IMG/VR virus record: IMGVR_UViG_3300034056_000017
Span: 1 to 58,904 of that record
Length of the DNA stretch: 58,904 bases
Direction: 5' to 3' (one strand)
DNA from: a virus
Taxonomy: Duplodnaviria; Caudoviricetes
Within the stretch, counting starts at the first letter, position 1; the number at the start of each line of letters is the position of its first letter. Both the position numbers and the translations under genes were made by a program. Below the pieces are notes generated by a model. That model saw only the letters and a list, made by a program, of their open reading frames with translations. It ran no database searches and was not told the DNA's origin. Shown here in pieces: positions 1-58,904 of this stretch.

Positions 1-1
1 T

Positions 2-1255
2 GCCAAGCTCTGCCCCTGAAATCGTGGAGTATCTCGCGGCGCGGGTGACGGTGCCCAGCGTTTCCGTGGCGGCGTAAATCGGAGAGGTGGCAACTACGGA
101 TTCTTCAAGTTGGGGGAGGATGAAGTAGATAGATGCGCCAGCATTGGCTCTGAATTGGAATGTTCTTGCATTATCTCCCGGCAATACGTTTTCCGTTTTT
201 ACGCGTGAATATGACGCACTAGAAATAGCAACTTGGCTTCCTGTTTCATTAAGACCACATGATCCCGTGCCACCAGTTATGCGGGTATATGCCGACGTAG
301 AGTGTCGGTTCGTGTTTCCAGTTGCTCCTGCACACGTTGCTTGTGCTTGTGTTGTCCCAGCCGTGTTGTCCAACAAAAAAACATCGCCAAGACTACAAAT
401 ACCAATCAGTCCAGCAGTCGTCAAAGCTGCTGTATCGTCTACAATACTCAAGGTCGAAGCAGCATCCCCCGTCTTCGATATATTCGTCGTAACCGTAGGG
501 TTGGCCTTGTGGCATGTCGTTTTGTTGGTAATGGCCGGTTCACTCAGAATTCCTCCCGAAGGATTATCCGTTGCGAACCCTGTCAGGCGACTCAGGCCCG
601 ACGCGAGGGTGGTCTTTGCGCCTATCTGGACTGCTGACCCGTCTGTGTCGAGCATGGCGGGGGTTATTTCTTTGAGAGAAGCATTATCAATCTCTGCTGT
701 AGTAGTCCCAACAGCACGGAGTCTCCCATTGGTTGTCGCTGCACAAACAAAATTCTCCGTATATGTCCCTGGAGTTGTTCTGCTAGTTACAGCACCATAG
801 AATCTAACTCCACCACCAGATATGCTATTAATGGTAAAAGTGCCTTGATATGTTTTCCCGACGACGAGAGTTAATGCTGGATTTGTAGACAGGGCGTTGC
901 CATTCGCCACACTGGAAAATGTTGATACACCACCAGAAACAGTAATGCCAGCCTCACCTGACCACTTGGACGGGTCTGAAAACCCTCCATCGACTATCAG
1001 TTCACTCCCAGCCACCGCCCCATCAGCCACCGCATAGCTGATCCTCGCCCCCTCGACCACGGGGTAGCCAGCAGCGACGGTGTTGAGGACTCCGAGATTG
1101 TCAGCGATGACTACTGCGGAGGTGGCGACTTGTACCGGGGCCGTTCCCTTGGTCGTGGCGAGCGGCTGACCGCCTGGGGAGGCAGCCATGCCGAACAGCG
1201 CCAGGTAAGTGATCAGCGTCTTCCACAGCTCCCAACCCCAGAACCATTCCATCAT
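2..1255 (-). CDS. Tail/head spike-fibre protein, 5' part, truncated by the left window edge (absent from the ORF track)
   Basis: Manual translation from ATG 1255 (MMEWFWGWELWKTLITYLALFGMAA...) is open to the window edge. It contains GILSEPAITN and PQLEESVVATSPIY...TVTRAA motifs typical of phage fibre/LamG-associated proteins. The + ORF 144..800 is its antisense shadow. Confidence 0.75.
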   Translation of the reverse strand, partial: MMEWFWGWELWKTLITYLALFGMAASPGGQPLATTKGTAPVQVATSAVVIADNLGVLNTVAAGYPVVEGARISYAVADGAVAGSELIVDGGFSDPSKWSGEAGITVSGGVSTFSSVANGNALSTNPALTLVVGKTYQGTFTINSISGGGVRFYGAVTSRTTPGTYTENFVCAATTNGRLRAVGTTTAEIDNASLKEITPAMLDTDGSAVQIGAKTTLASGLSRLTGFATDNPSGGILSEPAITNKTTCHKANPTVTTNISKTGDAASTLSIVDDTAALTTAGLIGICSLGDVFLLDNTAGTTQAQATCAGATGNTNRHSTSAYTRITGGTGSCGLNETGSQVAISSASYSRVKTENVLPGDNARTFQFRANAGASIYFILPQLEESVVATSPIYAATETLGTVTRAARYSTISGAELG

Positions 1256-1368
1256 GACAAGACCCTCCGGACCAGATCCGCGATGCCGTTAGCCCGAACC
1301 TTGTAGATGAACGGGAGACCTTCAGAGATAACGATGACGCCGATCAGCGTCCAGTGCAGCCAGTCCAT
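1252..1368 (-). CDS. 38-aa membrane peptide, holin-like (MDWLHWTLIGVIVISEGLPFIYKVRANGIADLVRRVLS)
   Basis: Manual translation; AAGGAG upstream; ATGA overlap with the next gene; resembles 57454..57603. Confidence 0.6.
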   Translation of the reverse strand: MDWLHWTLIGVIVISEGLPFIYKVRANGIADLVRRVLS

Positions 1369-1369
1369 G

Positions 1370-1576
1370 TTATGCTCCTTTCGGGAGTTTCTGACAGATG
1401 GTAGTGAGCTTACCGACGCACTCCTCGCGGGTCATCTCGGGGTAGATGAGAGCCCCGCCGAAGAGCGTGTCAACCTCTTTCTTCTTCATGCCCTTCGAGG
1501 TCAAGTGATGCTCCAGATCCTGCATCTCCTGGTTCGTCATGCGAAGGTGTTTCGGTTTAAGGGAGGGCATTGACAA
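1370..1576 (-). CDS. Hypothetical protein
   Basis: Tightly packed in the late operon; natural amino-acid composition. Confidence 0.6.
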   Translation of the reverse strand: MSMPSLKPKHLRMTNQEMQDLEHHLTSKGMKKKEVDTLFGGALIYPEMTREECVGKLTTICQKLPKGA

Positions 1577-1814
1577 CCTCCTCGCAGGACAGGATCATGT
1601 AGTCAGCGTGGGCCTCGATTAGCGGCAGCACCGACTCCTCTACGATGCACTCAAGCACACCGAGGTTCGGATCGGCAACGTAGTCAGGAGAAGGGCGAAC
1701 GCTCAACTCCATCCAACTGATGTAGGCGAAGTCTTCACCGAAGCGTGGGCGGTAGGAATCATCCATTGCGCCACTACCAGCCCACGGGGATGTTATTGTC
1801 AGTTTGTAGTTCAT
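1557..1814 (-). CDS. Hypothetical protein (possible fibre chaperone)
   Basis: Overlaps the stop of the upstream fibre gene; acidic small protein. Confidence 0.6.
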   Translation of the reverse strand: MNYKLTITSPWAGSGAMDDSYRPRFGEDFAYISWMELSVRPSPDYVADPNLGVLECIVEESVLPLIEAHADYMILSCEEVVNALP

Positions 1815-3130
1815 ATCGCGTCCAGTACCGAGTCATAGCCGGTGGCAGGGTAGACTTTGAAGTTGTCAACAGCAGTCCCAGTCCCGCCATTCCCATCACC
1901 ATTAACAAACATTGCAGAACCATGTGTCTTTGGTGTTGCCAATGTCCCAGAAAGCGAAATAATGCTTCCAAGTATTGCAGTTACTGATGCCCCAACCACA
2001 CGAAGCTGACAATTATATGTTGTTGAATTTGCCACAGTCGTATTTGATGCAGCCCGATTTGCGGCAGAACCAGCAACAACTTCATAAATGACAAAAGAAT
2101 TTGATGAGCCGGGAAGAACGTTGGCCTGTACCGCGTCTCTGGCAGCAACAAAGTTTCCATTCGCATTACTTCTCGCAGCAAGCACTGAAGAATACGTGGT
2201 AGACCCTGTTGTAATATCAGCTGTTACTAATATATCAGACGCTGGAAGCCCTGAAACCTCAAACCATCCAGAACCAGACGCTGTTGTTGCTACTGTTACA
2301 GCCTTACCTGATTGCACCGTATGGGTTACTGCCCCATCCTCATAAACCTTCGTCCAGTTCCCGCCCTTGTCCAGTGCCTTACCACTGATTGCCGTCCCAT
2401 CCGCCTCACTAAAATCATCCTCTGCCACCGTAGTGACAAGGTTGGGGTAGAGGGTTTCGGTAACTTCAAGCGCAGAAAATTTATTATTGCCCCCAGAACC
2501 AACAACAGCAGCACCGGCATAAAGTGGGTTTGAATAGGATAATGACGGTGCGAATAGCAGAGTCCACAACGGGAACTCACCACCCTTAATAAAGAAGAAA
2601 CCAAGGCCGTCACCGATCACAAAGGCGAGATCGTATGTGCCGGTATTGGAGACGTTTCCGATTTTTATAATACTTGCAAACCCATTAAGACCCACATACA
2701 GAGTAGTATCGCTGTGCGGATAAAAAGCTGCTTTTGCGTTAGGAGGGGAAAAGAGCGCAGACGATTCGCCAACACCAACAATCGCCCTGCACGTTGCACT
2801 TTGCTCCGCCCCAGTTGCCTTGAAAATCCTCCCTATTGAGGCAGTAAATGCCTGTTGAGAAATCACCCCTGTTTCAGGCCAATCCAGATTCCCCGTGAGC
2901 ACCAGCTTGCTTGATGCTATGGCGACACTTCCGCTAGACGTATCCACCACCGTCAGCGACCCAACCACCATCCCCTCGGCAGCGGTATCAAGCACCTGCC
3001 CATTAGTCAGGGTAGCAGGAGTCGCCGCAGAGAAGTCCGTCTTCAGCAGGTACGCCACCCCCGTGGCCTCGTCAACCTTGGTGACGAACCATTCCCAGAG
3101 GTGCCTGAAATTGAGGGAGAACGGCGCCAT
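1811..3130 (-). CDS. Putative receptor-binding/spike protein, beta-rich lectin-like domains
   Basis: 439 aa rich in G/S/T/A/V; EDDFSEADGT...VDNFKV beta-sandwich pattern; body visibly lower in GC than its 5' end. Confidence 0.65.
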   Translation of the reverse strand: MAPFSLNFRHLWEWFVTKVDEATGVAYLLKTDFSAATPATLTNGQVLDTAAEGMVVGSLTVVDTSSGSVAIASSKLVLTGNLDWPETGVISQQAFTASIGRIFKATGAEQSATCRAIVGVGESSALFSPPNAKAAFYPHSDTTLYVGLNGFASIIKIGNVSNTGTYDLAFVIGDGLGFFFIKGGEFPLWTLLFAPSLSYSNPLYAGAAVVGSGGNNKFSALEVTETLYPNLVTTVAEDDFSEADGTAISGKALDKGGNWTKVYEDGAVTHTVQSGKAVTVATTASGSGWFEVSGLPASDILVTADITTGSTTYSSVLAARSNANGNFVAARDAVQANVLPGSSNSFVIYEVVAGSAANRAASNTTVANSTTYNCQLRVVGASVTAILGSIISLSGTLATPKTHGSAMFVNGDGNGGTGTAVDNFKVYPATGYDSVLDAI

Positions 3131-4041
3131 TACAGGAAGTGCAGTATCAGTTCAGCCGTGACGTTGGTGCCGGCGGCAGCCGTGGTCAGGCAGTGTCCAA
3201 CTTCTTTGAAGTGCTCCGTGTCGGAATCAGATCTGAAGATGACCTGATCGACGTACAGCCGGTCTCCCGCCACACCTGCGTCAGCGCCGTAGAGCCGCAC
3301 GCGCATCTCTCCAGCGTTGATCATGTCGGCAGTGATCGCCGCACTGATCACAGTCACGTCGGTCGTCCCGGCTGCGGCCAAGGTGTCGATCAGCACCCAG
3401 CTCCCACCGCCTGCAACGTAGTCCCAGATGCTGATCGTCACACCGGCCGCGCGGTTGGCGCCGAAGTAGCCATTGAACCGGATCTCCGTCGGCGTCTCGG
3501 TCACCCCGGTGAAGATGACCCTGGCGTCGATGCTCGGCGCCCCTGTGGTCCCACCGATGGTCAGCTTCACCCCGTTGTTCAGGCGAGTGTCAGCGATCGT
3601 GCCGCTGATCGTCACACCGTTGGCGGTGTCGTAGGTGATCGATGTCGCCGGGAAGTCCAGGCCCGGCATGTCCTGCGTGATACACCTCCCGGCGGTCGTC
3701 GGTGACAGGCGCACCCAATCGTTCGGTGCTGCCGCGTAGCCGTCCTCCAGGATGAAGGTCGCCTTGCTCCCGGGAACAGTGGTGATCCACGTCGGGTGAC
3801 CGTCCGGCACGCCGTTCTCCGCAACGAAACCGGTAACCACATAGGGGTTCGTCGCGGCAATGAAGCCGCCATCCGATGCGGTGTCAATGTTGACAGCCGT
3901 GCCTTTCACCGACGGGGCTCCGGTCTTGTTGATCAACTGGATGCGCCCCCACGCCGGCAGGGCGTCGTCCTCGATGACGCCGTTGACGCGCAGGTTGAAG
4001 GTGCGATTGTCTTCTACACAGGTGACGTTCATGGGGTCCAT
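3130..4041 (-). CDS. Virion structural/fibre-associated protein
   Basis: 303 aa G/T/A-rich; coupled to neighbours in the tail cluster. Confidence 0.6.
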   Translation of the reverse strand: MDPMNVTCVEDNRTFNLRVNGVIEDDALPAWGRIQLINKTGAPSVKGTAVNIDTASDGGFIAATNPYVVTGFVAENGVPDGHPTWITTVPGSKATFILEDGYAAAPNDWVRLSPTTAGRCITQDMPGLDFPATSITYDTANGVTISGTIADTRLNNGVKLTIGGTTGAPSIDARVIFTGVTETPTEIRFNGYFGANRAAGVTISIWDYVAGGGSWVLIDTLAAAGTTDVTVISAAITADMINAGEMRVRLYGADAGVAGDRLYVDQVIFRSDSDTEHFKEVGHCLTTAAAGTNVTAELILHFL

Positions 4042-4520
4042 CCGCTTTCAATGTCAATGGCGTCAAGCTCTGCCCCGGTTGAGGCCGCCATGATGAGGTC
4101 GAACAGGTCGGACTCGCGGGAGAAGGCGAAGTCGTGCAGCGCCCCCACGGCCTCGAAGAGATCCTTGATCTGCGCCTTGGTCAGCTCACCCAGGCCGGCA
4201 CGCTTGATGGTCTTGCCGGGCTTGTCGGCCAGGTAGTCGAGCGAGGAGGTGAACAGCACCAGGGCTTCCTTGTCGCTCGGGATCAGCTTGCCACCCACGT
4301 CGATGCCGGACTCAGCCACCTTGATGCGCTTGGCCTTGATGCGCTCGATCAGTGCGGCCTTCTCTTTGGCGAGATCCCGCGGCGGCTTGCTGAAGCTCAC
4401 ACCGTCCCACAGGTCGCCAACGTCGGCATGGGTGCCGTCGATCATGCCGGGGAACTGGTCAAGCCGGTCCACCGCCCAGACGGCAACGACGACGCCGTTC
4501 TCTACGATTGCGCCTCTCAT
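4029..4520 (-). CDS. Tail fibre assembly/chaperone protein (DUF4376-like)
   Basis: Directly downstream of the fibre gene; N-term AIVENGVVV...VGDLWDGVSFSKP and C-term ELDAIDIESGW patterns. Confidence 0.7.
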   Translation of the reverse strand: MRGAIVENGVVVAVWAVDRLDQFPGMIDGTHADVGDLWDGVSFSKPPRDLAKEKAALIERIKAKRIKVAESGIDVGGKLIPSDKEALVLFTSSLDYLADKPGKTIKRAGLGELTKAQIKDLFEAVGALHDFAFSRESDLFDLIMAASTGAELDAIDIESGWTP

Positions 4521-6268
4521 ACGATACCCCAGAGGATAGCTTTGCCATCACCACCAGCACCGCCAACACCGGCACCCGTTCCGCCCCCGCCGCCGCCCGG
4601 CTGCGACCCTGCGACACCCGCCGTGGCGTGACCGGCACCACCGTTGCCGCCGAAGATGGAAGTGCCTGGCACAACAAGCAGCGAGTTGTAAACTGAACCG
4701 CCGCCAGCTCCACCGTAAACACTATTCCCAGCGGATGCGCCACCGCCAGCTCCAGCTCCACCGCCACCGCCATAAGCCGAATGACCGCCTATTGTAGATC
4801 CGAGAGGGTAAGCTCCTTGCCCACCACCATACCCGTGATTGTTGATCCCTAGATCGGTTCGTGGTTGCCCACCGTAGGGGGATGTGCCCCCAAGACCAAC
4901 CGACAACGCGCCACCGCCCCCGCCGCCCCCCGCATCTGAAGCGTTCGCAGCGTGTGACCCCCCACCCCCACCATAAGCCGTGATCGCGGTGTATCCTGAC
5001 GCAACATTGAGGACAGTGTTCCCCCCAACGGCCCCAGAACCGGCTGACCCGGCGGCCTTTCCGGCTCCACCTGCCGCAACCGTCAGCGTCTCGCTGGCAT
5101 CGAGCATGGCAACCGGGACGGAGATGGGGACACATGCACCGCCACCGCCGCCGCCGGCTGAATTGGCTAAACTGTTCGCGTTCGCCCCGCCGCCACCGCC
5201 GCCCCGCAGCAGGCCACCGATGCGACTGTAGCCGGAGAGCGGCTTCGTGAAGGTCTGCGCCCCGGCGGTCGTGAACTCTTGGTAGAACGGACTCAGCACC
5301 ACGGTCTTAAAGTTCGACCCGTCACAGACGATCAGCCGCGTCTCCTGCGGCAGGATCGGGAAGGCATCACTCGCCACGCCGTCGATCGTCTCCGCGCCGT
5401 CAGGGTTGAGCGTCACCGGCGTGGCCGCGGTGTTGCGCACGATGCACCACCAGCCGTCGCCCAGTGTGGCCGCGGCAGTGATGGTCTGCGTGAAGGCTGC
5501 CGTGCAGTCGAAGTACTTGCCCTGGTCCGCTGCCGCCCAGATGGTGTTGCTGGAGCGTGCGACGTAGGGGATCTTGTCGGCGGCGACCAGCGCGTTGAGC
5601 TGCGTCTGGATGGCCGATGTGGCGCCGCCCAGGTAGCCGACCTCGGTAGCCGTCGCGGTCGAAGCCGCCAGGCCACCATTGGCATCCGTGACCAACGCCC
5701 GGCTGGCGGTCAGCGCCACGGCCTCCAGCGCCGTACCGGCTGCGTTGACCTGCACCTGGTCGTAGGCGGTGGCCAGGCCGATGCCTAGCTGTTGGAAGTT
5801 AATGCTCCCAGGAGGCGCTCCGGCAGCCACAGCCGCATCGATGTACGCCTTGGTGACGTTGCTCGAGCCGTGGACCTGGCGCCAGTGCGTGCCGTTGTAG
5901 ACCAGCGCCACGACGCAGGACGTGGTGAGGTCACCGAGTGAGACCGGGTAGCCGTCCGCAGTGACGATCGCCTTGACACCGAGGGTGTCGACGTTGACCG
6001 TTGCCGCTCCGGTGTTGGCGTGGTTGGGTAGGAAGCCGATGGCGGCGCCGGCAGCCAGCGCCGTGACACCTTTTTGCGTGGTGACGACGTAGGCGCCAGC
6101 CGACCCGGCGCAGGTGCCGAAGGACACCTTGCCGTCGTAGATCGACGCCTTGGTCGGCAGCAGGTCAAAGGCGGCCTTGAGATCCTTGAACTGATCACGC
6201 ACCGAGGCCGACGTGGCAGGGCTTAGGAACGGGGGATTGAGCGTGTTATTGTAATAGTCGTTGGCCAT
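4517..6268 (-). CDS. Tail fibre protein with glycine-rich C-terminal domain
   Basis: Probable start ATG 6268 (GAGGA RBS); NHANTGAATVNVDTLG fibre motif; long GGGGG repeats. Confidence 0.85.
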   Translation of the reverse strand: MANDYYNNTLNPPFLSPATSASVRDQFKDLKAAFDLLPTKASIYDGKVSFGTCAGSAGAYVVTTQKGVTALAAGAAIGFLPNHANTGAATVNVDTLGVKAIVTADGYPVSLGDLTTSCVVALVYNGTHWRQVHGSSNVTKAYIDAAVAAGAPPGSINFQQLGIGLATAYDQVQVNAAGTALEAVALTASRALVTDANGGLAASTATATEVGYLGGATSAIQTQLNALVAADKIPYVARSSNTIWAAADQGKYFDCTAAFTQTITAAATLGDGWWCIVRNTAATPVTLNPDGAETIDGVASDAFPILPQETRLIVCDGSNFKTVVLSPFYQEFTTAGAQTFTKPLSGYSRIGGLLRGGGGGGANANSLANSAGGGGGGACVPISVPVAMLDASETLTVAAGGAGKAAGSAGSGAVGGNTVLNVASGYTAITAYGGGGGSHAANASDAGGGGGGGALSVGLGGTSPYGGQPRTDLGINNHGYGGGQGAYPLGSTIGGHSAYGGGGGAGAGGGASAGNSVYGGAGGGSVYNSLLVVPGTSIFGGNGGAGHATAGVAGSQPGGGGGGTGAGVGGAGGDGKAILWGIV

Positions 6269-6281
6269 GTCATCCTCAAAG

Positions 6282-6348
6282 GAAAGCCCCGCCACTGTTC
6301 GATTGACTCGATCAGTGAGCGGGGCGTTGTTCCGCGCGACTCGATGTT
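6282..6348 (-). promoter_or_regulatory. Conserved structured leader, copy 1 (upstream of the tail fibre operon)
   Basis: Minus strand CGCGCGGAACA-A-CGCCCCGC...GCGGGGCTTTC; second copy at 32527-32596; candidate promoter TTGATT-N17-TATAGA at 6381-6353. Confidence 0.7.
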
Positions 6349-6377
6349 GGTTTCTATACCACCAAACGACAATTAAA

Positions 6378-9300
6378 TCAAGGCAATGTGTCCAAGAACT
6401 CGCGGTAGATTACATCCTCTTCCGCTTCGATCGCCCTGATCTCCTTGCGCCGCTGGCTCATCGACTTGGTCGGGTCGTTGCGGATGGTATCGATCAGCTC
6501 ACGCAGCGCCGCGGCGCGCTTCGCCTCGGCCTCTGCGCTCTTGGAGATGTCGATCAGTTCACCGTGCTCGGCGTACAGCTCGTCGGCCACCTCGGTGGCG
6601 CCGCCCTTGTTGGCTGCGCGATACTGCGCCCGGTACTTCTTCGCCTCCGCCTTCGCTTCGTTGAACGCGCGCCGGCTGTCTTGCACCGTGTTCTCCCGAC
6701 GGATGATGTTGACCATCGGCACCTCGGCCTCGGTCACGCTGCCGTTCCACGCCGCGCCGCCATCCATACCGAGGGCGGGGATCGGCGGACCAGCGAAGCC
6801 GTAGACCTGGTCGAGGAACGTGTAGGCGCCACCCATCAGGCTGCGCGCGTAGTGCTTGATCGACTCGGGGGAGACGTCGACCGCACCCTCGTTGAACGGG
6901 CTGCCGCCGGTCGCCTCGTTCAGCCCGGTGGCCACCTTGTCGTACCAGGTGCCGCGGGTGTTGCGCCACATGTTCTGGCTGTCCGGGGTGTCCTCCCTGT
7001 ACTGAGTCGGCTGGATCTTACCGCCGAAGTTGTTCTGGTTGAGCGCCGGAGCCAGGGCGATGTTCAGCGCGGTCGGCAGCATGTTGAACCAGCCAAGGAT
7101 GTTGGCCTCCTCATTGATCGGGTTGCCCACCGGGGAGAAGGCGTCGACGAAGCTGGACGCCAGATTCCATCCGCTCTTCTGGTCGAACTTCCCGTTGACC
7201 GCGTCGTTGACCGCGTAGCCCAGACCGACGAAGAAGCTAAACTCGTAAGGCAGCGGCAGGGTGATCTGACCGCGCTCCTTGTTGGTCGGGTCGGGGAAGA
7301 TCAGGTTGCGGTCCTTGGTGCTGCGCGAGATGATCTCCCACTCGTCGTCATCGTCACCGAGGGCACGCACCAGCTGGGCCGACATGTAGCCGATGGCGGC
7401 CAGCGAGCCGACGGCGCCCCACACCTGCGCCTTGTGCTTGGCGCGGAACATGGCGTAGGAGGCGCGGGTCACGCCCTGGATCGCCGGGTTGAAGAACAGG
7501 TAGAGGGCGGACAGGTTGGCGCCCCACTCACCGCGCTTGTCGAAGTTGAGCGTCACGTTCTTGGCCGCAGCTGCCGACTCGGAACGGGACTTGCCCTCTT
7601 CCACCAGGGTACGGTAGGTGGCCAGCCGGTATGCGTTTTCCGACACGCTGTTCAGCGCCTCGACACTGTCGATGAACCAGCGCGCCGGGGAGTACTTGCC
7701 ACGCCGCGCAGCATTCAGCCCGGAGGCGGCCACGGCCTTGGTGTGAGCGTACATCGGTGACTTACCCTGACGCAGCAGATCGTCACGGGTGCGCTTGTAC
7801 TTCTCCTGCATCCCCATCTCGCGCTGGTACATGGTCGTCATCTTCTCACCGACCTGCTCCAGCGTGCCGAGCCAGGCGGCGCCGGTCGACCCGCCATCGT
7901 TGGTGTACTTGTCCACCCACGGGTCGCTGCGACGGTCGCCCGTGCGCAGGTACGTCAGCAGGCTCTTCACCGCCCTCGGGTAGTTGGCGAGGATCTTACC
8001 AGTCACCGTGATGCCGTAGTCCCCGGTGATGTTGATCGTGCCGGCCAGGGCATCGCGGATCGTGTTACGGATCGTGAATCGCGGATCGTACCCGGTGTAT
8101 GCGCGGGAGAGGAAGTTGTTGATCTGCTTGCCGACGTTCAGGACCGACGCCACCTTCTCGACGCCGACCGCAGTCAGGGAGCCGGCCAACACTTCGTCGT
8201 TGAGCTGGATGCGGACCTGCTTGCCGTTAACGTAGGCGTTGATCTCGTTGGGCTGCAGCATCGGGCTCGACATGAAGACGACCGTGGGGTCGGTGCTCTT
8301 AACGACCTTGTACTCGCTGAACGGCCGACCGCTGGTGGCCATGATCGACTGGATGTGCTGGTGAGCCTGAGTCTGCCCACTGACACCAGGGGAGTCGGGG
8401 AACGCGGCCAGAGGCGTGCCCTGGAAGTAGACCGTGTAGGTTGCGACGTTGCGCACCGAAGGGCGCTTCTGCGGCTTGCCGACGGTGCCCACTGCCGGGT
8501 TGTTGGTCTCGAGCAGCATCTGCGCCACGGAGAGGTTGACCTTGTTCTTCTCGACCGCCCGGTAGGCCATCTCGCGCATGTTGATGATGTTCTCGATTAC
8601 CATCTCGTCGCGCAGCCCGTGACCCATGCGGCGCTTCTGCCGGTTGTTAACCTTCTGCCCCTGGCCGGCGCCGCGGGAGATGGCCTCCTGGTCGCCACGC
8701 ACCGGGACGTAGTAGCCGTAGCTGGTGTCCCATGCGTCCTTGGTGTCCTGGTCGATGAGCCCCTCGCGCAGGAGCAGATCAGCGGTGCCCTTGGTGAACG
8801 CCTGCCACTGGTCCGAGATGCGCTTGAGATCCGTCGAGGCGCCGGAGAGGATGTCGCGTGCGTCGATCACATCGTAGCCGGCGGCCACCGCCGCAGCGAT
8901 CTCAGCGTCGGTGGTGGCGTAGCCGTAGGCCAGCTTGGTCGGGTCGCCGTGCAGCTTCTGTATGGCGGCGTTGGCCTCAGCAGCGTGGCGCGCGAGCAGG
9001 TAGTCGTTGATGTCGTCCAGGGGGATCTTCAGCTTGGCGGCTTCCATCACCAGGGGTGCCACGTCAGTCTCGACGAAGCGCACCAGGCGGTCGGCAACCT
9101 TGCCGTTCATGGTATAGAGCCCACGGGCAGCGTTGGCCAGCTCGGACAGCTGCGTGCCAGTCTCAGTGATCCACTCCTGCAGGGTGGCGACCCGGTTGTA
9201 GCGGTCCTGCACCTTGCGCAGGAACAGCTGCAGGTAGGTCTCCGTCGGCGTGCCATTGGCGTTGAGGCGGCGGGAGGAGTACTTCACAAACTCACCAGGC

Positions 9301-12300
9301 GTCTGCTCGGTGACCCCGATCATCGGCTGCGGCGGGACGACCTTCTCGTTCTGCTTGTTGGCAAAGGCGTCAGCAGCCTCCTGGGTCGGGAAGCGTGCGA
9401 CCGTCTTCGTCCCTTCTCCTTCATTCTTGAAGACAAGGTAGGAGCTGCCACCCTGTTGGGGGACGACGAAGTGATGCCCTTCTGCCTTGCTGTTGGGGAT
9501 GCCCGACATCACAGCGATCTGACCCTTGGCGTACTTGGCGAACATCTTCGGCAGCATGGAGTCGTAGAGGTTCTTGAGCCCTTCGCCACCGACCCTGAGC
9601 CCGTCTCCGGTGATCTCCTTGCCGCCTGACTTACCAAGGTCACGACCCTCGCCAGCGACGATGCTCTTGGCGATCTCCTTGCCGACGACGTCCGCCAGCT
9701 CGTTTGCGGTCAGCCCCTCCTTGGTGATGACCTCCTCGCCGTCCTTCACCGCAGACAGGTCGTAGGTGTCGCCCTTCTTGAAGTACTGGATCGCGTCGAT
9801 CTGCTGCGACAGGTCGTAGCGGTCGGCCTGCTGCTGGCCCGTGGTCCAGGCGACGGCATCGAAGCCCTGCTCCTTGGCAATGGCGATGACCCGTTTCACG
9901 CCGATATCGTAGATGCGCTTGCGCAGCCACTCCGGCATCTGCTCCTGGTTGGCGTCACTCGGCCCCTGCATCTCCTCAACGAAGAGGACGCGCTTGCCGT
10001 CCACCTGGCGCTCGTTGTAGCGGATGCGGACGATGGGGTTATTGATCTCGGAGTATTGGGAGTGACCGTCTTTCCAGTTACCAGTAGCCGGTTTCCAATC
10101 ATAACGACCTGCAATACTTATCACCGTGGTATCTGGCAGCGCGGTCAGAGTTTCTTCTGGGAAATATCCCTCCCCTAGCAAGAATGCTCGCGCTGCCTTT
10201 GCTTCCAGGTCAAAGGGCAGTTTGCTATATTCAGGCGCCGTGACGAAGAACTCCCGGTAGCTGCCCGCGACCGCGCCGGGGAGCGTGTACTGACCGAAGT
10301 GGGTGCGCCGTTCTGCTGTCGGCATCTGTGCGCCAGGCGGGAGGTAGTCGTTGAGATCATCACTGAGGCCGGACAGTTCATTATCATCCAGCACCACGTC
10401 CTCGAACTCGACGCTGTTCGCCTTGACGTGGTCGAGCAGCTCCTGCCTGGCGATCGTCCCGTCCAGCCCGGCGAGCACGTTGTCGATCTCCACCGGGGAG
10501 ACGCCGGCGTTGCGCAGCATGGCCTTGAGGTTGAGCAGCGATGTCTTACCCTGCACCTTCTGCTCGACGACGCGCTCGAGCTTGCTGAAGAAGGGAGTCA
10601 GGGTGCGCATGGAGTAGCGGATGTCGGGGTTCTTCGCGCTGAACTTTCCAGAGTTATGCGTGGCGCTCTTGATGTCCGTCTGGTTGAACGCGATGAAGAT
10701 GTCGGTCGGGTCGTAGACGTCCCCTTGTGACCCGCTGTCCGTCACGTTGCGGATGATGGCGCCGTCGTTACCGTACTTCTGACCTTCTCGGGCAACCATG
10801 TCGGTGGTCAACCCCACGTCGCCAGCCTCTTGCACGCTGGCACCAGGAGTGTTGTCAGCCAGTTCGTCGGCCTCATCCTTGGTCAGAACTCCGCGACCAT
10901 CATCGGCATAAACGGGGTCGCCGTCCTGGTCGACAACTTCCCACTGGTCATGCCGGGAGCCGTCCCAGTTGGCTCCTTCAAAGTCTTCTTCGTTCGGGTT
11001 GCGGATGTTGAGGAAGACCTCGTAGATGCCCCGCTGCCCCTCTTCGTCGAAGTCGCTGATCGACTCACCGCGACCGGAGTATGTGCGAGCTGTTGTGCGG
11101 TCAGGGGTGAAAAAGAACGCACCCTTGACCTTGCCGTCACGGCTGTCGAACTCCGTGAAGCCCCCGTCGGTCGTCCCATGATAGACCACCAGCGGCTCGC
11201 CGTTCTCGTCGACCACCTTGGAAACGGACTTCTCGGTGTCGGCCCAGACGCCGCCCTTCATGGTAGCGAACTTCTCCCAATCCCCAAACCATTTCTTGAA
11301 GGCCGGCGTGCGCACCATGGCGTGCTGCTCGGGGGAGAGGTTGGACGGCTTGCCGTTGGGGGCAAGAGGGCGGCTGCTGTACCGGACCCCCTCGCCCTCG
11401 CTGAAGTCTCCGTTGTTCTCGACCGACTTGATGTCCGCCGGATCCCAGATGGCGACGGCGTCTTCAAACTTCTGATCCCAGACACCGGACCAGCCTTCCG
11501 CCTTGGCCGCAGCCTCTGCGCCTTCCCAACCGTGCTTGCTGATGTACTCCGACCACTTGGTGTTGCCCATGTACTTGCCCCGGGCGTAGAGCGCCATGAC
11601 GATCTGGCCGCCTTTGCCGGCGCCATCGTACCCTTCAGCCACATCACGGTCGGGGGAGGTGTAGACCGCCGGTCCCATCGCGCCGATCTTGCTGCGGCGG
11701 AAGGCGTCGATCTTTTTGTCGGTGCCGTGGTAGAGCACCATCGGGGAGCCGTCCTCGTTGACGAGGTTGCTCTCCTTGGCGTTGAACCACGCTTTGAACT
11801 CGGGGGTGTTGGTCAGATCGCGGGAGGAATATTTTACAGGCTGTTGTACTTCTTGGCTTCCGGTGTCGGGTTCGCCCCGAAGAACTCCTCGAAGACTCTG
11901 TCCTCGATCTCCTGGGAAGTCTCGAAGGTAGACGCTTCCTTCAACAGGGACTGGCGTTTCTCCTCTTGCGATGTCGTTGTCGTACCAGGTTGCGGTTTCA
12001 TGGGAACCTCCTTTCGACACCAATGTAGCAAAGTTCTGTGCCGACTGCAAGCCAATTCGTATGATATTGTATGGCGGAACCAAACGCCCCGTGAGTTCGT
12101 GTCTGGTAACCGCGCGGTCGATGGCCTTCTCTGCCGGGAGGTCGACGTAGTGCAGATGCACCGTGTAGCCCTTCTCCTTGAGGAGATCGATGCGAGCCTG
12201 CAAGGAGGCGGGGTTATCTCCGACCATTGGGTAAACGATGTTGTCACCGTTGGTCAGGGCGCGCACCATCACGGACGCCGTGATCTTGGAACTCTCCTCA

Positions 12301-15300
12301 TGCACCGAGCTGGCGCCGAAGCCATTGCGGAAGCCCCACAGCTTCTCCTTGGCCGCGTCCGGGTCGATCAGCAGGGCACCGTGCTTCGCGACCAGGGGGT
12401 CGGCGACAGTGGACTTCCCCGATGCAGGCAGACCGAGAATCAGGTCAGCACGACGATCCTTATTCTTCGCCCCCTCACCGTAGAGAAGGGTCTTGATCCG
12501 GCCACGGTGCAGCCAGCGCAGCGGCGTGTCGATCAGGTGCGTCTTTGGGAGTTTCTCCGCTTCAGAGACCAGTTCGAGAATCTTGGTCGGGATTCGCGCC
12601 TCAAGCTCGGCATCGCTGAGGATGCGACTGCTCGCCTTCACGTCAGCGTTACGCAGGTCGCTCCCGGCCAGCGCCTCCTGTCCTGCGTTCGGATTGGCCT
12701 TGATCTCGTCGGCAACCTTCTTGACGAAGGCGGTGTCCGGCTTGATGTTGCGGCCACCGTTGGCGACGTACTCGTCAAGCTGGGCCTTCATCTCGTCCAT
12801 GTTGATCTGGGACGGATCGGCCACATCGAACGCGGTGTCGGTGCGCGCGTAGTCCTTGCGCAGCTTGGCGAAATTGGGGTTGATGTCCTTCCACTCGATC
12901 TTGCCCTTGACCATCTCCTGCCACTTGGTCTTGGCTTCCTTCGCGGACGTGATCCCCTTGAACATGAACTGCGGGAAGACCGGGAGGATGTTGCGCTCCT
13001 TGCACAGCTCGAGATACGCCCGGGTGGTCTGCTCCGTGGTCTTGCCCTTGTCCCCGGCGAACTCCTGCATGATCGTCTTGCGGTCGAGCTTCTTCTCATC
13101 CAGACTCTTCTCGTTCTGAGTCCCCGTCAAGTTCTTCCAGTTCAGCGCATCATTATAGAACACCTTCGGCATCCCTGACGCATGGAACGGGATGATGTAG
13201 TCGATCCACTCCTGCGCGAGCGCCCACTCGGTCATTGCGTCGGAGGTGGTGACCATGATCACGCCAGCGTTGGGGTGTTTGTCACGCAGATCCTGGGCTT
13301 CCTTCCAGTCCATCCCCATGTGCGCGTCCGCCTTGAACGTCCCGTCCTCTTGCTCGACGGCGAACACCGACATGTTGATCTTGATCCCGGTCTTGCCGAA
13401 GATCTTCACGAACGCTGGATGCTTGGTGTAGGCGTGGGTGCGCATCCCGACAGCATAGGTGTCGACGATCGCCTGCCACAGGTCGAACACATGCTCGATC
13501 TGGAAGTCAGATGTGGAGAAGATACGCAGTCCCGCCCGGCGATTGATCCAGTCGAGGAACGTGACCTTCTCCCCGTTCTCGCGGATCGTTGCTTCAGCCT
13601 GCTTGAGGATCTGGCCGGCGTAATCGGTGTACATCTTCACCGCGTTCTGTGAGGACGACGCCTGTGCCTTGTTGCGGGCCCAGGCGTAGATCTCGGGGAA
13701 CTTCTGTTCGTGCTTGGACTGTCCCTCATCCGTCAGGAACGGCATCAGATCGAACTCGGACGCCTTGAAGCCCTGCTCCCGCGCCTTCTCGATCATCGCC
13801 TTGTCAGCATCGTAGGTCCGACGCTTGGCAGCGACAGCAGCATCGAGCGACCCGTGAGCGGTGATCTCCTTCTTGGTCGGCTTGCCGGGCTGCTTCAGCT
13901 CAACCGTTCCTCCAAGAACCCCGGCGTACCGGGCAACCTCTGCCACGAATATACGGCGCGGAGACTCGACGTAGCAATAGACGCAGGGTGCCTCCTTACC
14001 GGCCTCCCGCATTCTGATCACCATGAGCATCGCATCACCTGCGGTCGGCGCGCGGTCAAGCACCCGGTACAGTTCGATGAGGTTGGCACCATACTCAAGC
14101 CGCTTGATGCAGGACGATGCGAGGTCCAGAGACTTGATGTAGAGCACAGTATCGTTGTTGTTGCGCAGCGGGTTGCCCTTCTTCCACTCGATGTTGTGCG
14201 GGAAGAGATCCTTGACGTTGTCGAGCAGCTCGGCCAGCGCCTTCATCTCGCGGACGTTGTCGACGATCTTCTTGCGGCGCGACTTCGGGACCGTCGGCAG
14301 AGTCTTGTCAAGCTCCGCCGACCACTCGTTTATCGTGCGTGCCGAGTAGACGACCGGCCCCGGTGAGACGATGCCGCTCTCGACGGCTGGTGACTCGGTC
14401 ACCCCTTGACGCTCCATGGCGTAGTCAGCAACCGCCTTGGCGAGGATGGCGCGGACCTTCCTGGCGTCGGTGACGAATGATGCACGATAGGCAAAATCAT
14501 CTGCATTGACGAACTTCGAAATCAGGGAGTCGATCCAGGCGACAATCTTCTGCGACAGGGACTGAAACTTGTCAGCACCCATGTTCGCTTCAACCTGGGT
14601 CCAGAAGTCGGCGTTGTCGAAGTTGTTGCCGAGGATGTCTGCGATCTGCTCCTCGATGTCACCGCCGACCCGAGACTGATACTCCTTGGAACGGAGCAAC
14701 GGCTTGAGTGCGGATTCGAGAGCCGAGTAGAGTTTGGGGTTGTCGTTCTTGAGGAGATGGAGGATTTCGTGACCGAAGACGACGTTGAACTTCACGTCGG
14801 TACGAACATCAATGAAGACGGTGTCACCCATCTTCAGGTAGACCAGACCGTTGTCGGTGATCTTACCCGCGGTGTCACCCTTGCGCTGAAGAGTGCCGAA
14901 GACTACCTTTTTCCCGAAGACCTTGCCGAGGAATCTTGCGAGGTCCATACTCGACCGCGTGCCAGAGCTGCGTACAGCATCGCCGCCTCGTCCGCTTCCT
15001 CGCGCGTCAGACTGCCCTCCTCGATCTGACGCAGTTGCATCGTCAGACAGACCCTGCTGAAGTGCGGCTCCTCCTTGTGCTCCAGCAGATGCCGGCGCCT
15101 GGCCTCCTTGTGCAGCAGCTTGTCCTTGTCCCTCGACGACAGATCCAGTTGCAGAATCTCTTGGTACAAGAGGGGTAAAGGTAATCCCCGTTGCCTTTTG
15201 GAGAGTGTCGGCAATGCCCCGGTTTGAATCATCGATCTGCCATTCTTTGTTGAGAAGGTCTTGTGTCTCATCATCAAGCATAGCACCTTTGTCGATCGGT

Positions 15301-17429
15301 GCAACCTTGGCCGAGTAGGCGACCGTCTGCTGCTTCTTGAGAGCCGTTCTGATCGCGGTGGCGGTCTTGGCATTCGGCACGCTGGTCGAGCCATCCTGTG
15401 CCACCAGGCTCAACTTGCCGGCGGCATCCTGCACGACAACCTGCCCGTCGAGACCAGGAACGGTGAAGGCGGTCCCACCGAGGGACTGCACGGTGGTCTG
15501 CTGCGGAGACGCTGCCGGCTCGAGCGGAGCCGGCGTCGTCCCTACTTCTTCTTGCCCCCGCCCTTGCACTTGCCCATTGACATCACCCCCTAGCCCTTCA
15601 TCTCCTTGCGGCTCCTGCCGCACGTCGGACACTTGCGCTTGTCCCGGCTGATCTGCTTCCCGCACTGGCACTTCATTGGTGGTCTGCTCCTTGGGTTGAA
15701 GGATGAAGCCGCCGTCAACGGCGACCACGTCGTGGCTATCCTGCAGGCGGCGGTAGGACCGCACCCGGGTGGCTGCCGCCTCGTCGGCGTAGATCTTCGG
15801 TTGCCCGGTGGCGGCATCCGTATTGTCGAACGTCGGAGCTGCAGCTGGCGCGGTGCTGGTCGCCGTGCCCCCGTAGACGCTCTCGATCAGCGACTCGTCG
15901 GTCAGCTGCGACACGTCATCGTTGGTCGTCTCGCTGGTGCCGTCGGGGAAGGTGAAGGTTGCGCCACCGTTCTCGTTGCGCGTCACGGTCACCGTGGCGC
16001 CATCGTTCACACCACCGGTGAGCGTGTAGCCAGGGTCAGCGACAGGCGACACGGGGGCGACAGTCGCTTCAGTGTCGCCTGTCGCCGGCAGGTCGACACC
16101 GAGGTTCTCGGCGGTCTGCTCGAACTCGTTGTAGGTGTCCTGGTTCCACTCGGAGGCCGCCGGCGTGCTCACGGCCTCGGCAGCCGCAGCGATGGCGTCG
16201 TCGACGCTGGTGGCCGCCGTGACGTCGGGCGGCGGGGTGACGGGAGCGGGGCCGGAAGGCGACCACCCGGGCACACCACGATACATCCGCTCCAGCGATC
16301 CGGCGGCGGACAGGTTCTCTTGAGTGTCGTCAAGAGTTTTCCGTGCGTCCGGCGACATTGCGTCATATTCCGCACGCCGGCGCCGGATCTCTTCGATCTG
16401 CTCAGGAGACTGCAGAATACCCCTGGCAGTCTCCATCGTTTTACCGGCAGCACCAAACATCCCGGTCTGCACAAGCGTCTGCAGAGCAGTCTCCCTGGCG
16501 TCCTTGCTGGCGTTGTAAGTGCGATCCCCGACCTTAATGTCGCTGGTGTCGAGCATGGTTCCAGACGCCCATGCGACAAGCGTCTCACCGGTGTACTGCA
16601 GCGCCTTGCTTGTACTATCGGGGTCATCCGATGTGATGATGTCCGCAACATTCTGGATGAGGGTCGTCGGAAGCTCGGTCATCTCCTCGACACCAAAGTA
16701 CTCGAAGGTCCGGCGCAGCACGCTCTTGGCGCTCTGACTGTTGAACAGGTCGAAGAACTTGGCAGCAGGGATCGTCTCAAACCCGGCCTCAGCAATGCCG
16801 GCGATCACACCCTCGACCGCAGCAGCACCCTTGCTCTTTCCTTCAATCGCCCTGGCTTCGCCGTAGGTGTCACCGGCCGTGCGCAGGCCCATCGACCCGA
16901 GCATGCCGACAGGACCGAGCGCCATCCCCGGTGCCATGAAACCGGTCGACTCGACGGCGCCAGAGACGAGCTTGCCGGTCTCGGACGTCAGTGGATACTG
17001 TGCATCAAGTGACTTGCGATCTTGCTCAAGTTTGCGCAGGTCTTGGATGGCACTCTCGGCATCGATCGGGACGACCGGACCTTCCGAGTTTTCTTTGACA
17101 TATCCCGGTGCGAACTCCGACGTCAGGAGGTTGAGAGACGCCTCGCTGCGCTCGAGCCCCTGCGTGAACTGTTCAGGAGCCCTGGCAATGATGTTGGGAA
17201 CATCCCGCAGGAAGTTCCCCTCCATCCGATCCTCCGGCGCAGCGATTCCCATGACGTCGCGCTGAGAGCCAGCGGTGCCGGGGTTCCACTCTGCATAGTT
17301 GTCGGGAAGATTCGGATCCTGTGGGTTCCACGACGCATCAAGCCCAACCGGCGCTTCCTCCTCTGCATCAAACTGATCAAAGAAGTTGGCGCCGGTTTGC
17401 TCGTCAAACTGGTCAAAGAAGTTGGCCAT
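6378..17429 (-). CDS. Giant polyvalent virion/ejection protein (3683 aa): HExxH metallopeptidase, Cys-rich unknown module, zeta-toxin-like P-loop kinase, two ART-PolyVal-like domains, LPD38-like C-terminus
   Basis: GHEILH at ~14755-14775; PCVYCYVES; GLPASGKS plus IDPDAAKEKL...HEESS at ~12290-12434; FKAWF...PMVLYHGT and FKKWFGDWE...PLVVYHGT; C-terminal NFDKRG...LYLFFNPAIQG...LPLPYEF; located after the ejection-protein genes. Confidence 0.9.
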   Translation of the reverse strand: MANFFDQFDEQTGANFFDQFDAEEEAPVGLDASWNPQDPNLPDNYAEWNPGTAGSQRDVMGIAAPEDRMEGNFLRDVPNIIARAPEQFTQGLERSEASLNLLTSEFAPGYVKENSEGPVVPIDAESAIQDLRKLEQDRKSLDAQYPLTSETGKLVSGAVESTGFMAPGMALGPVGMLGSMGLRTAGDTYGEARAIEGKSKGAAAVEGVIAGIAEAGFETIPAAKFFDLFNSQSAKSVLRRTFEYFGVEEMTELPTTLIQNVADIITSDDPDSTSKALQYTGETLVAWASGTMLDTSDIKVGDRTYNASKDARETALQTLVQTGMFGAAGKTMETARGILQSPEQIEEIRRRRAEYDAMSPDARKTLDDTQENLSAAGSLERMYRGVPGWSPSGPAPVTPPPDVTAATSVDDAIAAAAEAVSTPAASEWNQDTYNEFEQTAENLGVDLPATGDTEATVAPVSPVADPGYTLTGGVNDGATVTVTRNENGGATFTFPDGTSETTNDDVSQLTDESLIESVYGGTATSTAPAAAPTFDNTDAATGQPKIYADEAAATRVRSYRRLQDSHDVVAVDGGFILQPKEQTTNEVPVREADQPGQAQVSDVRQEPQGDEGLGGDVNGQVQGRGQEEVGTTPAPLEPAASPQQTTVQSLGGTAFTVPGLDGQVVVQDAAGKLSLVAQDGSTSVPNAKTATAIRTALKKQQTVAYSAKVAPIDKGAMLDDETQDLLNKEWQIDDSNRGIADTLQKATGITFTPLVPRDSATGSVVEGQGQAAAQGGQAPASAGAQGGAALQQGLSDDATASDRGGQSDARGSGRGGDAVRSSGTRSSMDLARFLGKVFGKKVVFGTLQRKGDTAGKITDNGLVYLKMGDTVFIDVRTDVKFNVVFGHEILHLLKNDNPKLYSALESALKPLLRSKEYQSRVGGDIEEQIADILGNNFDNADFWTQVEANMGADKFQSLSQKIVAWIDSLISKFVNADDFAYRASFVTDARKVRAILAKAVADYAMERQGVTESPAVESGIVSPGPVVYSARTINEWSAELDKTLPTVPKSRRKKIVDNVREMKALAELLDNVKDLFPHNIEWKKGNPLRNNNDTVLYIKSLDLASSCIKRLEYGANLIELYRVLDRAPTAGDAMLMVIRMREAGKEAPCVYCYVESPRRIFVAEVARYAGVLGGTVELKQPGKPTKKEITAHGSLDAAVAAKRRTYDADKAMIEKAREQGFKASEFDLMPFLTDEGQSKHEQKFPEIYAWARNKAQASSSQNAVKMYTDYAGQILKQAEATIRENGEKVTFLDWINRRAGLRIFSTSDFQIEHVFDLWQAIVDTYAVGMRTHAYTKHPAFVKIFGKTGIKINMSVFAVEQEDGTFKADAHMGMDWKEAQDLRDKHPNAGVIMVTTSDAMTEWALAQEWIDYIIPFHASGMPKVFYNDALNWKNLTGTQNEKSLDEKKLDRKTIMQEFAGDKGKTTEQTTRAYLELCKERNILPVFPQFMFKGITSAKEAKTKWQEMVKGKIEWKDINPNFAKLRKDYARTDTAFDVADPSQINMDEMKAQLDEYVANGGRNIKPDTAFVKKVADEIKANPNAGQEALAGSDLRNADVKASSRILSDAELEARIPTKILELVSEAEKLPKTHLIDTPLRWLHRGRIKTLLYGEGAKNKDRRADLILGLPASGKSTVADPLVAKHGALLIDPDAAKEKLWGFRNGFGASSVHEESSKITASVMVRALTNGDNIVYPMVGDNPASLQARIDLLKEKGYTVHLHYVDLPAEKAIDRAVTRHELTGRLVPPYNIIRIGLQSAQNFATLVSKGGSHETATWYDNDIARGETPVPVEGSVYLRDFPGDRGQSLRGVLRGEPDTGSQEVQQPVKYSSRDLTNTPEFKAWFNAKESNLVNEDGSPMVLYHGTDKKIDAFRRSKIGAMGPAVYTSPDRDVAEGYDGAGKGGQIVMALYARGKYMGNTKWSEYISKHGWEGAEAAAKAEGWSGVWDQKFEDAVAIWDPADIKSVENNGDFSEGEGVRYSSRPLAPNGKPSNLSPEQHAMVRTPAFKKWFGDWEKFATMKGGVWADTEKSVSKVVDENGEPLVVYHGTTDGGFTEFDSRDGKVKGAFFFTPDRTTARTYSGRGESISDFDEEGQRGIYEVFLNIRNPNEEDFEGANWDGSRHDQWEVVDQDGDPVYADDGRGVLTKDEADELADNTPGASVQEAGDVGLTTDMVAREGQKYGNDGAIIRNVTDSGSQGDVYDPTDIFIAFNQTDIKSATHNSGKFSAKNPDIRYSMRTLTPFFSKLERVVEQKVQGKTSLLNLKAMLRNAGVSPVEIDNVLAGLDGTIARQELLDHVKANSVEFEDVVLDDNELSGLSDDLNDYLPPGAQMPTAERRTHFGQYTLPGAVAGSYREFFVTAPEYSKLPFDLEAKAARAFLLGEGYFPEETLTALPDTTVISIAGRYDWKPATGNWKDGHSQYSEINNPIVRIRYNERQVDGKRVLFVEEMQGPSDANQEQMPEWLRKRIYDIGVKRVIAIAKEQGFDAVAWTTGQQQADRYDLSQQIDAIQYFKKGDTYDLSAVKDGEEVITKEGLTANELADVVGKEIAKSIVAGEGRDLGKSGGKEITGDGLRVGGEGLKNLYDSMLPKMFAKYAKGQIAVMSGIPNSKAEGHHFVVPQQGGSSYLVFKNEGEGTKTVARFPTQEAADAFANKQNEKVVPPQPMIGVTEQTPGEFVKYSSRRLNANGTPTETYLQLFLRKVQDRYNRVATLQEWITETGTQLSELANAARGLYTMNGKVADRLVRFVETDVAPLVMEAAKLKIPLDDINDYLLARHAAEANAAIQKLHGDPTKLAYGYATTDAEIAAAVAAGYDVIDARDILSGASTDLKRISDQWQAFTKGTADLLLREGLIDQDTKDAWDTSYGYYVPVRGDQEAISRGAGQGQKVNNRQKRRMGHGLRDEMVIENIINMREMAYRAVEKNKVNLSVAQMLLETNNPAVGTVGKPQKRPSVRNVATYTVYFQGTPLAAFPDSPGVSGQTQAHQHIQSIMATSGRPFSEYKVVKSTDPTVVFMSSPMLQPNEINAYVNGKQVRIQLNDEVLAGSLTAVGVEKVASVLNVGKQINNFLSRAYTGYDPRFTIRNTIRDALAGTINITGDYGITVTGKILANYPRAVKSLLTYLRTGDRRSDPWVDKYTNDGGSTGAAWLGTLEQVGEKMTTMYQREMGMQEKYKRTRDDLLRQGKSPMYAHTKAVAASGLNAARRGKYSPARWFIDSVEALNSVSENAYRLATYRTLVEEGKSRSESAAAAKNVTLNFDKRGEWGANLSALYLFFNPAIQGVTRASYAMFRAKHKAQVWGAVGSLAAIGYMSAQLVRALGDDDDEWEIISRSTKDRNLIFPDPTNKERGQITLPLPYEFSFFVGLGYAVNDAVNGKFDQKSGWNLASSFVDAFSPVGNPINEEANILGWFNMLPTALNIALAPALNQNNFGGKIQPTQYREDTPDSQNMWRNTRGTWYDKVATGLNEATGGSPFNEGAVDVSPESIKHYARSLMGGAYTFLDQVYGFAGPPIPALGMDGGAAWNGSVTEAEVPMVNIIRRENTVQDSRRAFNEAKAEAKKYRAQYRAANKGGATEVADELYAEHGELIDISKSAEAEAKRAAALRELIDTIRNDPTKSMSQRRKEIRAIEAEEDVIYREFLDTLP
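11834..12001 (-). CDS. Nested +1-frame ORF (55 aa) right after the zeta-toxin-like domain; candidate antitoxin
   Basis: AAAGGAGG 5 nt before ATG 12001; MKPQPGTTTTSQEEKRQSLLKEASTFETSQEIEDRVFEEFFGANPTPEAKKYNSL; stop lies in the PVKYSSR linker codons. Confidence 0.65.
   Translation of the reverse strand: MKPQPGTTTTSQEEKRQSLLKEASTFETSQEIEDRVFEEFFGANPTPEAKKYNSL
14903..15274 (-). CDS. Nested +1-frame ORF (~109-123 aa, helical) just upstream of the HExxH domain
   Basis: Alt frame reads like a globular helical protein (LLYQEILQLDLSSRDKDKLLHKEARRRHLLEH...LTREEADEAAMLYAALARG) while the host frame is G/Q/A/S low-complexity; AAAGGTG 9 nt before ATG 15274; alternative ATG at 15232. Confidence 0.55.
   Translation of the reverse strand: MMRHKTFSTKNGRSMIQTGALPTLSKRQRGLPLPLLYQEILQLDLSSRDKDKLLHKEARRRHLLEHKEEPHFSRVCLTMQLRQIEEGSLTREEADEAAMLYAALARGRVWTSQDSSARSSGKR
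15542..15577 (-). CDS. Nested +1-frame basic micro-peptide MGKCKGGGKKK
   Basis: Follows the nested Zn-ribbon ORF; GGGGGTG RBS-like sequence upstream. Confidence 0.35.
   Translation of the reverse strand: MGKCKGGGKKK
15590..15676 (-). CDS. Nested +1-frame 28-aa Zn-ribbon peptide MKCQCGKQISRDKRKCPTCGRSRKEMKG
   Basis: AAGGAG 10 nt before ATG; CxC-x10-CxxC. Confidence 0.55.
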   Translation of the reverse strand: MKCQCGKQISRDKRKCPTCGRSRKEMKG

Positions 17430-17431
17430 GA

Positions 17432-18313
17432 TCAGAACCCTTCAGGAAGGTATCCGTACTTTTGCTTGAAAGCCGCGGCGAGCTTGGGGTCCGCCTTCAA
17501 AGCAGCAACCGCTGCAGGAGGCGCGGACACCGTCGTACCCTCAGACTGTGGCGCCTTGGCAATCGGCTTACCACCGGTGAAGGCGCTCGATGCCCACGGG
17601 GACTGTATCATACCTTCGGCGGGAGTGTCATCAGCGGGTTTCGCCCCACCCCTGGTAGCGCGCAACCGCTCAAGGCCTTTGCGCAGCTCGTCGGCCGCGG
17701 CCTTCTGATCGGGAGTAAGTCGCCCGTCCTCACCCTTGAGGATCTTGGAAAGCTCCATGATCATCTCGGCTTCTTTGTTCAAGGTGAACCGGTCTTCCTT
17801 GGTGGTGGCACCATCGGCGCCAGACTTTGCTGCCTTGTAATCGGCTGCCAGTTTCGCCTTGAACTCGGCCAGCTCTTCACGGTTCATCTGATCGAGCTTC
17901 TTCAGCTCCACAGCCTGTGCGTGGTCCTTCTCATCCTTCGTCTCGGCGGTGGACTTGACGATCGGGTCGGGTCTGTTGACCGGGCCGGCGACCGCGTCCT
18001 TCTCAGCGGCGATCTCCTTGTTGGTCTTGAGAGCGCCCTCAATCTCGCCCACGGTGCTGATCTGACCATCGACTGTGTAGTCCTTGGAGAGGGCCGCAAG
18101 TCTGATCGCCTCCTTCTTGTCCTCAAGTGACGCCAGATACTCGCGCTGCTCGTCCCGGTCAGCGATCTGCTGCGTCCGGCTCTCAGCCTTCTCCGAGGCA
18201 CGCAGCTCCATGGCGCGCCTGGTGGCAGCGTCCTCACGGATGCCGGTGGCGTAGTTGTTGGCCATCGAGATCAGGCCAGCTGCCAAGATGTTCTTATTGA
18301 ACCCGCCCATCAC
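17432..18313 (-). CDS. Putative ejection (internal virion) protein
   Basis: Helical A/K/E-rich; C-term PPAAVAALKADPKLAAAFKQKYG; precedes the giant protein. Confidence 0.65.
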   Translation of the reverse strand: MMGGFNKNILAAGLISMANNYATGIREDAATRRAMELRASEKAESRTQQIADRDEQREYLASLEDKKEAIRLAALSKDYTVDGQISTVGEIEGALKTNKEIAAEKDAVAGPVNRPDPIVKSTAETKDEKDHAQAVELKKLDQMNREELAEFKAKLAADYKAAKSGADGATTKEDRFTLNKEAEMIMELSKILKGEDGRLTPDQKAAADELRKGLERLRATRGGAKPADDTPAEGMIQSPWASSAFTGGKPIAKAPQSEGTTVSAPPAAVAALKADPKLAAAFKQKYGYLPEGF

Positions 18314-18903
18314 GCACCCCCTGCGGCGATCATGCCCTTCTTCTTGTCAGGTTGACCGACAGCGGTCGAGATGCTGCCCTTGCCCTGGTTGTACCGCTTG
18401 GCAATGTCCTGGGTCTTCTTGGCGCCAGCCAGGATCTCGGTGCGCTCCTTCGGCGGCAGCTTGCGCAGGTCCGCCTGGATCTGCACCTGCAGCGCCTTCG
18501 GGTTGATCCTGCCGGCCTTGGTCTCCGCCTTGATGTAGTCCTGCGCCGCGACCGAGGTGGCCAGCAGCTGCAGCTCCTCGTTCAGCTTGAAGAGCTTGGC
18601 GGCCTCGGCATACTCGGCAATCGACTTGATGACCTCATGCCCGGCGAAGATCCGCACGCTGTCCTGCAGCTCCTGACCCGCCGAGCGGATCGCACTGTCG
18701 ACACGCTGCATGACCATGACCGCGACGTTGGCCGTGCTCTGCACCGGGTCGACGCCGGTCTTGAGCATCTCCAGCACCTGGTCGCGCGTCTCCGGGGAGA
18801 AGATGACCTTGGTCGCCTTGGCGACGTAGCGGGTGAAGTCCCTCTGCAGGCTCTCTTTATCAGTGCCCGTCTGCTTCAACGGGACGATCGGTGCTGGTGC
18901 CAT
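18310..18903 (-). CDS. Hypothetical virion-module protein
   Basis: 197 aa, coupled in the late operon. Confidence 0.65.
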   Translation of the reverse strand: MAPAPIVPLKQTGTDKESLQRDFTRYVAKATKVIFSPETRDQVLEMLKTGVDPVQSTANVAVMVMQRVDSAIRSAGQELQDSVRIFAGHEVIKSIAEYAEAAKLFKLNEELQLLATSVAAQDYIKAETKAGRINPKALQVQIQADLRKLPPKERTEILAGAKKTQDIAKRYNQGKGSISTAVGQPDKKKGMIAAGGA

Positions 18904-18912
18904 GGTCGTCTC

Positions 18913-19656
18913 CTATGCCGCGTAGCTGCGGTAATCGGTCATGCTGCTGGCGCCGCCACTGCCGGGGATTGCGGTCGACTGTTTGGTGACCACCCCGGCA
19001 GCGTTCGGCGTGGCGGTCTCGGTGGCGAGCGTCGGCATCTTGGACAGGTCGCGCATGTCGCCGGTGAAGTTGTTGGAACCGGTCAACGCGAGAGGGCCGG
19101 ACAGGATCGCATCGTTGACGGTCGGCGTCTCCGGCGTCTCCGGACCTTCCTCGCCACCCAGTGCCGAGGCGGCCAGGGTGCCCACGCCCTGGATCAGGGC
19201 AGAGCTGCTGCGGTCACCGAGGCCGAGGATGCCTTCCTCGCCGCCGGTTGTCGGCGCCTTGGTCCCGATCTCTTTGACGACCGACCCGGTATTGGCACCG
19301 TTTGCTGCGGGAACCTGTGCGTCAGCCCCGGCCAACTTGGTACTGGTGCTCACTGTCTGTTGAGCAGGTGTGGCCGTGGCAGGCACTGTCGTAGACGCTG
19401 TCGCAGGTCCGGTCAGCAGCCCTCCACCGGCTGCAGCGGCCGACAGACCGCCGAGGATGCCACCACCGATTGCACCAGTCAGGCCGCCACGGAGCATCCC
19501 CTTGAGGACGTTCCCACCGGTAACGGCCGCCGATACTCCACCGACCACCGCACCGATAATGGCCCCGTTGACAACCCCGGCAACGATGCCGGCAGCTATC
19601 GAACCTGCCGCCAGATTCATGAAAGCGGCAACAGCCGCACCGATCATAACAGGCAT
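18913..19656 (-). CDS. Putative ejection protein with hydrophobic Gly/Ala-rich N-terminus
   Basis: GAIIGAVVGGVSAAVTGGNVLKG membrane-inserting pattern. Confidence 0.7.
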   Translation of the reverse strand: MPVMIGAAVAAFMNLAAGSIAAGIVAGVVNGAIIGAVVGGVSAAVTGGNVLKGMLRGGLTGAIGGGILGGLSAAAAGGGLLTGPATASTTVPATATPAQQTVSTSTKLAGADAQVPAANGANTGSVVKEIGTKAPTTGGEEGILGLGDRSSSALIQGVGTLAASALGGEEGPETPETPTVNDAILSGPLALTGSNNFTGDMRDLSKMPTLATETATPNAAGVVTKQSTAIPGSGGASSMTDYRSYAA

Positions 19657-19657
19657 C

Positions 19658-20146
19658 TCACACCTCCCGAATGAACACGGTCTCCAGCGGCTTGTAACCG
19701 CGCCGCCGCATGACCACGCTCATTGATTCATAGTTGTCATCCATCTTGGCGCCGGAGTAGATGACCCCGGCTCGATTACGTTTGGCCCACTGCTCCCAGG
19801 CCGTCAGCAGGTTCAGCGACCTGCGCCCCCGGTGCTCCGGCAGGACGAACCAAAAGACCTGCTGCGCTGCCCTGACACCGCGATTCATGTACATGGGGAG
19901 CAGGAAGCCAGCGATACCGCCGACGATCTCCCCCTCATGCTCCAGCACCATCACCACTCCATCGTGTCGCTCGATCAGCTCCAGGATCGTCTGCTCCAAC
20001 GACGCCTCGTCGTAGGGGAAGTAGCCTGGCAGGATCGTGTGATCGAAGAACCGGCGACCCTTGATCGCCATCTCCTCGGCCTCCTCAGGCAGCGCCAGGC
20101 GCACGCCGCGCGGGAGACCCATCACCGATGCGAGGTCGGAGATCAA
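19658..20146 (-). CDS. GNAT-family acetyltransferase
   Basis: EGEIVGGIAG...QVFWFVLPEHRGRRSLNLL...RRGY GNAT motifs. Confidence 0.8.
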   Translation of the reverse strand: MISDLASVMGLPRGVRLALPEEAEEMAIKGRRFFDHTILPGYFPYDEASLEQTILELIERHDGVVMVLEHEGEIVGGIAGFLLPMYMNRGVRAAQQVFWFVLPEHRGRRSLNLLTAWEQWAKRNRAGVIYSGAKMDDNYESMSVVMRRRGYKPLETVFIREV

Positions 20147-21486
20147 CCCTCACCCCCGCCGACGGTCCTTGCAGCCGCCGCTGCCGCTTCCTCTGCGGCC
20201 TTCGCATCGAGGTCAGCCTGCGACCCGGGGAACGCATTGGCGCTGTTGTTCTGCTGCGTCCCGGCGGCGAACTGATCATTGACCCACGCCACATCGAGCT
20301 GGTAGATGGCGGCCACGGTGTTCAGGCTCGCCTTGAAGTTGGAGGTCAGGTTGTTGGCGATCGCCTGCCGCACACCCTCGCCCTTGAGCGACGTGTCGCG
20401 CTGAATGTTGTTCAGCTGCTCCTGGTAGGTGTTGGTCAGGTTGCTGACCGTCGTGCCCAGCTCGGCGCGCGTCTGCGCCGTCAGCTTGGTCGTGTCGAAG
20501 TTGATCCCCTGCTGCTTGAAGTAGGAGTCGATGTGCTGATCTTCCATGACGATGTTGCCGTTGGCGTCCTTGACGACTTCGCCGTTCGCATCGCGCTTCG
20601 GCAGCGTGGTGTAGTTCAGCGCCTTGGTGGCGTCGATCTCCATCTGCGTGGTCTTGATCCGGTTCGCCAGCTCGTCAGCCAGGCGCTTGTCACCGTTGGC
20701 CAGCGCCTCGGCTTCCATCTGACGGTCGATCCGCAGCTTGGTCGTCAGCTGCGCCATGGCATTGGCGGCCTCCTGCTCCCCGAGGGCGATGTTGCCGGCG
20801 ATGTTCTGCTGGTTCAGCGCCTTCTGCGAGCTGAACGCGTTCATGGCCGAGGCGGTGTCGAGCTTGGCCTTCTGCATGGCCTCCTGCGCCGACATGCCGG
20901 ACTCGCTGTACGTCTTGGCATCCTGCTGCGCGATCGGCAAGGAGGCGTCGATGGCGGCGCGCTGGCCGGCACCAATCGCGATGGAGCTGTTCACCAGGCC
21001 ACGCCCGGCAGCCTTGCCGATGGCCCGGTTGGTGGCCGACTGCATGAACTTGCCGTTCTCGTCGGCCAGCTGACCCATCTGCCAGGCGACCCGCTCCGGG
21101 TCGGTGATGTCGCGCGGTCCCTGCTTGATGTCAGCCGTGACGAAGCTGGCGTTGACATCGTCCGCGTTCCAGCCGCCCGGGTCGGTCCACTCAGCCTTGT
21201 CGCCGGTCACAGAGTAGTCGACCGTCTCGGTCGCACCAGGCTGCTGCCCCGCGGCCGTGTCGATCAACCCTCCGCCCCCGCCGCCGGAGAGCTGCTGCGC
21301 TCCGCCACCGTTGACGACGTTGCGTGCCGTGCTGACCATCCCGTTGTTGCCGCCGGGAAGGATACCGTAACCCACGGTGCCGTCGGCGCGGGTGGTCGCC
21401 ACCATGTCGCCAGCCTGGGCGTAACCAGGGACAGGCTGCTTGGTGACCGGGTCGACTTTCGTATGAACGCCGGATGTGTCCGCCAT
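20143..21486 (-). CDS. Putative ejection/internal virion protein
   Basis: Q/N/A-rich helical protein; RGLVNSSIAIGAGQRAAIDASLPIAQQDA motif. Confidence 0.65.
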   Translation of the reverse strand: MADTSGVHTKVDPVTKQPVPGYAQAGDMVATTRADGTVGYGILPGGNNGMVSTARNVVNGGGAQQLSGGGGGGLIDTAAGQQPGATETVDYSVTGDKAEWTDPGGWNADDVNASFVTADIKQGPRDITDPERVAWQMGQLADENGKFMQSATNRAIGKAAGRGLVNSSIAIGAGQRAAIDASLPIAQQDAKTYSESGMSAQEAMQKAKLDTASAMNAFSSQKALNQQNIAGNIALGEQEAANAMAQLTTKLRIDRQMEAEALANGDKRLADELANRIKTTQMEIDATKALNYTTLPKRDANGEVVKDANGNIVMEDQHIDSYFKQQGINFDTTKLTAQTRAELGTTVSNLTNTYQEQLNNIQRDTSLKGEGVRQAIANNLTSNFKASLNTVAAIYQLDVAWVNDQFAAGTQQNNSANAFPGSQADLDAKAAEEAAAAAARTVGGGEG

Positions 21487-21490
21487 GTCT

Positions 21491-23614
21491 CTACCTCATC
21501 AGGCGGCGCTGCGAGTAATGCAGCAGCACGCTGTTAATGGTGAAGTCGCCAACGATGTCCGAGCTGCCGTAGAAGATCAGGCTGATGTTCTCCCCGGTGC
21601 CGTCCAGCTCGCACTCGATCGGGCTGGTGCTGGACAGGTCATAGAAGAACTGGTCCCAGGTCAGGTTGCCGTCCCAGCGACCGTCCTGCAGGTACGCACC
21701 GTAATCGCTCCAGGGCGCCGTCATCTGCCACTGACCGCCACTGATGAAGTCGGCGTAGTTCAGGTTGACCGGCTGGCTGTACTCGTCGGAAGCATACCCC
21801 AGAACGTGGTTGAAATAAAACTCGGAATAGATGCCGGCCTCGGAGTAGACCTCGACGGCGGCCTTGCGGTAACGCTTCTTGACGCGCGGCGATCCCTGCG
21901 AGGCGTAGACCAGCTGCATCATGTAGTCGATCTCGGTGCCGTCGAAGCTGGTGCCCTTGTCAAGCTGGTAGACGAAGCCGTCCGACGCACCGACGTACAT
22001 GACGTCGACGCCGGCGCTCTTCCCCTCGTAGGCGCAGTTGACAACCATCGGGGTGAACACGGGCATGCAGCCCAGCAGCTTGTTATTGACCAGGGTGATG
22101 TAGAGCGCGTAGCCGTCACTGTAGAACACCCGGTATTGACTCTTGCGGCGCGACACCGTGGAGGCGGTGGCCCTGCCGATCTTGCCGTTGATGAACGGCA
22201 GGATCTTGCTGGTCAGCATGGTCGACGAGAAGTTGCCGAAGTCCTGTGCCGCGCGCAGGCTTGACGCTCCGCGGTCGTCGTACATCAGGGTCATCGACAG
22301 ATTCTGGATGGTGTAGGCCACGGCCCCGGTGCCGGTGTTGAACTGGACGAAGTTGAGGTCGCTCACGTCGTTGCCGTAGAGAATGCCGGTGTTGTCGCGG
22401 GAGGTGACCCCCAGCGTGCCGCCGGTCTCAGTGCCAGGCATGACCTTGATCCCGGTGATCGTGTCGCCGGTGGGGATCTCCCAGACGTCAGCGACACTGG
22501 CGTCCCAGTAGAACGGATCGCCAGGCATCGAGCCCATCAGCGACGAGCCCAGCGTCAGCACCAGGAAGGTCTTGAAGCAGGCGATGTGCGACGGCGTGTC
22601 GGTGGTCGCTCCGGTCGCGATCGGCGTCAGGATGGTGCCGTCGAACTCGAACGCCTTACCCACGCCGTTGACCCCATAGAGCCGCTTGGTGATCGACTGC
22701 CCGTAGAAGTTGTACTCGACAAACTCGTAGACGCCTGCCGGCGGCAGAGTGATGTCGGTCTGCACGCCACCCAGAGTGACGCTGCCGCCCGGGAAGGTGG
22801 CCGCCCCAGCTGCGAAGCTGCCGCCAGCCAGGGTGTCAATGACGAAGATGCCGACCGCTGTGTGCGCGCCGTTCCAGACACCGGTCCTGGTGGCCACACG
22901 CTTGATCACGGCGGTCACGCCGCCCTGCGTCAGGGTGAGCCCCTCAGCTGGAGGCAGCTCACTGGTGCCGTTGTTGCCAACGGTGAAGGCCACCTGCTTG
23001 AGCATGGCGACCTCGGACCAGCCGGACGACGTCGACTTGTAGAGCTTCGCCTTGGTCACCGGGGTCGCATCCTCGTCGCGGACAGCGTAGACCACGTCGT
23101 TGAACTCGACCACGCCGCGGATGGCGTTCTTGCCAGGCACTGCAGCAATGTCAGCCCGGAAGATGTCGGCCACGGCGTTGCGGAACTGCGCCAGCTCCAG
23201 CGGCGTGCTCGGTCCACCGGAGACGTCGCTCACGGTGCCGACCAGCCCGGCCCCGGTGCTGACCGTCTCCGTGGTGGCGTAGGTGCCCGTGATCTGGCAC
23301 ACAACCATCCGGGTGCCGTCGACGTAGGCGACAGTACCGGTGGCGCCACCGCTCGCCGTGAGCGTGTCACCGATGACAGGCACGGTGGTGACGGTGGCGA
23401 CCTCGATGATCTGGAAGATGACGGAGTTGTCGGTCGGACTCGGCTGCCCGTCGAACCGCTCGTAGCCGGCGATCCGATTGTAGCCGCCGTTGACGCCACA
23501 CTCGAAGTTGAGCGACTGGCGACAGACGCCGCCGGCCAGCGACAGCGTCGGGGTGACCTGGTCCATGCCATCCTTGCAGACGATGATCTCGGTCTGTACG
23601 GACGGCAGGTTCAT
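21491..23614 (-). CDS. Tail nozzle / DNA stabilisation protein (tail tubular B-like)
   Basis: 707 aa beta-propeller-like; follows the adaptor; podovirus gene order. Confidence 0.7.
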   Translation of the reverse strand: MNLPSVQTEIIVCKDGMDQVTPTLSLAGGVCRQSLNFECGVNGGYNRIAGYERFDGQPSPTDNSVIFQIIEVATVTTVPVIGDTLTASGGATGTVAYVDGTRMVVCQITGTYATTETVSTGAGLVGTVSDVSGGPSTPLELAQFRNAVADIFRADIAAVPGKNAIRGVVEFNDVVYAVRDEDATPVTKAKLYKSTSSGWSEVAMLKQVAFTVGNNGTSELPPAEGLTLTQGGVTAVIKRVATRTGVWNGAHTAVGIFVIDTLAGGSFAAGAATFPGGSVTLGGVQTDITLPPAGVYEFVEYNFYGQSITKRLYGVNGVGKAFEFDGTILTPIATGATTDTPSHIACFKTFLVLTLGSSLMGSMPGDPFYWDASVADVWEIPTGDTITGIKVMPGTETGGTLGVTSRDNTGILYGNDVSDLNFVQFNTGTGAVAYTIQNLSMTLMYDDRGASSLRAAQDFGNFSSTMLTSKILPFINGKIGRATASTVSRRKSQYRVFYSDGYALYITLVNNKLLGCMPVFTPMVVNCAYEGKSAGVDVMYVGASDGFVYQLDKGTSFDGTEIDYMMQLVYASQGSPRVKKRYRKAAVEVYSEAGIYSEFYFNHVLGYASDEYSQPVNLNYADFISGGQWQMTAPWSDYGAYLQDGRWDGNLTWDQFFYDLSSTSPIECELDGTGENISLIFYGSSDIVGDFTINSVLLHYSQRRLMR

Positions 23615-24303
23615 ATCATGCTGCTCCCACGCTGGACAGGCGGCGTATGTTCGAACAACATCCTGGTGAGGAACTTACTGTAGCCGGACTTGCCGATCTC
23701 GATCTGCTCCTGCGCGACTTCGAAGAGCCCGTACTTGACCATGGCCCCGTAGACGACGACCAGGTGATGCTTGCTCGGGAAGATCGGCTCGTCGGCGTCA
23801 GCACTCAGCTCATGCGGCGAGCGGAAGTATTCGGCCACGATGGTGTAGTCGTCGTTGGGGATCGGCCAGAACATGAGCGCCTTGTCGGCCGGGCGGATGG
23901 TCATGTAGAGAGGCCGCCCCTGCACCGAGCGTTGCGTGCTGTACAGGTAGCGGTCCCGGAAGTCAGAGTAATCCATATACTGCGGCAGCATGATCTCGTT
24001 GCCGACGCCAGCCGAGGTCAGGTAGCCGCGGAACGAGTCGAACCGCCAGTTGCCGAAGTCGGAAACATCGATGTCCAGCCCGGTGCCTACCGTGTAGGCT
24101 TGCTGGGCTGCGACCGTGCTGAAGGTCTTGTCCTTCCGCATGAAGTCCCAGTCGTGGCGCTCGAGCTGGACATCGACGTAAGCCTGTGCGATCCAGTCCT
24201 TCAGACGCTTCTGTTCCTTGACCAGTCCGACGACAGTCGTAATGTCGGCACCAGAGATGCCGCATTCTTGCTTCAGTCGGTTAACCAACTGCAGAAACGT
24301 CAT
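23611..24303 (-). CDS. Head-tail adaptor (tail tubular A-like)
   Basis: Start MTFLQLVNRL at 24303; WDFMR and FWPIPNDDYTI...DEPIFP motifs. Confidence 0.75.
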   Translation of the reverse strand: MTFLQLVNRLKQECGISGADITTVVGLVKEQKRLKDWIAQAYVDVQLERHDWDFMRKDKTFSTVAAQQAYTVGTGLDIDVSDFGNWRFDSFRGYLTSAGVGNEIMLPQYMDYSDFRDRYLYSTQRSVQGRPLYMTIRPADKALMFWPIPNDDYTIVAEYFRSPHELSADADEPIFPSKHHLVVVYGAMVKYGLFEVAQEQIEIGKSGYSKFLTRMLFEHTPPVQRGSSMI

Positions 24304-25022
24304 GATGTGACTCCTCGCTTTTTCAAACCAAGCGCCTCTTCCAATGACCAACCGCGCGACAGTCTCCAAGATAGTGTTACTTTGTTGACCCCGTACTTTT
24401 CAGCCAATTGCGTCTGGTTCATTACAACACCATCAAACGTGAGAAGGTTCTGGACAGATCGTGCTTTATGTGACATTGGCACGTCCCGGTAAATTCGCTG
24501 CCTCACAATATCTTCTGTCAAACTGTACTTCACAGCAAGCTCTTTTACAGATAGACCTTCCAGCACCATCGTACAACGTTTGTTATCGTTTTGCCTGCTC
24601 TTCGGTAACCATGTACAGTTCTCTTTCGAGTAGCCACCGTTGACGTCCAACCGCTCAATCGTCATGCCCTCATCTGGTTCCCCCATGTCCTCATAAAACA
24701 ATGTGACGTCGTGCCACCTGTCACAAACTTTTATGCCCCGCCCTCCGTAATGATGATAGTTCCTGTCCCTCGGATTCCCGCACCTAGACATCATGTTGCG
24801 CCAAACTCCGTAACATCTAAGATGCGAAATGCTGTGAGTTCTTGCACCAATTCTGACACATCCGCAAGAGTGCTGCCTTTTTACATTCGCCCCGTTTATG
24901 ACAGTCATTCTTCCACATTCACACAAACAGCGCCAGCAAGCTCTCCCGCGAATGTCACTTCCCGCTCGTTCAACGATTGTGAGCATCCCGTAAACCTGAC
25001 CGATGAGATCTGAGGTAGCCAT
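24300..25022 (-). CDS. Free-standing HNH-type homing endonuclease
   Basis: DLIGQVYGMLTIV...WRCLCECG, YGGRGIKVCDRW, TIERLDVNGGYSKENCTW, C-terminal HTH repeats; lower GC; AAGGAG RBS. Confidence 0.85.
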   Translation of the reverse strand: MATSDLIGQVYGMLTIVERAGSDIRGRACWRCLCECGRMTVINGANVKRQHSCGCVRIGARTHSISHLRCYGVWRNMMSRCGNPRDRNYHHYGGRGIKVCDRWHDVTLFYEDMGEPDEGMTIERLDVNGGYSKENCTWLPKSRQNDNKRCTMVLEGLSVKELAVKYSLTEDIVRQRIYRDVPMSHKARSVQNLLTFDGVVMNQTQLAEKYGVNKVTLSWRLSRGWSLEEALGLKKRGVTS

Positions 25023-25051
25023 GGTGCGTCTCCTTTTATTGGAATTGCACC

Positions 25052-25080
25052 ATTGTATCGTATCTGTAACGGTCAGTCCA
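25052..25080 (-). promoter_or_regulatory. Candidate sigma70 promoter for the HNH gene
   Basis: TGGACT-N17-TACAAT on the minus strand. Confidence 0.5.
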
Positions 25081-25081
25081 C

Positions 25082-25540
25082 TCAAATCACATCGGCCATT
25101 CTCTGGCGTAACCACTCCGCACCCTTGGGGTTGCTGTCCTTGAGCACGCTGAACGGATACTTGTGGGCACTGTGCTGCCGAATGGCGCGAGCACGTTCGC
25201 CACCGTTGTTGATGTACTCAGGAGTCGTCACGCGACCGGTTTTAACGATCAGGCTGTCGACGAACTTGCGCTTGGCGATGGTGGGTTGACCACGGAAGAA
25301 GGCTTTGAACACGCCGTTGTTGCCAACGATGACCGGGTTCTCCGCGTTCTCGTCGGAGGTTTCGTGGACCAGGATCTCGATCGGCTCCTCCATGAATGCG
25401 AGGGTGCTGACGTAGTCAGTTTCGAGAGGTCTGTCAACCGGTTCAAACTGGTTGGCGGCGGTAGGGATACCGTCACCGAGGCGGATGTCCGGGGCTTGGC
25501 CGACGGGCATGTCCGTAGTCAGAACGTCTTTCCTTGCCAT
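25082..25540 (-). CDS. Conserved phage head-module protein
   Basis: 152 aa; RBS present; LAFMEEPIEI...YPFSVLKDSNPKG motif. Confidence 0.7.
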   Translation of the reverse strand: MARKDVLTTDMPVGQAPDIRLGDGIPTAANQFEPVDRPLETDYVSTLAFMEEPIEILVHETSDENAENPVIVGNNGVFKAFFRGQPTIAKRKFVDSLIVKTGRVTTPEYINNGGERARAIRQHSAHKYPFSVLKDSNPKGAEWLRQRMADVI

Positions 25541-25561
25541 CTGATTGATCTCCTTGGTTGG

Positions 25562-25593
25562 GGCGCCAGGACGGGGTTAGCCGCCCTGGCGCC
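25562..25593 (-). other. Intergenic GC-rich hairpin (loop CTAACC)
   Basis: 13-bp stem with one G-U pair on the minus strand; no U-tract. Confidence 0.55.
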
Positions 25594-25602
25594 GGTTGAG
25601 AG

Positions 25603-26112
25603 TTAGGCCACCTGCGGACGGGACGGCAAGAAGCCGATCGCCTGGGTCGCATGGACGGTGCTGCCGGTGTTCCAGTTGGTGGTGCCGATGACGAACGCCG
25701 AGCCACTGTAGTTGATGTGGGTCGTGTAGGTGACCGGGCAGATCCCTTCAGGGATCGACGGGAACCGGGGAGCGCGGGAGAATGCGTTGCTGGAGTCCAG
25801 CGCCACGGTCTCGCCGCGGTAGATGCTCACGGTGCCGGCAGCGTTGACGCCCCAGACGACGACCGTGCCGTAGCCGGTGGCCAGGGACAGTCCCGCGGTG
25901 GTGCCGTTCTCCAGGACAGCGCCGGCGGAGTCGGTGGTCGGGGTGGTTTCACCGGTGGCAGCGGCCTTGAGATATGCCTTGCCGTTGATGAAGTACTGGA
26001 TGTCCCCGACAGAGTAGGTGGTCGCGGCGCCACTGATGGCGTACACGCCCGGCTTGCTCGGGGTGATGGAGACCGCGAGGGTCGAGGAAACTTCTTGGCC
26101 GATGGATGCCAT
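25603..26112 (-). CDS. Putative capsid decoration/minor head protein
   Basis: T/A/G-rich 169 aa downstream of the MCP. Confidence 0.6.
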   Translation of the reverse strand: MASIGQEVSSTLAVSITPSKPGVYAISGAATTYSVGDIQYFINGKAYLKAAATGETTPTTDSAGAVLENGTTAGLSLATGYGTVVVWGVNAAGTVSIYRGETVALDSSNAFSRAPRFPSIPEGICPVTYTTHINYSGSAFVIGTTNWNTGSTVHATQAIGFLPSRPQVA

Positions 26113-26133
26113 GGTCGTTATCTCCTTATCAGG

Positions 26134-26688
26134 TTAGTTAGCAGTGATCGACAGCCCCGGACGCCACGGCCCGGTGATGTTGATGTAGGCGACAGTCAGG
26201 TTGACGGCGTCAAGGTCGGTCGTGGTCGCGTCGAACAGACCACCCGTCCCGTTGGCGATCAGCACGGCACCGATGACCACGCTGTTCTCGGGGATGGTCG
26301 GCGGCACGATGGCAGCCACACCGGAGGCGGTCAGCGCCGCGGTGCCCATGCGCACGGTCACGGTCCCGGCGGCGACGGCCGTCAGGAAGTAGATGTTGCT
26401 GTAGGTGTCCGCGATGTCGTGCGTGGTCGCGGTGAAGTCGACCTCGGCTGCGGCCACCTTGACCAGCACGCCGTTGATCGACCCGTAGACATCGGAAGCG
26501 ATCTTGATCTTCTTCTTGGATCCGGTCCCGATGGCCAGGCCGCCGGAGTTGAAGGTGCCGTTGGTCGTCGCTTCGATGACCTCACCGAAGAACTCCTCGT
26601 ACTTCTCGAGGACGGCCTGCATCAGCGAACCGTCGCGACGATCGGCCAACGCATTGAGGTGCTGCTTGAGATTCTTCAAAATTGCCAT
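26134..26688 (-). CDS. Putative capsid decoration/minor head protein
   Basis: 184 aa directly after the MCP; resembles the downstream gene (YGSING vs YFING; PTIPE vs PSIPE). Confidence 0.6.
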   Translation of the reverse strand: MAILKNLKQHLNALADRRDGSLMQAVLEKYEEFFGEVIEATTNGTFNSGGLAIGTGSKKKIKIASDVYGSINGVLVKVAAAEVDFTATTHDIADTYSNIYFLTAVAAGTVTVRMGTAALTASGVAAIVPPTIPENSVVIGAVLIANGTGGLFDATTTDLDAVNLTVAYINITGPWRPGLSITAN

Positions 26689-26708
26689 GAGACTTCTCCT
26701 TCGCAGTA

Positions 26709-26729
26709 GGGGGCGGGGTTGCCGCCCCC
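26709..26729 (-). other. Hairpin after the major capsid gene (loop CAACC)
   Basis: GGGGGCGG/CCGCCCCC 8-bp stem; no U-tract. Confidence 0.55.
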
Positions 26730-26744
26730 AGTGCGGGTCAGGTG

Positions 26745-27821
26745 TTAGTCAGTGAGGACCGAGGCGCCGACTTCCGCAACGGCCATGTGCAGGCTGTTGA
26801 GCAGGACGGCAGTGAAGTAGCAGCTGGCGCCGATGTAGCCGCGCTGACCGGTCGGGTCGTTCTTGTCGATCGAGGACGGCTTGAGGTCATGCACGTCCAT
26901 GGCCTTGGCGCCGCGCAGGGCGACGTCGCCGCAGGCATCGCGACCAACGACCACCACCTGATAGACGTCCGGGTAGGAGCTGCCGGTCGAGGTCAGGCCG
27001 TAGGTGGCGGCAGTCACCGAGGTGGCCGCGTTGATGATCGAGACCAGCTCCGGGGAGGCGATGATGCGGAACTCCTCGACGGTGCCGACTTCGTACGGGG
27101 AGATGGCTTTCATGTTTCCGTACTTGGCGACGGGCACGAAGCCAGGGATGTCGCGGACGTCCGGCTTGAGGTCCGTGTGAATGAAGACCAGGAACCCGGC
27201 CTCAACAGCCGAGGTGCCGTACTTCGGGCTGGCCGAGAGCACTTCCGTGATCTTCTCGGTGTGCTGCACGTCGAGCGCCTTGGTGATCTTGCGCAGGAGC
27301 TTGAGGGACAGCTTGCCGTTCACGGTGAGGCGGGTGGTGCCGGTGCCACCGTAGAACTTGTTGGTGCAGGCTTTGGCCACGTTGAAGCGGACCAGCTCGC
27401 GGACCAGGGCCAGACGCTCGCCAACCTGGGCCTTCATGGCGGCCGGGACGTCGTCCTCATAGAGGTCGGCAGTGCGCTTGGTGTAGCCGAAGAGCACGGT
27501 GTACTCCTGCATGCTCACCGAGATGTCCTGCGGGGTCAGCGTCTCGGCGTTGGGCGTCACACCCTCGCTCGAGAGGTGCTGATTGACCAGGGTCTGGGTG
27601 CGGTCGCCGGTCTCCGTCGAGACGAAGAAAGTGTTCGGGCTGGAGGTCGTGGCGTTGATCGGCAGCCAGCGACGATAGATGACGGTCTCGCCGGAGTTCT
27701 TCGGCATCGGCTTGCTGCCGAAACCGAGGGACAGGACTTCACGGGGGACCGCATGGGTCAAGATCTCGCCCTTGGTTTTGCCGATGCGCTGGGCGGGGGA
27801 CAGCATGGTGGACAGTGCCAT
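26745..27821 (-). CDS. Major capsid protein (N4-gp56 family)
   Basis: MPKNSGETVIYRRW, LSSEGVTP, IPGFVPVAKYG, EVGTVEEFR, DKNDPTGQRG motifs. Confidence 0.92.
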   Translation of the reverse strand: MALSTMLSPAQRIGKTKGEILTHAVPREVLSLGFGSKPMPKNSGETVIYRRWLPINATTSSPNTFFVSTETGDRTQTLVNQHLSSEGVTPNAETLTPQDISVSMQEYTVLFGYTKRTADLYEDDVPAAMKAQVGERLALVRELVRFNVAKACTNKFYGGTGTTRLTVNGKLSLKLLRKITKALDVQHTEKITEVLSASPKYGTSAVEAGFLVFIHTDLKPDVRDIPGFVPVAKYGNMKAISPYEVGTVEEFRIIASPELVSIINAATSVTAATYGLTSTGSSYPDVYQVVVVGRDACGDVALRGAKAMDVHDLKPSSIDKNDPTGQRGYIGASCYFTAVLLNSLHMAVAEVGASVLTD

Positions 27822-27848
27822 GATCGTTCTCCTTCAGAGAGTAAGTAG

Positions 27849-28706
27849 TTAACGTTTACCGAAGGAGGCCATCATTGCTGCCTCCTCCTCGTCTTCAGTG
27901 CCACCAATCACCGTCGTGCCGGGGATACCCTGCGGCGTGACAGCGGCGGTCAGGCGGTTCTGCTTGTCCTTCTCGGCCTGAGCTGCTGCCAGCTGGGCCT
28001 TGTGCCAGGTCTTGAACTCGGTCAAGCGTTTGCCGATCAGCTCGGCGTCCCAGGATGAATCAAGCTCTGCAGCTTCGTCAGGCTTGAGCATCTTGGTCTT
28101 GAACGTGTCGAACTCGACACTGGTGACGACCAGTTCCCAGTCGTTGTGATCCTTCTTCAGCAGCTTCTTCTCGTAGTCCTGCCGAAGTTTGACCGGATCG
28201 TCGGCCGCGAGCGGCTCGTCCGAGACGGGCGGTGCAGTCATCTGCATGGTCGACGGCGCCGGGTCGGGCGTCAGCTCGGGTGCCTTGGCACCATCGAACA
28301 GGATCTCGGCAAACTCGGGGAACTCAGTGAACAGTCTCTCCCGTGCCTTCGGTGAAATCCCTGACGCTTCCTTGCGCGCCTGCTCCAGCTTGTGCTGCAC
28401 GTCCCCCAGCTTGCCAAAGAGCTTGTCAATGGTGCGCTGGTGTTCTGCCTTGATCCCGTTAATCACCTCGTCGAACTGCTGCTTGGAGAGGAACTCCGGT
28501 TCGGGCTCGGTCACGGGAGGTGCTGCCTCGGCCGCGGTCTCGGTGCCTTCGGGCTCTGCATCCTGTTCCGGGGTCTCCGTCTCTTCGACGGTGGGTGGCG
28601 CTACCTCATCGAGGTCAACGTCGTTCCCTTCAAACCCGGCTTCAAATGCCGCTTCCTCGGCTGCCTCGTCCTCCGGCGTCATGACAATCTGCTCTTGCTC
28701 TTCCAT
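27849..28706 (-). CDS. Scaffolding protein
   Basis: Acidic N-terminus plus coiled coil, immediately upstream of the MCP. Confidence 0.7.
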   Translation of the reverse strand: MEEQEQIVMTPEDEAAEEAAFEAGFEGNDVDLDEVAPPTVEETETPEQDAEPEGTETAAEAAPPVTEPEPEFLSKQQFDEVINGIKAEHQRTIDKLFGKLGDVQHKLEQARKEASGISPKARERLFTEFPEFAEILFDGAKAPELTPDPAPSTMQMTAPPVSDEPLAADDPVKLRQDYEKKLLKKDHNDWELVVTSVEFDTFKTKMLKPDEAAELDSSWDAELIGKRLTEFKTWHKAQLAAAQAEKDKQNRLTAAVTPQGIPGTTVIGGTEDEEEAAMMASFGKR

Positions 28707-28731
28707 GTTTCCTCCGGCGGCCTCGCGGTCG

Positions 28732-28941
28732 CTAGGTAATGTGCGGGTCGGGTTCGGCCCACGTTAGAATCAGCTTGATCTCAGCGATGCGACCGCGCAG
28801 CTTGATGGTCTCCTCAACACTGAGGTCTTTATCGTTCTGCTCCCGCAGCATGGTCAGGCGCTCAGTCAGCTCGGCCGAGACCCGGACCCAACATGCGGAT
28901 TCACGTTCCAGTTGGTTCAGCTTCACGCAGGGCCACTCCAC
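28732..28941 (-). CDS. Small coiled-coil head-module protein
   Basis: LREQND...ETIKLRGRIAEIK motif often seen between portal and scaffold. Confidence 0.65.
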   Translation of the reverse strand: MEWPCVKLNQLERESACWVRVSAELTERLTMLREQNDKDLSVEETIKLRGRIAEIKLILTWAEPDPHIT

Positions 28942-29540
28942 TGACCCGAGTAGAACAGGATCACGTTCACGGTGGTGGCGCTGGCTGCCGTAGCGTCGAT
29001 GACCCTGAAGTTGCGCAGGGTGTCGGCGCCGACGAGCTGGTATGAGTTGTTGGCCGGCAGCACGATGCCCTTGTCGTAGGTCGTGTCCGGGTTGGTCCCG
29101 TCCAGCGTCATTAGGGCGGACTGCACGGTGGCCTGCACCAGGGCGGCCTTGGCGACCGCACCCTTGAACGGGTAGTCGCTGGTGTCGGCGGCCGGCGTGC
29201 CGGTCATCGTGGCGTCGTCGGTGCCGGCGCGCGTCTTCAGTTTCTCGTTGTTGCCCCAGGTGCCGACGCTGTTCTTGATCGTCAGCGTGCCAGCCGCATC
29301 GCCGCCAGCCCAGGAGCCCGAGGCCAGGGTGACGCTCACGACGTCGGCCGTGGCACCGGAGGTGGCACCGATGATAGTGTCGCCGGCTGCGATGACCGCC
29401 GTTCCTCCCGAGGTGAAGGTGATGACGTGCTGCGTGTAGCAGAGCACGTTGGCACCGAGGCCGGTCGGCGTGGCGCCGGGGACGATCTTCTGGGACGACT
29501 TCGGGATGCCCAGGTAACTAAACGCGAGTACGCTGTCCAT
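28923..29540 (-). CDS. Hypothetical virion protein
   Basis: T/G/A-rich; GDTIIGATSGATA beta repeat similar to segments of the nozzle protein. Confidence 0.6.
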   Translation of the reverse strand: MDSVLAFSYLGIPKSSQKIVPGATPTGLGANVLCYTQHVITFTSGGTAVIAAGDTIIGATSGATADVVSVTLASGSWAGGDAAGTLTIKNSVGTWGNNEKLKTRAGTDDATMTGTPAADTSDYPFKGAVAKAALVQATVQSALMTLDGTNPDTTYDKGIVLPANNSYQLVGADTLRNFRVIDATAASATTVNVILFYSGQWSGPA

Positions 29541-29549
29541 GATGGTCTC

Positions 29550-30269
29550 CTATACCGTCGGTGCGGTGGTCTTCTTCATCCAGCCAGCGGCCCGGTCCTG
29601 CCACGACCGGTAGGCCGAGTGCATTGCGTCACGCTGCTGTGCCAGTGCGTCCCCCGTGGCGATCGGTCCGGTCTGCGCCGGTTGCTGTGCAGCGATGCCA
29701 CCGGCTGGCTGTGCAGGTGCGGTCGGCTGCGTGGGGGCGGTCGGTGCTGCAGGTGCCACTCCAATGGGAAGCCCTGTTGCCCCGGACCGTGGCACACGCG
29801 ACGGTTCCCTTGGGTTAGAGGTACGCCGGTTGAGTGCTTGCTGAACACTGAGCGTGCCAAACTGGTCCTGCTGCCGCTGTCGCCTGGGTGTGAGCCCCGG
29901 TGTCGTCTGCGGTGTCGTTGACGGGGCCGCCCCTATCTTCCCGGTCGTCGCGTCCACCTTGTAATTCGGCATGCTGGTCGCAAAGATCTGTCTGACCTGG
30001 TCCCCATTGTAGTTGCCAACCCCGCCGGCGGTGAGGGCGGCAGCCAACTGATCGGGGGTCGCACCGACATTTACAGCAGCCTGGACAATCTTGGTCGGGT
30101 CGTTGCCAACATCCGCAAAGAACTTCTTCAACTGATCCGGGGTGTAGTTCATGTTGCCAATGGTGACCACGTTCTGCGGTCCCATGTTGTCAGCCGGCAG
30201 CGTGTTGGGCGCGGTAACCTGCAGGGAGTTGCTAACCGCCTCGTTCACCGATTGAAAGGCCATGGTCAT
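29550..30269 (-). CDS. Hypothetical protein with P/Q/T-rich C-terminal half
   Basis: Coupled to the portal stop. Confidence 0.55.
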   Translation of the reverse strand: MTMAFQSVNEAVSNSLQVTAPNTLPADNMGPQNVVTIGNMNYTPDQLKKFFADVGNDPTKIVQAAVNVGATPDQLAAALTAGGVGNYNGDQVRQIFATSMPNYKVDATTGKIGAAPSTTPQTTPGLTPRRQRQQDQFGTLSVQQALNRRTSNPREPSRVPRSGATGLPIGVAPAAPTAPTQPTAPAQPAGGIAAQQPAQTGPIATGDALAQQRDAMHSAYRSWQDRAAGWMKKTTAPTV

Positions 30270-32512
30270 TACTCCTGGAATGCTCGCCCGTCCGGGGCGT
30301 GCTGTGGCGGCTCGACCGCGGGGGTGGCCACCTGGGGAGCCTTGCCGACCTTGATGCCGGCCAGCTCCTTCTGGGTCGTGAGGCGCATGGTCTCTTTGGC
30401 CAGGTCTGCCTTGATCTGGTCCAGCGTCAGGTCGCGCTTGTTGGCATACTCGAGCAGGGCCAGCTCACGCTTGATCCGCAGCTCTTCGATCTTGGCAGTG
30501 TAGGTCGCCTGGTCGCGCTCGGTCTGCGCCTGGACGTAGACGGTATCGCGATCGGTGTCGACCTGGATCTTGTGCTGCGAGGTCTGCTCGCGCTGCTGCG
30601 CAATCTGCAGGTCGGTTTGCGAACGGATCTTGGCGACCTCGATCGCCGGGTCGGCAGGCGGCGGCTGCTCGGCGGCGGCCTTCTTCTGCTCCTCGGTCAG
30701 CTGCCACTTGTCAGGGATCATGCGCTTGGCGATCAGCACCTGCGTCATGGCCTTCTCGGGGTCGAGCCCGAAGGCCGGGTTGATCGACATCTGCAGGATC
30801 GCCAGGCTCTCGATGGCCTGGATGTCGCGCTCCACCAGAGCGGTGCTGCCGACGGCCTCGATGACCACGTCACCCTTGGCCTCCTCCGGCCCGTACTCCA
30901 TCAGGTGGACGTAGTAGCGGCGGATGTGCGGCTCGGTGATCTTCTCGTCGAACATCCTGGCCAGCCGGCGCAGGCCGGCGCTGGCGTTGCGGTTGAGCAG
31001 CTCCATGCCACCGACCGTGTCGGGAGCGGAGCCCTGCTCGCCCTGCAGCAGGAAGCGGATGCCGGTCGCATCCTCCATCATCTTGTAGCCCAGCTCGATG
31101 ATGGCGTTCAGCTCCTGCTGCATCATGGGGATGTTCACCGACATGAAGGCGTCGGAGACCGAGCGGATGTCGACCTCCTCCGTGGCGTACCAGATCTTGC
31201 CGCCGTACAGCGTCCAGTTGTTGTCTGCCGGCCGGATGGCCTTCTGGCGCAGGATCAGCTGCGGCGCCTTCGAGAGGCCGCCGTTCTCCATCAGCGAGCG
31301 CGCCGCGGAGTTGATCATGTCCTGCGGCGTGCGACCCTGTCGGGCGATGCCAATGCCCCACGGGCTGTCGTTGCGCGCCTGCCAAGGGAAGAAGTCGAAC
31401 GGATACTCCCCGGTGGACAGCGGGTTGAGGAACGCTTTGATCGGCGTCTCGTTGACCATGACCACGATTGCCGGGACGCTGTGCTTGCTGCCGCCGGCCA
31501 TCTTGGTGTCGACGTTCAGGGCGTCAAGCCCGTCCAGGTCCACCAGGCCGTAGTAGTACCACAGCTCGAAGCGGTCCTCGTCCTTGGTCATTGCCTCGGG
31601 ATCGCGGACGCCGTCGCAGTAGTTGCACTTGTTCGGCCCCTCGTCCAGCACGCTGTCGATGGCCTCGGCCAGGTAGCTGCTGTCCTTCTTCAGATCCTTG
31701 AGCTGCCGCGCGTTGAAGTAGTCGCGCTCGATGAAGTAGGCACCGTTCTGGATGTCGCTGCCGCAGTTGGGATCGGGGAAGCAGTTGCGCGGGTCGACCC
31801 ACTTGCTGACCGGTGCGACCGAGTCGCTGATGATCAGGGCCAGCTTGCCGTCCTTCTCCTGAGTCTTGCGGAGCTTGCGGATCTTGGGCACCGGCCCCTT
31901 CAGGACACCCGTGCCGATGCGGCCGGCATCCTCGATGACCTGACGCACCTGAGCGGTGTACTGACACTCGACCAACCAGTCCTGGATCTGCTTCTGGCTG
32001 ACCTCGGCCTTGTCCTGTGCCTCACGCTGCCGGGCACTCTTGTCGTCAGCGGCCTGCTGTGGGTCACCGCCCAGCTCCATGGCGATCTTTTCGAGATCGT
32101 CCTGCACCGGGCTCGGCTTGACGGCGAAGTTCCAGTCGTTGTTCGGCAGCAGGATGTCAGCCATCCTGGCCGTGCCACTGTCAACAAATTGACGGGTGAC
32201 ATTGAAGAACGCGGTGCAGCGGTTGCCGGACAGCTCAGGAGCCCTGGAGATGCCACCGACCGTCGACGGGGACTTGAGGTAGCTCACATGGTCGCGACAG
32301 GCGTCGTCGATGCCGATGTAATACTCCTCGTCCTCCTGCCAGATCTGCTCGATGCCGGTGGCCTTGCGACCACTGACGGCCTCGTCACGGCGCTTGGTGA
32401 CCAGCTTACCGATCGACTCGATCCGGGCGTTCTTGGCAGCACGCAGCTCGGCAACCATGTCGCCCAGCTCGCCGCTCATCTCCTCGTCGATCTTGTCTTC
32501 CAGGTCCATCAT
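30269..32512 (-). CDS. Portal protein
   Basis: ~747 aa from ATG 32512; GTGVLKGP, VDPRNCFPDP, PWGIGI; long C-terminal coiled coil; follows terL. Confidence 0.88.
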   Translation of the reverse strand: MMDLEDKIDEEMSGELGDMVAELRAAKNARIESIGKLVTKRRDEAVSGRKATGIEQIWQEDEEYYIGIDDACRDHVSYLKSPSTVGGISRAPELSGNRCTAFFNVTRQFVDSGTARMADILLPNNDWNFAVKPSPVQDDLEKIAMELGGDPQQAADDKSARQREAQDKAEVSQKQIQDWLVECQYTAQVRQVIEDAGRIGTGVLKGPVPKIRKLRKTQEKDGKLALIISDSVAPVSKWVDPRNCFPDPNCGSDIQNGAYFIERDYFNARQLKDLKKDSSYLAEAIDSVLDEGPNKCNYCDGVRDPEAMTKDEDRFELWYYYGLVDLDGLDALNVDTKMAGGSKHSVPAIVVMVNETPIKAFLNPLSTGEYPFDFFPWQARNDSPWGIGIARQGRTPQDMINSAARSLMENGGLSKAPQLILRQKAIRPADNNWTLYGGKIWYATEEVDIRSVSDAFMSVNIPMMQQELNAIIELGYKMMEDATGIRFLLQGEQGSAPDTVGGMELLNRNASAGLRRLARMFDEKITEPHIRRYYVHLMEYGPEEAKGDVVIEAVGSTALVERDIQAIESLAILQMSINPAFGLDPEKAMTQVLIAKRMIPDKWQLTEEQKKAAAEQPPPADPAIEVAKIRSQTDLQIAQQREQTSQHKIQVDTDRDTVYVQAQTERDQATYTAKIEELRIKRELALLEYANKRDLTLDQIKADLAKETMRLTTQKELAGIKVGKAPQVATPAVEPPQHAPDGRAFQE

Positions 32513-32526
32513 TCGCCCCAAATAGA

Positions 32527-32596
32527 GAAAGCCCCGCCTCTGCAATCGATGTTCTGACGGCAAAGCGGGGCGATGTTCCGCGCGGCTTAAAATGTT
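32527..32596 (-). promoter_or_regulatory. Conserved structured leader, copy 2 (upstream of the portal/head operon)
   Basis: Minus strand CGCGCGGAACA-T-CGCCCCGC...GCGGGGCTTTC; candidate promoter TTGACT-N17-TAGATA at 32633-32605. Confidence 0.7.
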
Positions 32597-32629
32597 AGTA
32601 CAGCTATCTACACGAAATCGCGAACAAAG

Positions 32630-32788
32630 TCAACGATGTTTAACAATCACCTGCGGCCCGGTGTCCTGACCAGTGCATCGGCAGCAGCTGGACCGTGGCG
32701 TCTTGCCCAGCTGGTACTCCGTTTCGAGCAGCTTCACAGCGAAGCAGAGCACCCTGTAGAGGATCGAGATGCCGCGGTTATCGGTCAC
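32630..32788 (-). CDS. Small hypothetical protein
   Basis: GTG start with GGAGG upstream. Confidence 0.4.
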   Translation of the reverse strand: MTDNRGISILYRVLCFAVKLLETEYQLGKTPRSSCCRCTGQDTGPQVIVKHR

Positions 32789-32894
32789 GTCGACCCTCCC
32801 ACCACTCGTCCAGCGTGACCAGGATGCCGAGAAACACGGGCGGCACGACGACGATGGCAACGAACAGGATGGCGGCGACTTCGAAGATTGTCAT
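32778..32894 (-). CDS. 38-aa single-TM peptide
   Basis: MTIFEVAAILFVAIVVVPPVFLGILVTLDEWWEGRRDR (manual translation). Confidence 0.45.
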   Translation of the reverse strand: MTIFEVAAILFVAIVVVPPVFLGILVTLDEWWEGRRDR

Positions 32895-32930
32895 AATGAA
32901 CAGCCCCGGCTCATCACCGGGGCTCTCCGG

Positions 32931-33026
32931 TTAGCGTTTGACCGGCTTCTTGACCTTGCCGCCGGCAACGGTGATGTTACCACCCTGCCCAAAGGTCTTG
33001 ACAGGCATCGCGGGTTTCTTAGCCAT
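32931..33026 (-). CDS. 31-aa basic peptide
   Basis: MAKKPAMPVKTFGQGGNITVAGGKVKKPVKR with AAGGAG RBS. Confidence 0.5.
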   Translation of the reverse strand: MAKKPAMPVKTFGQGGNITVAGGKVKKPVKR

Positions 33027-33039
33027 GGGGGATCTCCTT

Positions 33040-33306
33040 TCACTGAGATGCGCTGAACGGCAGCACAATCTGCCGGTCTTCGGTGATGATCGGCGAGCCC
33101 TCTGACTTGGTCAGCTGGTTTTCGCACCAGATGGCACCATCGTGGAAGGCGTCACTGATCACCTCGGCCAGGATCAGCCGCAGCTCCGGCGTGACGCCCT
33201 GAACGAAGCGACGGTCGATGAAGGTGTTGAGGTACTCGGTCATGTCCTCCACCAGGCGCTCGTCGGTGGCCTGGCAGGCTGCAGCGTGTCGGATCGCGTC
33301 ATCCAT
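33040..33306 (-). CDS. Hypothetical protein
   Basis: Packed behind terL. Confidence 0.55.
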   Translation of the reverse strand: MDDAIRHAAACQATDERLVEDMTEYLNTFIDRRFVQGVTPELRLILAEVISDAFHDGAIWCENQLTKSEGSPIITEDRQIVLPFSASQ

Positions 33307-33309
33307 TGG

Positions 33310-34581
33310 TCACATCCCCATGCGGTTGTAGGCGACGGGCATCGGCACCTCGGGCAGGGCCGCCACCTCGTCCTCGTTGGTCATCCTGTCCAGGTTCAGC
33401 GATGCGTAGCGGAACATGTCGGCATCATCACTGATGACCGGGTCGTGTGCCGGCATCCCGTCGCCACCGCTCTTGGTGTCGACGCGCCGGTAACGCTTCA
33501 GGCTCTCGACGAGCCCGGCGGCGTAGACACGGTCGAAGTAGAACTGCGGAAAGCAGTTGCGTGCGTTGCGGATGCCGTCCTCCCGTGGAATGTTCGGCGT
33601 CTGCAGCACCTGGAAGTTGTGAGCCCGGAACACGTCAGCATCGTTCTTGCCCTGCCGCACCTCATGGAAGCCGTCGTGGGGCAGGAAGACCTTGCCGTAG
33701 TTGTAGAGCCGCTGCTTACACATGGCCGCGATCTCCTGGGTGCGCTTGTGTCGCTCGTAGAAGTGCTCGATGCACCGGACCTCGTTGCGCAGCCGCTGGA
33801 AGAAGCCGACGCTCATGCCGTCACCGAAACCCAGGTCCAGGACGACGTGGACCTTGAGCATCGGATCATAGGGTAGGTTGCAGATCCGCTGGCCGGCGAT
33901 GGCCTTGCTGACCTCGCTGGCGTAGATCGCGCCAGCTACGGCCGAGCGGCACTGCCCCTCCCAGATGTTGTTATAGTCCTCTTCTGGCTCGGTGGCCTGG
34001 AAGTGCAACCGCTCCTGCTCCAGCACGTCTGGGAACCATGGGTTGTCCGTATGGTTGAGAGCAACGGACACGCAGTCTGGAGGTGGTGCCAGCACGAAAC
34101 GACGGTAGGTGTCGTCAGTGTCAAGGCACGGGTTAAACGTGATGATGAACTCTGAACCGGGTTTGCGAATGGTCGGGATCAGGATGTCCCAGCTCGACTT
34201 GCTGATGGTCTGCGCCTCTTCGCACCAGCAGTATGAGATCCCCTCGAACGACTTGATGGACCCGGCTGTCTGGTTCGACAAGCCACTGAAGATAAATTCG
34301 GTGCCGTTCTTGCCGCGGATGATCGTGTCCAGCACCTCGTATTCGGACAGAAGACCAAGCTCTTCGATCTTCGCCTTGAGCAGCTGATGCACCGAGTCCT
34401 TGATCGACTTCTGCACCTCGCGAGTGCAGAGGATGCGGCAGGGTGACTCGATCCCTTTAAGCAGAAGAAACATGGCCGCGGCGTGGGACTTGCCACTGCC
34501 ACGGCCACCGTAGAGGACTTTGTAGCGATGCTCCTCGAAGAGGAAGCCCAACTTGTCTGGGAACCTTGCCTTGACGATCAC
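33310..34581 (-). CDS. terL: Terminase large subunit (PBSX/SPP1-like)
   Basis: YKVLYGGRGSGKS Walker A, CWCEEA Walker B, LIPTIRKPGSE, VLDLGFGD nuclease motif. Confidence 0.95.
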   Translation of the reverse strand: MIVKARFPDKLGFLFEEHRYKVLYGGRGSGKSHAAAMFLLLKGIESPCRILCTREVQKSIKDSVHQLLKAKIEELGLLSEYEVLDTIIRGKNGTEFIFSGLSNQTAGSIKSFEGISYCWCEEAQTISKSSWDILIPTIRKPGSEFIITFNPCLDTDDTYRRFVLAPPPDCVSVALNHTDNPWFPDVLEQERLHFQATEPEEDYNNIWEGQCRSAVAGAIYASEVSKAIAGQRICNLPYDPMLKVHVVLDLGFGDGMSVGFFQRLRNEVRCIEHFYERHKRTQEIAAMCKQRLYNYGKVFLPHDGFHEVRQGKNDADVFRAHNFQVLQTPNIPREDGIRNARNCFPQFYFDRVYAAGLVESLKRYRRVDTKSGGDGMPAHDPVISDDADMFRYASLNLDRMTNEDEVAALPEVPMPVAYNRMGM

Positions 34582-34967
34582 GTCGGCTTCACCAGCTCGA
34601 TCTCGATCTTCTTGACAGAAACCCTGGCCGTCATATCGACCCGCTCCACATAGTGACCGAGTGCCTTGCCTGCGTTCGTCTCAGCCGTGACAGCCGCCCC
34701 AAAGTTGCCGGCAGCCGTGGCCAAACGCTTCAATTCCTGCAGGTTTGCGACATGCTGCTCCAGCGTCATCGTGAGCTTTTCGACCACAGGAGCCCGTAAT
34801 TCCGCGATCCTTACCGAAACGGTACCGGTTTTCAACAACTCACACGCTTTGACGTGGATCGTCTCCGGCTTCATCTTGCTGGTATTATACGCCGACCTGT
34901 AGGCTTCGGAGTTGTTCTTGCCGTCGACGATCGCCTGGCAAAACTTCTCCTGCTTCGGTGTCAGCAT
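34578..34967 (-). CDS. terS: Terminase small subunit
   Basis: MLTPKQEKFCQAIVDGKNNSEAYRSAY N-terminal HTH; adjacent to terL. Confidence 0.88.
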   Translation of the reverse strand: MLTPKQEKFCQAIVDGKNNSEAYRSAYNTSKMKPETIHVKACELLKTGTVSVRIAELRAPVVEKLTMTLEQHVANLQELKRLATAAGNFGAAVTAETNAGKALGHYVERVDMTARVSVKKIEIELVKPT

Positions 34968-35213
34968 CTACAGCATCGGCCCAGGCGCCTTGTAAGCGCC
35001 CTGCATGGCCGCCTCCTCTTCAGGCATCTCCTCAGTCGGCATTCCGTCACCGACGGGCACAGCGCCCTCTGAGGCCATCTGACGCACCATCTCGATGGCC
35101 TCGTCAAGGGAGCCGGCAGCCTGGCCCTCGGGAACCTCCTGCTCAGGGTTCATCGACTCACTCGAAACATAAAATTTGCCATCGTCAGCGATGGTCAGAC
35201 AAATCTCGATCAT
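34968..35213 (-). CDS. Small acidic protein (81 aa)
   Basis: Probable start ATG 35213 with GAGGAG RBS. Confidence 0.6.
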   Translation of the reverse strand: MIEICLTIADDGKFYVSSESMNPEQEVPEGQAAGSLDEAIEMVRQMASEGAVPVGDGMPTEEMPEEEAAMQGAYKAPGPML

Positions 35214-35251
35214 GGAGCTGCTCCTCGTCGGCCACCAACTCGGCCCCGCAC

Positions 35252-35336
35252 TCGACGCAACGGACTCGCCATGCTTCCACACAGAGGCATGGATCAAACA
35301 CCCGACCGACGATCTCGGTCGCTCCGTCGCAGTCGA
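35252..35336. ncRNA. Candidate structured RNA/leader (three-way junction)
   Basis: Closing stem plus two internal hairpins, just downstream of a leftward TTGACA-N17-TATACG candidate promoter. Confidence 0.4.
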
Positions 35337-35351
35337 AACAGATCATGCTTG

Positions 35352-35380
35352 CGTATATCACGCGGGTCGACGGGTGTCAA
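35352..35380 (-). promoter_or_regulatory. Candidate leftward promoter for the terminase operon
   Basis: Perfect TTGACA, 17-nt spacer, TATACG. Confidence 0.45.
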
Positions 35381-35706
35381 CGCGGTTTGCGGAACAGCGA
35401 ACGCAACGTGTCATAGACGTCAAGGAAACCAAGACCGGTCTTCTCTCTCAAGGCGTCCATCACTGGTGGGGTGAACATTGCCTGGTGTACAAGGCGCCTG
35501 TTGCGTTTGAGATCCAGAGGGATCGAACTCGGCCCACCACCAAGGATGTTCTCGATCTCACCCTCGCTCAGACCGACAATCAGCGATATCATGTTAACAC
35601 TGACACCATCGCGCACCATCTTGCGCACCGCCCTCCGAGTCTCCAGATCACCGGGGAGGGGCGGACGTCCTGCAGTTTTGATCGTTTTTTGATCACCCAT
35701 AACCAT
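35377..35706 (-). CDS. Hypothetical HTH-like protein
   Basis: AVRKMVRDGVSVNMISLIVGLSEGEIENIL HTH-like pattern; AAGGAG RBS. Confidence 0.55.
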   Translation of the reverse strand: MVMGDQKTIKTAGRPPLPGDLETRRAVRKMVRDGVSVNMISLIVGLSEGEIENILGGGPSSIPLDLKRNRRLVHQAMFTPPVMDALREKTGLGFLDVYDTLRSLFRKPR

Positions 35707-35719
35707 TTCTCCTTTGTTT

Positions 35720-35965
35720 TCAGGGACTTAACCACTGATAGTGGCGAAGTGTTGAAGTTTTTCACGTTCAACTCTACTACAGGGAAACTGCGTGTTGCGT
35801 ATTTTGTGAATAACACACATAAGTATACATGATACACACATCTCACATACATACTACCTTATTATTATAACTATAACACTATAGAGTAAAAAAGATAATG
35901 ATTTCAGGTACTTAGGATTAGTGTTGATCCAGTTTCGATCGACCAAATAGTGCTGATCCGATCAA
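35720..35965. other. AT-rich non-coding region between the divergent arms (candidate origin/packaging region)
   Basis: Strongly AT-rich relative to the genome; short ACAC(A)T repeats and two TAGTGYTGATCC repeats. Confidence 0.45.
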
Positions 35966-35986
35966 CCCTACGCCCTGTTACCCTCA

Positions 35987-36015
35987 ATCCTACCCGGTGA
36001 CACGCCGGCGGTCAA
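35987..36015 (-). promoter_or_regulatory. Leftward sigma70 promoter
   Basis: TTGACC-N17-TAGGAT on the minus strand. Confidence 0.6.
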
Positions 36016-36042
36016 CGGTAAATATAATTATGAAAATAGTTA

Positions 36043-36071
36043 TTGACAGTCATACGGGCTGTATGTATGAT
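36043..36071 (+). promoter_or_regulatory. Early sigma70 promoter P1 with CATAC-N5-GTATG palindrome
   Basis: TTGACA-N17-TATGAT with AT-rich UP element. Confidence 0.85.
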
Positions 36072-36104
36072 GGTCTTGCCTAGACGGCAGAAGGGAGAAC
36101 TGAG

Positions 36105-36353
36105 ATGAACGCCAAGGTTCGCTGGAACAACCTGATGAAGAAGGCCAACGCCGCCGACTGCGGCGGGTCCAAAGGGTTCGACCGTCCCTACCTCGCCATG
36201 GAGTCCGCCGGGGAGAACGCTCTCGACAGCGGTCACGCCTGGGGAACTAAAGAGTGGTTCGTCTGCGCACTCGGGTCGATCTCCTCGACCTCCTGGTTCT
36301 GCGAGAACGCGGATTGCCGCGAGTGGTTCAAACGCAACGGTTACGAGTGGTAA
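36105..36353 (+). CDS. Early hypothetical protein
   Basis: First ORF after P1; RBS present. Confidence 0.7.
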   Translation: MNAKVRWNNLMKKANAADCGGSKGFDRPYLAMESAGENALDSGHAWGTKEWFVCALGSISSTSWFCENADCREWFKRNGYEW

Positions 36354-36365
36354 AGGAGCCTGACC

Positions 36366-36452
36366 ATGAGAATCCAGATCTACTTCAAAACCTACGGCAT
36401 CTTCCTCTACACCGCCACCACCTGCTACACCTTCTCGAGCCTGGAGGGCTGA
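36366..36452 (+). CDS. 28-aa early peptide
   Basis: AAGGAG RBS; MRIQIYFKTYGIFLYTATTCYTFSSLEG. Confidence 0.45.
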   Translation: MRIQIYFKTYGIFLYTATTCYTFSSLEG

Positions 36453-36456
36453 CACC

Positions 36457-36750
36457 ATGAAAGCAATCTACTTCAAGAATGGCCGCGTGCGGATCAAGCC
36501 GGTCACCGACGCTGACTTCATGTCCATTGTCTATGTGCCGGAGATCCTCTCGGTGCCCTGCGGCCGGTACGCCGAGAAGCCGACGCTGGTCTACAAGAAC
36601 CCGGCCATTGGCAAGGTTGACTGCGGTGTGTTCAACAGCTCCGACGAGGCGCTCACCTGGCTGATCGACAACAACTACCTGCTGGCCAGCGACACGCCGA
36701 CCCGCGGTGACATGTTCCCGGTCCTGCCTGAGATCGTCATCAACTTCTGA
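36457..36750 (+). CDS. Early hypothetical protein
   Basis: GGAGG RBS; high-GC3 codons. Confidence 0.7.
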   Translation: MKAIYFKNGRVRIKPVTDADFMSIVYVPEILSVPCGRYAEKPTLVYKNPAIGKVDCGVFNSSDEALTWLIDNNYLLASDTPTRGDMFPVLPEIVINF

Positions 36751-36763
36751 AAGGAGCAACGCC

Positions 36764-37072
36764 ATGTCCGCAGACCTTCAGATCGCCCAGACCGTCCTGC
36801 AGCAGCTCGGCGGCGCGGGTAAGCTCCGCGCCATGATCGGTGCCTCTGGCTTCGTCGCCATCGAGAACGGTGTCCAGTTCAGCTTCAAGGGCTGCCGCGC
36901 GGTCAACAAGGTGGTCATCATCCTGACACCCTGGGATCTCTACGACATCACCTTCTACAAGTATAGCCCGAGCAAGTTCACCTGTAAGCCGAGCGCCCCC
37001 ATCGTCCAAGTCTCCTGCGACCAGCTCCAGCGCGTCTTCGAGGGCGCCACCGGGCTCTACCTCTCGCTGTGA
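36764..37072 (+). CDS. Conserved phage early protein
   Basis: IAQTVLQQLGG...MIGA...DLYDITF...FEGATGLYLSL; AAGGAG RBS. Confidence 0.75.
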   Translation: MSADLQIAQTVLQQLGGAGKLRAMIGASGFVAIENGVQFSFKGCRAVNKVVIILTPWDLYDITFYKYSPSKFTCKPSAPIVQVSCDQLQRVFEGATGLYLSL

Positions 37073-37081
37073 AATAAAGTA

Positions 37082-37110
37082 TTGACACCCATACAATGCG
37101 TATGTATAGT
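37082..37110 (+). promoter_or_regulatory. Early sigma70 promoter P2 with CATAC-N5-GTATG palindrome
   Basis: TTGACA-N17-TATAGT. Confidence 0.85.
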
Positions 37111-37132
37111 GATCATGCAAGGAGGTGACGAG

Positions 37133-37285
37133 ATGAAAGGCAAGAAAGTGAAAATCCTCGAGGGCATCAACGCCGGCGCGATCGGTGAGGTCATCTACGA
37201 GGACAACGAAGCGGTGGCCATCGCGTCACCGGATGGCTACTGGGGCTTGCTCTACGAACGCAAAGACAACGTGAAGGAGATCTGA
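37133..37285 (+). CDS. Small KOW/SH3-like protein
   Basis: GKKVKILEGINAGAIGEVI; AAGGAGGTGA RBS. Confidence 0.6.
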   Translation: MKGKKVKILEGINAGAIGEVIYEDNEAVAIASPDGYWGLLYERKDNVKEI

Positions 37286-37286
37286 C

Positions 37287-37595
37287 ATGACCACCTACAA
37301 CGCCACCACCCTCAACGCCATCGCCCCGATCCTCGAGGAAGCACGCAAGCTCTGGGCCGAGCGCATCGCCGAGTACGTCAAGCTCCATGGAGACGTCGGC
37401 TCCTGCGTCCTGGGCGCCGGCATCACCGTCAGCTACCTCGCCAAGGGGAAGCGCAAGCCGGTCCGCCGCCTGGTGATCTACCCGCCGACCCACGTCCAGG
37501 GCAGCTGCACCTGGGAAGCCAGTCAGAAGGAGATCGTGCAGTTCCTCCGTGATCGCGGTGTCGACGCCAGCTTCGCCTACGGCAACATGGACTAA
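37287..37595 (+). CDS. Early hypothetical protein
   Basis: RBS; operon packing. Confidence 0.7.
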   Translation: MTTYNATTLNAIAPILEEARKLWAERIAEYVKLHGDVGSCVLGAGITVSYLAKGKRKPVRRLVIYPPTHVQGSCTWEASQKEIVQFLRDRGVDASFAYGNMD

Positions 37596-37601
37596 AGGAG
37601 A

Positions 37602-37868
37602 ATGACCATGCTCACACGCCACTTCTACGAAGACGCCGGCCACGGCTGGCTCGCCGTCAAGCGCACCGAGCTGATCGCGCTGGGCATCCTGGACCAGATC
37701 ACCGGCTACAGCTACCAGCGCGGTGGCACGGTCTACCTGGAGGAAGACTGCGATGCAGCCACCTACATCAACGCGGTCGGCCGGGAGAACCTGACCATCG
37801 TGAGCAGCAGGGCTCGCTGTCACCGTGAGTGGTCCCCGATCCGCTACTACAAAAGATTCTCAAAATAA
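37602..37868 (+). CDS. Conserved phage/plasmid early protein
   Basis: FYEDAGHGWLAV...SY...VYLEEDCDA motif. Confidence 0.7.
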   Translation: MTMLTRHFYEDAGHGWLAVKRTELIALGILDQITGYSYQRGGTVYLEEDCDAATYINAVGRENLTIVSSRARCHREWSPIRYYKRFSK

Positions 37869-37872
37869 TGTA

Positions 37873-37901
37873 TTGACAGTCATACAGTTCTAGTCTAGAG
37901 T
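37873..37901 (+). promoter_or_regulatory. Early sigma70 promoter P3 (CATAC half-site only)
   Basis: TTGACA-N17-TAGAGT; shares TATTGACAGTCATAC with P1. Confidence 0.8.
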
Positions 37902-37936
37902 GAACTTGAAGCCAACCCCAACCAAGGAGACCCGCC

Positions 37937-38218
37937 ATGACCACCATCGCCCCTGAGAAAGCCCTGGACCTGCTGCGCTCGTTCCACGGTCACATCTTCG
38001 CCGCCGACTTCATCAAGAAGGACGGCACCGTCCGTCGTATGGTAGCCCGCATGGGTGTCCGCAAGGCCAAAGGGACCGGCACCTACAGTCACACGGCCTG
38101 CTTGACTCGCGCAAATGCGACCGTCTTCGACATGGCCCTCGGTGAGTACCGCGCCATCCCCCTCGACCGCGTCCTGGCCATCCGCCATGCTGGCGAGACT
38201 TACATCATCGGGGGCTAA
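37937..38218 (+). CDS. SH3-barrel/WYL-like small phage protein
   Basis: FIKKDGTVRRM...VFDM...YRAIPL pattern. Confidence 0.6.
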   Translation: MTTIAPEKALDLLRSFHGHIFAADFIKKDGTVRRMVARMGVRKAKGTGTYSHTACLTRANATVFDMALGEYRAIPLDRVLAIRHAGETYIIGG

Positions 38219-38219
38219 G

Positions 38220-38471
38220 ATGACCGTTCTCCAGCTGGTTCGACCCATCATCCGCGCAGCACAGAAGGAGTGTCGCATCCCGGTGAGTGATATCCGATTG
38301 ACGACACACTACGTCGGCAATGGTCGAGTGTTCGTAAACTACCGCGGATATAAAACCGTCGTGTTTACTGACATGGTGAAGAAGGTCTGTGCTGACCAGC
38401 GGTGGGGTTACGAGTGTCAATCGTACCACAATGACTTCGCCATCATCACTGTCAAGGAGTTCACCCAATGA
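38220..38471 (+). CDS. Hypothetical protein
   Basis: Operon packing. Confidence 0.5.
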   Translation: MTVLQLVRPIIRAAQKECRIPVSDIRLTTHYVGNGRVFVNYRGYKTVVFTDMVKKVCADQRWGYECQSYHNDFAIITVKEFTQ

Positions 38472-38659
38472 GCCAACGAATCAAGAAGATCCTGATGGAG
38501 CGTGACGGCCTGTCCTCGGTGGAGGCAAGCGACCTGATCCGCGAGACCCGCACCGCGGTGGCTGAGGCCATCGACGCTGGCTGCCTGGACGACGCTGAAG
38601 AGGTCGTGCAGGACATGCTCGGCCTCGAGCCTGACTACCTCGACGACTTCCTGTACTGA
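38468..38659 (+). CDS. Small acidic conserved phage protein
   Basis: ILMERDGLS...LGLEPDYL. Confidence 0.65.
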   Translation: MSQRIKKILMERDGLSSVEASDLIRETRTAVAEAIDAGCLDDAEEVVQDMLGLEPDYLDDFLY

Positions 38660-38660
38660 T

Positions 38661-39506
38661 ATGAACCTCCACCGTAACCTATCAATGCGCGATGCGATCG
38701 CCTACGCCCGTGAGCTGGGTGCCACCGTCACCAACGACAGCGAGGTGATCTTCACCTACCCTGGTATGCCCATGGCCCGGCGCGCGTGCAGCAAGACCGA
38801 CGCCGGTCCCCACACTATCAAGTGGCTCAAGCGGCTCGACAACCTGGTCCACCCGCCCGTGTCCACCACAACTGTCCTGGAGGACGACCCCATGCCCGTC
38901 ATCAAACCCCTTGACCTCGAGCAGCACATGCCCCTGGCCCCGCTCGTCGCGGACATCCTGCAGCTGATGTTCGCCGGCCCGGCCACGATCTCTCAGATCG
39001 TCCACAACCTGTGCGACGAGGAGCGTCCGTCGAAGGTGGTCGAACCCGTGTTCCTGTGCATGCGCAACAGTGGCCTGGCCGTGGCCGATGGGCTCGCCCC
39101 GCGCACCGGCAACGGGCGGCGCGCCACCTACTGGCGAGCGAGCACCGGCGGCCGCGCCTGGTACGACCAGTATAATATCATGCAGCGTAAAGGCGAGCTG
39201 AAGGCGGCCGAGCCGCTCCCGGTGCCCGAGCAGCCTGAGCTGCCGATGGTGCAGTCTCCCCCGCCGCTGCCCCCGGTGATCGTACCTCCGCCGCCCCCGC
39301 AGCCGCCGATCACCGGTAAGGATGCGACCATCCATGACAAGCTGATCCGCATCGCGTCCGAGCTGGCCGCGGTAACCTTCGAGTTCGCTGAGGTCCATCG
39401 GATCAACAAGAAGCTGGTCGAACGTAACAACCACCTGGAGGCCCGTCTCAAAGAGGTTGAGGCGCTGGCCGATCTGTTCAACACCGCACTCGGTAAGGAG
39501 AGCTAA
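38661..39506 (+). CDS. Putative DNA-binding regulator (wHTH-like core, Pro-rich linker, coiled coil)
   Basis: GPATISQIV...GRRATYWR pattern. Confidence 0.55.
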   Translation: MNLHRNLSMRDAIAYARELGATVTNDSEVIFTYPGMPMARRACSKTDAGPHTIKWLKRLDNLVHPPVSTTTVLEDDPMPVIKPLDLEQHMPLAPLVADILQLMFAGPATISQIVHNLCDEERPSKVVEPVFLCMRNSGLAVADGLAPRTGNGRRATYWRASTGGRAWYDQYNIMQRKGELKAAEPLPVPEQPELPMVQSPPPLPPVIVPPPPPQPPITGKDATIHDKLIRIASELAAVTFEFAEVHRINKKLVERNNHLEARLKEVEALADLFNTALGKES

Positions 39507-39507
39507 G

Positions 39508-39789
39508 ATGAGTGAGCCTAACGTGGACCAAGAGAAAACGATCGCGCTGCTGGAGAAGACCATTGAGCTGATCCGCGGCACCACCGACTCCGTCCCGCAC
39601 TTCTGCTTCGTGGTGGTCGAGACCGACATCGGTGTTACCAGCAACATGCCGGCCGATATGGTCGGAGAGCTGCTGCGCAACCTGTTCCAGCACTTCCCCG
39701 CCCTGTTCCACGCCACCATGATGGCGATGGTCGCCTCCGGCGCGGTGCAGCTGGACGGTGTGTATGACGCGCCGGAGGGGCTGCAGTGA
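39508..39789 (+). CDS. Hypothetical protein
   Basis: AAGGAG RBS. Confidence 0.6.
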   Translation: MSEPNVDQEKTIALLEKTIELIRGTTDSVPHFCFVVVETDIGVTSNMPADMVGELLRNLFQHFPALFHATMMAMVASGAVQLDGVYDAPEGLQ

Positions 39790-40304
39790 GGTATCGTCTC
39801 CTGCTCCTCTCCATCATCCTCGCCCTCTGGGCGCTGCCGGCCGCCTTGGTCTGGCAGCACCTGGACCATCAGAGGGCCATCCTGCAGGTGCAGCTGGACA
39901 TCGCCAACACGTCCCTTGAGTTCGACGCTGCGATCCTCTCCGTCGTCTTCGGTGAGCCCTGGGACCGCGACCGGCTGCGCACCGCGGACGGCGTCACTCT
40001 GTCGGCTTACAGCTCGACCAGGGCGCAGTGTGACAGCACCCCGCATGAGACGGCCAGCGGCAGCACGGTGTCGACCAACTGTGCCGCCACCTCGAGAGAC
40101 CTACCGATCCCGTTCGACAAGGTGATCCTGGTCCCCGGCGTCGGCACTGTGCGCAACGAGGACACCATGGGGCGGTACAAGACGATCCGTGGACAGCGTG
40201 TCCCCATCAAGAAGAGCGTCGACCTGTGGATGCCCGATACCAAGGCGGCCAGGGCGTTTGGGGTCAGCGAGAACCGGACGATTATGTGGCTGGAGGAGAA
40301 GTGA
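39786..40304 (+). CDS. Membrane-anchored 3D-domain (cell-wall glycosidase-like) protein
   Basis: N-terminal TM; LSAYS...TASG...AATSRDL...EDTMG...VDLWM. Confidence 0.75.
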   Translation: MRYRLLLLSIILALWALPAALVWQHLDHQRAILQVQLDIANTSLEFDAAILSVVFGEPWDRDRLRTADGVTLSAYSSTRAQCDSTPHETASGSTVSTNCAATSRDLPIPFDKVILVPGVGTVRNEDTMGRYKTIRGQRVPIKKSVDLWMPDTKAARAFGVSENRTIMWLEEK

Positions 40305-40305
40305 T

Positions 40306-40779
40306 ATGACGATCGAGTGTTACGAATCCTATTGTCCGTTCCACCCAAAGGACGAACCGTTCTGCCAGGAGCAGGAGTGTCGCTGCCGCGGGTGGTTCGA
40401 GAAGCTCTCCCAACTCCGTGCTGAACTCGCTGCGGCGAAGGAGAAGAACGAATCTTACAGACAACTTCTGGATGTACGGGACAAACAACTCGCTGCGGCG
40501 AGGGAGGATAACAAAATACTCGCCAACGGCACCATTGAAACGGCAAAGGCCATGCGCTATACGGCAGGAATTGCAGAACGTGGGCTTGGCGAACAATGGG
40601 CGGATACGGACGAAGGGCTAGGTCAATTCGTGCTGCGTTACGTCAAGCAACTCGAAGCCGACAACGCCGCGTTGAGGAAGATAGTAGCAGCATACCAACT
40701 GTTAGCATCAGGCGATAGTGAAGCCATGAACCTAGTTGTTGATGCCCTGCTAGCCTACGAGGAAGGGAAGGTGGAGTGA
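40306..40779 (+). CDS. Coiled-coil mosaic protein
   Basis: Shares an 86-bp block with the next gene. Confidence 0.65.
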   Translation: MTIECYESYCPFHPKDEPFCQEQECRCRGWFEKLSQLRAELAAAKEKNESYRQLLDVRDKQLAAAREDNKILANGTIETAKAMRYTAGIAERGLGEQWADTDEGLGQFVLRYVKQLEADNAALRKIVAAYQLLASGDSEAMNLVVDALLAYEEGKVE

Positions 40780-41104
40780 TGTGCCAATCTGAACAGTGCC
40801 AAAATGAACGCGATTACCTTGTGGCGCAGAATAAAGAACTCCGCGAAGAACTTCTCCACGAGCAGCGTAAGCGCGATGACCTGCAGCACAGGATCGATGG
40901 TCTGTGCATGGACAACGCCCAACTCCGCGCTGAACTCACAAGGCTAAATGGGCTCGCCCAACATCTTGTCCGTGAGCCTGAAATGACAGCGGCCAAGGCG
41001 CTTATCAGACAGAGTGAAGAACTCGCTGCGGCGAGGGAGAAGAACGAATTTTACAGACAACTTCTGGATGTACGGGACAAACAACTCGCTGCGGCGAGGG
41101 GGGA
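40423..41104 (+). repeat. 86-bp direct repeat (40423-40508 and 41019-41104, 3 mismatches)
   Basis: Both copies encode ELAAA(K/R)EKNE(S/F)YRQLLDVRDKQLAAAR. Confidence 0.95.
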
Positions 41105-41330
41105 GATAACGACACTCCGAGACATGGCATCGTCAGTACAAATCGGCGGCGAGAGTTACCAGTTTCACTTTTTGGCGGTTGCCGAGGATGAGAGAGATGA
41201 TGCTATTGCCCGTGCCGAGAGAGCAGAAGACGACAACGCCGCGTTGAGGAGACGGCTCAAGGCTGCGGAGGAAGAGATCGCGCAACTCACAAAACAACTC
41301 AATACGGCGCTTGATGATCATGCTTTTTAA
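40776..41330 (+). CDS. Coiled-coil mosaic protein
   Basis: Heptad-rich; carries the shared repeat. Confidence 0.65.
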   Translation: MMCQSEQCQNERDYLVAQNKELREELLHEQRKRDDLQHRIDGLCMDNAQLRAELTRLNGLAQHLVREPEMTAAKALIRQSEELAAAREKNEFYRQLLDVRDKQLAAARGEITTLRDMASSVQIGGESYQFHFLAVAEDERDDAIARAERAEDDNAALRRRLKAAEEEIAQLTKQLNTALDDHAF

Positions 41331-41361
41331 CCCAAGTACGCAGCGCTGAAAGGAGAGTGAT

Positions 41362-41583
41362 ATGAGACACGAATTTGACAAACAGGTACAAAGTAACATT
41401 GAACAGATGTTGTCCGATAAAGAGCAGCGCGACAAAGATAAGTTACGCGACCATTTCGCAGGGCTGGCGATGCAGGGAATGCTTGTTGGCATTGGTGATT
41501 GGGATGACGAGAAGATAGCGTTCCTTTCATATAACATGGCCGACTCTATGCTGGCCGAGAAAGCGAGGAGAGATGACGTTTGA
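41362..41583 (+). CDS. Conserved small phage protein (LRDxFAxxAMQG family)
   Basis: LRDHFAGLAMQGML...SYNMADSMLAE. Confidence 0.75.
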   Translation: MRHEFDKQVQSNIEQMLSDKEQRDKDKLRDHFAGLAMQGMLVGIGDWDDEKIAFLSYNMADSMLAEKARRDDV

Positions 41584-41782
41584 GGAGTTTTGGACAGACC
41601 GACTAGCACAGAAAGCATTTCTCGCCAACAGCGTTTACGAAGCTGATTTCCGCATGTTCTGGAACGCCGCCTACCGCGAAGGGATGATGCGAGGGGCTGC
41701 TATCTGTGATCGATTGGATAAGATGGATTCGTGGCTTGCTGCTCAAGAGATTAGATCGGAGGCAAACAATGAGCAAGGCTGA
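41573..41782 (+). CDS. Hypothetical protein
   Basis: MTFEEFW...; GAGGAG RBS. Confidence 0.6.
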   Translation: MTFEEFWTDRLAQKAFLANSVYEADFRMFWNAAYREGMMRGAAICDRLDKMDSWLAAQEIRSEANNEQG

Positions 41783-41987
41783 CGAAGCGTGGGAGAAACA
41801 CGCAGACGAAATGGAGTTCACAGATTTAGATTATCCACTAGCCAAGCGAGACTTCCTCGCCGGTTACTCTGCCTGCAACAAGGACGCTGCGGAGGTGGCG
41901 AGAGAACAGATGGAACGTGAAGAATACGGACACGCGAAACATGCTTGCGGAGAGATTGTAGATACTATCGAAAGGCTGCTGGAATGA
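41769..41987 (+). CDS. Hypothetical protein
   Basis: GGAGG RBS; start ATG 41769. Confidence 0.6.
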   Translation: MSKADEAWEKHADEMEFTDLDYPLAKRDFLAGYSACNKDAAEVAREQMEREEYGHAKHACGEIVDTIERLLE

Positions 41988-42172
41988 GAATAACTAGCAT
42001 GAAAACCTCTGATCTGGACGATGCCGTTAAAGCTTTGATCATGGGGCTTACAACTGACGGAGCGCACCACAAACAATACTATCTTGAGCAGGCGCTACTT
42101 GCCCTGACAGAAGAGGCGTGGCTAGAACATGCACGAACTGAGTTCCAATGGGAGAAGGGAATCCCGTCATGA
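41984..42172 (+). CDS. Small conserved phage protein (DGAHHKQ motif)
   Basis: TDGAHHKQYYLEQ...WEKGIP. Confidence 0.65.
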   Translation: MRITSMKTSDLDDAVKALIMGLTTDGAHHKQYYLEQALLALTEEAWLEHARTEFQWEKGIPS

Positions 42173-42357
42173 GAACCGTATGCTGGAACGAACAGGACGA
42201 GTCGGGGAATGATGTTGTGATTGAACGAACAGAAGATTGGTGTATCAGAGAGCAGAAGATATTGGCTATCCATCGTGGGATTGAGTTTGAATCAGACGAA
42301 GCAGCCATACAAGACTTCATGACCGTCCACTGGGCGTGGTTTAAGGAGGAGCCATGA
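42169..42357 (+). CDS. Hypothetical protein
   Basis: ATGA coupling. Confidence 0.55.
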   Translation: MRTVCWNEQDESGNDVVIERTEDWCIREQKILAIHRGIEFESDEAAIQDFMTVHWAWFKEEP

Positions 42358-42626
42358 GCCGCAAATGCAAAGCCTATAGCGAGTTCTCAAGAGACAACCC
42401 GCAGCACCAGAACCCATTGAGCAAGGAAGCGTTTGCTGCTGGGTGGGAGGCTGCTAAAGACGCTTACACCAAAGACCACAACAACCAGGAGCAAGAATCA
42501 GAGGTTAAGTTTATAGGTATCACCGACGGCTTCGGCTCCTACTGGTCTAAAACATGCCCACAGTGCGGGAAGGATAGCATGGAGGTAGTTCGACCGGGTT
42601 CTTGTCAATGTAAGGAGTGCGGATGA
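42354..42626 (+). CDS. Hypothetical protein with C-terminal Zn ribbon
   Basis: CPQCG...VVRPGSCQCKECG. Confidence 0.6.
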   Translation: MSRKCKAYSEFSRDNPQHQNPLSKEAFAAGWEAAKDAYTKDHNNQEQESEVKFIGITDGFGSYWSKTCPQCGKDSMEVVRPGSCQCKECG

Positions 42627-42796
42627 TGTGGAGATCAATAGGATGGGTCATCGGTGCTTTTACTTGTTTCATGATTTCAGCAATGCTTCATGATTATTGC
42701 GACAAGACACTGGCAATTGTGGTTGTGCCACAGGTGTTCTTCATCTTTGCTGGTGTTCTGATGCTTACTGCTGCCCTGATGGAGCATCACATATGA
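42623..42796 (+). CDS. Small two-TM membrane protein
   Basis: Manual translation MMWRSIGWVIGAFTCFMISAML...VVVPQVFFIFAGVLMLTAALMEHHI; AAGGAG RBS. Confidence 0.5.
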   Translation: MMWRSIGWVIGAFTCFMISAMLHDYCDKTLAIVVVPQVFFIFAGVLMLTAALMEHHI

Positions 42797-42948
42797 AATG
42801 CGCCTCATCTTGGTACGTGTGCACCTGCGGCCACCCGCTAGAGGACTTTACCTATCTGACGAATCAACCGGACGGATCAGCGCAGGAGTGGTTGCGGCTG
42901 ACCTGTCATAACTGCGGAAAGAGGTGGGAGGTGAGGAAAGATGTTTGA
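42793..42948 (+). CDS. Small Zn-ribbon protein
   Basis: CTCG...CHNCG. Confidence 0.5.
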   Translation: MKCASSWYVCTCGHPLEDFTYLTNQPDGSAQEWLRLTCHNCGKRWEVRKDV

Positions 42949-43225
42949 ACAGCGCCGATTCGGAAAATTCAGAATAGGGAATCTAAGAACGCTAAAACCG
43001 GAAGATGTTATATCCGATGTCTTTAGCAAGGTCTTTATCACTCGGTGCGAATACCTTATTGCTGAGGACTGCTTTGAATACACGGCATTCAGCAAGTATT
43101 TTCTGCCCGTAGATGAGGCTTGTATCATCCCTGAGTACGCTATTGAGATAACGCGCAAAGGGCATAAAAGCAGAGTTAGATTTATCATGATTGAAGGAAA
43201 CTATTGGAGCCGCGAGTGCGGCTGA
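42941..43225 (+). CDS. Hypothetical protein
   Basis: GAGG RBS; operon packing. Confidence 0.6.
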   Translation: MFEQRRFGKFRIGNLRTLKPEDVISDVFSKVFITRCEYLIAEDCFEYTAFSKYFLPVDEACIIPEYAIEITRKGHKSRVRFIMIEGNYWSRECG

Positions 43226-43236
43226 AGGGATGAGAG

Positions 43237-43422
43237 ATGATGGAAATATTTAGTGTACTCTTCATTGGTGTATTGCTCGGATTCTACCTCGGCACCAAGG
43301 CTGAACGTAACTCATGGGTCATCAGAGCGAATGGGCCGACTGCTCACTTCGCCGACGGGACGTTCTACTGGATCACAATCGAGCCGACACATACGCACAC
43401 GGTCAATACTAATGGCAACTGA
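43237..43422 (+). CDS. Small membrane protein
   Basis: N-terminal TM helix. Confidence 0.5.
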   Translation: MMEIFSVLFIGVLLGFYLGTKAERNSWVIRANGPTAHFADGTFYWITIEPTHTHTVNTNGN

Positions 43423-43544
43423 CCCCGCACGCACCAAGCCGCGCACGCGCAAGGAGATTCAGGACCAGTGCAGACAGCAACCGTGCTGGCCTGCGGAGAA
43501 GGGTAAACCGCCGTGTGTATTCTGCTGCAACGAAAGGAGAAACG

Positions 43545-43778
43545 ATGGCCCTGACCAACAGGCAGAAGTGTCTAAGACGCCTGCTGCTGAATGACTGGAT
43601 GCTGGTGGAGGGAGCCGGGCAACGGTTCTACCTCACCCATGAGACCCTGAAGCAGATCCCACCCGGCTTTGAATGGGTGGACTACAAGACCGTCAACGCG
43701 CTGTACCGCAAGGGACTGCTGCGGCAGATCAACTCTAACACCTGGAAATGGAGGCTCAACCGTGCTGATTGGATGTGA
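43545..43778 (+). CDS. Hypothetical protein
   Basis: AAGGAG RBS, ATG 43545. Confidence 0.6.
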   Translation: MALTNRQKCLRRLLLNDWMLVEGAGQRFYLTHETLKQIPPGFEWVDYKTVNALYRKGLLRQINSNTWKWRLNRADWM

Positions 43779-44322
43779 CGAGGTGTGGAGACCTGTTCCG
43801 TCGTTCCCCCATCACTACGAGGTCAGCAGCCGTGGGAGGGTCAGGTCTTTGTCGAGAGTGGCGAGAAATGGGAAAGGTTATAAGGAGTACCCAGGTAAAA
43901 TCATTAAACCAGACACTGTGCGAGGTTACAAAAGGGTGTCGATGAGCGTATCCGGTAAGGTGTTTCGCAGAACTGTTCATTCGTTGGTCATGGAAGTGTT
44001 CGCCGGTGCGTGTCCAATCGGTCACCAGGTTGCTCATAATGACGGTGATAGGGCTAACAACAACTTGGATAACCTCAGATACGCAACCGTTAGTCAAAAC
44101 CATCTTGATAAGCGAGATCATGGGACAATGAGCAGAGGTGAAACTAACGGACGTTCCAAACTTACCAAGGATCAGGTGTTGTTCATAAGGCGTCACACGG
44201 AACTGTCATCTAGAGCACTGGCTAAGATGTTTGGCATTACTCACACAAACGTCAACTATATCAGACGCCGCGTGGCGTGGTGTCACTTACTAGAGGAGGA
44301 AATATGTGCATCATTGGTTTGA
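43762..44322 (+). CDS. NUMOD4-HNH homing endonuclease
   Basis: EVWRPVP...YEVSSRGRVRSL (NUMOD4); VHSLVMEVF...VAHNDGDRANNNLDNLRY (HNH). Confidence 0.9.
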   Translation: MLIGCDEVWRPVPSFPHHYEVSSRGRVRSLSRVARNGKGYKEYPGKIIKPDTVRGYKRVSMSVSGKVFRRTVHSLVMEVFAGACPIGHQVAHNDGDRANNNLDNLRYATVSQNHLDKRDHGTMSRGETNGRSKLTKDQVLFIRRHTELSSRALAKMFGITHTNVNYIRRRVAWCHLLEEEICASLV

Positions 44323-44843
44323 GCGGTAAAGCAGGCACCGGTAAGACGACCACTGCTGACCTGCTGGCGTCGATGTGCGACGGGCAGGTCACCTCGTTCG
44401 CCAACGCCCTGCGTGACGAGGTGAGCGACCTCTTCCACATCCCCGTCGACTGCCTGCGCGACAGCTCGTTCAAGGCCATGTCGCAGGTGCCCGTCGGCTA
44501 CCGCTTCCTGTCGGCCAGGGAGCTGCTGCAGTGGTGGGGAGCCCTGCGTCGTGAGTTCAACCCGGACTACTGGGTGGACCAGGTGATTGGGACAGCGGAT
44601 CAGGATCTGCTGATCATCGACGACGTGCGCTACCGCAACGAGGCCGACGCCATCAAGGCAGCCGGCGGCCTGCTCTTCCGCCTCGAGCCGCACGACCAGT
44701 GGCGCCCGGGCGTTGGCGCCGAGCACATCAGCGAGACCGACCTAGACAACTACATGTTCTTCGACAAGATCTACCGGCCGGCACGGGGTCTCGCGCACCT
44801 GACCTGGGTGTGCCGCGACATCGTGGGGAGGATACAGCAATGA
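44304..44843 (+). CDS. Deoxynucleoside monophosphate kinase
   Basis: IIGLSGKAGTGKTT, SFANALR, RELLQWWG, IIDDVRYRNE, HISE. Confidence 0.88.
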   Translation: MCIIGLSGKAGTGKTTTADLLASMCDGQVTSFANALRDEVSDLFHIPVDCLRDSSFKAMSQVPVGYRFLSARELLQWWGALRREFNPDYWVDQVIGTADQDLLIIDDVRYRNEADAIKAAGGLLFRLEPHDQWRPGVGAEHISETDLDNYMFFDKIYRPARGLAHLTWVCRDIVGRIQQ

Positions 44844-45091
44844 TCGACAGACTCATGGAAAGTCTTCTCTGCGGTGTGGTCCTGGCGCTCCTGATCCTGC
44901 TCTCGTTTTTCCTGTACGAGCTGGTCTTCGAGACCACCGCCACCGATAACATCGCCACCGATAACATCGTCCTGATGCCGTGCGAGTGGGACTGCACCGA
45001 CACCCGCACCGTCAGCTACACCACCATGGCCGGCAAGGTTCCGGTCCTTCAGACGCGCAACGAGTGCGTCGAGTGGAGGAGGAAGCAATGA
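44840..45091 (+). CDS. Small membrane-anchored protein
   Basis: TM helix; 15-bp tandem duplication at 44939-44968 (ATDNI x2). Confidence 0.55.
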   Translation: MIDRLMESLLCGVVLALLILLSFFLYELVFETTATDNIATDNIVLMPCEWDCTDTRTVSYTTMAGKVPVLQTRNECVEWRRKQ

Positions 45092-45309
45092 AGAAAGCCG
45101 AAGCCGAGGAGAAGGCGTGCCCGTACATGCTGAGTGCCGACAGGCGGCGCATCCGCATCAACTGTATGACCGTCCACTGCATGGCGTGGAGCTGGCGTGA
45201 GACCCAGCGGCTCAAGGCTGACGCTCCGTCAAACCTTTACTTCCCGTCCAACCTCGAGGAGATCCCCGTCGACGAGCGTGACGGCTACTGCAGGCTGGTG
45301 CGCAGATGA
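45088..45309 (+). CDS. Cys-containing small phage protein
   Basis: CP...C...CMAWSW...GYC motif. Confidence 0.6.
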   Translation: MKKAEAEEKACPYMLSADRRRIRINCMTVHCMAWSWRETQRLKADAPSNLYFPSNLEEIPVDERDGYCRLVRR

Positions 45310-45506
45310 GTCGACATTACGAACTTCTGGTGGAAATCCTTGAGGAGTTGACACCGCGCTCCGGGGACCGTCAGGTCCATACCGTTATTGCGAAAGTCGC
45401 CAGCAAGCTGGTTTTTGAACTGATGACCATGAGTAAGGAGATCGACGATCTTCGCAGACGGGTTGATGAGATCCAGTATACCGCTTGTCGAGGGAGGGAC
45501 GGATGA
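45306..45506 (+). CDS. Hypothetical protein
   Basis: ATGA coupling. Confidence 0.5.
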   Translation: MSRHYELLVEILEELTPRSGDRQVHTVIAKVASKLVFELMTMSKEIDDLRRRVDEIQYTACRGRDG

Positions 45507-45573
45507 TCGGCATCGAGAACCTGATCTACTACATCACAGGGCTGCTGATCGGAATGTTCATCTCCCGCTAAAT

Positions 45574-45606
45574 AAACAGGGCGCCCTCATCAGGCGCCCT
45601 TGTTTT
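45574..45606 (+). terminator. Rho-independent terminator at the end of the early arm (possibly bidirectional)
   Basis: AGGGCGCC/GGCGCCCT stem followed by TGTTTT, between convergent genes. Confidence 0.7.
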
Positions 45607-45717
45607 GTCCTACCTCGCTGTGCAACCCCAACACATTCGACCCTATCCAACGAGTCTTATCATCCCGACGAGGTTCCCGGACAACCCGGTTGATGGACTG
45701 CTACGGATCATACTGGA

Positions 45718-48273
45718 CTACTTGACCGCCGTCAACACAGTATTGCTGGCGATCACTGACCGCTGCCGCACATACTCATGATGCAGCGGCGTCTGCGTCA
45801 TGGTGGCGTAATGCTCCCGGTTGCGGATGATGTAGATCGTCAGGTCGCGCTGCCGGCCGTTGTCCATGTACTTGCTGGTGCGCTTCTCAGCCAGGTTGTT
45901 CTGCGCGATCAGGCGGCCGATCTTGTTCTCGCTCGGCAGCTTCTCGCTGTACCCCGCACGCATCATGTTAACGATGTCTGTCATCGACACCAGGTCGCAG
46001 CTGAACACCCCGGTGTGGTCGTCGATCAGCTGCTTGAGCTTGGTCACCGCGGGGTGCTCCGACTGCTGGCGCATCTCGATCAGGAAGTCGGTCACCGGGG
46101 GAGCAGCACCTGGATCGAAGTCTGACAGGTCGACGTGGTTGATCAGATAGTTGCAGCAGTACTGCCAACCAACGCCGTTCAACCAATCCCACAGCGGCGT
46201 CCAGTAGGCCCGACCGCCGAGACCCGCCTGGGACACGTTGGTCCACAGCGGGTACAGCCGCCGGGTGTCCTCGGAGACCTGGATCGGGACGACCGAGTTG
46301 CTGGTCATCGCCATGTTGAGGATGTTGCGGACCTCCACCCTGTTCCTGTTCTTCGCGTTGAGCGCCAGGGTGACCGGCGGTGTGGCGGCCATGGTTTTGA
46401 GTTTGTTGTAGATGGCGCTCGCGTCGTTGTGATCGCCGTGTTCCGACTCGTTGACGATCAGGCACTTGGTGTTCATGATGTACTCGTTGAACCCTGACAA
46501 CAACTCCGCACCGTTCATCACCCGACCATAGCGACCGAAGTAGCGCAGCAGCGGGGTGAGCAGGAAGTCCTTGCCGCACCCCTCCCCGCCGGCCAGCAGC
46601 AGGATGTGGTTGATCTTGCGCTCAGGGTAGCGCAGGGTGTAGGCCATCCACTGCAGGACGTGCTTCTTCAGCTCACCGGACCAGCCCAGCCGGTCGAAGT
46701 GATCGAACCAGGGAGTGGCATCACCGGCCTCTGGCTGCGGCGTTCTCACTCCGACCCAGGTGTTGACGATATTGCAGCCGTACTCGTCGATCCAGGTCGG
46801 CGGCAGCCCCGGTGCGAAGTCGATCCGGTCCACCTTCAGGCACCGCCCATTCTGCAGGGCGTTGAGCTTGGCGTCCGGGTCGAGGTGGCAGTAGTTGTTC
46901 TGGAAGGCGGCCGGCTTGCGCCAGATGTTCAGCATCGCATTGTAGAACTGGTCCTGCTCCCCGACGTAGACCTCCGCCTTGTAGAAGTCCATGTCACCGC
47001 TGGCCTTCTGCTCCCTGCGGTGCCGGCGCCGCTCGTCAATGACCCGCTGCAGGTCCGACTTGCTCAGGCTGTAGTGCTCGCGGATTCGCGAGTAGTAGTT
47101 CAGCCGGCGACCCATGTCGACCACCTCGAGCATGTCGACCAGGGCGTAGAGCCCCTCGATCGAGTCGTTGCTGCCCGGGGCGATGCTGAAGATGGTGGAG
47201 ATCGCCGTCTCGATCAGGTCGTCGCTGTCACCGGTCCTTTTACCTGACACCGGTGACGCCTCGGGCTCCCCCGGCGGAGTCGACATGTCGAGGAAGGACA
47301 CCGGCGTCACCTTGCCCGTGATCTGGGTGAAGGAGCGCAGCGTCTGCCACGCCCTGAGCTGCTGCTTGAAGCCAGGCACCGACCGCTCGACATAGTCCAG
47401 CAGATCCTTGCCGGTCTTGTCCTGGCAGCACCCGTGGTGACACTTCAGTCCAATCGACCCGTCGGTGTTGGTGAAGATCGCAGCACCGTCATCAGCAGCC
47501 CCCGTATGGTTCTCGACCCACGGGCAGGTCACGTCGTAGCGACCCGGGCTGCGGACCTCCTTGACATGGATCAGATCCGGCAGCTGCAGCAGCGGGTGGT
47601 CGTCCACCTGGGCGGCGCCGTCGACCCTGGTCTCACGCCGCGGGGATGCCAGGTCGATAGTGAAGACCTGCGCCAGCTGCTCCATGGTGAACACGCGCTC
47701 CGGGTGCCACTCGAGCAGTTGGCAGGCCGGCGGCGTGCCGCCGTTGGCGGCGACCCGGCTGGCCTTGCTGTTGCGACCGACCGGCAGGCGGACGTAGCGC
47801 GTTACCCCGCGCATGCCGGGATCTTTGCCGGACGGCGACAGCCCCTTGGCCACCAGGCCATCGAGCAGATTTTCGACCTCCGCCATGTCCTGGCAGGGCG
47901 TGTCCAGTACCCAGCCCCACTGCTCGCTGCCGGGGCTGGTCGCCAGCTTGTAGCTGGGCTCAGGCAGCAGCTGCACCTGCTCGACCGGCAGCTTCTCGCG
48001 CACGTCGTCGGCCACGATCACATGGGTGCAGCGGAACAGGTTCTTGCGCCGCCGAGCGTTGTTCTCACCGTCGGCGTAGAAGGTGCTGATGGTGAAGTAG
48101 TTGTTGTTGGTCTCGATCAGCGGCGTGTTGTGGAACCAGCCACCGCCCCAGCACTTGGCCCGACGCTTGTCGGATATATCTGCCGGGTCATCCGGGAACG
48201 ACGTACAGTGTGCCCATATATAGTCATCCCGGAAGACGTGTCTTAGGAACTCCTCGTTGGTGATCTGGATCAT
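45718..48273 (-). CDS. Primase-helicase (RepB-like primase N-terminus, Zn finger, SF3/DUF5906-type helicase)
   Basis: VIVADDV...TSPGSEQW primase motifs; CPW..H...CHHGCC; LLLAGGEGCGKD Walker A; MTSN, DTRRL. Confidence 0.85.
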   Translation of the reverse strand: MIQITNEEFLRHVFRDDYIWAHCTSFPDDPADISDKRRAKCWGGGWFHNTPLIETNNNYFTISTFYADGENNARRRKNLFRCTHVIVADDVREKLPVEQVQLLPEPSYKLATSPGSEQWGWVLDTPCQDMAEVENLLDGLVAKGLSPSGKDPGMRGVTRYVRLPVGRNSKASRVAANGGTPPACQLLEWHPERVFTMEQLAQVFTIDLASPRRETRVDGAAQVDDHPLLQLPDLIHVKEVRSPGRYDVTCPWVENHTGAADDGAAIFTNTDGSIGLKCHHGCCQDKTGKDLLDYVERSVPGFKQQLRAWQTLRSFTQITGKVTPVSFLDMSTPPGEPEASPVSGKRTGDSDDLIETAISTIFSIAPGSNDSIEGLYALVDMLEVVDMGRRLNYYSRIREHYSLSKSDLQRVIDERRRHRREQKASGDMDFYKAEVYVGEQDQFYNAMLNIWRKPAAFQNNYCHLDPDAKLNALQNGRCLKVDRIDFAPGLPPTWIDEYGCNIVNTWVGVRTPQPEAGDATPWFDHFDRLGWSGELKKHVLQWMAYTLRYPERKINHILLLAGGEGCGKDFLLTPLLRYFGRYGRVMNGAELLSGFNEYIMNTKCLIVNESEHGDHNDASAIYNKLKTMAATPPVTLALNAKNRNRVEVRNILNMAMTSNSVVPIQVSEDTRRLYPLWTNVSQAGLGGRAYWTPLWDWLNGVGWQYCCNYLINHVDLSDFDPGAAPPVTDFLIEMRQQSEHPAVTKLKQLIDDHTGVFSCDLVSMTDIVNMMRAGYSEKLPSENKIGRLIAQNNLAEKRTSKYMDNGRQRDLTIYIIRNREHYATMTQTPLHHEYVRQRSVIASNTVLTAVK

Positions 48274-48410
48274 TTGCACACACCTTTGTAGTCTGGCCAG
48301 GCGCCCTGCTTGACCATGTCACAATAGGTGCTCTCTTCCTGCACAGCGTCCTCGTAACCCATCGTCCCGACCAGGACTATAGCAACCAGGATCAACAGAA
48401 TCAGCTTCAT
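48270..48410 (-). CDS. 46-aa membrane-anchored phage protein
   Basis: MKLILLILVAIVLVGTMGYEDAVQEESTYCDMVKQGAWPDYKGVCK; AAGGAGG RBS; ATGA overlap with the primase. Confidence 0.65.
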   Translation of the reverse strand: MKLILLILVAIVLVGTMGYEDAVQEESTYCDMVKQGAWPDYKGVCK

Positions 48411-48440
48411 GGTGAACCTCCTTGGGGTTGTTTGCTGCTG

Positions 48441-48513
48441 AACTTAACACGATACAAAATCGTACGCAACGTAAAAAAAAGTATTGACTGAAGAGAGTGG
48501 CAGGTGGTAATGA
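48441..48513. promoter_or_regulatory. Divergent promoter region with ACGAT-N5-ATCGT palindrome
   Basis: Leftward TTGCGT-N17-TAAGTT; rightward TTGACT at 48484 with unclear -10; A-tract between them. Confidence 0.55.
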
Positions 48514-48541
48514 TAGCACATCCTAACGAAAGGAGGACGAC

Positions 48542-48736
48542 ATGGCAAGCACCGTTTTTCAACTCAGGGTCGACGAAGAAGAGCTTGAGCGGTTCCGCTG
48601 CAAGTGCGAGGACGAGTACAAGCTGGACCACCGCGACGTGGTTCGCGAACTGATCACTGCGTATGCCGATGGCCGCATCCGCATCACCCTTGACGACATC
48701 ACCAAGAAAAGGAGCGAAATTTATGCTGGAGACTGA
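48542..48736 (+). CDS. Ribbon-helix-helix-like regulator
   Basis: TVFQLRVDEEELERF...DVVRELI pattern; AAGGAGG RBS. Confidence 0.6.
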   Translation: MASTVFQLRVDEEELERFRCKCEDEYKLDHRDVVRELITAYADGRIRITLDDITKKRSEIYAGD

Positions 48737-49202
48737 GATCCGTAAACTGACTGAAGCCATCGTCGAGCTGACCAACCGGGTTAACCAGCTCGGTGTCGTC
48801 GGTGAGGTGATGATCAACGAGCGCCTCACCGTGCCGCCCGGCCCCCAGGTTGAGGAGAGCGGTGTGGCTGTCCCCCCGGCACCTCCCGTGCCGCCTGCTC
48901 CTGCTGCACCTCCCGTGCCGCCTGCTCCGGTCGCACCTCCCGTGCCGCCTGCTCCGGTCGCACCTCCCGTGCCGCCCGTGCCGCCCGTGCCACCTGCTCC
49001 GGTCGCACCTCCCGTTCCGCCGACCACCGGCCTGACCCTCGAGCAGTTCCACGACCAGGTGATCGGTCTCAACAACCTGATCGGTGACGGTGGTGCCTCG
49101 GTGCAAGCGGTCATGGCACAGTTCGAAGTCTCCGGCGGTCTGCGCAACCTCGATCCGTCCAAGTACACCGAGTTCCTTGAAGTCCTCAAAGGGAAGGTGT
49201 AA
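48723..49202 (+). CDS. Pro-rich replication-module protein
   Basis: MLETEIRKLTEAIVELT, Pro linker, C-terminal helical domain; precedes DUF2800. Confidence 0.7.
   Translation: MLETEIRKLTEAIVELTNRVNQLGVVGEVMINERLTVPPGPQVEESGVAVPPAPPVPPAPAAPPVPPAPVAPPVPPAPVAPPVPPVPPVPPAPVAPPVPPTTGLTLEQFHDQVIGLNNLIGDGGASVQAVMAQFEVSGGLRNLDPSKYTEFLEVLKGKV
48879..49019 (+). repeat. Coding tandem repeat, 27-bp unit (APPVPPAPV) plus 9-bp sub-units
   Basis: GCACCTCCCGTGCCGCCTGCTCCGGTC repeated. Confidence 0.9.
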
Positions 49203-49203
49203 A

Positions 49204-50394
49204 ATGGCACATGCCCGTTTATCGCCCAGCAACCACCGCTGGGTTCACTGCCCTGGCTCACCTCGGGAGGAAGCCCTGTACGACCGCTCCGAGTCCAGCC
49301 CCGCCGCACTCGACGGGACCGGCACGCATACCCTGCTTGAGGCCGCGATCAAGTCGTGGGGCTGGGCGCAGTCGTTCATCGGTCAGATGGTCGGCCAGGG
49401 TCACCCCGAGATGCCCAACGGCTGGCGGGTGGACGCCGACCGTGCCAAGCGTGTCGACGACGCGCTGTCCTACATCTACCGGCGCATCGGTGAGATCGGC
49501 ACCGAGAACTATCCTACCAGATTCGAGACCGAGAGCAAGTCCGACCCGGGCAAGCACTTCGGCCGCACCGACTGGCACGGCACCTGCGATGTCACCCTGC
49601 TTGGCGCCGACACCCTCGAGGTCATCGACTACAAGGACGGCAGCGGCTTCGTCGCGGTGGAGAACAACCCGCAGCTGCTGGCCTACGCGATCGGCAAGTT
49701 CCTCGACCTGGATGATGTCAACACCATCCGCACCATCCGCCTGACCATCATCCAGCCGAAGACACACCCGGTCATCCGCACTGTTGACTTGACTCCTGAA
49801 GACCTGATGTTCGAGGGCAAGCGCCTGTCCGATGCAGCCGCTGCGACTGACGACCCAAACGCCCCACTGGTCGCCGGGGACTGGTGCCAGTGGTGTCCGC
49901 ACAAGTCCTTCTGTGCAGCCCACCAGGGTGTCAGCATGGCGACCGTGTCACAGTCGAGCATCGTGGATGTGCTGCAGGTGGAGTCGGTGCAGAAGATGAC
50001 CGGCGATCAACTGGCGGTACTCCTGTCGCACGCTTCCGCCATGCGCAAGGTGCTCGACCAGGCCGAAGACGAGGCGCTCTCCCGACTCAAGGCGGGGGGC
50101 GAGGTTCCCGGCTACGCTGTCGGTTTCGGTCCCAGCAAGCGGACCTGGGCGGGGACGCAGGAGGAGGTCGAGGCGCAGCTCAAGGCCATGCAGTATACGA
50201 AGGACGAGATCTGGGTGCGCTCGTTTGTGAGCCCTGCCCAGGCCGAGAAGAAGGAGATCTCCAAGGCCAAGAAGGCCAAGCTCGCGGAGATGATTGTCAC
50301 CCTGTCAGGAGAGGAGAAGCCCGTCCCGTCGAAAACGAAAATGTCAGCCGAGAAAATGTTCGCAGATGTCAAGCCGCAACTGTCATTCCTCTAA
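49204..50394 (+). CDS. DUF2800 PD-(D/E)xK (Cas4-like) exonuclease
   Basis: HARLSPS..RWVHCPGS, GTGTH, GTCD, VIDYKDG, NPQLLAYAIG, CQWCPHK. Confidence 0.88.
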   Translation: MAHARLSPSNHRWVHCPGSPREEALYDRSESSPAALDGTGTHTLLEAAIKSWGWAQSFIGQMVGQGHPEMPNGWRVDADRAKRVDDALSYIYRRIGEIGTENYPTRFETESKSDPGKHFGRTDWHGTCDVTLLGADTLEVIDYKDGSGFVAVENNPQLLAYAIGKFLDLDDVNTIRTIRLTIIQPKTHPVIRTVDLTPEDLMFEGKRLSDAAAATDDPNAPLVAGDWCQWCPHKSFCAAHQGVSMATVSQSSIVDVLQVESVQKMTGDQLAVLLSHASAMRKVLDQAEDEALSRLKAGGEVPGYAVGFGPSKRTWAGTQEEVEAQLKAMQYTKDEIWVRSFVSPAQAEKKEISKAKKAKLAEMIVTLSGEEKPVPSKTKMSAEKMFADVKPQLSFL

Positions 50395-50414
50395 CCGAAA
50401 AAGGAGCAACAACC

Positions 50415-51131
50415 ATGTTGATCAAAGGTATTCTGTCATTCCCTCATCTGTTCACCGCTCGCGCTGTCGATGCGAACAGCGCCCCGAAGTACAGCACCAC
50501 CATCCTGATCGCCGCCTCTGATCCGCAGGTCAACGAGATCCGCGCCGAGATCAACAAGGTCCAGGCGGCCGGCTTCCCTGGTGGCTTCCCGACCAACGGT
50601 AAGATCTGCCTGGCCGACGATGCCGATCACCCTGGCTATCTGAAGATCAACTGCTCGTCGTCGGCCGAGAACAAGCCGGCCGTCGTCGACATGAGTCGGC
50701 AGCCCGTCATCGACCCTGCCCAGGTGTTCGCCGGCGCGGTCGCCTACGTCAACGTCAACTTCTTCTCCTACAACAAGCCGATGAACAAGGGTGTCGCCGG
50801 AGGTCTCAACGGCGTTATGATCACCGGCGAGATGGGACCGTTCGGTCGCCTCGATAACAAGCCCACCGTCGACCAGATGTTTTCCGGGATCGCCGCATCG
50901 CAGGTGTCCATGGACGGGAAGATCTTTCAAGCTCCCGTGCCGGTGGCCCCACCCACTCCCCCCGTGGCCCCCGCGGCGCCGCCGGCTGGCCCTCCGGCCT
51001 ACGTCATGACGCCGGCCGCCGATGGGTTGACTCGCGACCAGTACATCGCGGCCGGGTGGACAGACGACCTGCTCATCCAGCACGGCAAGATGCTCCCGCC
51101 CGGCGGCGCCAAGCTGCCGTGGCAGCAGTAG
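50415..51131 (+). CDS. ssDNA-binding protein (DUF2815-like)
   Basis: LSFPHLF...KYSTTILI...NKGVAGGLNGV; start ATG 50415 with AAGGAG. Confidence 0.82.
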   Translation: MLIKGILSFPHLFTARAVDANSAPKYSTTILIAASDPQVNEIRAEINKVQAAGFPGGFPTNGKICLADDADHPGYLKINCSSSAENKPAVVDMSRQPVIDPAQVFAGAVAYVNVNFFSYNKPMNKGVAGGLNGVMITGEMGPFGRLDNKPTVDQMFSGIAASQVSMDGKIFQAPVPVAPPTPPVAPAAPPAGPPAYVMTPAADGLTRDQYIAAGWTDDLLIQHGKMLPPGGAKLPWQQ

Positions 51132-51140
51132 GAGGCCACC

Positions 51141-51434
51141 ATGCGTATGCGCGAGGTGAAGATCACCCCGGTGCTCAACGGCTTCATCGTTCAGGTTGGT
51201 TGCCAGATGTTGGTGTACTCCAACATGGAGGACTTGACCGGCGATCTGATCGAGTACCAAAGTGACCCTGAAGGCACCGAGGCGCTGTTCCGCAAGAACG
51301 CAGTCAACCCGATGGAGACAACTGCACCGGCTCCCCCTTCTTACGAGGATATCCGCGGTGCCGTCAATCGGGTTCCCCGGTATCACCACGGTCATCCCCT
51401 CAACTGTGAGCAGACTCAAGAAGAGCCCTGCTAG
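51141..51434 (+). CDS. Hypothetical protein
   Basis: ITPVLNGFIVQVGCQ motif; AGGAGG RBS. Confidence 0.6.
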   Translation: MRMREVKITPVLNGFIVQVGCQMLVYSNMEDLTGDLIEYQSDPEGTEALFRKNAVNPMETTAPAPPSYEDIRGAVNRVPRYHHGHPLNCEQTQEEPC

Positions 51435-51485
51435 TCCCCATCAGCCCGGCGGTAGTGACCCTGCCGCCGGGCAAGGTACTCCACC

Positions 51486-51662
51486 ATGAACGGCAAAGGC
51501 TCCATCCGTCGACCAACCGACGAGGTTGCGTACCAGGACAACTGGGAAAGGATTTTTATGGCCTGCAACAGATGCAAACGCGCCGGTGTGAAGGTGTGCT
51601 CGGAGGGCTGCCCCTTCGGCAACGATGACACCCCTTGCGAGGACTGTGAGCGCGATGCTTGA
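51486..51662 (+). CDS. Small protein (GKGSxRRP...NWERIF plus Cys-rich tail)
   Basis: Manual translation; overlaps the polymerase start. Confidence 0.5.
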   Translation: MNGKGSIRRPTDEVAYQDNWERIFMACNRCKRAGVKVCSEGCPFGNDDTPCEDCERDA

Positions 51663-53484
51663 TGTAATTTTTGATACGGAGACCTACCCCTCCATCTTCA
51701 CCCTGGCCGCCAAGCGCGGTGACCAGCGGTGGCTGTTCGAGATCTCCTGGCGGCGCAACGATCTGCAGGCAATGCTCGACTGGCTCTACGTCCTGCGTGA
51801 TCAGGGCTGCCGCATGGTCGGCTTCAACAACGTCGGCTTCGACTACCCGGTGGTCCACTGGATCATCGAGAACAAGTCGATCGCCACACCCGAAGCGATC
51901 TACAACAAGGCGATGTCGATCATCCACAGCGAGGAGAAGTTCGGTCACATCATCTGGGAGAGCGACCGCTACGTCGAGCAGATCGACCTGTACAAGATCC
52001 ACCACTTCGACAACAAGGCCCGGGCGACCAGCCTCAAGGCGCTCGAGTTCGCGCTGCGCCGCAACGTCGACGATCTGCCGTACAAGCCTGGCACGTTCCT
52101 GCGGTGGGACCAGTGCGACGAGCTGATCCGCTACAACCACTGCGACGTCGACGCCACCGAGTCGTTCTATCACCAGTCCAAGGAGCAGATCGCCTTCCGC
52201 GAGGAGCTGACTGAGCAGACCGGCGTCAGCTTCATGAACCACAACGATACCAAGATCGGCAAGGACTACTTCATCACCGAGCTGGAGAAGGCCGGCGTGC
52301 CGTGCTTCGACTCCGGTGCCGGCGGCCGGCGACCGCTGCAGACGCCACGCCCCAACGGCATCCGCCTGGCAGACGTGATCCTGCCCTACATCCAGTTCGA
52401 TCGACCGGAGTTTCAGACCGTTCTCGAAACGATGCGCAAAACCACCATCGTCAACACCAAGGCCGGCTTCACTGCCAGCTGCACGATCGACGGCTTCCGC
52501 TTTGACTTCGGGACCGGCGGCCTGCACGGTGCGGAGGAGAACGCAGTCTTCCGGGCCAGCGACACGCACATGATCCTGGACGTCGACGTCACCAGCTACT
52601 ACCCCAACCTGGCCATCGCCAACCGGTTCTTCCCGGCGCACCTGTCCGACAAGTTCTGCGACCTGTACCAGCAGCTGTTCGAACGGCGCAAGCAGACGAA
52701 GAAGGGCTCGTCCGAGAACGGCATGCTGAAGCTGGCGCTCAACGGCGTCTACGGTGACAGCGGCAACGAATACAGCCCGTTTTTTGATCCGCAGTACACC
52801 ATGTCAATCACGGTGAACGGGCAGCTGCTACTGTGCATGCTGATCGAGAAGCTGATCGCCTACCCGCAGGTCCAGCTGATCAGCGCCAACACCGACGGCG
52901 TCTGCCTGTACTTCCCCCGCACCGCGCGCCAGTACGTCGACGACGTCTGCGACTGGTGGCAGAGGTTGACCAAGCTACAGCTCGAGGACGTCGAATACAC
53001 CGCGGTGTTCAGCCGGGACTGCAACAACTACATCGCCGTCAAGAAGGACGGCATCAAGCGCAAGGGCGCCTACGAATACAAGGTAGGCTGGCACCAGGAC
53101 CACAGCGCCCTGGTCGTCCCTAAAGCAGCTGAGGCGTTCCTGGTGCATGGTGTGCCCCTGCGCTCGTTCATCGAGTCGCACACCGATATCCACGACTTCA
53201 TGATCCGCGGCAAGGCACCCCGGAATTGTCGGATGGAGCTGGTGGATATGCACGGCAACGTGACCGTGACGCAGAACACCGTGCGCTACTACATCGCCCC
53301 GTCCGGGTACGATCTGATCAAGGTGATGCCCCCGCTCAAGGGTGGCACCGAGGAGCGCCGCATCAACCAGTGCGCCGGGTGGAAGGTGCGCCTGGCCAAC
53401 CGGATGGAAGACTGCCTGGTCGACGAGATCGATCATGATTATTATTGCGAGCGTGCCACCAAACTTGTGAGGATGTTCCGATGA
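51655..53484 (+). CDS. DNA polymerase, family B-type motifs, with 3'-5' exonuclease
   Basis: FDTET, GFNNVGFDY, YNHCDV exonuclease motifs; DVDVTSYYPN, KLALNGVYG, SANTDG polymerase motifs. Confidence 0.9.
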   Translation: MLDVIFDTETYPSIFTLAAKRGDQRWLFEISWRRNDLQAMLDWLYVLRDQGCRMVGFNNVGFDYPVVHWIIENKSIATPEAIYNKAMSIIHSEEKFGHIIWESDRYVEQIDLYKIHHFDNKARATSLKALEFALRRNVDDLPYKPGTFLRWDQCDELIRYNHCDVDATESFYHQSKEQIAFREELTEQTGVSFMNHNDTKIGKDYFITELEKAGVPCFDSGAGGRRPLQTPRPNGIRLADVILPYIQFDRPEFQTVLETMRKTTIVNTKAGFTASCTIDGFRFDFGTGGLHGAEENAVFRASDTHMILDVDVTSYYPNLAIANRFFPAHLSDKFCDLYQQLFERRKQTKKGSSENGMLKLALNGVYGDSGNEYSPFFDPQYTMSITVNGQLLLCMLIEKLIAYPQVQLISANTDGVCLYFPRTARQYVDDVCDWWQRLTKLQLEDVEYTAVFSRDCNNYIAVKKDGIKRKGAYEYKVGWHQDHSALVVPKAAEAFLVHGVPLRSFIESHTDIHDFMIRGKAPRNCRMELVDMHGNVTVTQNTVRYYIAPSGYDLIKVMPPLKGGTEERRINQCAGWKVRLANRMEDCLVDEIDHDYYCERATKLVRMFR

Positions 53485-53771
53485 AAGAGCCAGCTGTTGA
53501 GCTGCACCTACGCAAAGAGATCGAGCGCCTCGGCGGTGTCTGCCGCAAGTGGGTGAGCCCGGGTCACGTCGGCGTGCCGGACAGGATCTGCTTCCTGCCT
53601 GGTGCCATGGTCGTGTTCGTCGAGGTGAAGACCGACACCGGCAAGCTGTCCGTCCGGCAGGAGCGCGAGATCGCTACCCTGCGTGCGCTCAACGCTGACG
53701 TGAAGGTGGTCTATGGGATCGAGGGCGTCGACTGCCTGATCCGGGAGCTTGAGTATGCTCTCACTGCCTAG
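53481..53771 (+). CDS. VRR-NUC domain nuclease
   Basis: KWVSPGHVGVPDRI...FVEVK. Confidence 0.88.
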   Translation: MKEPAVELHLRKEIERLGGVCRKWVSPGHVGVPDRICFLPGAMVVFVEVKTDTGKLSVRQEREIATLRALNADVKVVYGIEGVDCLIRELEYALTA

Positions 53772-53961
53772 CTTCGTCCCTATCGAGGAGTACGCCACAG
53801 TCGGACTGCTGACCGGCGAGATCGGTCGTATTGAGTCATACAGCATCTACGCGGTACAACTTCGACCGCGCCCTCGCAGCAAGAAGCGGCGCATCCAGAA
53901 GAAGTGGCTGAAAGATCCATGGCCGAAGGGCTCGCGGGTGAGATATGTTACAACCCGCTGA
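53755..53961 (+). CDS. Hypothetical basic protein
   Basis: RPRSKKRRIQKKWLK motif. Confidence 0.45.
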   Translation: MLSLPSFVPIEEYATVGLLTGEIGRIESYSIYAVQLRPRPRSKKRRIQKKWLKDPWPKGSRVRYVTTR

Positions 53962-56293
53962 CCTTCACGAGTATCAAAAAAAAGCGATACTTCATCAGCT
54001 TTATAGTCCTGATTCAATGTTACAATTGAAACCAGGATTAGGGAAAAGTTGTATCACCCTGACCTCGATCGCCCACCGCATGGCTGCCGGCCAGATCAAG
54101 AAGACTCTGGTGGTCGGTCCCCTGCGTGTCATCCACGGCGTCTGGCGCAGGGAGGCGAGGAAGTGGTCGCACCTGCAGCACCTGCGCTTCACCGTGCTGC
54201 ACGGCGACAAGCGCACCCGCCTCGAGCGCCTGATCAACAACGGCTTTGATATCGCCCTGATCAACTACGAGAACCTCTCCTGGTTGGCCGACGAGCTGAA
54301 GGCGCGCTACCTGGACCGCGGTCACCCACTGCCGTTCGACATGGTGGTCTACGACGAGGTCACCCGGATGAAGAACTCGACGTCCAAGCGCGGGGCTGCC
54401 TGGCGCAAGCTGACGCCGCACTTCAAGTTCCGCACCGGGCTCACCGGGACGCCGGCCGCCAACGGCTACATCGACCTGCACGGTCAGTACCTGGTGGTCG
54501 ACGGCGGCCAGCGCCTCGGCACCCACGTCACGCACTTCCGGGACGCCTACTTCGAGTCCGACTACATGGGCTGGAGCTATGCCCCCACCGAGCTGGGTAA
54601 GCGCGCCATCGAGCAGAAGATCTCCGACATCACCATCAGCATGGACGCCAAGGATCTGCTGAAGATGCCGGAGCTGCAGTTCCACGACATCATGGTCGAC
54701 CTGCCGCCTGCGGTGATGACCCGCTACCGCGAGGTCGAGGACGACATGTTCACCCGGTTGGACTGCGGCACCGAGATCGAGGTGTTCAACCAGGCCAGCG
54801 TGTCGAACAAGTGCCTGCAGATGGCCAACGGTGCAGCCTACCTGCAGCCTGGCTGTCCTGAGTGGGCGCACGTCCACGACGAGAAGCTCGAGGCGCTGGA
54901 CAGTCTGATCGAAGAGTCGGCCGGCAACCCGATCCTGCTCGGGTATCAGTTCAAATCCGACGCACAGCGAATCATGGAGCGGTACAAGCGGTTGAAGCCG
55001 GTGAACCTGACCGAGGTCAAGGGTAAGCAGATCGAGACCGTCATCAACAACTGGCAGGCTGGGAAGATCCCGCTGATGATCGGGCATCCGGCGTGTCTTG
55101 GTCCCGACACGGAAGTGTTGACAGAATGTCGAGGATGGGTGAATATCGTTGACGTGGTATCAACGGACAGGGTGTTCGATGGTGTTGATTTCGTGAACCA
55201 CGGTGGCGCCATGTACTCGGGGTTCAAACCGACCATCGATGTTCTCGGTATCACAATGACACCAGACCACAAACTGTGGATCAACGGAGAATGGGTGGAG
55301 GGAAAAGATGTTCGAGATTCTTTGCATATTAGGTGCGAAGCCGCGCGGCTCAAAAGGGAAATTGATAACCGTCTGCTTGGCGAAGTGTCTCACATGCGGG
55401 GAAGTGTCGGAGATGTTTCGACAGAACGCAGTGAAGAGCAACCGGAAGAATCAATCACACTGCAAGCACTGCATCAGGCAGACGTATCACAACATGACAA
55501 ACACCCGTATATACGGGATATGGCGCGGTCTCAAGTGCAGAGTGAAAGACCTGACGGATCGAAATTATGGGGCACGGGGGATCGGTGTCTGCGAGCGGTG
55601 GGGCAGCTTTCGGAACTTCTACGAGGACATGTCGCCAAGTTACTCGGACGACCTGACAATCGAGCGCATCGATGTGAACGGCCCTTACTCGAGAGAGAAC
55701 TGCCGGTGGGCAACCAACATGGAGCAACAGTCGAACAAGCGCAACAACAGGGTGCTGGTCTATTGCGGGGAGGAGATGCACCTCGCGGAACTGTGTCGTC
55801 GATCGGGCGTCAGCAAGATGATGATGTTGATGCGATTGAACAGAGGGATGACAGCAGAACAGGCGGTAGAGGATGCGAAGACCTCCCCTTACGGCAAGAG
55901 TCAACGCACGGTGAATATCCGTCGACGCGAAAGGCGCATGTCTACGACATCGTCGACTGTGGTCCAAGACACCGGTTCGTCGTAAGAAATGATGCGGGTG
56001 AGGTGTTCATTTCGCACAATTCTATGGGCCACGGCATCGATGGTCTGCAGGATACCGGCGGAACGCTGGTCTGGTTCGGCCTGCCCTGGAGCCTCGAGCT
56101 GTACGATCAGATGATTTGCCGGCTGTACCGGCAGGGCGGCATGAACAAGGTCATCGTCTACCGGCTGATGGCTCGCGACACACTGGACTTGGCGGTGGCG
56201 GACGCGCTCGCTAGGAAGGACTCAACGCAAGAAGGTCTGAAGGTTGCCATTAACAATTACAGGAGGCGTCATGGGCTGGAGCACCAGTGCTGA
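53945..56293 (+). CDS. SNF2-family helicase, intein-containing (473 aa after splicing)
   Basis: PGLGKS, VVYDE, GLTGTP; spliced motif HPA|SMGHGIDGLQ; QMICRLYRQG. Confidence 0.92.
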   Translation: MLQPADLHEYQKKAILHQLYSPDSMLQLKPGLGKSCITLTSIAHRMAAGQIKKTLVVGPLRVIHGVWRREARKWSHLQHLRFTVLHGDKRTRLERLINNGFDIALINYENLSWLADELKARYLDRGHPLPFDMVVYDEVTRMKNSTSKRGAAWRKLTPHFKFRTGLTGTPAANGYIDLHGQYLVVDGGQRLGTHVTHFRDAYFESDYMGWSYAPTELGKRAIEQKISDITISMDAKDLLKMPELQFHDIMVDLPPAVMTRYREVEDDMFTRLDCGTEIEVFNQASVSNKCLQMANGAAYLQPGCPEWAHVHDEKLEALDSLIEESAGNPILLGYQFKSDAQRIMERYKRLKPVNLTEVKGKQIETVINNWQAGKIPLMIGHPACLGPDTEVLTECRGWVNIVDVVSTDRVFDGVDFVNHGGAMYSGFKPTIDVLGITMTPDHKLWINGEWVEGKDVRDSLHIRCEAARLKREIDNRLLGEVSHMRGSVGDVSTERSEEQPEESITLQALHQADVSQHDKHPYIRDMARSQVQSERPDGSKLWGTGDRCLRAVGQLSELLRGHVAKLLGRPDNRAHRCERPLLERELPVGNQHGATVEQAQQQGAGLLRGGDAPRGTVSSIGRQQDDDVDAIEQRDDSRTGGRGCEDLPLRQESTHGEYPSTRKAHVYDIVDCGPRHRFVVRNDAGEVFISHNSMGHGIDGLQDTGGTLVWFGLPWSLELYDQMICRLYRQGGMNKVIVYRLMARDTLDLAVADALARKDSTQEGLKVAINNYRRRHGLEHQC
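55094..56020 (+). mobile_element. Intein (309 aa) inserted in SNF2 motif V
   Basis: N-term CLGPDTEVLT, block B MTPDHKL, block F VYDIV, C-term ISHN followed by Ser+1. Confidence 0.93.
55308..55985 (+). CDS. HNH-type homing endonuclease encoded in the +1 frame inside the intein
   Basis: GGAGG 6 nt before ATG; CLTCG, CKHC, YGARGIGVCERW, TIERIDVNGPYSRENCRWA, C-terminal HTH; same family as 24300..25022. Confidence 0.88.
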   Translation: MFEILCILGAKPRGSKGKLITVCLAKCLTCGEVSEMFRQNAVKSNRKNQSHCKHCIRQTYHNMTNTRIYGIWRGLKCRVKDLTDRNYGARGIGVCERWGSFRNFYEDMSPSYSDDLTIERIDVNGPYSRENCRWATNMEQQSNKRNNRVLVYCGEEMHLAELCRRSGVSKMMMLMRLNRGMTAEQAVEDAKTSPYGKSQRTVNIRRRERRMSTTSSTVVQDTGSS

Positions 56294-56687
56294 CTTCGGT
56301 CGGGTAAGTATCGACGAGCCGGAGATTGAGAGAGAAACCATCTACTGTCCGCAGGTCCGCTTCGGTGGTAAGACGCCGGATCGCCCCACCATGCGCCAGA
56401 GCGAGTGCCAGCGGCGCATCGACACGAAGGCGGAGTGCAGCCTCAAGTGCCCGGTCGCAACCGGTGCGCCGGTGGAGGAGACGCGCGACCCGCGCTTCGG
56501 TCGGTGCGCCTGCGGCCGGTGGTACGACACAGCGAAGCTGAGCATGTGCAGCATCTGCCGGGTGGACGAGCTGATGAAGATCGAGCGGGACAAGAAGGTT
56601 CTGAACAGGTTGAAGGATCGGCGCAAGGCTGAGCTGCGCCGGCATGACAATTTGTTCAAGAAGTACGGCGGCGAACTAACCGGATGA
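56271..56687 (+). CDS. Cys-rich hypothetical protein (possible late regulator)
   Basis: AGGAGG RBS; CACG...CSIC; last gene of the replication arm. Confidence 0.55.
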   Translation: MGWSTSADFGRVSIDEPEIERETIYCPQVRFGGKTPDRPTMRQSECQRRIDTKAECSLKCPVATGAPVEETRDPRFGRCACGRWYDTAKLSMCSICRVDELMKIERDKKVLNRLKDRRKAELRRHDNLFKKYGGELTG

Positions 56688-56825
56688 GGGAGTAGCCGTC
56701 GTCATCCTCGTCGATGACCACGTCGTGCGTCGACAGATCGACGACCAGCATGAACCGGTCGCCGTTGTCGCAGACGTAACTGCAGGTCTTGCAGACATCA
56801 CCGAAGAGGTGACAACCGACCGGGA

Positions 56826-57185
56826 TCAAAAGTTTGATCCGATCCCAAGCAGCGCACCCGCACGGACACCCGCATATCCCCACTGCTTGGTGATCCACCA
56901 GCTTGTGGTGCCAACGTCCTCGCGGAACATCCGATCAGCCCACGCGCGCTGCTCTGCGTTCTCTGCCATCAGGCACCGGAAGTCGTGGCGGCAGGAGGCG
57001 ATGGGGTGGTTCCACCGGGGGAAGGTGAAGGAGAGGAGGCCTGCGCTGTGCCCGTTCCACATGAAGTTCCTCGGGACGCGCTCCTCCCCGACGTACCCCG
57101 GCCACATGGGGCAGGGCAGACTCATGTCGAGCGCGCGCCACATGTCCCCCTTGCCGGGGACGTTGCGCATGTGGATGACGGTCAT
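56826..57185 (-). CDS. DUF1353-like protein
   Basis: VPRNFMWNGHS...ASCRHD...ADRMF...YAGVR. Confidence 0.6.
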   Translation of the reverse strand: MTVIHMRNVPGKGDMWRALDMSLPCPMWPGYVGEERVPRNFMWNGHSAGLLSFTFPRWNHPIASCRHDFRCLMAENAEQRAWADRMFREDVGTTSWWITKQWGYAGVRAGALLGIGSNF

Positions 57186-57451
57186 TACGGTTTGACGCCG
57201 ACCGCACCGAGCGTCTTGGCCGCCTCAAGCACCTCAGCCAGGGACGGCAGCTTCTCGCTGGTCTTGCTGCCGAGGAGGTCGGCGCTGGCGTGACAGATCT
57301 GGAACTGACCAGCCTCGAGGGAATGGAACAGACTGCTCCAGTTTCCATGGCAGCTAATCGGTTCGATCTTACCGTTGATCATGCCATACTCGTACCTCAC
57401 ATCAGCAACAACGCAGCCGGTGAGGAATAGACACAGAATAGCAACCCGCAT
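57185..57451 (-). CDS. Lipoprotein in the lysis cassette (spanin-like candidate)
   Basis: Lipobox MRVAILCLFLTG-C. Confidence 0.6.
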   Translation of the reverse strand: MRVAILCLFLTGCVVADVRYEYGMINGKIEPISCHGNWSSLFHSLEAGQFQICHASADLLGSKTSEKLPSLAEVLEAAKTLGAVGVKP

Positions 57452-57453
57452 AG

Positions 57454-57603
57454 CTACCTCCGCAATAACTTCCCGATAAACAGATAGATGAAGTGCAGCA
57501 CCCCGTTACTCTTGACGCGATTCATGAATGGCATGCACTCACTGGCGGCAGCGTAGGCGGCAACAGCGAGGACGACCCAGTTGTCCTGCAGGAACTCAGC
57601 CAT
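57454..57603 (-). CDS. 49-aa membrane peptide, holin-like
   Basis: MAEFLQDNWVVLAVAAYAAASECMPFMNRVKSNGVLHFIYLFIGKLLRR. Confidence 0.6.
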   Translation of the reverse strand: MAEFLQDNWVVLAVAAYAAASECMPFMNRVKSNGVLHFIYLFIGKLLRR

Positions 57604-57742
57604 TGTCCTCGAGTCCTTCCTGCTTTGGCGGCGACGGGGTGAAAGGCTTCCGGCACTGGTCGCAAGCGGCCGAGTAGCTCTTGCCGCATTGACGGCAGAT
57701 CCGATTGATCCCTGTCCCACGGTGGTCTGGTGTGGTCCTCAT
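57596..57742 (-). CDS. 48-aa Zn-ribbon peptide
   Basis: CRQCG...CDQC; fills the gap between endolysin and holin-like gene. Confidence 0.45.
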   Translation of the reverse strand: MRTTPDHRGTGINRICRQCGKSYSAACDQCRKPFTPSPPKQEGLEDNG

Positions 57743-58167
57743 ACCGGCAGACCCTTCGGCCACCTGAAGCCAAGCACATCGGAGCGCCGGAACTCAGCAA
57801 CGCTCACCCGGTCACCCTGGTTGCCTCCGAGCAGCTTGATCATGCCGTTGCGGCCGTCGCCCATGAAGAAGCCAACATGTCCGGCCGTCGGGGAGCTGCC
57901 GCGCTGCAGGACCACGACGCACCCCTCGGTCGGCTGCGTCAGGGCGTAGCCCCAGTCGAGCCAAGAGCGAGCGTTAGCACGCCTGGTGCCGACGTAGCCG
58001 CCGTGGTAGACGCACCAGTTGGCGAACGAGCTACACCAGGGCGTCTCGTCATCGGTGGCCTTGAGCGTACACATGGCGTGGTACTCGATGATCCTGGGGT
58101 TATGTTCCGCGCCCGGGATCTCCGCCTGACCCAGCTCCCCTTCCGCTATCCTCATCCATGGAAGCAT
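57739..58167 (-). CDS. Endolysin, TIGR02594 / NlpC-P60-like cysteine peptidase
   Basis: PWMRIAEGELG, DDETPWCSSFANW, GHVGF, LGGNQ. Confidence 0.88.
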   Translation of the reverse strand: MLPWMRIAEGELGQAEIPGAEHNPRIIEYHAMCTLKATDDETPWCSSFANWCVYHGGYVGTRRANARSWLDWGYALTQPTEGCVVVLQRGSSPTAGHVGFFMGDGRNGMIKLLGGNQGDRVSVAEFRRSDVLGFRWPKGLPV

Positions 58168-58556
58168 CAGTCACCCGCCCTTCGATGACCGTGGAGGGAG
58201 CCATCAGCAAGCATCTGCTTGAGGGCCATCGCTCCGGGGCAGTGATCGCCCCGGTTATCGTGCTCCCCCCGCAGGGCTGTCAGCCTCCGGTCCACGTCAT
58301 TGATCCGGTCATAGATGTTGTCGGCCAGCTCGATGTGGCGCTGGTCCATGCGGTCGACGATGCCGGCCAGCTTGTCCATGCCTTCGTGCATCGTCTCCTC
58401 CAGCTTATCGATCGCCTTAGTCAGCCTCCGCTCGACCTGGGTGCCACCGTCTCGGATGTTGCTCAGATAGAGCGCCCCCACCCCGATCAAGCCGCTACCC
58501 AGGATCGAGATGATCGCCAGGGCAGCACCAGGGTTCTCGGCAATGAACTGCTGCAT
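58167..58556 (-). CDS. TM plus coiled-coil protein (holin/lysis accessory)
   Basis: Single TM then coiled coil; upstream of the endolysin; AGGAGG RBS. Confidence 0.65.
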   Translation of the reverse strand: MQQFIAENPGAALAIISILGSGLIGVGALYLSNIRDGGTQVERRLTKAIDKLEETMHEGMDKLAGIVDRMDQRHIELADNIYDRINDVDRRLTALRGEHDNRGDHCPGAMALKQMLADGSLHGHRRAGD

Positions 58557-58648
58557 CGTCGCCTCCTACACGGTCGCAAGTTTAACGAGCAAAGCGATCG
58601 ATGCTGCAACGAGCAGCAAACCAATCATCAGTTTATCTTCGCGGCACA

Positions 58649-58904
58649 TTACTGAAACGCTCCTACGGCCTGCAGCATGGTGCCGGACGGGTTGCCGTTG
58701 AGGTCGTAGGCAGTCACCACCGCGGTCGGCCAGGGCAGCAGGTTGCCGTCCTGATCGCGCTCGTTGGACTGCCAGATCGTGGAGAAGTTCGGCGTGTCGT
58801 TCTTCGGCAGCTTGGCCATCTGCTCCGGGGTGAGCATGATCGAGAAGTAGGTGTCGCCGTTCACGTCGGTGAGCATCGGCGTGCTGCACTGCTCGTACCT
58901 CTCC
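58649..58904 (-). CDS. Hypothetical late protein, possibly 5'-truncated by the window edge
   Basis: Frame is open to the right edge (ERYEQCSTPMLTDVNGD...). Confidence 0.5.
   Translation of the reverse strand, partial: ERYEQCSTPMLTDVNGDTYFSIMLTPEQMAKLPKNDTPNFSTIWQSNERDQDGNLLPWPTAVVTAYDLNGNPSGTMLQAVGAFQ

Follow-up and report, generated by a model that had tools for sequence, protein, structure and literature searches.

The main finding of this study is that a giant phage protein of 3683 aa carries a short peptide of the form [VI]-x-Y-S-x-[RK], here called the tag, in six copies and a degenerate seventh, and that these copies are non-random, are limited to one open reading frame and, as indicated by sequence comparison and, for tags 5 and 6, by a structure model, sit at the ends of modules and outside their folds. 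The explanation that we favour, at somewhat less than an even chance, is that this peptide is the phage's own junction tag between modules, a short linear motif in a flexible linker that is selected at the peptide level and would be a cut site for an HExxH endopeptidase. The cleavage itself, the enzyme, the bond and the timing are what we infer. In such a mechanism the tag would be both the recognition site and the cut site of a site-specific endopeptidase, the most probable cutter being the protein's own HExxH...E module (aa 824-1010), and cuts at the seven tags would release about eight pieces from the 3683-aa precursor: an N-terminal part, the peptidase, a 565-aa module, a Zeta-type kinase, two ADP-ribosyltransferases, a 440-aa segment and a C-terminal LPD38 part. 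The junction tag predicts seven sites, eight products and one catalytic Glu. If the tag is cut, module boundaries would become readable from sequence in thousands of unannotated giant phage proteins, and the effectors would be open to study as separate enzymes; if it is uncut, it still marks a conserved linear motif.

The giant protein and its seven tags

The features of the gene, taken from the list of open reading frames and the translation, are given below from the N- to the C-terminus, with nucleotide positions in the window, which is the whole stretch of 58,904 nucleotides that was analysed.

6378..17429, minus strand: gene of the giant polyvalent protein (P0001), 3683 aa
15324..17429, minus strand: N-terminal segment, aa 1-702, no Pfam match
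15306..15323, minus strand: tag 1, VAYSAK, aa 703-708, the weakest copy (Lys; Ala at position 2)
14355..15305, minus strand: HExxH...E module segment, aa 709-1025, core about aa 824-1010
14757-14771, minus strand: HEILH, aa 887-891, with E927 downstream
14337..14354, minus strand: tag 2, VVYSAR, aa 1026-1031, immediately following the HExxH module
12642..14336, minus strand: module aa 1032-1596, weak GP88-like signal
12624..12641, minus strand: tag 3, VKASSR (DVKASSR), aa 1597-1602, degenerate, Ala for Tyr
11838..12623, minus strand: Zeta-toxin/AAA_33-type kinase module, aa 1603-1864, from Pfam
11820..11837, minus strand: tag 4, VKYSSR, aa 1865-1870, pattern match
11388..11819, minus strand: first, short ART-PolyVal-like module, aa 1871-2014, placement read from sequence
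11370..11387, minus strand: tag 5, VRYSSR, aa 2015-2020, pattern match
10623..11369, minus strand: second ART-PolyVal module, aa 2021-2269, Pfam 107 bits, E=1.7e-30, aa 2074-2263
10605..10622, minus strand: tag 6, IRYSMR, aa 2270-2275, overlapping the ART-PolyVal tail N-P-D-I-[RT]-[FY]-S
9288..10604, minus strand: segment aa 2276-2714, two or more homology blocks (near 2290-2480 and 2510-2620)
9270..9287, minus strand: tag 7, VKYSSR, aa 2715-2720, pattern match
6378..9269, minus strand: conserved C-terminal part with LPD38, aa 2721-3683, Pfam LPD38 at aa 3361-3544

Pfam searches of the 3683-aa protein identify ART-PolyVal (107 bits), LPD38 (81.9 bits), Zeta_toxin (53.5 bits) and AAA_33 (40 bits), all above their cut-offs, so that several Pfam domains and the HExxH module share one polypeptide, as in polyvalent proteins. 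Its PHROG matches are phage proteins of 2800-3900 aa. The window is a virus record, and in it, near the giant gene, lie genes for a major head protein, a portal/adaptor, a terminase large subunit and an SU10-type adaptor. By its domain content and gene neighbourhood the protein is a phage polyvalent protein, in agreement with the earlier note, which had described it as a polyvalent string of enzymes. The record itself is that of a podovirus-like phage. A search of viral contigs for close relatives with aa 2694-3143 as the query returned 0 loci. The closest proteins that the searches found are P0002, with 57% identity over 36% of the region used as query, and P0241, with 50% over the HExxH module, so that no close orthologue is available for a site-by-site analysis of conservation.

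The N-terminal segment contains Thr/Gly/Ala-rich stretches with low-complexity windows at aa 461-540, and its aa 50-330 are common to just 3 of 119 giants. Module aa 1032-1596 gives a Pfam GP88 signal (E=0.015) under the family cut-off and Atlas feature matches to GP88 clusters of 0.78-0.79, a weak lead, and a PDB sequence search with it found no match. The Zeta_toxin match covers aa 1659-1805 (cut-off 22.3 bits). ART-PolyVal (PF18760) exceeds its gathering cut-off of 31.2 bits and is found in two stretches of the protein, coordinates being given for the best one; aa 1880-2000 are common to 21/119 giants. The two blocks at 2290-2480 and 2510-2620 are common to 35/119 and 57/119 giants, respectively, and segment aa 2276-2714 as a whole finds no family in Pfam, PDB sequence search or Atlas, with weak leads at most. 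PDB sequence searches with three modules yielded nothing useful. The C-terminal part matches phrog_14770, phrog_10691 and phrog_616, has tblastn matches in 336-367 phage records and is common to virion proteins of Bcep22-like, Ralstonia, Vibrio and Stx-type phages.

All seven (V/I)xYSxR-type peptides that had been claimed are present on the minus strand of this one open reading frame. The strict pattern [VI].YS.[RK] occurs six times in the protein against a mean of 0.097 in shuffled sequences, and none of 2000 shuffles reaches six; with Ala permitted at the Tyr position there are seven matches against 0.38 expected, a count again reached by none of 2000 shuffles. Because this pattern had been picked after the sequence was viewed, a blind search for any recurring four-residue pattern was added. 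Its top result was YS.R.L, with four copies against 0.025 expected (Poisson 1.7e-8 uncorrected, about 0.03 after correction for about 1.6 million patterns). When all six frames of the window are scanned, the strict pattern gives nine matches, six of them inside the giant open reading frame; two of the other three have a stop codon at a wildcard position, and the third falls in a 107-codon frame that runs antisense to plus strand open reading frames. The same scan found no strict tag in any other real open reading frame of the window, head proteins included. The Ser codons of the seven tags are TCG, TCG, AGC, TCC, AGC, TCC and TCC, and their 21-nt cores are identical pairwise at 3 to 15 of 21 positions. 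Such use of both TCN and AGY codons, with little identity of the core DNA, points to the peptide, and not the DNA, as the level at which selection acts, as had been proposed, and rules out a DNA repeat as the origin of the tags. The aromatic position is Tyr in all six strict tags, although the whole protein contains 117 Y and 128 F. Of all tag positions Ser is the best conserved, and a basic residue comes after it in the sequence.

Tag position relative to the modules

Module ends were defined independently of the tags by homology: 119 other giant proteins gave 345 BLAST alignments, and seven tags were placed at random 5000 times for comparison. Alignment ends fall within -30..+45 residues of the tags in 58.7% of cases, compared with 21.8% under random placement (P=0.0032), and five of the seven tags lie at most 16 residues from a homology-defined junction peak, the tags at 703 and 1597 having too few homologues. 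At tag 2, 26 alignments end within the 37 residues up to the tag; 35 and 126 alignments start at most 45 residues downstream of tags 4 and 5, respectively; 78 end at tag 6 or just upstream of it; and the C-terminal part starts to match PHROG families at aa 2721 and 2727, 1-7 residues past tag 7. The claim that the tag punctuates every module goes slightly too far, because five of ten junction peaks (827, 2087, 2138, 2502 and 2635) have no tag, and some tag-bounded segments therefore contain more than one homology block. In homologues the position of tag 2 is occupied by AEWSLK or IKFSFN and that of tag 7 by PKYSVR, PMRSKR or TLFSRQ, and one collinear homologue has VQRSVR at the position of tag 3. 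At these joints a tag-like peptide is thus kept by distant collinear homologues, even though the flanking linker varies, with insertions and deletions, which is the pattern expected of a functional short linear motif.

The ART-PolyVal modules allow the position of the tag to be viewed against a fold. In the earlier note, a placement of the motif inside folded domains was named as fatal to the cleavage proposal; the AF2 model of aa 2008-2290, which covers the second ART (mean pLDDT 86), instead predicts both tag 5 and tag 6 to be in coil, and block pLDDT rises from 48 to 85 across tag 5 and falls from 72 to 50 across tag 6. A Foldseek search with this model returned ADP-ribosyltransferases as weak rows, none significant. 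Short homologues of ART-PolyVal number 1336, with PF18760 found in 120/120 of the matches listed, and 71 of 76 align at the residues APN (aa 2023-2025; APNGKPSNL motif). Among these 71 aligned stand-alone relatives, 27 start at most six residues before APN, 1-2 residues past the YSSR of tag 5; stated more widely, stand-alone relatives begin 1-6 residues beyond the tag. Short proteins with an ART near the C-terminus end about where the tag would stand. Since stand-alone ARTs start after the tag position or stop at it, the tag does not belong to the ART fold.

The candidate peptidase and alternative readings of the tag

The HExxH module has the residues of a zincin-like metallopeptidase, HExxH with a further putative metal ligand: H887, E888, H891 and E927, and also Y901 and W943, do not vary across a 27-row alignment. 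Homologues of the module number 542 at E<=0.001 among 1.84 billion representatives. No Pfam family matches aa 709-1025 at E<=0.1 and no PDB sequence matches the module below E=0.5. Its AF2 model (mean pLDDT 79) consists largely of helices, and a small sheet precedes the HExxH helix; a Foldseek search of the PDB with this model found no clear zincin (best E=0.11), although the PprI metalloprotease appeared among its weak rows (E=0.4-0.8), and a VIA wide fold search gave a best Z of 7.2, to unrelated helical proteins. Among 147 listed homologues 115 have at least 1500 aa and 11 have fewer than 600 aa, some of the latter probably being fragments, and a word-indexed search, which weak relatives may escape, found no short homologues of 130-417 aa. 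The invariance of H, E, H and the downstream E, together with the scarcity of short homologues when those of the ART are so numerous, fits an enzyme acting on its own giant polypeptide. The pattern [FYW]S.{0,1}[RK] occurs at most 60 residues past the module in 36/141 homologues, compared with 7.6% of random windows. When a complex of the HExxH module, modelled from the 27-row alignment, was predicted with Zn and with tag 4 in a 40-aa peptide, the score was 0.07 against a mark of 0.32 in a run without controls, which speaks for neither side.

The tag also has counterparts in other giants. In 119 of them the pattern [ILVM][RKT].S.{1,2}[RK] is found in 102/956 junction windows versus 28/2380 background windows. 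Our tag represents the local form of a junction peptide (hydrophobic, x, aromatic/basic, Ser, x(1-2), Arg/Lys) carried by some polyvalent proteins. Tags are more alike within a protein than across proteins (majority fraction 0.673 vs 0.541; 0/5000 shuffles; relatedness uncorrected), and each of these proteins has a version of its own. Such uniformity, and the Tyr at the aromatic position of all six strict tags, fit a single reader per lineage. A homologue of aa 790-1025 is present in 22/31 tag-rich giants and in 15/89 others (odds ratio 12, p=7e-8, relatedness uncorrected), and generalised tags number 174 against 55 expected in the 36 proteins with the HExxH module and 215 against 172 in the rest, ancestry again being uncorrected. 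For the strict aromatic tag, carriers and non-carriers of the module are alike (observed/expected 1.27 vs 1.38). When 147 carriers at 50% non-redundancy are taken as a wider sample, the enrichment is modest, with 290 generalised tags against 189 expected and 75 aromatic tags against 59. Some carriers, such as P0242 (3981 aa), have no tag at all, and tags are found in giants with other module sets. The presence of any HExxH is uninformative because 109/120 giants have one. Taken as a whole, the link between tag and HExxH module in these sequences is patchy, and a cleavage signal read by the protein's own HExxH peptidase, as the earlier note had suggested, is the best reading but an unproven one.

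Among the other readings, one that we consider unlikely is that the tag is an uncut connector, an extended peptide that in the intact chain docks on a chaperone, a neighbouring module, the inside of the capsid or the ejection channel and so aids packing, ordering or unfolding during threading from the head. The alternating V-x-Y-x would, as a reading of the sequence, suit a beta-strand-like docking peptide, and in the second ART model the residues N-P-D-I before tag 6 have fairly high pLDDT, with the tag at the edge between ordered and disordered parts. Tags also occur in proteins without HExxH. The homologous giants JC1 gp69 (PMC9144972) and phi24B gp47 (preprint 10.64898/2026.04.10.717836) are virion-associated by mass spectrometry, with no processing reported in the parts of these two sources that were available, although the proteomics described there used whole-lane or batch digests without a test of protein size. 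Docking, however, leaves the link with one HExxH family unexplained, and equally the absence of the tag from four cultured-phage relatives, three of which are giants with the same C-terminal part.

A less probable reading, which we rate as improbable, is that the tag is a passive signature of module ends: mobile modules would bring their own terminal residues, such as the ART tail D-I-R-[FY]-S, and common descent with shuffling of cassettes would produce the recurrence with no shared reader. The shuffling of modules among giants is clear, and two of the seven tags follow ART modules, whose tail is conserved in 59 alignments with or without the HExxH module. In the column of tag 6, I is kept in 86% and S in 66% of these alignments, the aromatic position being F in 29 and Y in 6, and the tail D-I-[RT]-[FY]-S is also kept in proteins without this HExxH module (for example P0023-28 and P0055-58, PDITFS). 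Tags 5 and 6 may therefore be just the C-terminal tail of the family, and this overlap weakens the HExxH-peptidase reading at the two ART joints. Against a passive origin, the S-x-R part is missing from stand-alone ART proteins, and the other five tags follow mutually unrelated modules (the N-terminal part, the HExxH module, the GP88-like module, the Zeta kinase and the segment before tag 7). Nor are the DNA cores of the tags repeats, and inheritance module by module would not make tags more uniform within proteins than between them.

That the tag is cut by another protease, whether a phage head-maturation enzyme or a host enzyme, and not by the HExxH module itself, seems slightly more improbable again. 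Nine of the 31 tag-rich giants have no homologous HExxH module, and two of these, P0084 and P0117, have no HExxH of any kind, as this reading would lead one to expect. The confinement of the tag to the giant protein counts against it, and a host enzyme would not account for protein-specific versions of the tag. No prohead protease or other protease family was recognised among the 22 neighbouring open reading frames, most of which matched no family. For this phage we reject a prohead-protease motif, as the tag is absent from head proteins and from the other real open reading frames. Very improbable, finally, is a modification site in which the invariant Ser, or the Arg two residues on, is modified, for example by the protein's own ART or kinase modules: the conserved Ser with a basic residue after it and the presence of two ART modules and a kinase-type module in the same protein would suit it, but tags also occur in giants with other module sets, and Zeta-type kinases are known for small-molecule substrates.

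To return to the junction tag as a cut site, a wider speculation, more doubtful than the reading for this one protein, is that some dsDNA phages have true polyproteins, in which a zinc peptidase within a virion giant would cut that giant at lineage-specific tags, so that some six anti-host enzymes would be set free inside the infected cell. The tag and the peptidase would then form a co-evolving private code, which here would be V-[KR]-Y-S-S-R.

Comparison with known systems

Autoproteolysis of polyvalent proteins by zincin-like peptidases has been proposed by Iyer, Burroughs, Anand, de Souza and Aravind in 2017 (PMC5512222). The protein described here resembles the polyvalent proteins of that paper in uniting unrelated conflict enzymes in one chain (two ART-PolyVal modules, a Zeta-type kinase, the HExxH module and LPD38), and in the location of its gene in the late/structural region of a phage; for polyvalent proteins, that paper proposes processing by a zincin-like peptidase contained in the chain. 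It differs from them in that its joints carry a defined, positionally conserved tag and that its HExxH module matches no Pfam model. In the main text of PMC5512222 no junction or linker peptide was found, and in those portions of the literature that were searched we found no report of a cut site or junction signal of polyvalent proteins.

With the 'DarB-like' giants Bcep22 gp75, JC1 gp69, Heva gp07 and phi24B gp47 the protein shares the C-terminal approximately 950 aa with LPD38, at 30-33% identity, and, as in podophage giants of this type, its gene stands at the end of a block of virion genes. Packaging of the 3683-aa protein in the virion and its delivery are known only by analogy with JC1 gp69 and phi24B gp47. 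The central modules, in contrast, differ: Bcep22 gp75 and Heva gp07 have 0 matches to [VILF].[YF]S.[RK] and lack homologues of the HExxH module, and no recurring four-residue tag was found in these two, in the 3066-aa protein of Vibrio D96a or in phi349.

Prohead proteases are known to cut cargo targeted to the capsid, in T4 the internal proteins and Alt at L/I-x-E and in phiKZ-like phages at S/A/G-x-E. The comparison is an analogy, since cutting is putative here: both cases would involve short linear cut sites and enzymes that the head carries for injection, but in our phage the tag is absent from the head proteins, no prohead protease is recognised and the chemistry of the motif differs. Viral polyproteins, for their part, have junction sites specific to a protease, such as the 3C sites of picornaviruses. 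Unlike these, the protein studied here is a virion protein of a dsDNA phage, its cleavage is putative and its candidate protease is a metallopeptidase-like module; by analogy with the picornavirus 3C system, however, it combines a short junction peptide, a candidate protease in the same chain and a consensus that differs by lineage.

The giant gene and its surroundings

The 3683-residue product of the minus-strand ORF at 6378..17429, in a window that its genome record annotates as a virus, holds all seven copies of the short recurring peptide studied here (the tag) and is a phage polyvalent protein as defined by Iyer et al. 2017 (PMC5512222).

Neighbours of the giant gene, and domains of its product
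4517..6295: tail-protein-like ORF, just downstream of the giant gene
23611..24369: SU10-type adaptor
26745..27821: major head protein
30269..32563: portal/adaptor-type protein
33310..34581: terminase large subunit
aa 887-891: HExxH, single copy (motif scan)
aa 1659-1805: Zeta_toxin/AAA_33 kinase (Pfam)
aa 2074-2263: ART-PolyVal, the better of two stretches (Pfam)
aa 3361-3544: LPD38 (Pfam)

The last ~960 residues match PHROG profiles of phage proteins of 2800-3900 aa, the match starting at aa 2721 or 2727. Giant proteins from 336 phage records, including phages of Vibrio (101), Stx-type and Escherichia (about 170), Ralstonia (31) and Burkholderia (10), are about 26-33% identical to residues 2721-3683 (6378-9269, minus strand); phage phi349 has its homologous region annotated as a pair of adjoining genes, of 952 and 1797 aa. 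Five ORFs of 293, 197, 247, 447 and 707 aa lie immediately upstream of the giant gene (17432-23614, minus strand), 2 nt separating the stop of the 293-aa ORF from the giant gene's start; none of the five matches a PHROG family, nor do the 447- and 707-aa ORFs match Pfam. Within the structural gene block, an HNH endonuclease ORF (24300-25115, minus strand; phrog_374, E=3e-55) occupies a stretch with G+C of 0.564 against about 0.64 around it. G+C is low (0.51-0.54) at 40000-44400, where small plus-strand ORFs run in series; an HNH-like H-N-D...N-L...N-H stretch was seen by eye in the translation of ORF 43669..44322 (plus strand). A primase-like ORF of 853 aa lies at 45718..48279 (minus strand), and no tRNA or tmRNA genes were found in the whole 58.9-kb record.

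A recurring tag at module ends

The seven peptides that the earlier note had picked out are all present in the giant protein where it had placed them. Six fit the strict pattern [VI].YS.[RK], from which DVKASSR departs, Ala replacing Tyr. This pattern averages 0.097 copies in composition-preserving shuffles, none of 2000 reaching six. Since it was picked after inspection, we also searched blindly for recurring sets of four fixed residues that span at most six positions, with copies at least 30 residues apart; the top pattern in the giant protein was YS.R.L, with four copies against 0.025 expected. Translation of the whole window in six frames gives nine strict matches: six belong to the giant ORF, two have a stop in the wildcard position, and the ninth is read antisense to plus-strand ORFs. 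No real ORF of the phage other than the giant one contains the pattern. The tag is genuine and recurs far more often than chance would give. It is conserved as a peptide and not as DNA, as the earlier note had held, because its Ser codons include both TCN and AGY and its 21-nt cores share merely 3-15 identical bases per pair.

Tags with their Ser codons, and homologue peptides aligned at the same joint
VAYSAK, aa 703-708: TCG
VVYSAR, aa 1026-1031: TCG; AEWSLK, IKFSFN
VKASSR, aa 1597-1602: AGC; VQRSVR
VKYSSR, aa 1865-1870: TCC
VRYSSR, aa 2015-2020: AGC
IRYSMR, aa 2270-2275: TCC; IRYSLK, IRFSIR, IRRS, IRYSKR, IRFSTK
VKYSSR, aa 2715-2720: TCC; PKYSVR, PMRSKR, TLFSRQ, MPLFSAR

The tags were set against module boundaries in three tests, all independent of the motif. 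The first used 119 other giant proteins (2025-6446 aa) retrieved with aa 700-2730 as the query. Of the ends of 345 BLAST alignments to these giants, 58.7% fall within -30 to +45 residues of a tag, where random placement gives 21.8% (P=0.0032); many alignments stop within IRYSMR or begin just past YSSRP. Five of the seven tags lie within 16 residues of a junction peak, those at 703 and 1597 having too few homologues for boundary assessment, and five of the ten peaks (827, 2087, 2138, 2502 and 2635) carry no tag; the earlier suggestion that every module is so punctuated is therefore slightly overstated. Among 76 aligned short homologues of the second ART-PolyVal module (ART2, aa 2021-2269), 71 match at A-P-N (aa 2023-2025), and 27 of these begin no more than six residues before it, typically with M-x-L-L-APNGKPSNL, that is, one or two residues past the YSSR of tag 5. 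When the ART of a short protein lies near its C-terminus, the chain ends at about ...N-I-x-x, the point at which the aromatic-Ser part would otherwise start. An AlphaFold2 model of aa 2008-2290, with the alignment of short ART2 homologues as input, has a mean pLDDT of 86; block pLDDT climbs across tag 5 (48 to 85) and drops across tag 6 (72 to 50). Both tags are coil in this model and do not lie inside a folded domain; a position inside one is what the earlier note had said would refute its reading. The tag marks module ends in a flexible linker.

Junction peptides in other giant proteins

The exact pattern is peculiar to the giant protein, being absent from most of the 119 giants, with zero copies in Bcep22 gp75 (4602 aa) and Ralstonia phage Heva gp07 (4545 aa), and no recurring tag was found in the cultured relatives Bcep22, Heva, Vibrio D96a and phi349. 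Where homologues are collinear across a joint, a peptide resembling the tag stands at the corresponding position; these peptides form a looser junction-peptide family whose flanking linker residues are variable and gapped. Of 956 homology-defined junction windows in the 119 giants, 102 contain the generalised pattern [ILVM][RKT].S.{1,2}[RK], compared with 28 of 2380 background windows. The blind search gives many giants a recurrent tag of their own (FMPE x8, FSR.E x9, LSKP x6, MSPK x5, I..SPK x5, RKS..R x5, DITF x5); further top patterns were rejected as tags, being repeated ART-domain motifs. Seven other giant polyvalent proteins (P0015, P0046, P0103, P0263, P0330, P0039 and P0117) have recurring junction peptides of their own, among them [VI]TMSPK x4, I.KSPK x5, ITRS..R x5 and IRKS.[ED]R x5-6, together with the putative junction peptides FMPE x8, FSR.E x9 and LSKP x6. 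With kinship ignored, the majority fraction of tag type within 31 giants with at least three junction-located tags is 0.673 against 0.541 under random reassignment, a value reached by none of 5000 shuffles. The aromatic position is Tyr in all six tags of the giant protein that have an aromatic residue there (the protein has 117 Tyr and 128 Phe in total), and Phe in 29 and Tyr in 6 cases at the homologous ART tail of other proteins (59 alignments). The tag belongs to a wider junction-peptide family that differs between polyvalent proteins.

The HExxH module and the cleavage reading

The HExxH...E module lies at aa 709-1025 (14355-15305, minus strand). A search of 1.84 billion representative proteins with the segment around HEILH gives 542 homologues (E<=0.001). 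Of the 147 matches listed and retrieved, 115 have at least 1500 aa and 11 fewer than 600; a word-indexed search found none of 130-417 aa, in contrast to 1336 short homologues of the ART module. H887, E888, H891, Y901, E927 and W943 are invariant in a 27-sequence alignment, and the H/E/H/E set is, judged by sequence, the pattern of a zinc peptidase with Glu as third ligand. The module matches no Pfam model, and its AlphaFold model (pLDDT 79) has no clear structural relative in fold searches, so the peptidase assignment rests on the motif and the 2017 proposal of Iyer et al. The module seems to represent a peptidase-like family that lacks a Pfam model and is associated with giant polyvalent proteins.

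With kinship ignored, 36 giants with a homologue of aa 790-1025 have 174 generalised tags against 55 expected, and those without it 215 against 172; the module is present in 22 of the 31 tag-rich giants and in 15 of the other 89 (odds ratio 12), and [FYW]S.{0,1}[RK] lies within 60 residues past the module in 36 of 141 family members, the rate in random windows being 7.6%. Of the nine tag-rich giants that lack a homologous module, seven carry another, single HExxH at aa 500-1400 and the remaining two are without any HExxH. P0241, the closest relative by this module, has four aromatic-type tags where 0.4 would be expected. Against such a link, again with kinship ignored, the observed/expected ratio of the strict aromatic pattern does not differ between giants with and without the module (1.27 versus 1.38), and among 147 carriers in the listed matches enrichment is only 1.5-fold, some carriers being tagless.

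Our best, tentative reading is that the tag is a signal for recognition and cleavage, most probably by the giant protein's own candidate-peptidase HExxH...E module; we rate this somewhat below an even chance because the whole path from a conserved tag to a cut site is inferred. Cleavage at the tags would make the giant protein a polyprotein of about eight products. One main rival is an uncut connector or packing signal. Another is a passive module-end signature: ART-PolyVal modules generally end in the conserved tail N-P-D-I-[RT]-[FY]-S (I 86%, S 66%; 59 alignments), also in giants without the HExxH module, and tags 5 and 6 come after ART modules and overlap this tail, while the remaining five come after modules unrelated to ART or to each other. 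The third is a cut site of a different protease; no head-maturation protease was recognised in the 22 neighbouring ORFs scanned, most of which match no family. As a separate observation, ...DIR[FY]-x-x-GG... replaces ...[FY]S.R at the ART tail or before the ART start in eight homologues (P0147, P0153, P0155, P0160, P0179, P0213, P0221 and P0223), and may be a further version of the junction peptide in ART-PolyVal proteins of 200-480 aa.

Among the titles and abstracts listed for polyvalent proteins, LPD38, MPTase or cleavage sites, none concerned junction motifs, and the main text of PMC5512222 makes no mention of linkers, spacers, boundaries or interdomain segments. That paper proposed autoproteolysis of polyvalent proteins by zincin-like peptidases, before or after delivery. 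Mass spectrometry detects two homologous giants, JC1 gp69 (PMC9144972) and phi24B gp47 (10.64898/2026.04.10.717836), in virions, the available text of both reports giving no size there, and gp47 is proposed by its authors to be an ejection protein (10.64898/2026.04.10.717836).

Follow-up and report, generated by a model that had tools for sequence, protein, structure and literature searches.

The kinase module and its giant host gene

The DNA analysed here, referred to as the window, is the complete 58,904-nucleotide record of an uncultured tailed phage (Caudoviricetes; IMGVR_UViG_3300034056_000017). A search for close relatives of this phage found none. The features considered below all lie on the minus strand:

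6378..17429, minus: giant polyvalent-protein gene (P0001, 3683 aa), from the ORF list and Pfam domains
11943..12557, minus: folded zeta-toxin-like P-loop kinase module (P0001 residues 1625 to ~1829), from Pfam, AF2, Foldseek and an alignment with zeta
12007..12014, minus: Shine-Dalgarno sequence AAAGGAGG, 5 bases 5' of the nested ATG, written by the host codons K-G-G
11834..12001, minus: candidate nested +1-frame gene, 55 codons plus TAA, from ORF translation and family membership
11837..11920, minus: part of the nested frame encoding peptide residues 28-55 (acidic, aromatic, helical; predicted kinase contact), from the interface list of the complex model
11832..11936, minus: host-frame G/R/E-rich linker (P0001 residues 1832-1866), from pLDDT and an alignment of 50 modules; it shares its DNA with the binding part of the peptide
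11820..11840, minus: module-border motif PVKYSSR, with the nested stop inside its V-K codons

P0001 is encoded in a late structural module, with tail-like genes on either side and portal and major head genes upstream (PHROGs). It contains two ART-PolyVal domains, one LPD38 domain and one Zeta_toxin domain (Pfam). Being very large, carrying several conflict-type domains and being encoded among virion genes, it has the hallmarks of a polyvalent protein, and it is presumably packaged into the virion. The motif [VI][KR]YS[SAM]R occurs six times in the protein and is placed at module borders on account of the Pfam domain positions.

The P-loop kinase module reported in a preliminary description of this DNA, with the motifs LILGLPASGKS, IDPDAAKEKL and HEESS, was confirmed. 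Pfam assigns P0001 residues 1659-1805 to Zeta_toxin (PF06414; E 2.8e-14, 53.5 bits against a cut-off of 22.3), and a six-frame search places the match at 12455-12015 (59.2 bits). The AF2 model of the module (pLDDT 82.2) is ordered up to about residue 205 of 226. Foldseek ranks 1-8 are all zeta or PezT chains (TMq 0.65-0.71, E down to 7e-10); the top matches include zeta (3q8x/1gvn, TMq 0.70), PezT (0.65) and AvrRxo1 (4z8t, 0.60), and the structure of each of these three nearest folds was solved with a protein partner. In terms of sequence, the module is comparably near to the polynucleotide kinase Pnkp1 (E 4.6e-10) and to zeta (E 1.4e-8).

Key catalytic positions are retained. GLPASGKS aligns with GQPGSGKT of the zeta Walker A motif, including the lysine, and IDPD aligns with IDND, its second aspartate corresponding to zeta Asp67, described as the catalytic Asp in the available part of PMC3062530. 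At the four zeta positions checked in the alignment (Thr118, Arg120, Glu100 and Thr128), the module does not show the UNAG-binding set of residues. The Thr118 position is occupied by Val, the Arg120 position by Lys in the family consensus and by Asp in the window, and the Glu100 position by Ala in the window, which also reads GDN where relatives carry GKT. A Thr-to-Val exchange in PezT, equivalent to the Val at the Thr118 position, is described in the same portion of that paper as yielding a nontoxic variant.

The nested reading frame in the window

The host codons K-G-G-S-H-E read AAAGGAGG TTCCC ATG. The ATG, at 12001-11999, starts one base into the His codon and thus opens the +1 frame, which ends with TAA at 11836-11834 across the V-K codons of PVKYSSR. 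The preliminary description had given this 55-codon ORF, its Shine-Dalgarno sequence and its stop inside the linker, and all coordinates proved accurate. It had also proposed that the host frame degrades over the overlap. This holds for the distal ~35 codons: pLDDT is below 50 for model residues 208-226, corresponding to P0001 1832-1850, where the AF2 model stops, and the G/R-rich linker extends to residue 1866 in the host alignment of 50 modules. Residues 1810 to ~1829, on the other hand, form the folded and conserved end of the kinase although they lie inside the overlap.

Judged from the window alone, the nested ORF is unremarkable and within the level expected by chance in this GC-rich window. 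With the host protein fixed, the probability of an ATG followed by an ORF of at least 50 codons at this place is 0.381 under codon resampling and 0.594 under local permutation. The giant gene contains ten ATG-started +1 ORFs of at least 55 codons, of which the nested one is the shortest. The octamer AAAGGAGG occurs twice in the window (1.14 expected; 30 of 100 shuffles reach 2). The only window-level feature above chance is the 8-base Shine-Dalgarno match, which has P 0.004 given the host protein; elsewhere in this phage, genes are preceded by AAGGAG or GGAGG, 5-9 bases before the start.

Recurrence of the nested frame in homologous modules

We collected 94 homologous loci which, together with the window, were grouped at 70% host identity into 64 clusters. 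Under the strict criterion, an ATG-started +1 ORF must reach 50 codons and lie at host offset 22-32; 40 of the 64 clusters carry one. Synonymous-codon resampling predicts 7.59 (P 9e-33) and local permutation 6.22 (P 5.8e-38), in line with the suggestion that homologous modules would share the ORF. In the low-GC3 subset, 23 of 39 clusters carry the ORF against 2.36 expected. Seven loci have it despite a chance of 0.001-0.017 (L030, L023, L019, L033, L024, L035 and L085). The median length is 62.5 codons, and the genomes range from 30% to 68% GC.

The ~1.5 kb flanking the zeta module show no excess of such +1 ORFs, and the ORF is strictly linked to the module, whichever domains flank it. Elsewhere in the same host ORFs (132,147 nt), 77 +1 ORFs were seen against 65.4 expected, which is no excess, and 3 +2 ORFs against 3.3; the null is counted as calibrated because these control regions fit it. 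The earlier proposal that each toxic cassette carries its own immunity gene is not borne out by these counts.

The remaining 24 clusters lack an ORF of this definition. Some of them have a displaced ORF (L032, L034 and L009), and in an 11-locus Oscillospiraceae cluster no ATG-started ORF at the conserved offset reaches 50 codons. The nested ORF is also absent from three cultured phages with domains 27-31% identical.

Initiation signals and substitution patterns

Host residues permit the nested ATG in 53 clusters, and 49 of these retain it, compared with 34.0 expected (P 1.7e-7). As for the ribosome-binding site suggested earlier, the ORF is preceded in 36 of the 40 clusters by a Shine-Dalgarno match of 4 bases or more, a modest enrichment (Fisher P 0.019). 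In 34 of the 40, a +1 stop occurs within 10 codons 5' of the ATG.

Selection in the overlap, the other prediction concerning homologues, is visible in the host third positions. Across all close pairs, their substitution rate is 0.320 in the kinase core and drops to 0.144 within the overlap. In eight independent pairs, third positions account for 496 of 870 substitutions (57%) in the core and 128 of 357 (36%) in the overlap (Fisher P 1.5e-11). Conservation of the +1 peptide does not exceed that of the host frame in the distal overlap (identity 0.184 vs 0.201; +1 frame higher in 253 of 528 pairs).

The host ORF reads past the small ORF in 36 of the 40 clusters and terminates within it in the other 4, where the small ORF continues alone. 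Among gene-called proteins, the peptide profile finds fifteen of 58-104 aa at E<=0.001. In 11 of these, the match begins at the first residue, 8 of them from profile position 1.

The nested peptide and its predicted complex with the kinase

Against a profile built without its own copy, the window peptide scores 19.7 bits, a value reached by none of 1000 synonymous resamples (maximum 10.3 bits) and none of 1000 shuffles (maximum 10.7 bits). On this evidence from sequence comparison, the copy in the window falls into a conserved family of small nested proteins. Modelled alone, the peptide forms helices at 8-42 and 47-53. Its N-terminal third is rich in Ser and Thr and overlies the folded end of the kinase; its C-terminal two-thirds overlie the disordered linker of the host. 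No Pfam family was found for the window peptide, and 36 peptides gave sub-threshold Pfam matches to unrelated families only, the best being Unstab_antitox (E 0.0066, below its cut-off). A PDB profile search returned at best an unrelated P450 (E 0.27). Neither the Pfam nor the PDB profile search detected similarity to epsilon or to the C-terminal domain of PezA.

Complex modelling of domain and peptide, a check proposed at the outset, gave ipSAE values of 0.81, 0.83 and 0.83 in three runs against 0.02 for the best control; the score is the confidence of the model itself, obtained with alignments made by us, and it may have profited from toxin-partner complexes of this fold whose structures are solved. 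In a benchmark, 58 of 80 solved complexes attained the ipSAE mark, as did 2 of 110 mismatched pairs. At least 85% of contacts are common to the runs, with a partner pLDDT of at least 72. Peptide residues 28-55 are placed on the acceptor-substrate face of the kinase, and the kinase contacts include residue 44 (P-loop), residue 66 (between Asp65 and Asp67) and residues 86-99 and 111-115. By alignment, the zeta counterparts of these contacts include the Glu100 helix and the Thr118-Thr121 loop, which bind UNAG according to the accessible text of PMC3062530. The peptide is thus predicted to bind the module across its active-site face.

Comparison with known systems

As in the epsilon/zeta and PezA/PezT pairs, a P-loop kinase of the zeta fold would be bound beside the nucleotide site by a small helical protein. 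The epsilon interface on zeta is given as fragments 8-25, 43-58 and 67-75 in the available portion of PMC4963854, and the predicted footprint overlaps these fragments in part, namely at the N-terminal helix and at positions near the P-loop and Asp67. In contrast, epsilon leaves free the acceptor-substrate helix and loop (excerpted text of PMC3062530), which are the main predicted contacts here. Epsilon and PezA are moreover encoded by separate upstream genes, whereas the present partner, of about 55-65 aa and without detectable similarity to them, lies in the +1 frame at the 3' end of the kinase's own DNA. The kinases also differ: unlike zeta or PezT, the present one is a single module of a 3683-aa virion protein, and the UNAG-binding Thr118 and Arg120 are not retained. 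In type II toxin-antitoxin pairs in general, a small protein encoded beside the toxin binds it directly; here, linkage is strict through shared DNA, and binding is a prediction of the model (ipSAE 0.83).

The available text of PMC5491322 presents AvrRxo1 as an NAD-phosphorylating protein structurally homologous to zeta toxins. AvrRxo1-ORF1:ORF2 likewise combines a zeta-like kinase delivered to another cell with a small binding protein made alongside it. However, that partner is encoded by a separate adjacent gene in a plant pathogen using type III secretion, and a sequence relation to the present peptide was not found. The MuF polymorphic toxins of temperate phages are also head-associated multidomain proteins with a toxin domain and a very short familyless gene beside it; their small immunity ORF lies downstream of the toxin gene, whereas here the ORF is nested out of frame inside the kinase-bearing gene. 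The paper on MuF polymorphic toxins does not mention zeta (0 occurrences). Zeta-like kinases are known from polyvalent proteins (Iyer et al. 2017, PMC5512222, as far as its accessible text goes), and that part of the paper notes no overlapping ORF (0 occurrences of 'overlapping'). The nested gene is apparently new to the literature.

In one type II system, toxin and antitoxin are covalently joined in a single polypeptide (available text of PMC4826407). This is a precedent for a toxin and an antitoxin that are not two separate small genes, although its inhibitor is in the same frame and chain, whereas the present one would be a separate chain from a second frame. The system is presumably EzeT, an E. 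coli zeta toxin with a cis-acting antitoxin domain. In phage lambda, the Rz1 gene lies wholly inside the +1 frame of Rz, and the two products act together as spanins. Rz and Rz1 are lysis proteins rather than an enzyme and its binder, and no sequence or fold relation to the nested gene is claimed.

Interpretation

The best reading of the comparative data is that the 55-codon +1 ORF is a real gene nested in the giant virion-protein gene and under selection in many distant phages. In view of the complex model, its product probably binds the kinase and acts as an inhibitor. Translation would start at the ORF's own AAAGGAGG-N5-ATG, within the late mRNA, and yield a small acidic helical protein, the N-terminal third of which may be filler. 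Its C-terminal part is predicted to dock on the acceptor-substrate face, at the P-loop, the catalytic Asp-x-Asp motif and the HEESS helix. The most likely effect would be to hold the kinase off in the producing cell while virions are built, and a non-covalent inhibitor would not accompany the giant protein on its ejection into the next host. We assign a probability of roughly 0.55 to this reading as a whole, namely that the gene is real and that its product docks on the acceptor face, keeps the kinase off in the producing cell and is lost at ejection. The preliminary interpretation, taken as a whole, is thus partly supported.

A less likely, but still substantial, alternative is that the nested gene is real and its product is not an inhibitor. 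The product may serve the kinase as a cofactor or activator, assist the giant protein as a folding or packaging chaperone, or do something unrelated, for instance in timing, and simply share the DNA. Whatever speaks for selection on the ORF speaks just as much for this possibility, the complex model gives the position of the peptide rather than its effect, the peptide resembles no known antitoxin, and the toxicity of the module is putative. Nevertheless, a blocker would be expected at just the predicted contacts (the edge of the P-loop, the Asp-x-Asp motif, and the acceptor-site helix and loop), each of the three closest folds is a kinase restrained by, or solved with, a small protein partner, and the ORF follows the zeta module across varied flanking domains.

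It is improbable that no separate initiation takes place and that the +1 frame is entered by ribosomal frameshifting, giving a shortened kinase with an alternative tail, or is conserved at the RNA level. Shine-Dalgarno-like sequences can stimulate frameshifting, as in the case of prfB, and one gene call (P0110) fuses the host frame to the +1 frame. However, the +1 frame is mostly closed by a stop shortly before the ATG, the ATG itself is retained beyond expectation, most gene-called copies match from their first residue, and an RNA structure would not hold ~60 codons open across genomes of such different GC content. Least probable of all is a chance ORF, kept open by GC-rich DNA and a hydrophilic linker (second codon positions without T) and started where conserved host dipeptides (D-G, Y-E or H-E, for example) chance to spell ATG: the window alone is compatible with it, as are the ten such ORFs in the giant gene, the octamer's lack of enrichment and the high null probability of an ATG at many loci, but it is already contradicted at the family level by 40 clusters against the 6-8 from nulls fixing host protein and codon usage, by the seven loci with very low chance, by third-position suppression and by profile similarity exceeding what the host frame imposes.

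If the nested gene is real, the kinase and its partner would be inseparable when the module shuffles between polyvalent proteins, because the same DNA encodes both. We tentatively extend this to a broader proposal, which we hold at somewhat short of even odds. The zeta-like module may be a dual-coding mobile cassette that specifies, in two frames, both a weapon, the injected enzyme, and a blocker of that enzyme's active site, the latter being stripped off as the giant protein threads out of the capsid, so that the kinase is armed only in the next host. Such a cassette would probably have arisen from an ordinary kinase gene and a downstream small gene, the start of which crept into the 3' end of the kinase gene; subsequent loss of the kinase stop would have led to readthrough of the small gene as a disordered linker. 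Forms whose host ORF still stops within the small gene are extant in 4 of the 40 clusters. If this proposal is true, recombination that moves the weapon can never part it from its safety catch.

Modular organization of the P0001 giant protein

The window is a complete virus record of 58.9 kb. A late structural block on its minus strand, annotated with PHROGs, encloses the ORF encoding the giant protein P0001:

30269-32563 (-), portal
26745-27821 (-), major head protein
23611-24369 (-) and 4517-6295 (-), tail proteins
6378-17429 (-), P0001 giant ORF, 3683 aa, within the structural block
4029-4520 (-), tail-fibre-like gene

The same block contains an HNH endonuclease gene (24300-25115, -; PHROG E 3e-55) and an acetyltransferase-like gene (19658-20146, -; E 2e-15).

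Pfam searches revealed two ART-PolyVal domains, an LPD38 domain and a Zeta_toxin domain (residues 1659-1805, E 2.8e-14) in P0001, which is a polyvalent protein as defined by Iyer et al. 2017. In the available portions of that paper (PMC5512222), zeta-like kinases in polyvalent proteins are mentioned once and overlapping ORFs are not mentioned. The motif [VI][KR]YS[SAM]R occurs six times in P0001 (residues 1028, 1599, 1867, 2017, 2272 and 2717). Every copy lies at a module border: the kinase, both ART-PolyVal domains and the conserved C-terminal 950 aa are preceded by the motif, and the second ART-PolyVal domain is also followed by it. The motif could serve either proteolytic processing, as a cleavage site, or module shuffling, as a joint for recombination.

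The nested ORF in the window

A small ORF is nested within the zeta-like kinase module of P0001 (12001-11834, -). The preliminary description was correct in all its statements on the sequence. Host codons K-G-G-S-H-E spell the Shine-Dalgarno octamer AAAGGAGG, followed by TTCCC and ATG; the ATG at 12001 opens a 55-codon ORF in the +1 frame relative to the host, and the TAA (11836-11834) falls within the V-K codons of the host PVKYSSR sequence.

The window by itself proves nothing about a nested gene. Its GC content is about 60%, and GC3 in the P0001 gene is 0.81. Ten +1 ORFs of 55 codons or more start with ATG in this gene, and the nested ORF is the shortest of them. When the host protein was kept fixed and codons were redrawn at this locus, an ATG-started ORF of 50 or more codons appeared in 38% of trials, and local codon permutation produced one in 59%. 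The octamer AAAGGAGG is present in 2 copies in the window (1.14 expected). The only unusual feature of the window's own copy is the 8-base Shine-Dalgarno match (P 0.004), which equals or beats those of real genes of the phage (AAGGAG or GGAGG, 5-9 bases upstream).

Two other +1 ATG ORFs, of 128 and 98 codons (11258-11644 and 10883-11179, -), overlap the two ART-PolyVal modules of P0001, as expected at chance level in GC-rich DNA.

Conservation of the nested ORF in homologous loci

Close relatives of the window were found neither by blastn among phages or plasmids nor, with a single-protein query, in viral or metagenome contigs. Relatives of the kinase module at 30-50% identity are present within other giant proteins (103 proteins, among them P0045 of a Selenomonas montiformis genome). 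Using an alignment of ten kinase modules (A1), we fetched 80 viral and 22 genomic loci and anchored each on the conserved TGRLV motif, which was possible for 95 of the 102. In the other seven (L028, L101, L067, L068, L070, L074 and L077), the tblastn match stopped short of the anchor residue, and these loci were omitted, as was L090, which has too little sequence downstream. For the test, loci were grouped by 70% host identity, which gave 64 clusters with the window included.

Most anchored loci feature an ATG-started +1 ORF of 51-76 codons, starting 24-28 codons past the anchor, as in the window. The ORF is also conserved in genomes of 30-45% GC, and the +2 frame is nearly always closed. Because the hydrophilic host linker, which has no T at second codon positions, itself leaves the +1 frame open, the null models retained every host protein. 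The nested feature was found in 40 of the 64 clusters, versus 7.59 expected (sd 2.27; P 9e-33) when synonymous codons were resampled from each locus's own usage and 6.22 expected (P 5.8e-38) when they were permuted locally. In clusters with GC3 <0.5, 23 of 39 carry the feature versus 2.36 expected. The resampling null proved well calibrated in the remainder of these ORFs (132,147 nt), where we counted 77 +1 ORFs versus 65.4 expected, and 3 +2 ORFs versus 3.3. With these +1 counts, the earlier proposal that every toxic cassette comes with a nested antidote of its own is unsupported in the flanking 1.5 kb of these loci.

The start codon and the substitution pattern also bear the mark of selection. 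The nested ATG depends on T, not C, at a synonymous host position, and it is kept in 49 of the 53 clusters with permitting host residues (34.0 expected, P 1.7e-7). In 34 of 40 clusters, a stop closes the +1 frame no more than 10 codons before the ATG (median 3.5), which means that ribosomes enter this frame through initiation and not through slippage from upstream. Over all close pairs, host third positions change less in the overlap than in the kinase core (substitution rate 0.144 vs 0.320); among eight independent pairs, the share of changes falling at third positions is 57% in the core versus 36% in the overlap (P 1.5e-11). Conservation of the +1 ORF among homologous zeta modules, which the preliminary description had suggested looking for, was thus found, as was suppression of synonymous host change in the overlap. 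We consider the nested gene to be real at the family level, with a probability of about 90%.

Under the strict criterion, 24 of the 64 clusters lack the nested feature; in some of these, the nested ORF is displaced by an insertion. In an 11-member Oscillospiraceae cluster, no ATG-started +1 ORF at the conserved offset reaches 50 codons, and in loci lacking the nested ORF, the family profile found no copy in another frame or position. A tblastn search of cultured phages returned 22 phage records, all below 60% identity. The family ORF is absent at the equivalent place in all three cultured phages examined, which have distant zeta domains (Phrappuccino, Bacteroides phage DAC19 and HCTV-1), and no laboratory phage was therefore identified as a carrier.

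The zeta toxin domain protein gp109 of the archaeal virus Halovirus HCTV-1 (L106), in which the conserved place is devoid of the family ORF, features a 39-codon acidic +1 ORF over a G/R-rich host linker, about 250 nt past the kinase core. This ORF looks like the same theme and may be due to chance in GC-rich DNA.

The peptide family

The nested ORF is wholly contained in the host ORF in 36 of 40 clusters. In four clusters (L017, L043, L053 and L083), the host ORF ends inside the small ORF, which continues alone and sometimes extends to the start of the next gene. Once 20 loci in which the longest ATG ORF does not start at the conserved place had been excluded, 36 of 42 distinct peptides were retained in an alignment (A2). 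The 36-peptide profile, run as a full search against 1.84 billion representatives, identified 15 gene-called proteins of 58-104 aa, 11 of which match from the first residue; a word-indexed search of 5.8 billion proteins returned a single family member. The family has been almost completely missed by gene callers. P0110, a gene-called protein of 104 aa, starts in the kinase host frame (GRLVP motif region) and continues in the frame of the nested peptide; candidate explanations are a sequencing error, a natural fusion and a frameshifted copy.

Against a profile from which it had been left out, the window peptide scores 19.7 bits. The highest score was 10.3 among 1000 synonymous resamples of the window and 10.7 among 1000 shuffles. 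On this sequence evidence, the nested ORF of the window is a member of the family. The idea that a frameshift turned part of the host linker into the +1 peptide, as a remnant, was rejected after blastp against the 102 homologous giant proteins: matches to the peptide were weak and scattered (best E 0.022), and the host-frame stretch aligned where expected.

Neither the window peptide nor the family has a match above threshold in Pfam, PHROGs or PDB sequences. Two Pfam matches to Unstab_antitox (E 0.0066 and 0.34), under the 23.3-bit cut-off, were rejected as noise. In one cluster (L012, L013, L014 and L086), the nested ORF is doubled (107-130 aa, start 2096), lies wholly within the host ORF and encodes an extra C-terminal helical part. 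The sub-threshold match with E 0.0066 covers residues 26-53 of the L012 peptide, outside this extra part.

Anatomy of the two overlapping frames

The model of the kinase module (pLDDT 82.2) is confident to about residue 1829 of P0001; between about 1832 and its last residue, 1850, confidence stays below 50. The alignment indicates that the host G/R-rich linker continues to 1866. The first 22 or so nested codons overlie folded, conserved host sequence and encode a Ser/Thr-rich peptide head; here, the host frame is better conserved (identity 0.344 vs 0.274 in +1). The remaining 33 codons overlie the G/R/E-rich host linker and encode two helices, the first acidic and aromatic, the second short. 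In this distal part, neither frame is clearly better conserved (host identity 0.201 vs 0.184 in +1), and the notion that +1 is the better-conserved frame was not borne out. With the head over folded host sequence and the helices over the linker, the "expensive" part of one frame falls on the "cheap" part of the other. In relatives, the linker features a conserved GGRGQ-type motif, and the same DNA encodes the conserved W-E-D-E-D motif of the peptide. Modelled alone, the peptide has low confidence (pLDDT 64.5), which says little either way.

Kinase fold and substrate residues

The nearest folds of the module are zeta toxin, PezT and AvrRxo1 (TMq 0.60-0.71), each of which has been crystallised with a small protein partner. 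By sequence, the module is equally close to the polynucleotide kinase Pnkp1 and to zeta. According to the available portions of PMC3062530, Asp67 is the catalytic base of zeta, Glu100 and Gly117-Thr121 lie in the part binding UDP-GlcNAc, and the PezT exchange equivalent to Thr118-to-Val is a nontoxic variant. The module has Val at the position of zeta Thr118, and may not be a UDP-GlcNAc kinase at all.

At 12212-12220 (-), the window encodes G-D-N (P0001 residues 1737-1739) where aligned relatives mostly have G-K-T. The site aligns with the zeta substrate loop Gly119-Arg120-Thr121. Judging from these residues, the kinase of the window may act on a different substrate or be less active.

Predicted kinase-peptide complex

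Modelling of the domain together with the peptide, as the preliminary description had proposed, was carried out with the 226-aa module (alignment A1) and the 55-aa peptide (alignment A2). An interface was predicted, with ipSAE values of 0.81, 0.83 and 0.83 in three runs versus 0.00, 0.02 and 0.00 in three controls. The ipSAE mark is attained by 58 of 80 solved complexes and by 2 of 110 mismatched pairs, counts that hold only roughly here because our own alignments were used. Agreement in contacts between the three runs is 85% or more, with a partner pLDDT of 72 or higher. Peptide residues 28-55 make the predicted contacts with the following module residues:

15-23, N-terminal helix
44, P-loop edge
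66, between two conserved Asp residues
83-99, HEESS helix
111-125 and 164-168

A profile alignment places module residue 94 at zeta Glu100 and residues 111-115 at Gly117-Thr121. In the solved system, as described in the available portions of PMC3062530 and PMC4963854, respectively, epsilon blocks the ATP site of zeta while the second (UDP-GlcNAc) site stays free, and the epsilon interface on zeta consists of fragments 8-25, 43-58, 67-75 and 149-165. Like epsilon, the peptide is predicted to use the N-terminal helix and to border the P-loop and Asp67; unlike epsilon, it sits mainly on the acceptor side. The prediction thus does not merely reproduce the solved complex, although the model's familiarity with such complexes may still have helped it. 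The models make binding of the kinase by the nested gene's product probable.

Discussion

Full-text searches covering the main texts of papers returned no report of such a nested gene, nor is one reported in the available portions of PMC5512222 and PMC5576092. The two genes are best filed as a putative toxin-immunity or toxin-antitoxin pair in nested, dual-coding form. The best-supported mechanism, to which we give an even chance, is that the peptide would act as a kinase inhibitor during virion production.

If true, an entire family would have the gene of a binder concealed, in another frame, within the DNA of the very enzyme module that it binds, the module being part of a virion-delivered multi-domain protein. 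Such an arrangement may answer how a phage builds a toxic cargo enzyme inside a cell that it still needs, and how shuffled toxin modules retain their antidotes. In polyvalent proteins, an inter-module "linker" can be the imprint of a second gene. The one in this family encodes a small natural peptide, and the models predict that it blocks zeta-fold kinases at their acceptor site, which is not the site blocked by epsilon.

Follow-up and report, generated by a model that had tools for sequence, protein, structure and literature searches.

In the giant virion-type gene of this phage, the genome's coding signature passes from the host frame to the +1 frame shortly before a HExxH module, and we tentatively explain the region 14903..15394 as a small gene that was overprinted by the giant ORF and is probably still functional. 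The frame switch in codon bias is rare within the gene, resembles that of a nested gene proven by homology elsewhere in the same genome, and lies within a read-through arrangement that is old. The bias would be upheld by selection on the +1 protein.

A polyvalent virion-type gene and its HExxH module

The record is a complete 58.9-kb phage, and the window is the whole stretch of DNA analysed (58,904 nt). It includes a giant gene with a tail-protein gene on one side and head genes on the other, annotated as follows.

6378..17429 (-): polyvalent virion-type host gene, single ORF, 3683 aa
Host residues 1659-1805: Zeta_toxin domain (Pfam, E = 2.8e-14)
Host residues 2074-2263: ART-PolyVal domain (Pfam, E = 1.7e-30)
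Host residues 3361-3544: LPD38 domain (Pfam, E = 8.3e-23)
14757..14771 (-): HExxH motif (HEILH) of the module downstream of the spacer, host residues 887-891

This gene combines many unrelated effector-type domains, including family-specific ones, in one phage polypeptide, which is the hallmark of a polyvalent protein, and the YS-x-[RK] boundary motif recurs in it at residues 705, 1028, 1867, 2017, 2272, and 2717. Its ART-PolyVal, LPD38, and Zeta-toxin-like domains and its HExxH module likewise occur in the polyvalent proteins of phages and conjugative elements described by Iyer et al. 2017 (PMC5512222), where the zincin-like MPTase is reported as the commonest domain and autoproteolytic processing is proposed. 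The words “linker”, “frameshift”, and “low-complexity” have 0 occurrences each in the main text of that paper, and genes nested in spacers are thus not discussed in it.

The downstream module displays the HExxH plus downstream Glu of zincin-like metallopeptidases (motif as described in PMC5512222), with H207, E208, H211, and E246/E247 invariant in an alignment of five sequences. It matched no Pfam family at E <= 1 and no phage sequence by tblastn. The mean pLDDT of its model is 46.8, with 70-85 in the domain part, and a structure search with this model recovered only generic unrelated helical proteins (best Z = 7.0).

The nested +1 ORF and the host-frame spacer

Ahead of this module, the giant ORF encloses a complete ORF in another frame of the same strand, and the features of the region are given below.

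14903..15394 (-): +1-frame ORF, stop included, 163 aa from the first ATG, wholly inside 6378..17429 (-)
15284..15290 (-): weak Shine-Dalgarno-like AAAGGTG, 9 nt before ATG 15274
15171..15305 (-): upstream part of the anomalous block, host residues 709-753 (VAPIDKGAML...ITFTPL)
14940..15167 (-): host-frame spacer, Gly/Ala/Ser/Gln-rich, residues 755-830, 76 aa, between the conserved FTPL and ARFLGK anchors
14963..15160 (-): core of the +1 coding signal, 66 codons (EILQLDLSSRDKDK...EAAMLYAAL), 18.7 bits
15070..15119: 17-nt direct repeat, two copies 33 nt apart, read as LLHKE / LEHKE in +1 and as AAQGG / GAQGG in the host frame

The original prediction had placed a nested gene of ~109-123 aa here, and internal ATGs at 15274, 15271, and 15232 do yield products of 123, 122, and 109 aa. 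These starts are likelier than the first ATG, and a TTG at 15169 (88 aa) borders the +1 coding signal. Judged by anti-SD duplex energies (-6.2 for ATG 15274/15271, -2.6 for ATG 15232, and -5.5 for TTG 15169), none of the candidate starts has a strong ribosome-binding site; the value of -6.2 is close to the median of -6.3 for the 28 long-ORF starts in the window, and -6 is reached by 23% of 1691 ATGs. Read in the host frame, AAAGGTG is composed of the rare Lys codon AAA and GGT. A promoter scan of 14700-15700 returned 0 sites. At the other end, the +1 stop (14903-14905) falls 44 codons ahead of the HExxH (14757-14771), in agreement with the predicted end shortly before the GHEILH domain. Over the anomalous part, the openness of the +1 frame is not significant (P(no stop) = 0.24 with host codons permuted among identical amino acids).

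The +1 peptide contains 35% charged residues, and AlphaFold2 run on its single sequence predicted four helices with low confidence (mean pLDDT 56.5). It had been described as amphipathic and helical, a view that the helical hydrophobic moment does not support, at 0.44 against a null of 0.63 +/- 0.12 (P(>=obs) = 0.96, host codons again permuted among identical amino acids). Amphipathicity was the exception among six features described beforehand, the other five being found where they had been placed and above chance. Co-folding of the 88-aa +1 peptide with the HExxH module gave a score of 0.00 (mark 0.32), which weighs neither for nor against an interaction.

In the host frame, the spacer (VPRDSATGSVVEGQGQAAAQGGQAPASAGAQGG...RGSGRGGDAVRSSGTRSSMDL) contains G16 A14 S11 Q8 in 76 aa and is predicted coil with a pLDDT of 25-30. 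Low complexity is therefore present as claimed, although it starts 48 residues past TVAYSAK and not directly after it. The reported departure from high GC3 turned out to be the most extreme in the gene: in 40-codon windows, the host-frame minimum of all 3683 codons is found here, at 0.225 for codon 751 (mean 0.80, sd 0.13). Within host residues 748-838, GGA supplies 10 of 18 Gly codons (56%, vs 7% in the rest of the gene), CGA 3 of 7 Arg (43% vs 3%), TCT 6 of 11 Ser (55% vs 7%), GCA 7 of 15 Ala (47% vs 13%), and GTA 2 of 5 Val (40% vs 2%). Over the core of the +1 signal, GC at host codon positions 1/2/3 is 0.83/0.69/0.33.

Codon bias of the +1 frame

The original prediction named codon periodicity staying with the host frame as an outcome that would count against a nested gene, and this is clearly not what is seen; instead, the genome's bias is carried by the +1 frame. 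Over codons 754-823, the LLR per codon is -0.73 for the host frame and +0.24 for +1, with a gene average of ~+0.49 (19.4 bits per 40 codons). In overprinting pairs, the frame nearer to genomic codon usage is taken as ancestral (Pavesi, Magiorkinis and Karlin 2013, PMC3744397), and by this measure the +1 frame is ancestral relative to the host frame. The contrast with the other +1 shadows of the gene, also part of the original prediction, is borne out by the maximal-scoring +1 segments: this one reaches 18.7 bits over 66 codons (15160-14963), a second at 11965-11837 reaches 24.9 bits, and the next best scores 8.7, so that only two +1 segments in the giant gene exceed 9 bits; the best +2 segment scores 4.4. 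The antisense frame opposite the +1 codons (14987-15130) was rejected as a gene, its score of 10.5 bits being lower than the 18.7 of +1 and such a mirror being usual opposite an open sense frame.

When the host amino acids were kept and their codons resampled from usage elsewhere in the gene, the observed +1 score was reached in 0 of 2000 and 0 of 3000 draws, and the coding statistics of the embedded frame go beyond those imposed by the enclosing one. A codon-permutation null gave p = 0.0165 for the a-priori range 750-838, z = 2.3 and p = 0.010-0.011 for 754-823, and p = 0.00125 for a segment chosen post hoc. Part of the +1 signal is thus in the arrangement of codons, beyond their composition. 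The expected +1 score is already ~0, not ~-43, given the region's own codon counts, and most of the signal is therefore compositional. Among 69 ordinary 67-codon control segments, 5.8% fell at p < 0.05 with a highest z of 2.62, and the empirical false-positive rate of the permutation test at p < 0.02 was 4.3% (3/69).

The same phage provides a positive control. Homology identifies the +1 ORF 55308..55985, inside its helicase/intein ORF, as an HNH endonuclease (PHROG 3377, E = 1.7e-44; PHROG 374, E = 2.9e-39), so that a captured gene serving as linker is an arrangement proven elsewhere in this genome. Two 70-codon pieces of the HNH gene have GC of 0.84/0.50/0.41 and 0.74/0.50/0.40, host LLR of -1.09 and -0.69 per codon, +1 LLR of +0.19 and -0.06, and permutation z of 1.3 and 1.1. 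The signature of this nested gene is like that of the +1 ORF 14903..15394, and no stronger.

Two further +1 ORFs are found in low-complexity stretches of the giant gene, each with an ATG behind a ribosome-binding site, one starting at 12001 (AAAGGAGGT, duplex energy -12.8) and the other at 15676 (AAGGAG, duplex energy -7.7). Both start exactly at the SD+ATG and end at the edge of their own anomalous block. For the sister ORF P0010, the homologue search gave no candidate and the ESM Atlas no usable match.

Age of the arrangement and competing readings

The +1 peptide had no match by tblastn against phages and plasmids, no relative in IMG/VR, no real homologue by phmmer among 1.84 billion representatives, no Pfam or PHROG family at E <= 1, and no usable match in the ESM Atlas, where its recognition of 1752 is below the 2300 reached by 91 of 100 known-family proteins. 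This lack of homologues in tblastn, IMG/VR, and phmmer is a result that the original prediction had listed as speaking against it. The sole phmmer hit (P0009, E = 1.6e-10) was discarded as a 13-fold tandem-repeat protein whose E-value is summed from weak repeat matches. Against P0003-P0008, the best matches were both to P0007 (E = 0.16 by BLASTP and 0.029 by phmmer) and neither lies beside a peptidase module; such weak and misplaced matches indicate that the +1 peptide is not an out-of-frame copy of an in-frame module of these proteins.

For the host frame, tblastn of the spacer region against phages gave no match, and the only relative found is the protein sequence P0003, which is 44% identical over 315 residues and has between the same anchors a spacer of 74 aa, vs 76 aa here. 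The two spacers are homologous (Smith-Waterman p = 0.001, global p = 0.003, 2000 shuffles each), which indicates that the spacer sequence, and not its composition alone, is conserved. The read-through arrangement is old, because P0003 keeps a homologous spacer at ~44% flanking identity. On the +1 peptide itself, the amino acids of P0003 alone are powerless, as +1 codon position 2 is the host's free position 3. Scans of IMG/VR, JGI metagenomes, and GTDB genomes, with the +1 peptide, the HExxH module, the two-sequence alignment, the Zeta-ART region, and the degenerate pattern RTDVKFNxVFGHE as queries, recovered no relative's DNA sharing the spacer. Their sole locus (L002, 31% over 49 residues in a 903-aa gene) lacks a shared spacer and was set aside, and of 4637 candidates for shorter fragments from residues 690-900, none scored.

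The age of the spacer bears on whether the small gene is still alive. A former +1 gene, or a piece of one, might have been swallowed by the giant ORF and no longer be separately translated, its bias persisting as a fossil. We consider this unlikely, although it accounts for the same compositional data and is consistent with the absence of a strong start and of homologues, the low Atlas recognition, and the shadow-like character of both ends of the +1 ORF (35 residues at the N-terminus, 20 at the C-terminus). The read-through spacer shared with P0003 predates their divergence, however, and over this distance the third positions of a neutral relic should have drifted back to a GC3 of ~0.8; the observed value is 0.33, so that the bias is probably maintained. 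The +1 frame is, moreover, still open over 168 codons from stop to stop.

Alternatively, the block 15305-14961 may never have held a +1 gene, being foreign or atypical DNA whose codons end in A/T, whether because the donor had a lower GC3 or because rare codons cluster there as a pause site, and in which a Gly/Ala/Gln/Arg/Asp-rich spacer makes the +1 frame mimic the genome's S-W-S codon pattern. Such a by-product, which we regard as equally unlikely, would explain why low GC3 begins ~45 codons ahead of any +1 signal: the upstream part (15171..15305) has a GC3 of 0.49 vs an expected 0.83 +/- 0.05, yet its +1 LLR of -48.7 and permutation p of 0.51 leave it without +1 coding signal. This part is conserved with P0003 in the host frame and contains the candidate +1 starts. 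Low GC3 alone does not require a nested gene, since other low-GC3 blocks of the phage, in tail-fibre-like genes and at giant-gene codons 2397-2467, are without any +1 ORF. The mostly compositional nature of the signal, an arrangement-specific remainder of only z ~2.3 when 3 of 69 controls fall at p < 0.02, and the missing amphipathic pattern are all consistent with a by-product as well. Conversely, these other low-GC3 blocks show ordinary GC1/GC2 and many +1 stops, and the Pro/Ala/Thr-rich linkers of the giant protein (codons 481-560) hold a GC3 of 0.80-0.93, despite their low complexity. Also difficult to reconcile with a by-product are the signature equal to that of the homology-proven HNH gene, the two sister ORFs running from an SD+ATG to the edges of their anomalous blocks, and the conservation with P0003 of the spacer sequence itself. 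Should the region prove to be either of these, relic or by-product, it would caution against calling nested genes in low-complexity spacers from frame-specific GC3 plots alone.

A programmed +1 frameshift near CCC-CTC-TTG-TAC / CTT-GTA (~15175), giving a ~750-aa N-terminal product with an 88-aa helical tail that ends at the TAG at 14903, is very improbable. The signal does begin beside a Leu codon with GTA after it, a very rare choice for Val (2% of its codons outside anomalous regions), and the frame has no strong independent start, but no established slippery motif or stimulator was identified at ~15175, and the sister ORFs with their own SD+ATG argue for internal initiation as the general mode. 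Finally, the reading in which two compensating indels from sequencing or assembly conceal an in-line module is close to refuted: in this phage, 18% of 1042 sampled windows have a gene's shadow frame free of stops for 76 codons, so that an error pair could pass unnoticed, but an independent Logan contig (run X1) matches 13556-15392 without a difference or gap, P0003 carries the same host-frame spacer in a separate phage, and ARFLGKVFGKK, in the host frame directly after the spacer, is conserved in five homologues. The stretch is present in two sediment-metagenome runs, with no RNA run among those listed; no variant falls in 14889-15350 among the variants listed (123 more are outside that list), and the depth of X2 there is <1.

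A proposed old small gene beneath a new spacer

Of the explanations offered by the original prediction, capture of a gene that then serves as a read-through linker fits best, the +1 frame being the genome-like, older one and the host frame reading like its -1 shadow. If the small gene was indeed overprinted, the DNA at ~15170-14960 would owe its make-up to protein coding in the +1 frame, and ribosomes on the giant gene would translate its -1 shadow. Such a shadow frame would rarely meet a stop and would be rich in Gly/Ala/Gln/Ser/Arg, because its codons start with the small gene's GC-rich third base, and its translation would yield the 76-residue disordered spacer that links the short conserved segment VAPIDK...FTPL to the HExxH module. 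With its 88-123 codons, the small gene would most likely still be translated separately from an internal start, for which ATG 15274/15271 behind AAAGGTG is the best candidate. The +1 peptide has neither homologue nor family, hence nothing beyond adjacency ties it to the HExxH module, as the other suggestion of the original prediction, an inhibitor or chaperone of the peptidase, would require, and a role connected with the polyvalent protein is a guess from position.

Same-strand embedded genes are known in phages, including lambda Rz1 in Rz (+1 frame) and phiX174 E in D and B in A; both products of each pair are experimentally known, and the embedded frame is usually taken as the newcomer. These cases share with ours a complete small ORF lying one base out of frame within a larger same-strand ORF. 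Here, by contrast, it is the embedded frame that is genome-like and the enclosing one that looks like the newcomer, as judged from sequence alone. The overprinting pairs of PMC3744397 similarly combine shared DNA, an ancestral genome-like frame, and a low-complexity or disordered second product; in the classical case a new small protein arises inside an old gene, whereas here a new spacer of a giant protein would lie over an old small gene.

Should the +1 gene be real, annotation of phage giant genes conceals small proteins absent from gene callers and protein databases, which would also explain the missing homologues. The usual direction of overprinting would be reversed, with an old small gene beneath a new part of a big one, and multi-module polyvalent proteins would gain a concrete assembly route: a gene's -1 shadow in GC-rich phages contains no stop for 76 codons in ~18% of sampled windows, so that an ORF can extend across a small gene beside it and join the one beyond, shadow translation providing a ready-made Gly/Ala-rich disordered spacer. 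A much broader scheme, which we think distinctly unlikely, is that giant polyvalent virion genes grow by reading through small resident genes that stay alive. There would then be three live +1 genes here, encoding a helical protein of ~120 aa (15274-14903), an acidic one of 55 aa (12001-11834), and a 28-aa zinc ribbon (15676-15590), each made separately and acting with the neighbouring module, for instance by restraining its enzyme (the HExxH peptidase, the Zeta-like kinase) until delivery. A spacer would be born in the very event that retains a small gene, and such genes would systematically escape annotation.

Some inteins have their homing endonuclease encoded in a reading frame or strand of its own (bioRxiv 10.1101/2025.01.02.630785). 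In these, the nested gene can be recognised as a mobile endonuclease, and the read-through stretch is excised by protein splicing, whereas the +1 peptide here is without family. This phage has its own example of such an intein, the HNH gene nested in +1 in the helicase intein, and its codon signature is shared with 14903..15394.

A +1 ORF in a low-complexity spacer of the giant gene

The giant gene lies in an IMG/VR record of 58,904 bases with a completeness rating of 100%, between a tail-protein gene on one side and head, portal and capsid genes on the other, as judged from PHROG matches. Its features are as follows.

6378..17429 (-): giant gene, a single ORF of 3683 aa that contains the +1 ORF
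14903..15394 (-): +1 ORF, 163 aa if counted from the first ATG; further in-frame ATGs at 15274, 15271 and 15232
Giant-protein residues 1659-1805: Zeta_toxin (Pfam)
Giant-protein residues 2074-2263: ART-PolyVal (Pfam)
Giant-protein residues 3361-3544: LPD38 (Pfam)

These three Pfam matches make the giant protein a polyvalent protein as Iyer et al. 2017 (PMC5512222) define the term. A [VI]-x-YS-x-[RK] motif recurs in it at residues 705, 1028, 1867, 2017, 2272 and 2717, and P0003, its sole close relative, also has it at 1490, 1633 and 2012. This motif seems to mark module boundaries, and might be where the HExxH module performs processing. That module is a putative peptidase by its invariant HExxH plus Glu; no Pfam family matches it at E <= 1, and a fold search with its model gave unrelated helical proteins (best Z 7.0).

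The original prediction of a nested +1 gene beneath a low-complexity host frame was confirmed in its observations, amphipathicity excepted. The +1 ORF is present, and the host frame (that of the giant gene) encodes a 76-aa Gly/Ala/Ser/Gln-rich stretch flanked by the anchors FTPL and ARFLGK. The predicted departure from high GC3 is pronounced: GC at codon positions 1/2/3 is 0.62/0.43/0.80 across the giant gene vs 0.82/0.68/0.23 in codons 751-790, where GC3 (0.225) is the lowest of all 40-codon windows in the gene (mean 0.80, sd 0.13). Host-frame codon choice is correspondingly unusual, with GGA used for 10 of 18 Gly (7% elsewhere), CGA for 3/7 Arg (3%), TCT for 6/11 Ser (7%), GCA for 7/15 Ala (13%) and GTA for 2/5 Val (2%). 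The helical hydrophobic moment of the +1 peptide, said to be amphipathic, instead falls below a null in which the codons of the region are shuffled between positions of the same amino acid (Null A; P(>=obs) = 0.96).

When each frame was scored with a codon log-likelihood (LLR) table derived from the rest of the giant gene, the host-frame score was negative and the +1-frame score positive from ~15180 to 14960. The maximal-scoring +1 segment (15160-14963, 66 codons) reaches 18.7 bits; the only comparable +1 segment in the giant gene is at 11965-11837 (24.9 bits), the third-ranked has 8.7 bits and the top +2 segment 4.4.

Coding signal, composition and a nested HNH gene

A positive control was available within the same genome, in the form of an endonuclease gene nested in a helicase intein.

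53945..56293 (+): SNF2-type helicase ORF with intein, from ...GHPA|CLGPDTEV... to ...FISHN|SMGHG...
55308..55985 (+): nested HNH endonuclease ORF, +1 frame, complete, 225 aa

The nested ORF matches HNH-endonuclease PHROGs at E = 1.7e-44 (PHROG 3377) and 2.9e-39, and the middle of the intein, read in the host frame, is a low-complexity, Arg/Gly/Gln/Asp-rich -1 shadow of the HNH gene. This host frame stays open over 225 codons; of 703 windows of that length sampled from ordinary genes, none is open throughout in that frame. At the helicase intein, homology is proof that one of the long ORFs of the phage runs through the shadow frame of a true gene. Inteins with the endonuclease in a separate frame are described in a 2025 preprint (10.1101/2025.01.02.630785), in which in-frame reading of such stretches gives no recognisable fold; the out-of-frame architectures described there involve endonuclease types other than the HNH found here.

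Two 70-codon pieces of the nested HNH gene were compared with the spacer region. Codon-position GC is 0.84/0.50/0.41 and 0.74/0.50/0.40 in the HNH pieces vs 0.83/0.69/0.33 in the spacer region, host LLR per codon -1.09 and -0.69 vs -0.73, +1 LLR per codon +0.19 and -0.06 vs +0.24, and Null A z 1.3 and 1.1 vs 2.3. By these measures, the spacer region looks like a +1 gene no less than the certain nested gene does.

Two nulls, both holding the host protein fixed, separate composition from arrangement. With each codon redrawn from the usage of the rest of the giant gene (Null B), the observed +1 score was reached in 0 of 2000 draws for codons 750-838 and 0 of 3000 for codons 754-823. Null A, which tests arrangement only, gave p = 0.0165 and p = 0.010-0.011 for these two intervals, and p = 0.00125 for a segment chosen post hoc. 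The arrangement-specific signal is real but modest, since in a Null A calibration on 69 ordinary 67-codon segments 5.8% had p < 0.05 and 4.3% p < 0.02, with a top z of 2.62. The +1 signal is mostly due to host codons that end in A/T, in combination with host codons that start with G/C, and the openness of the +1 frame across the region (P = 0.24 under Null A) gives a +1 protein no support.

Two sister +1 ORFs support overprinting as a pattern within the giant gene.

11834-12001 (-): +1 ORF of 55 aa, acidic product (P0010), MKPQPGTTTTSQEEKRQ...KKYNSL
15590-15676 (-): +1 mini-ORF of 28 aa, CxC...CPxC product (P0011), MKCQCGKQISRDKRKCPTCGRSRKEMKG

The first contains the top +1 coding segment of the giant gene (24.9 bits), directly follows the Zeta_toxin match and has its TAA stop on the VKYSSR boundary. 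Its ATG (12001) lies 5 nt behind AAAGGAGGT with a duplex energy of -12.8, when -10 is reached by at most 3.2% of ATGs; searches for P0010 returned no homologue, family or Atlas match. The mini-ORF starts behind AAGGAG (duplex -7.7) in a Gln/Gly/Glu-rich host stretch (CAA for 6/8 Gln, GAA for 5/6 Glu), and its zinc-ribbon matches are sub-threshold (Zn_Ribbon_1, E = 7e-4, 19.7 bits vs a cutoff of 25).

For the +1 peptide itself, no homologue was detected by tblastn against phages and plasmids, in IMG/VR, or among the polyvalent relatives themselves, nor a true homologue by phmmer over 1.84 billion representatives, whose sole match, a repeat protein, was rejected as spurious; neither Pfam nor PHROG offered a family for it. 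Language-model recognition reached a value of 1752, under the usual mark of 2300, and AlphaFold2 returned four helices at a mean pLDDT of 56.5. Of the candidate starts, ATG 15274/15271 is the best: it lies behind AAAGGTG, and its anti-SD duplex energy (-6.2) matches the median for 28 long-ORF starts, yet -6 is reached by 23% of all 1691 ATGs. Adjacency, and nothing further, ties the peptide to the HExxH module, of which it had been proposed as an inhibitor or chaperone.

Origin and age of the arrangement

In our reading, the +1 ORF has three parts. Its N-terminal 20-35 residues would overlie a conserved host segment with codon usage poor in both frames; in a core of 66-70 codons, the +1 frame would set the sequence with the host frame as its shadow (predicted coil, pLDDT 25-30); and a 20-residue Arg/Ser/Gly-rich tail would cover the start of the HExxH module, with the host frame back in control. 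Judged by codon usage, the criterion that Pavesi et al. 2013 apply to find the older frame of an overprinting pair, the +1 frame is the older and the spacer the overprinted newcomer. An ORF may have run across a small gene and then fused with the next ORF, a step that would be easy given that, of 1042 windows sampled from ordinary genes of the phage, 18% have a -1 shadow that stays open over 76 codons.

P0003 (3084 aa, from Logan assemblies; 138/315 identical, 44%) is the only close relative among proteins of 2025-6446 aa, and five others have the HExxH domain alone in common (28-31%), so that the module appears rare. Searches of sequence collections found no DNA of relatives, P0003 being known as protein alone. 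Its host frame runs on through the same place, with a 74-aa spacer vs 76 aa and the same anchors, and the two spacers score higher in alignment than shuffles of the same composition (local p = 0.001, global p = 0.003; 2000 each). The read-through arrangement is thus older than this divergence, which is deep enough to have saturated silent sites.

We tentatively favour, at somewhat below even chances, a small gene that the giant ORF has overprinted and that is functional to this day. That the gene is instead a dead relic is rather unlikely: a neutral +1 fossil would be expected to have drifted to the genome GC3 by now, yet the low GC3 persists, from which, as the chief argument, we infer continuing constraint on the +1 frame. 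Equally doubtful is a compositional by-product, in which a foreign or atypical block has a spacer composition mimicking +1 coding. It retains some plausibility because low GC3 precedes the +1 signal, the block starting at 15305 directly after TVAYSAK and its first 45 codons (GC3 0.49) being host-frame conserved with P0003 and without +1 coding signal (Null A p = 0.51), and because other low-GC3 blocks, namely two tail-fibre-like genes, a free-standing HNH gene and giant-gene codons 2397-2467, lack a +1 ORF. A programmed frameshift is very improbable, and error is barely conceivable, the sequence being sound according to a Logan contig of the sediment-metagenome run X1 with zero differences from the record over 13556-15392.

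Same-strand nested phage genes are a known kind of arrangement. In a full-text literature search we did not find in print the favoured variant, in which the nested gene is the older frame and lies beneath a spacer of a giant gene for a polyvalent protein; in the main text of Iyer et al. 2017 (PMC5512222) the words linker and frameshift are absent.

Other irregular regions of the genome

Three whole genes have a GC3 of ~0.46-0.51, vs 0.7-0.9 in the rest of the genome, and look like recently acquired DNA.

2-1255 and 1811-3130 (-): tail-fibre-like ORFs at the left end, low GC3
24300-25115 (-): free-standing HNH endonuclease gene (PHROG 374, E = 3.4e-55), low GC3

Within the ART region of the giant gene (10824-11060), the codon-for-codon antisense frame beats the host frame (32.8 bits over 69 codons), and the best frame at 10831-10981 is '+2'. 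The same area has strain variants and an X1 contig that skips 209 bases (11034 to 11244). Behind 16254, one X1 contig carries a 24-base in-frame insertion with ~21 substitutions nearby, a strain-level length variation in an N-terminal low-complexity part of the giant protein.
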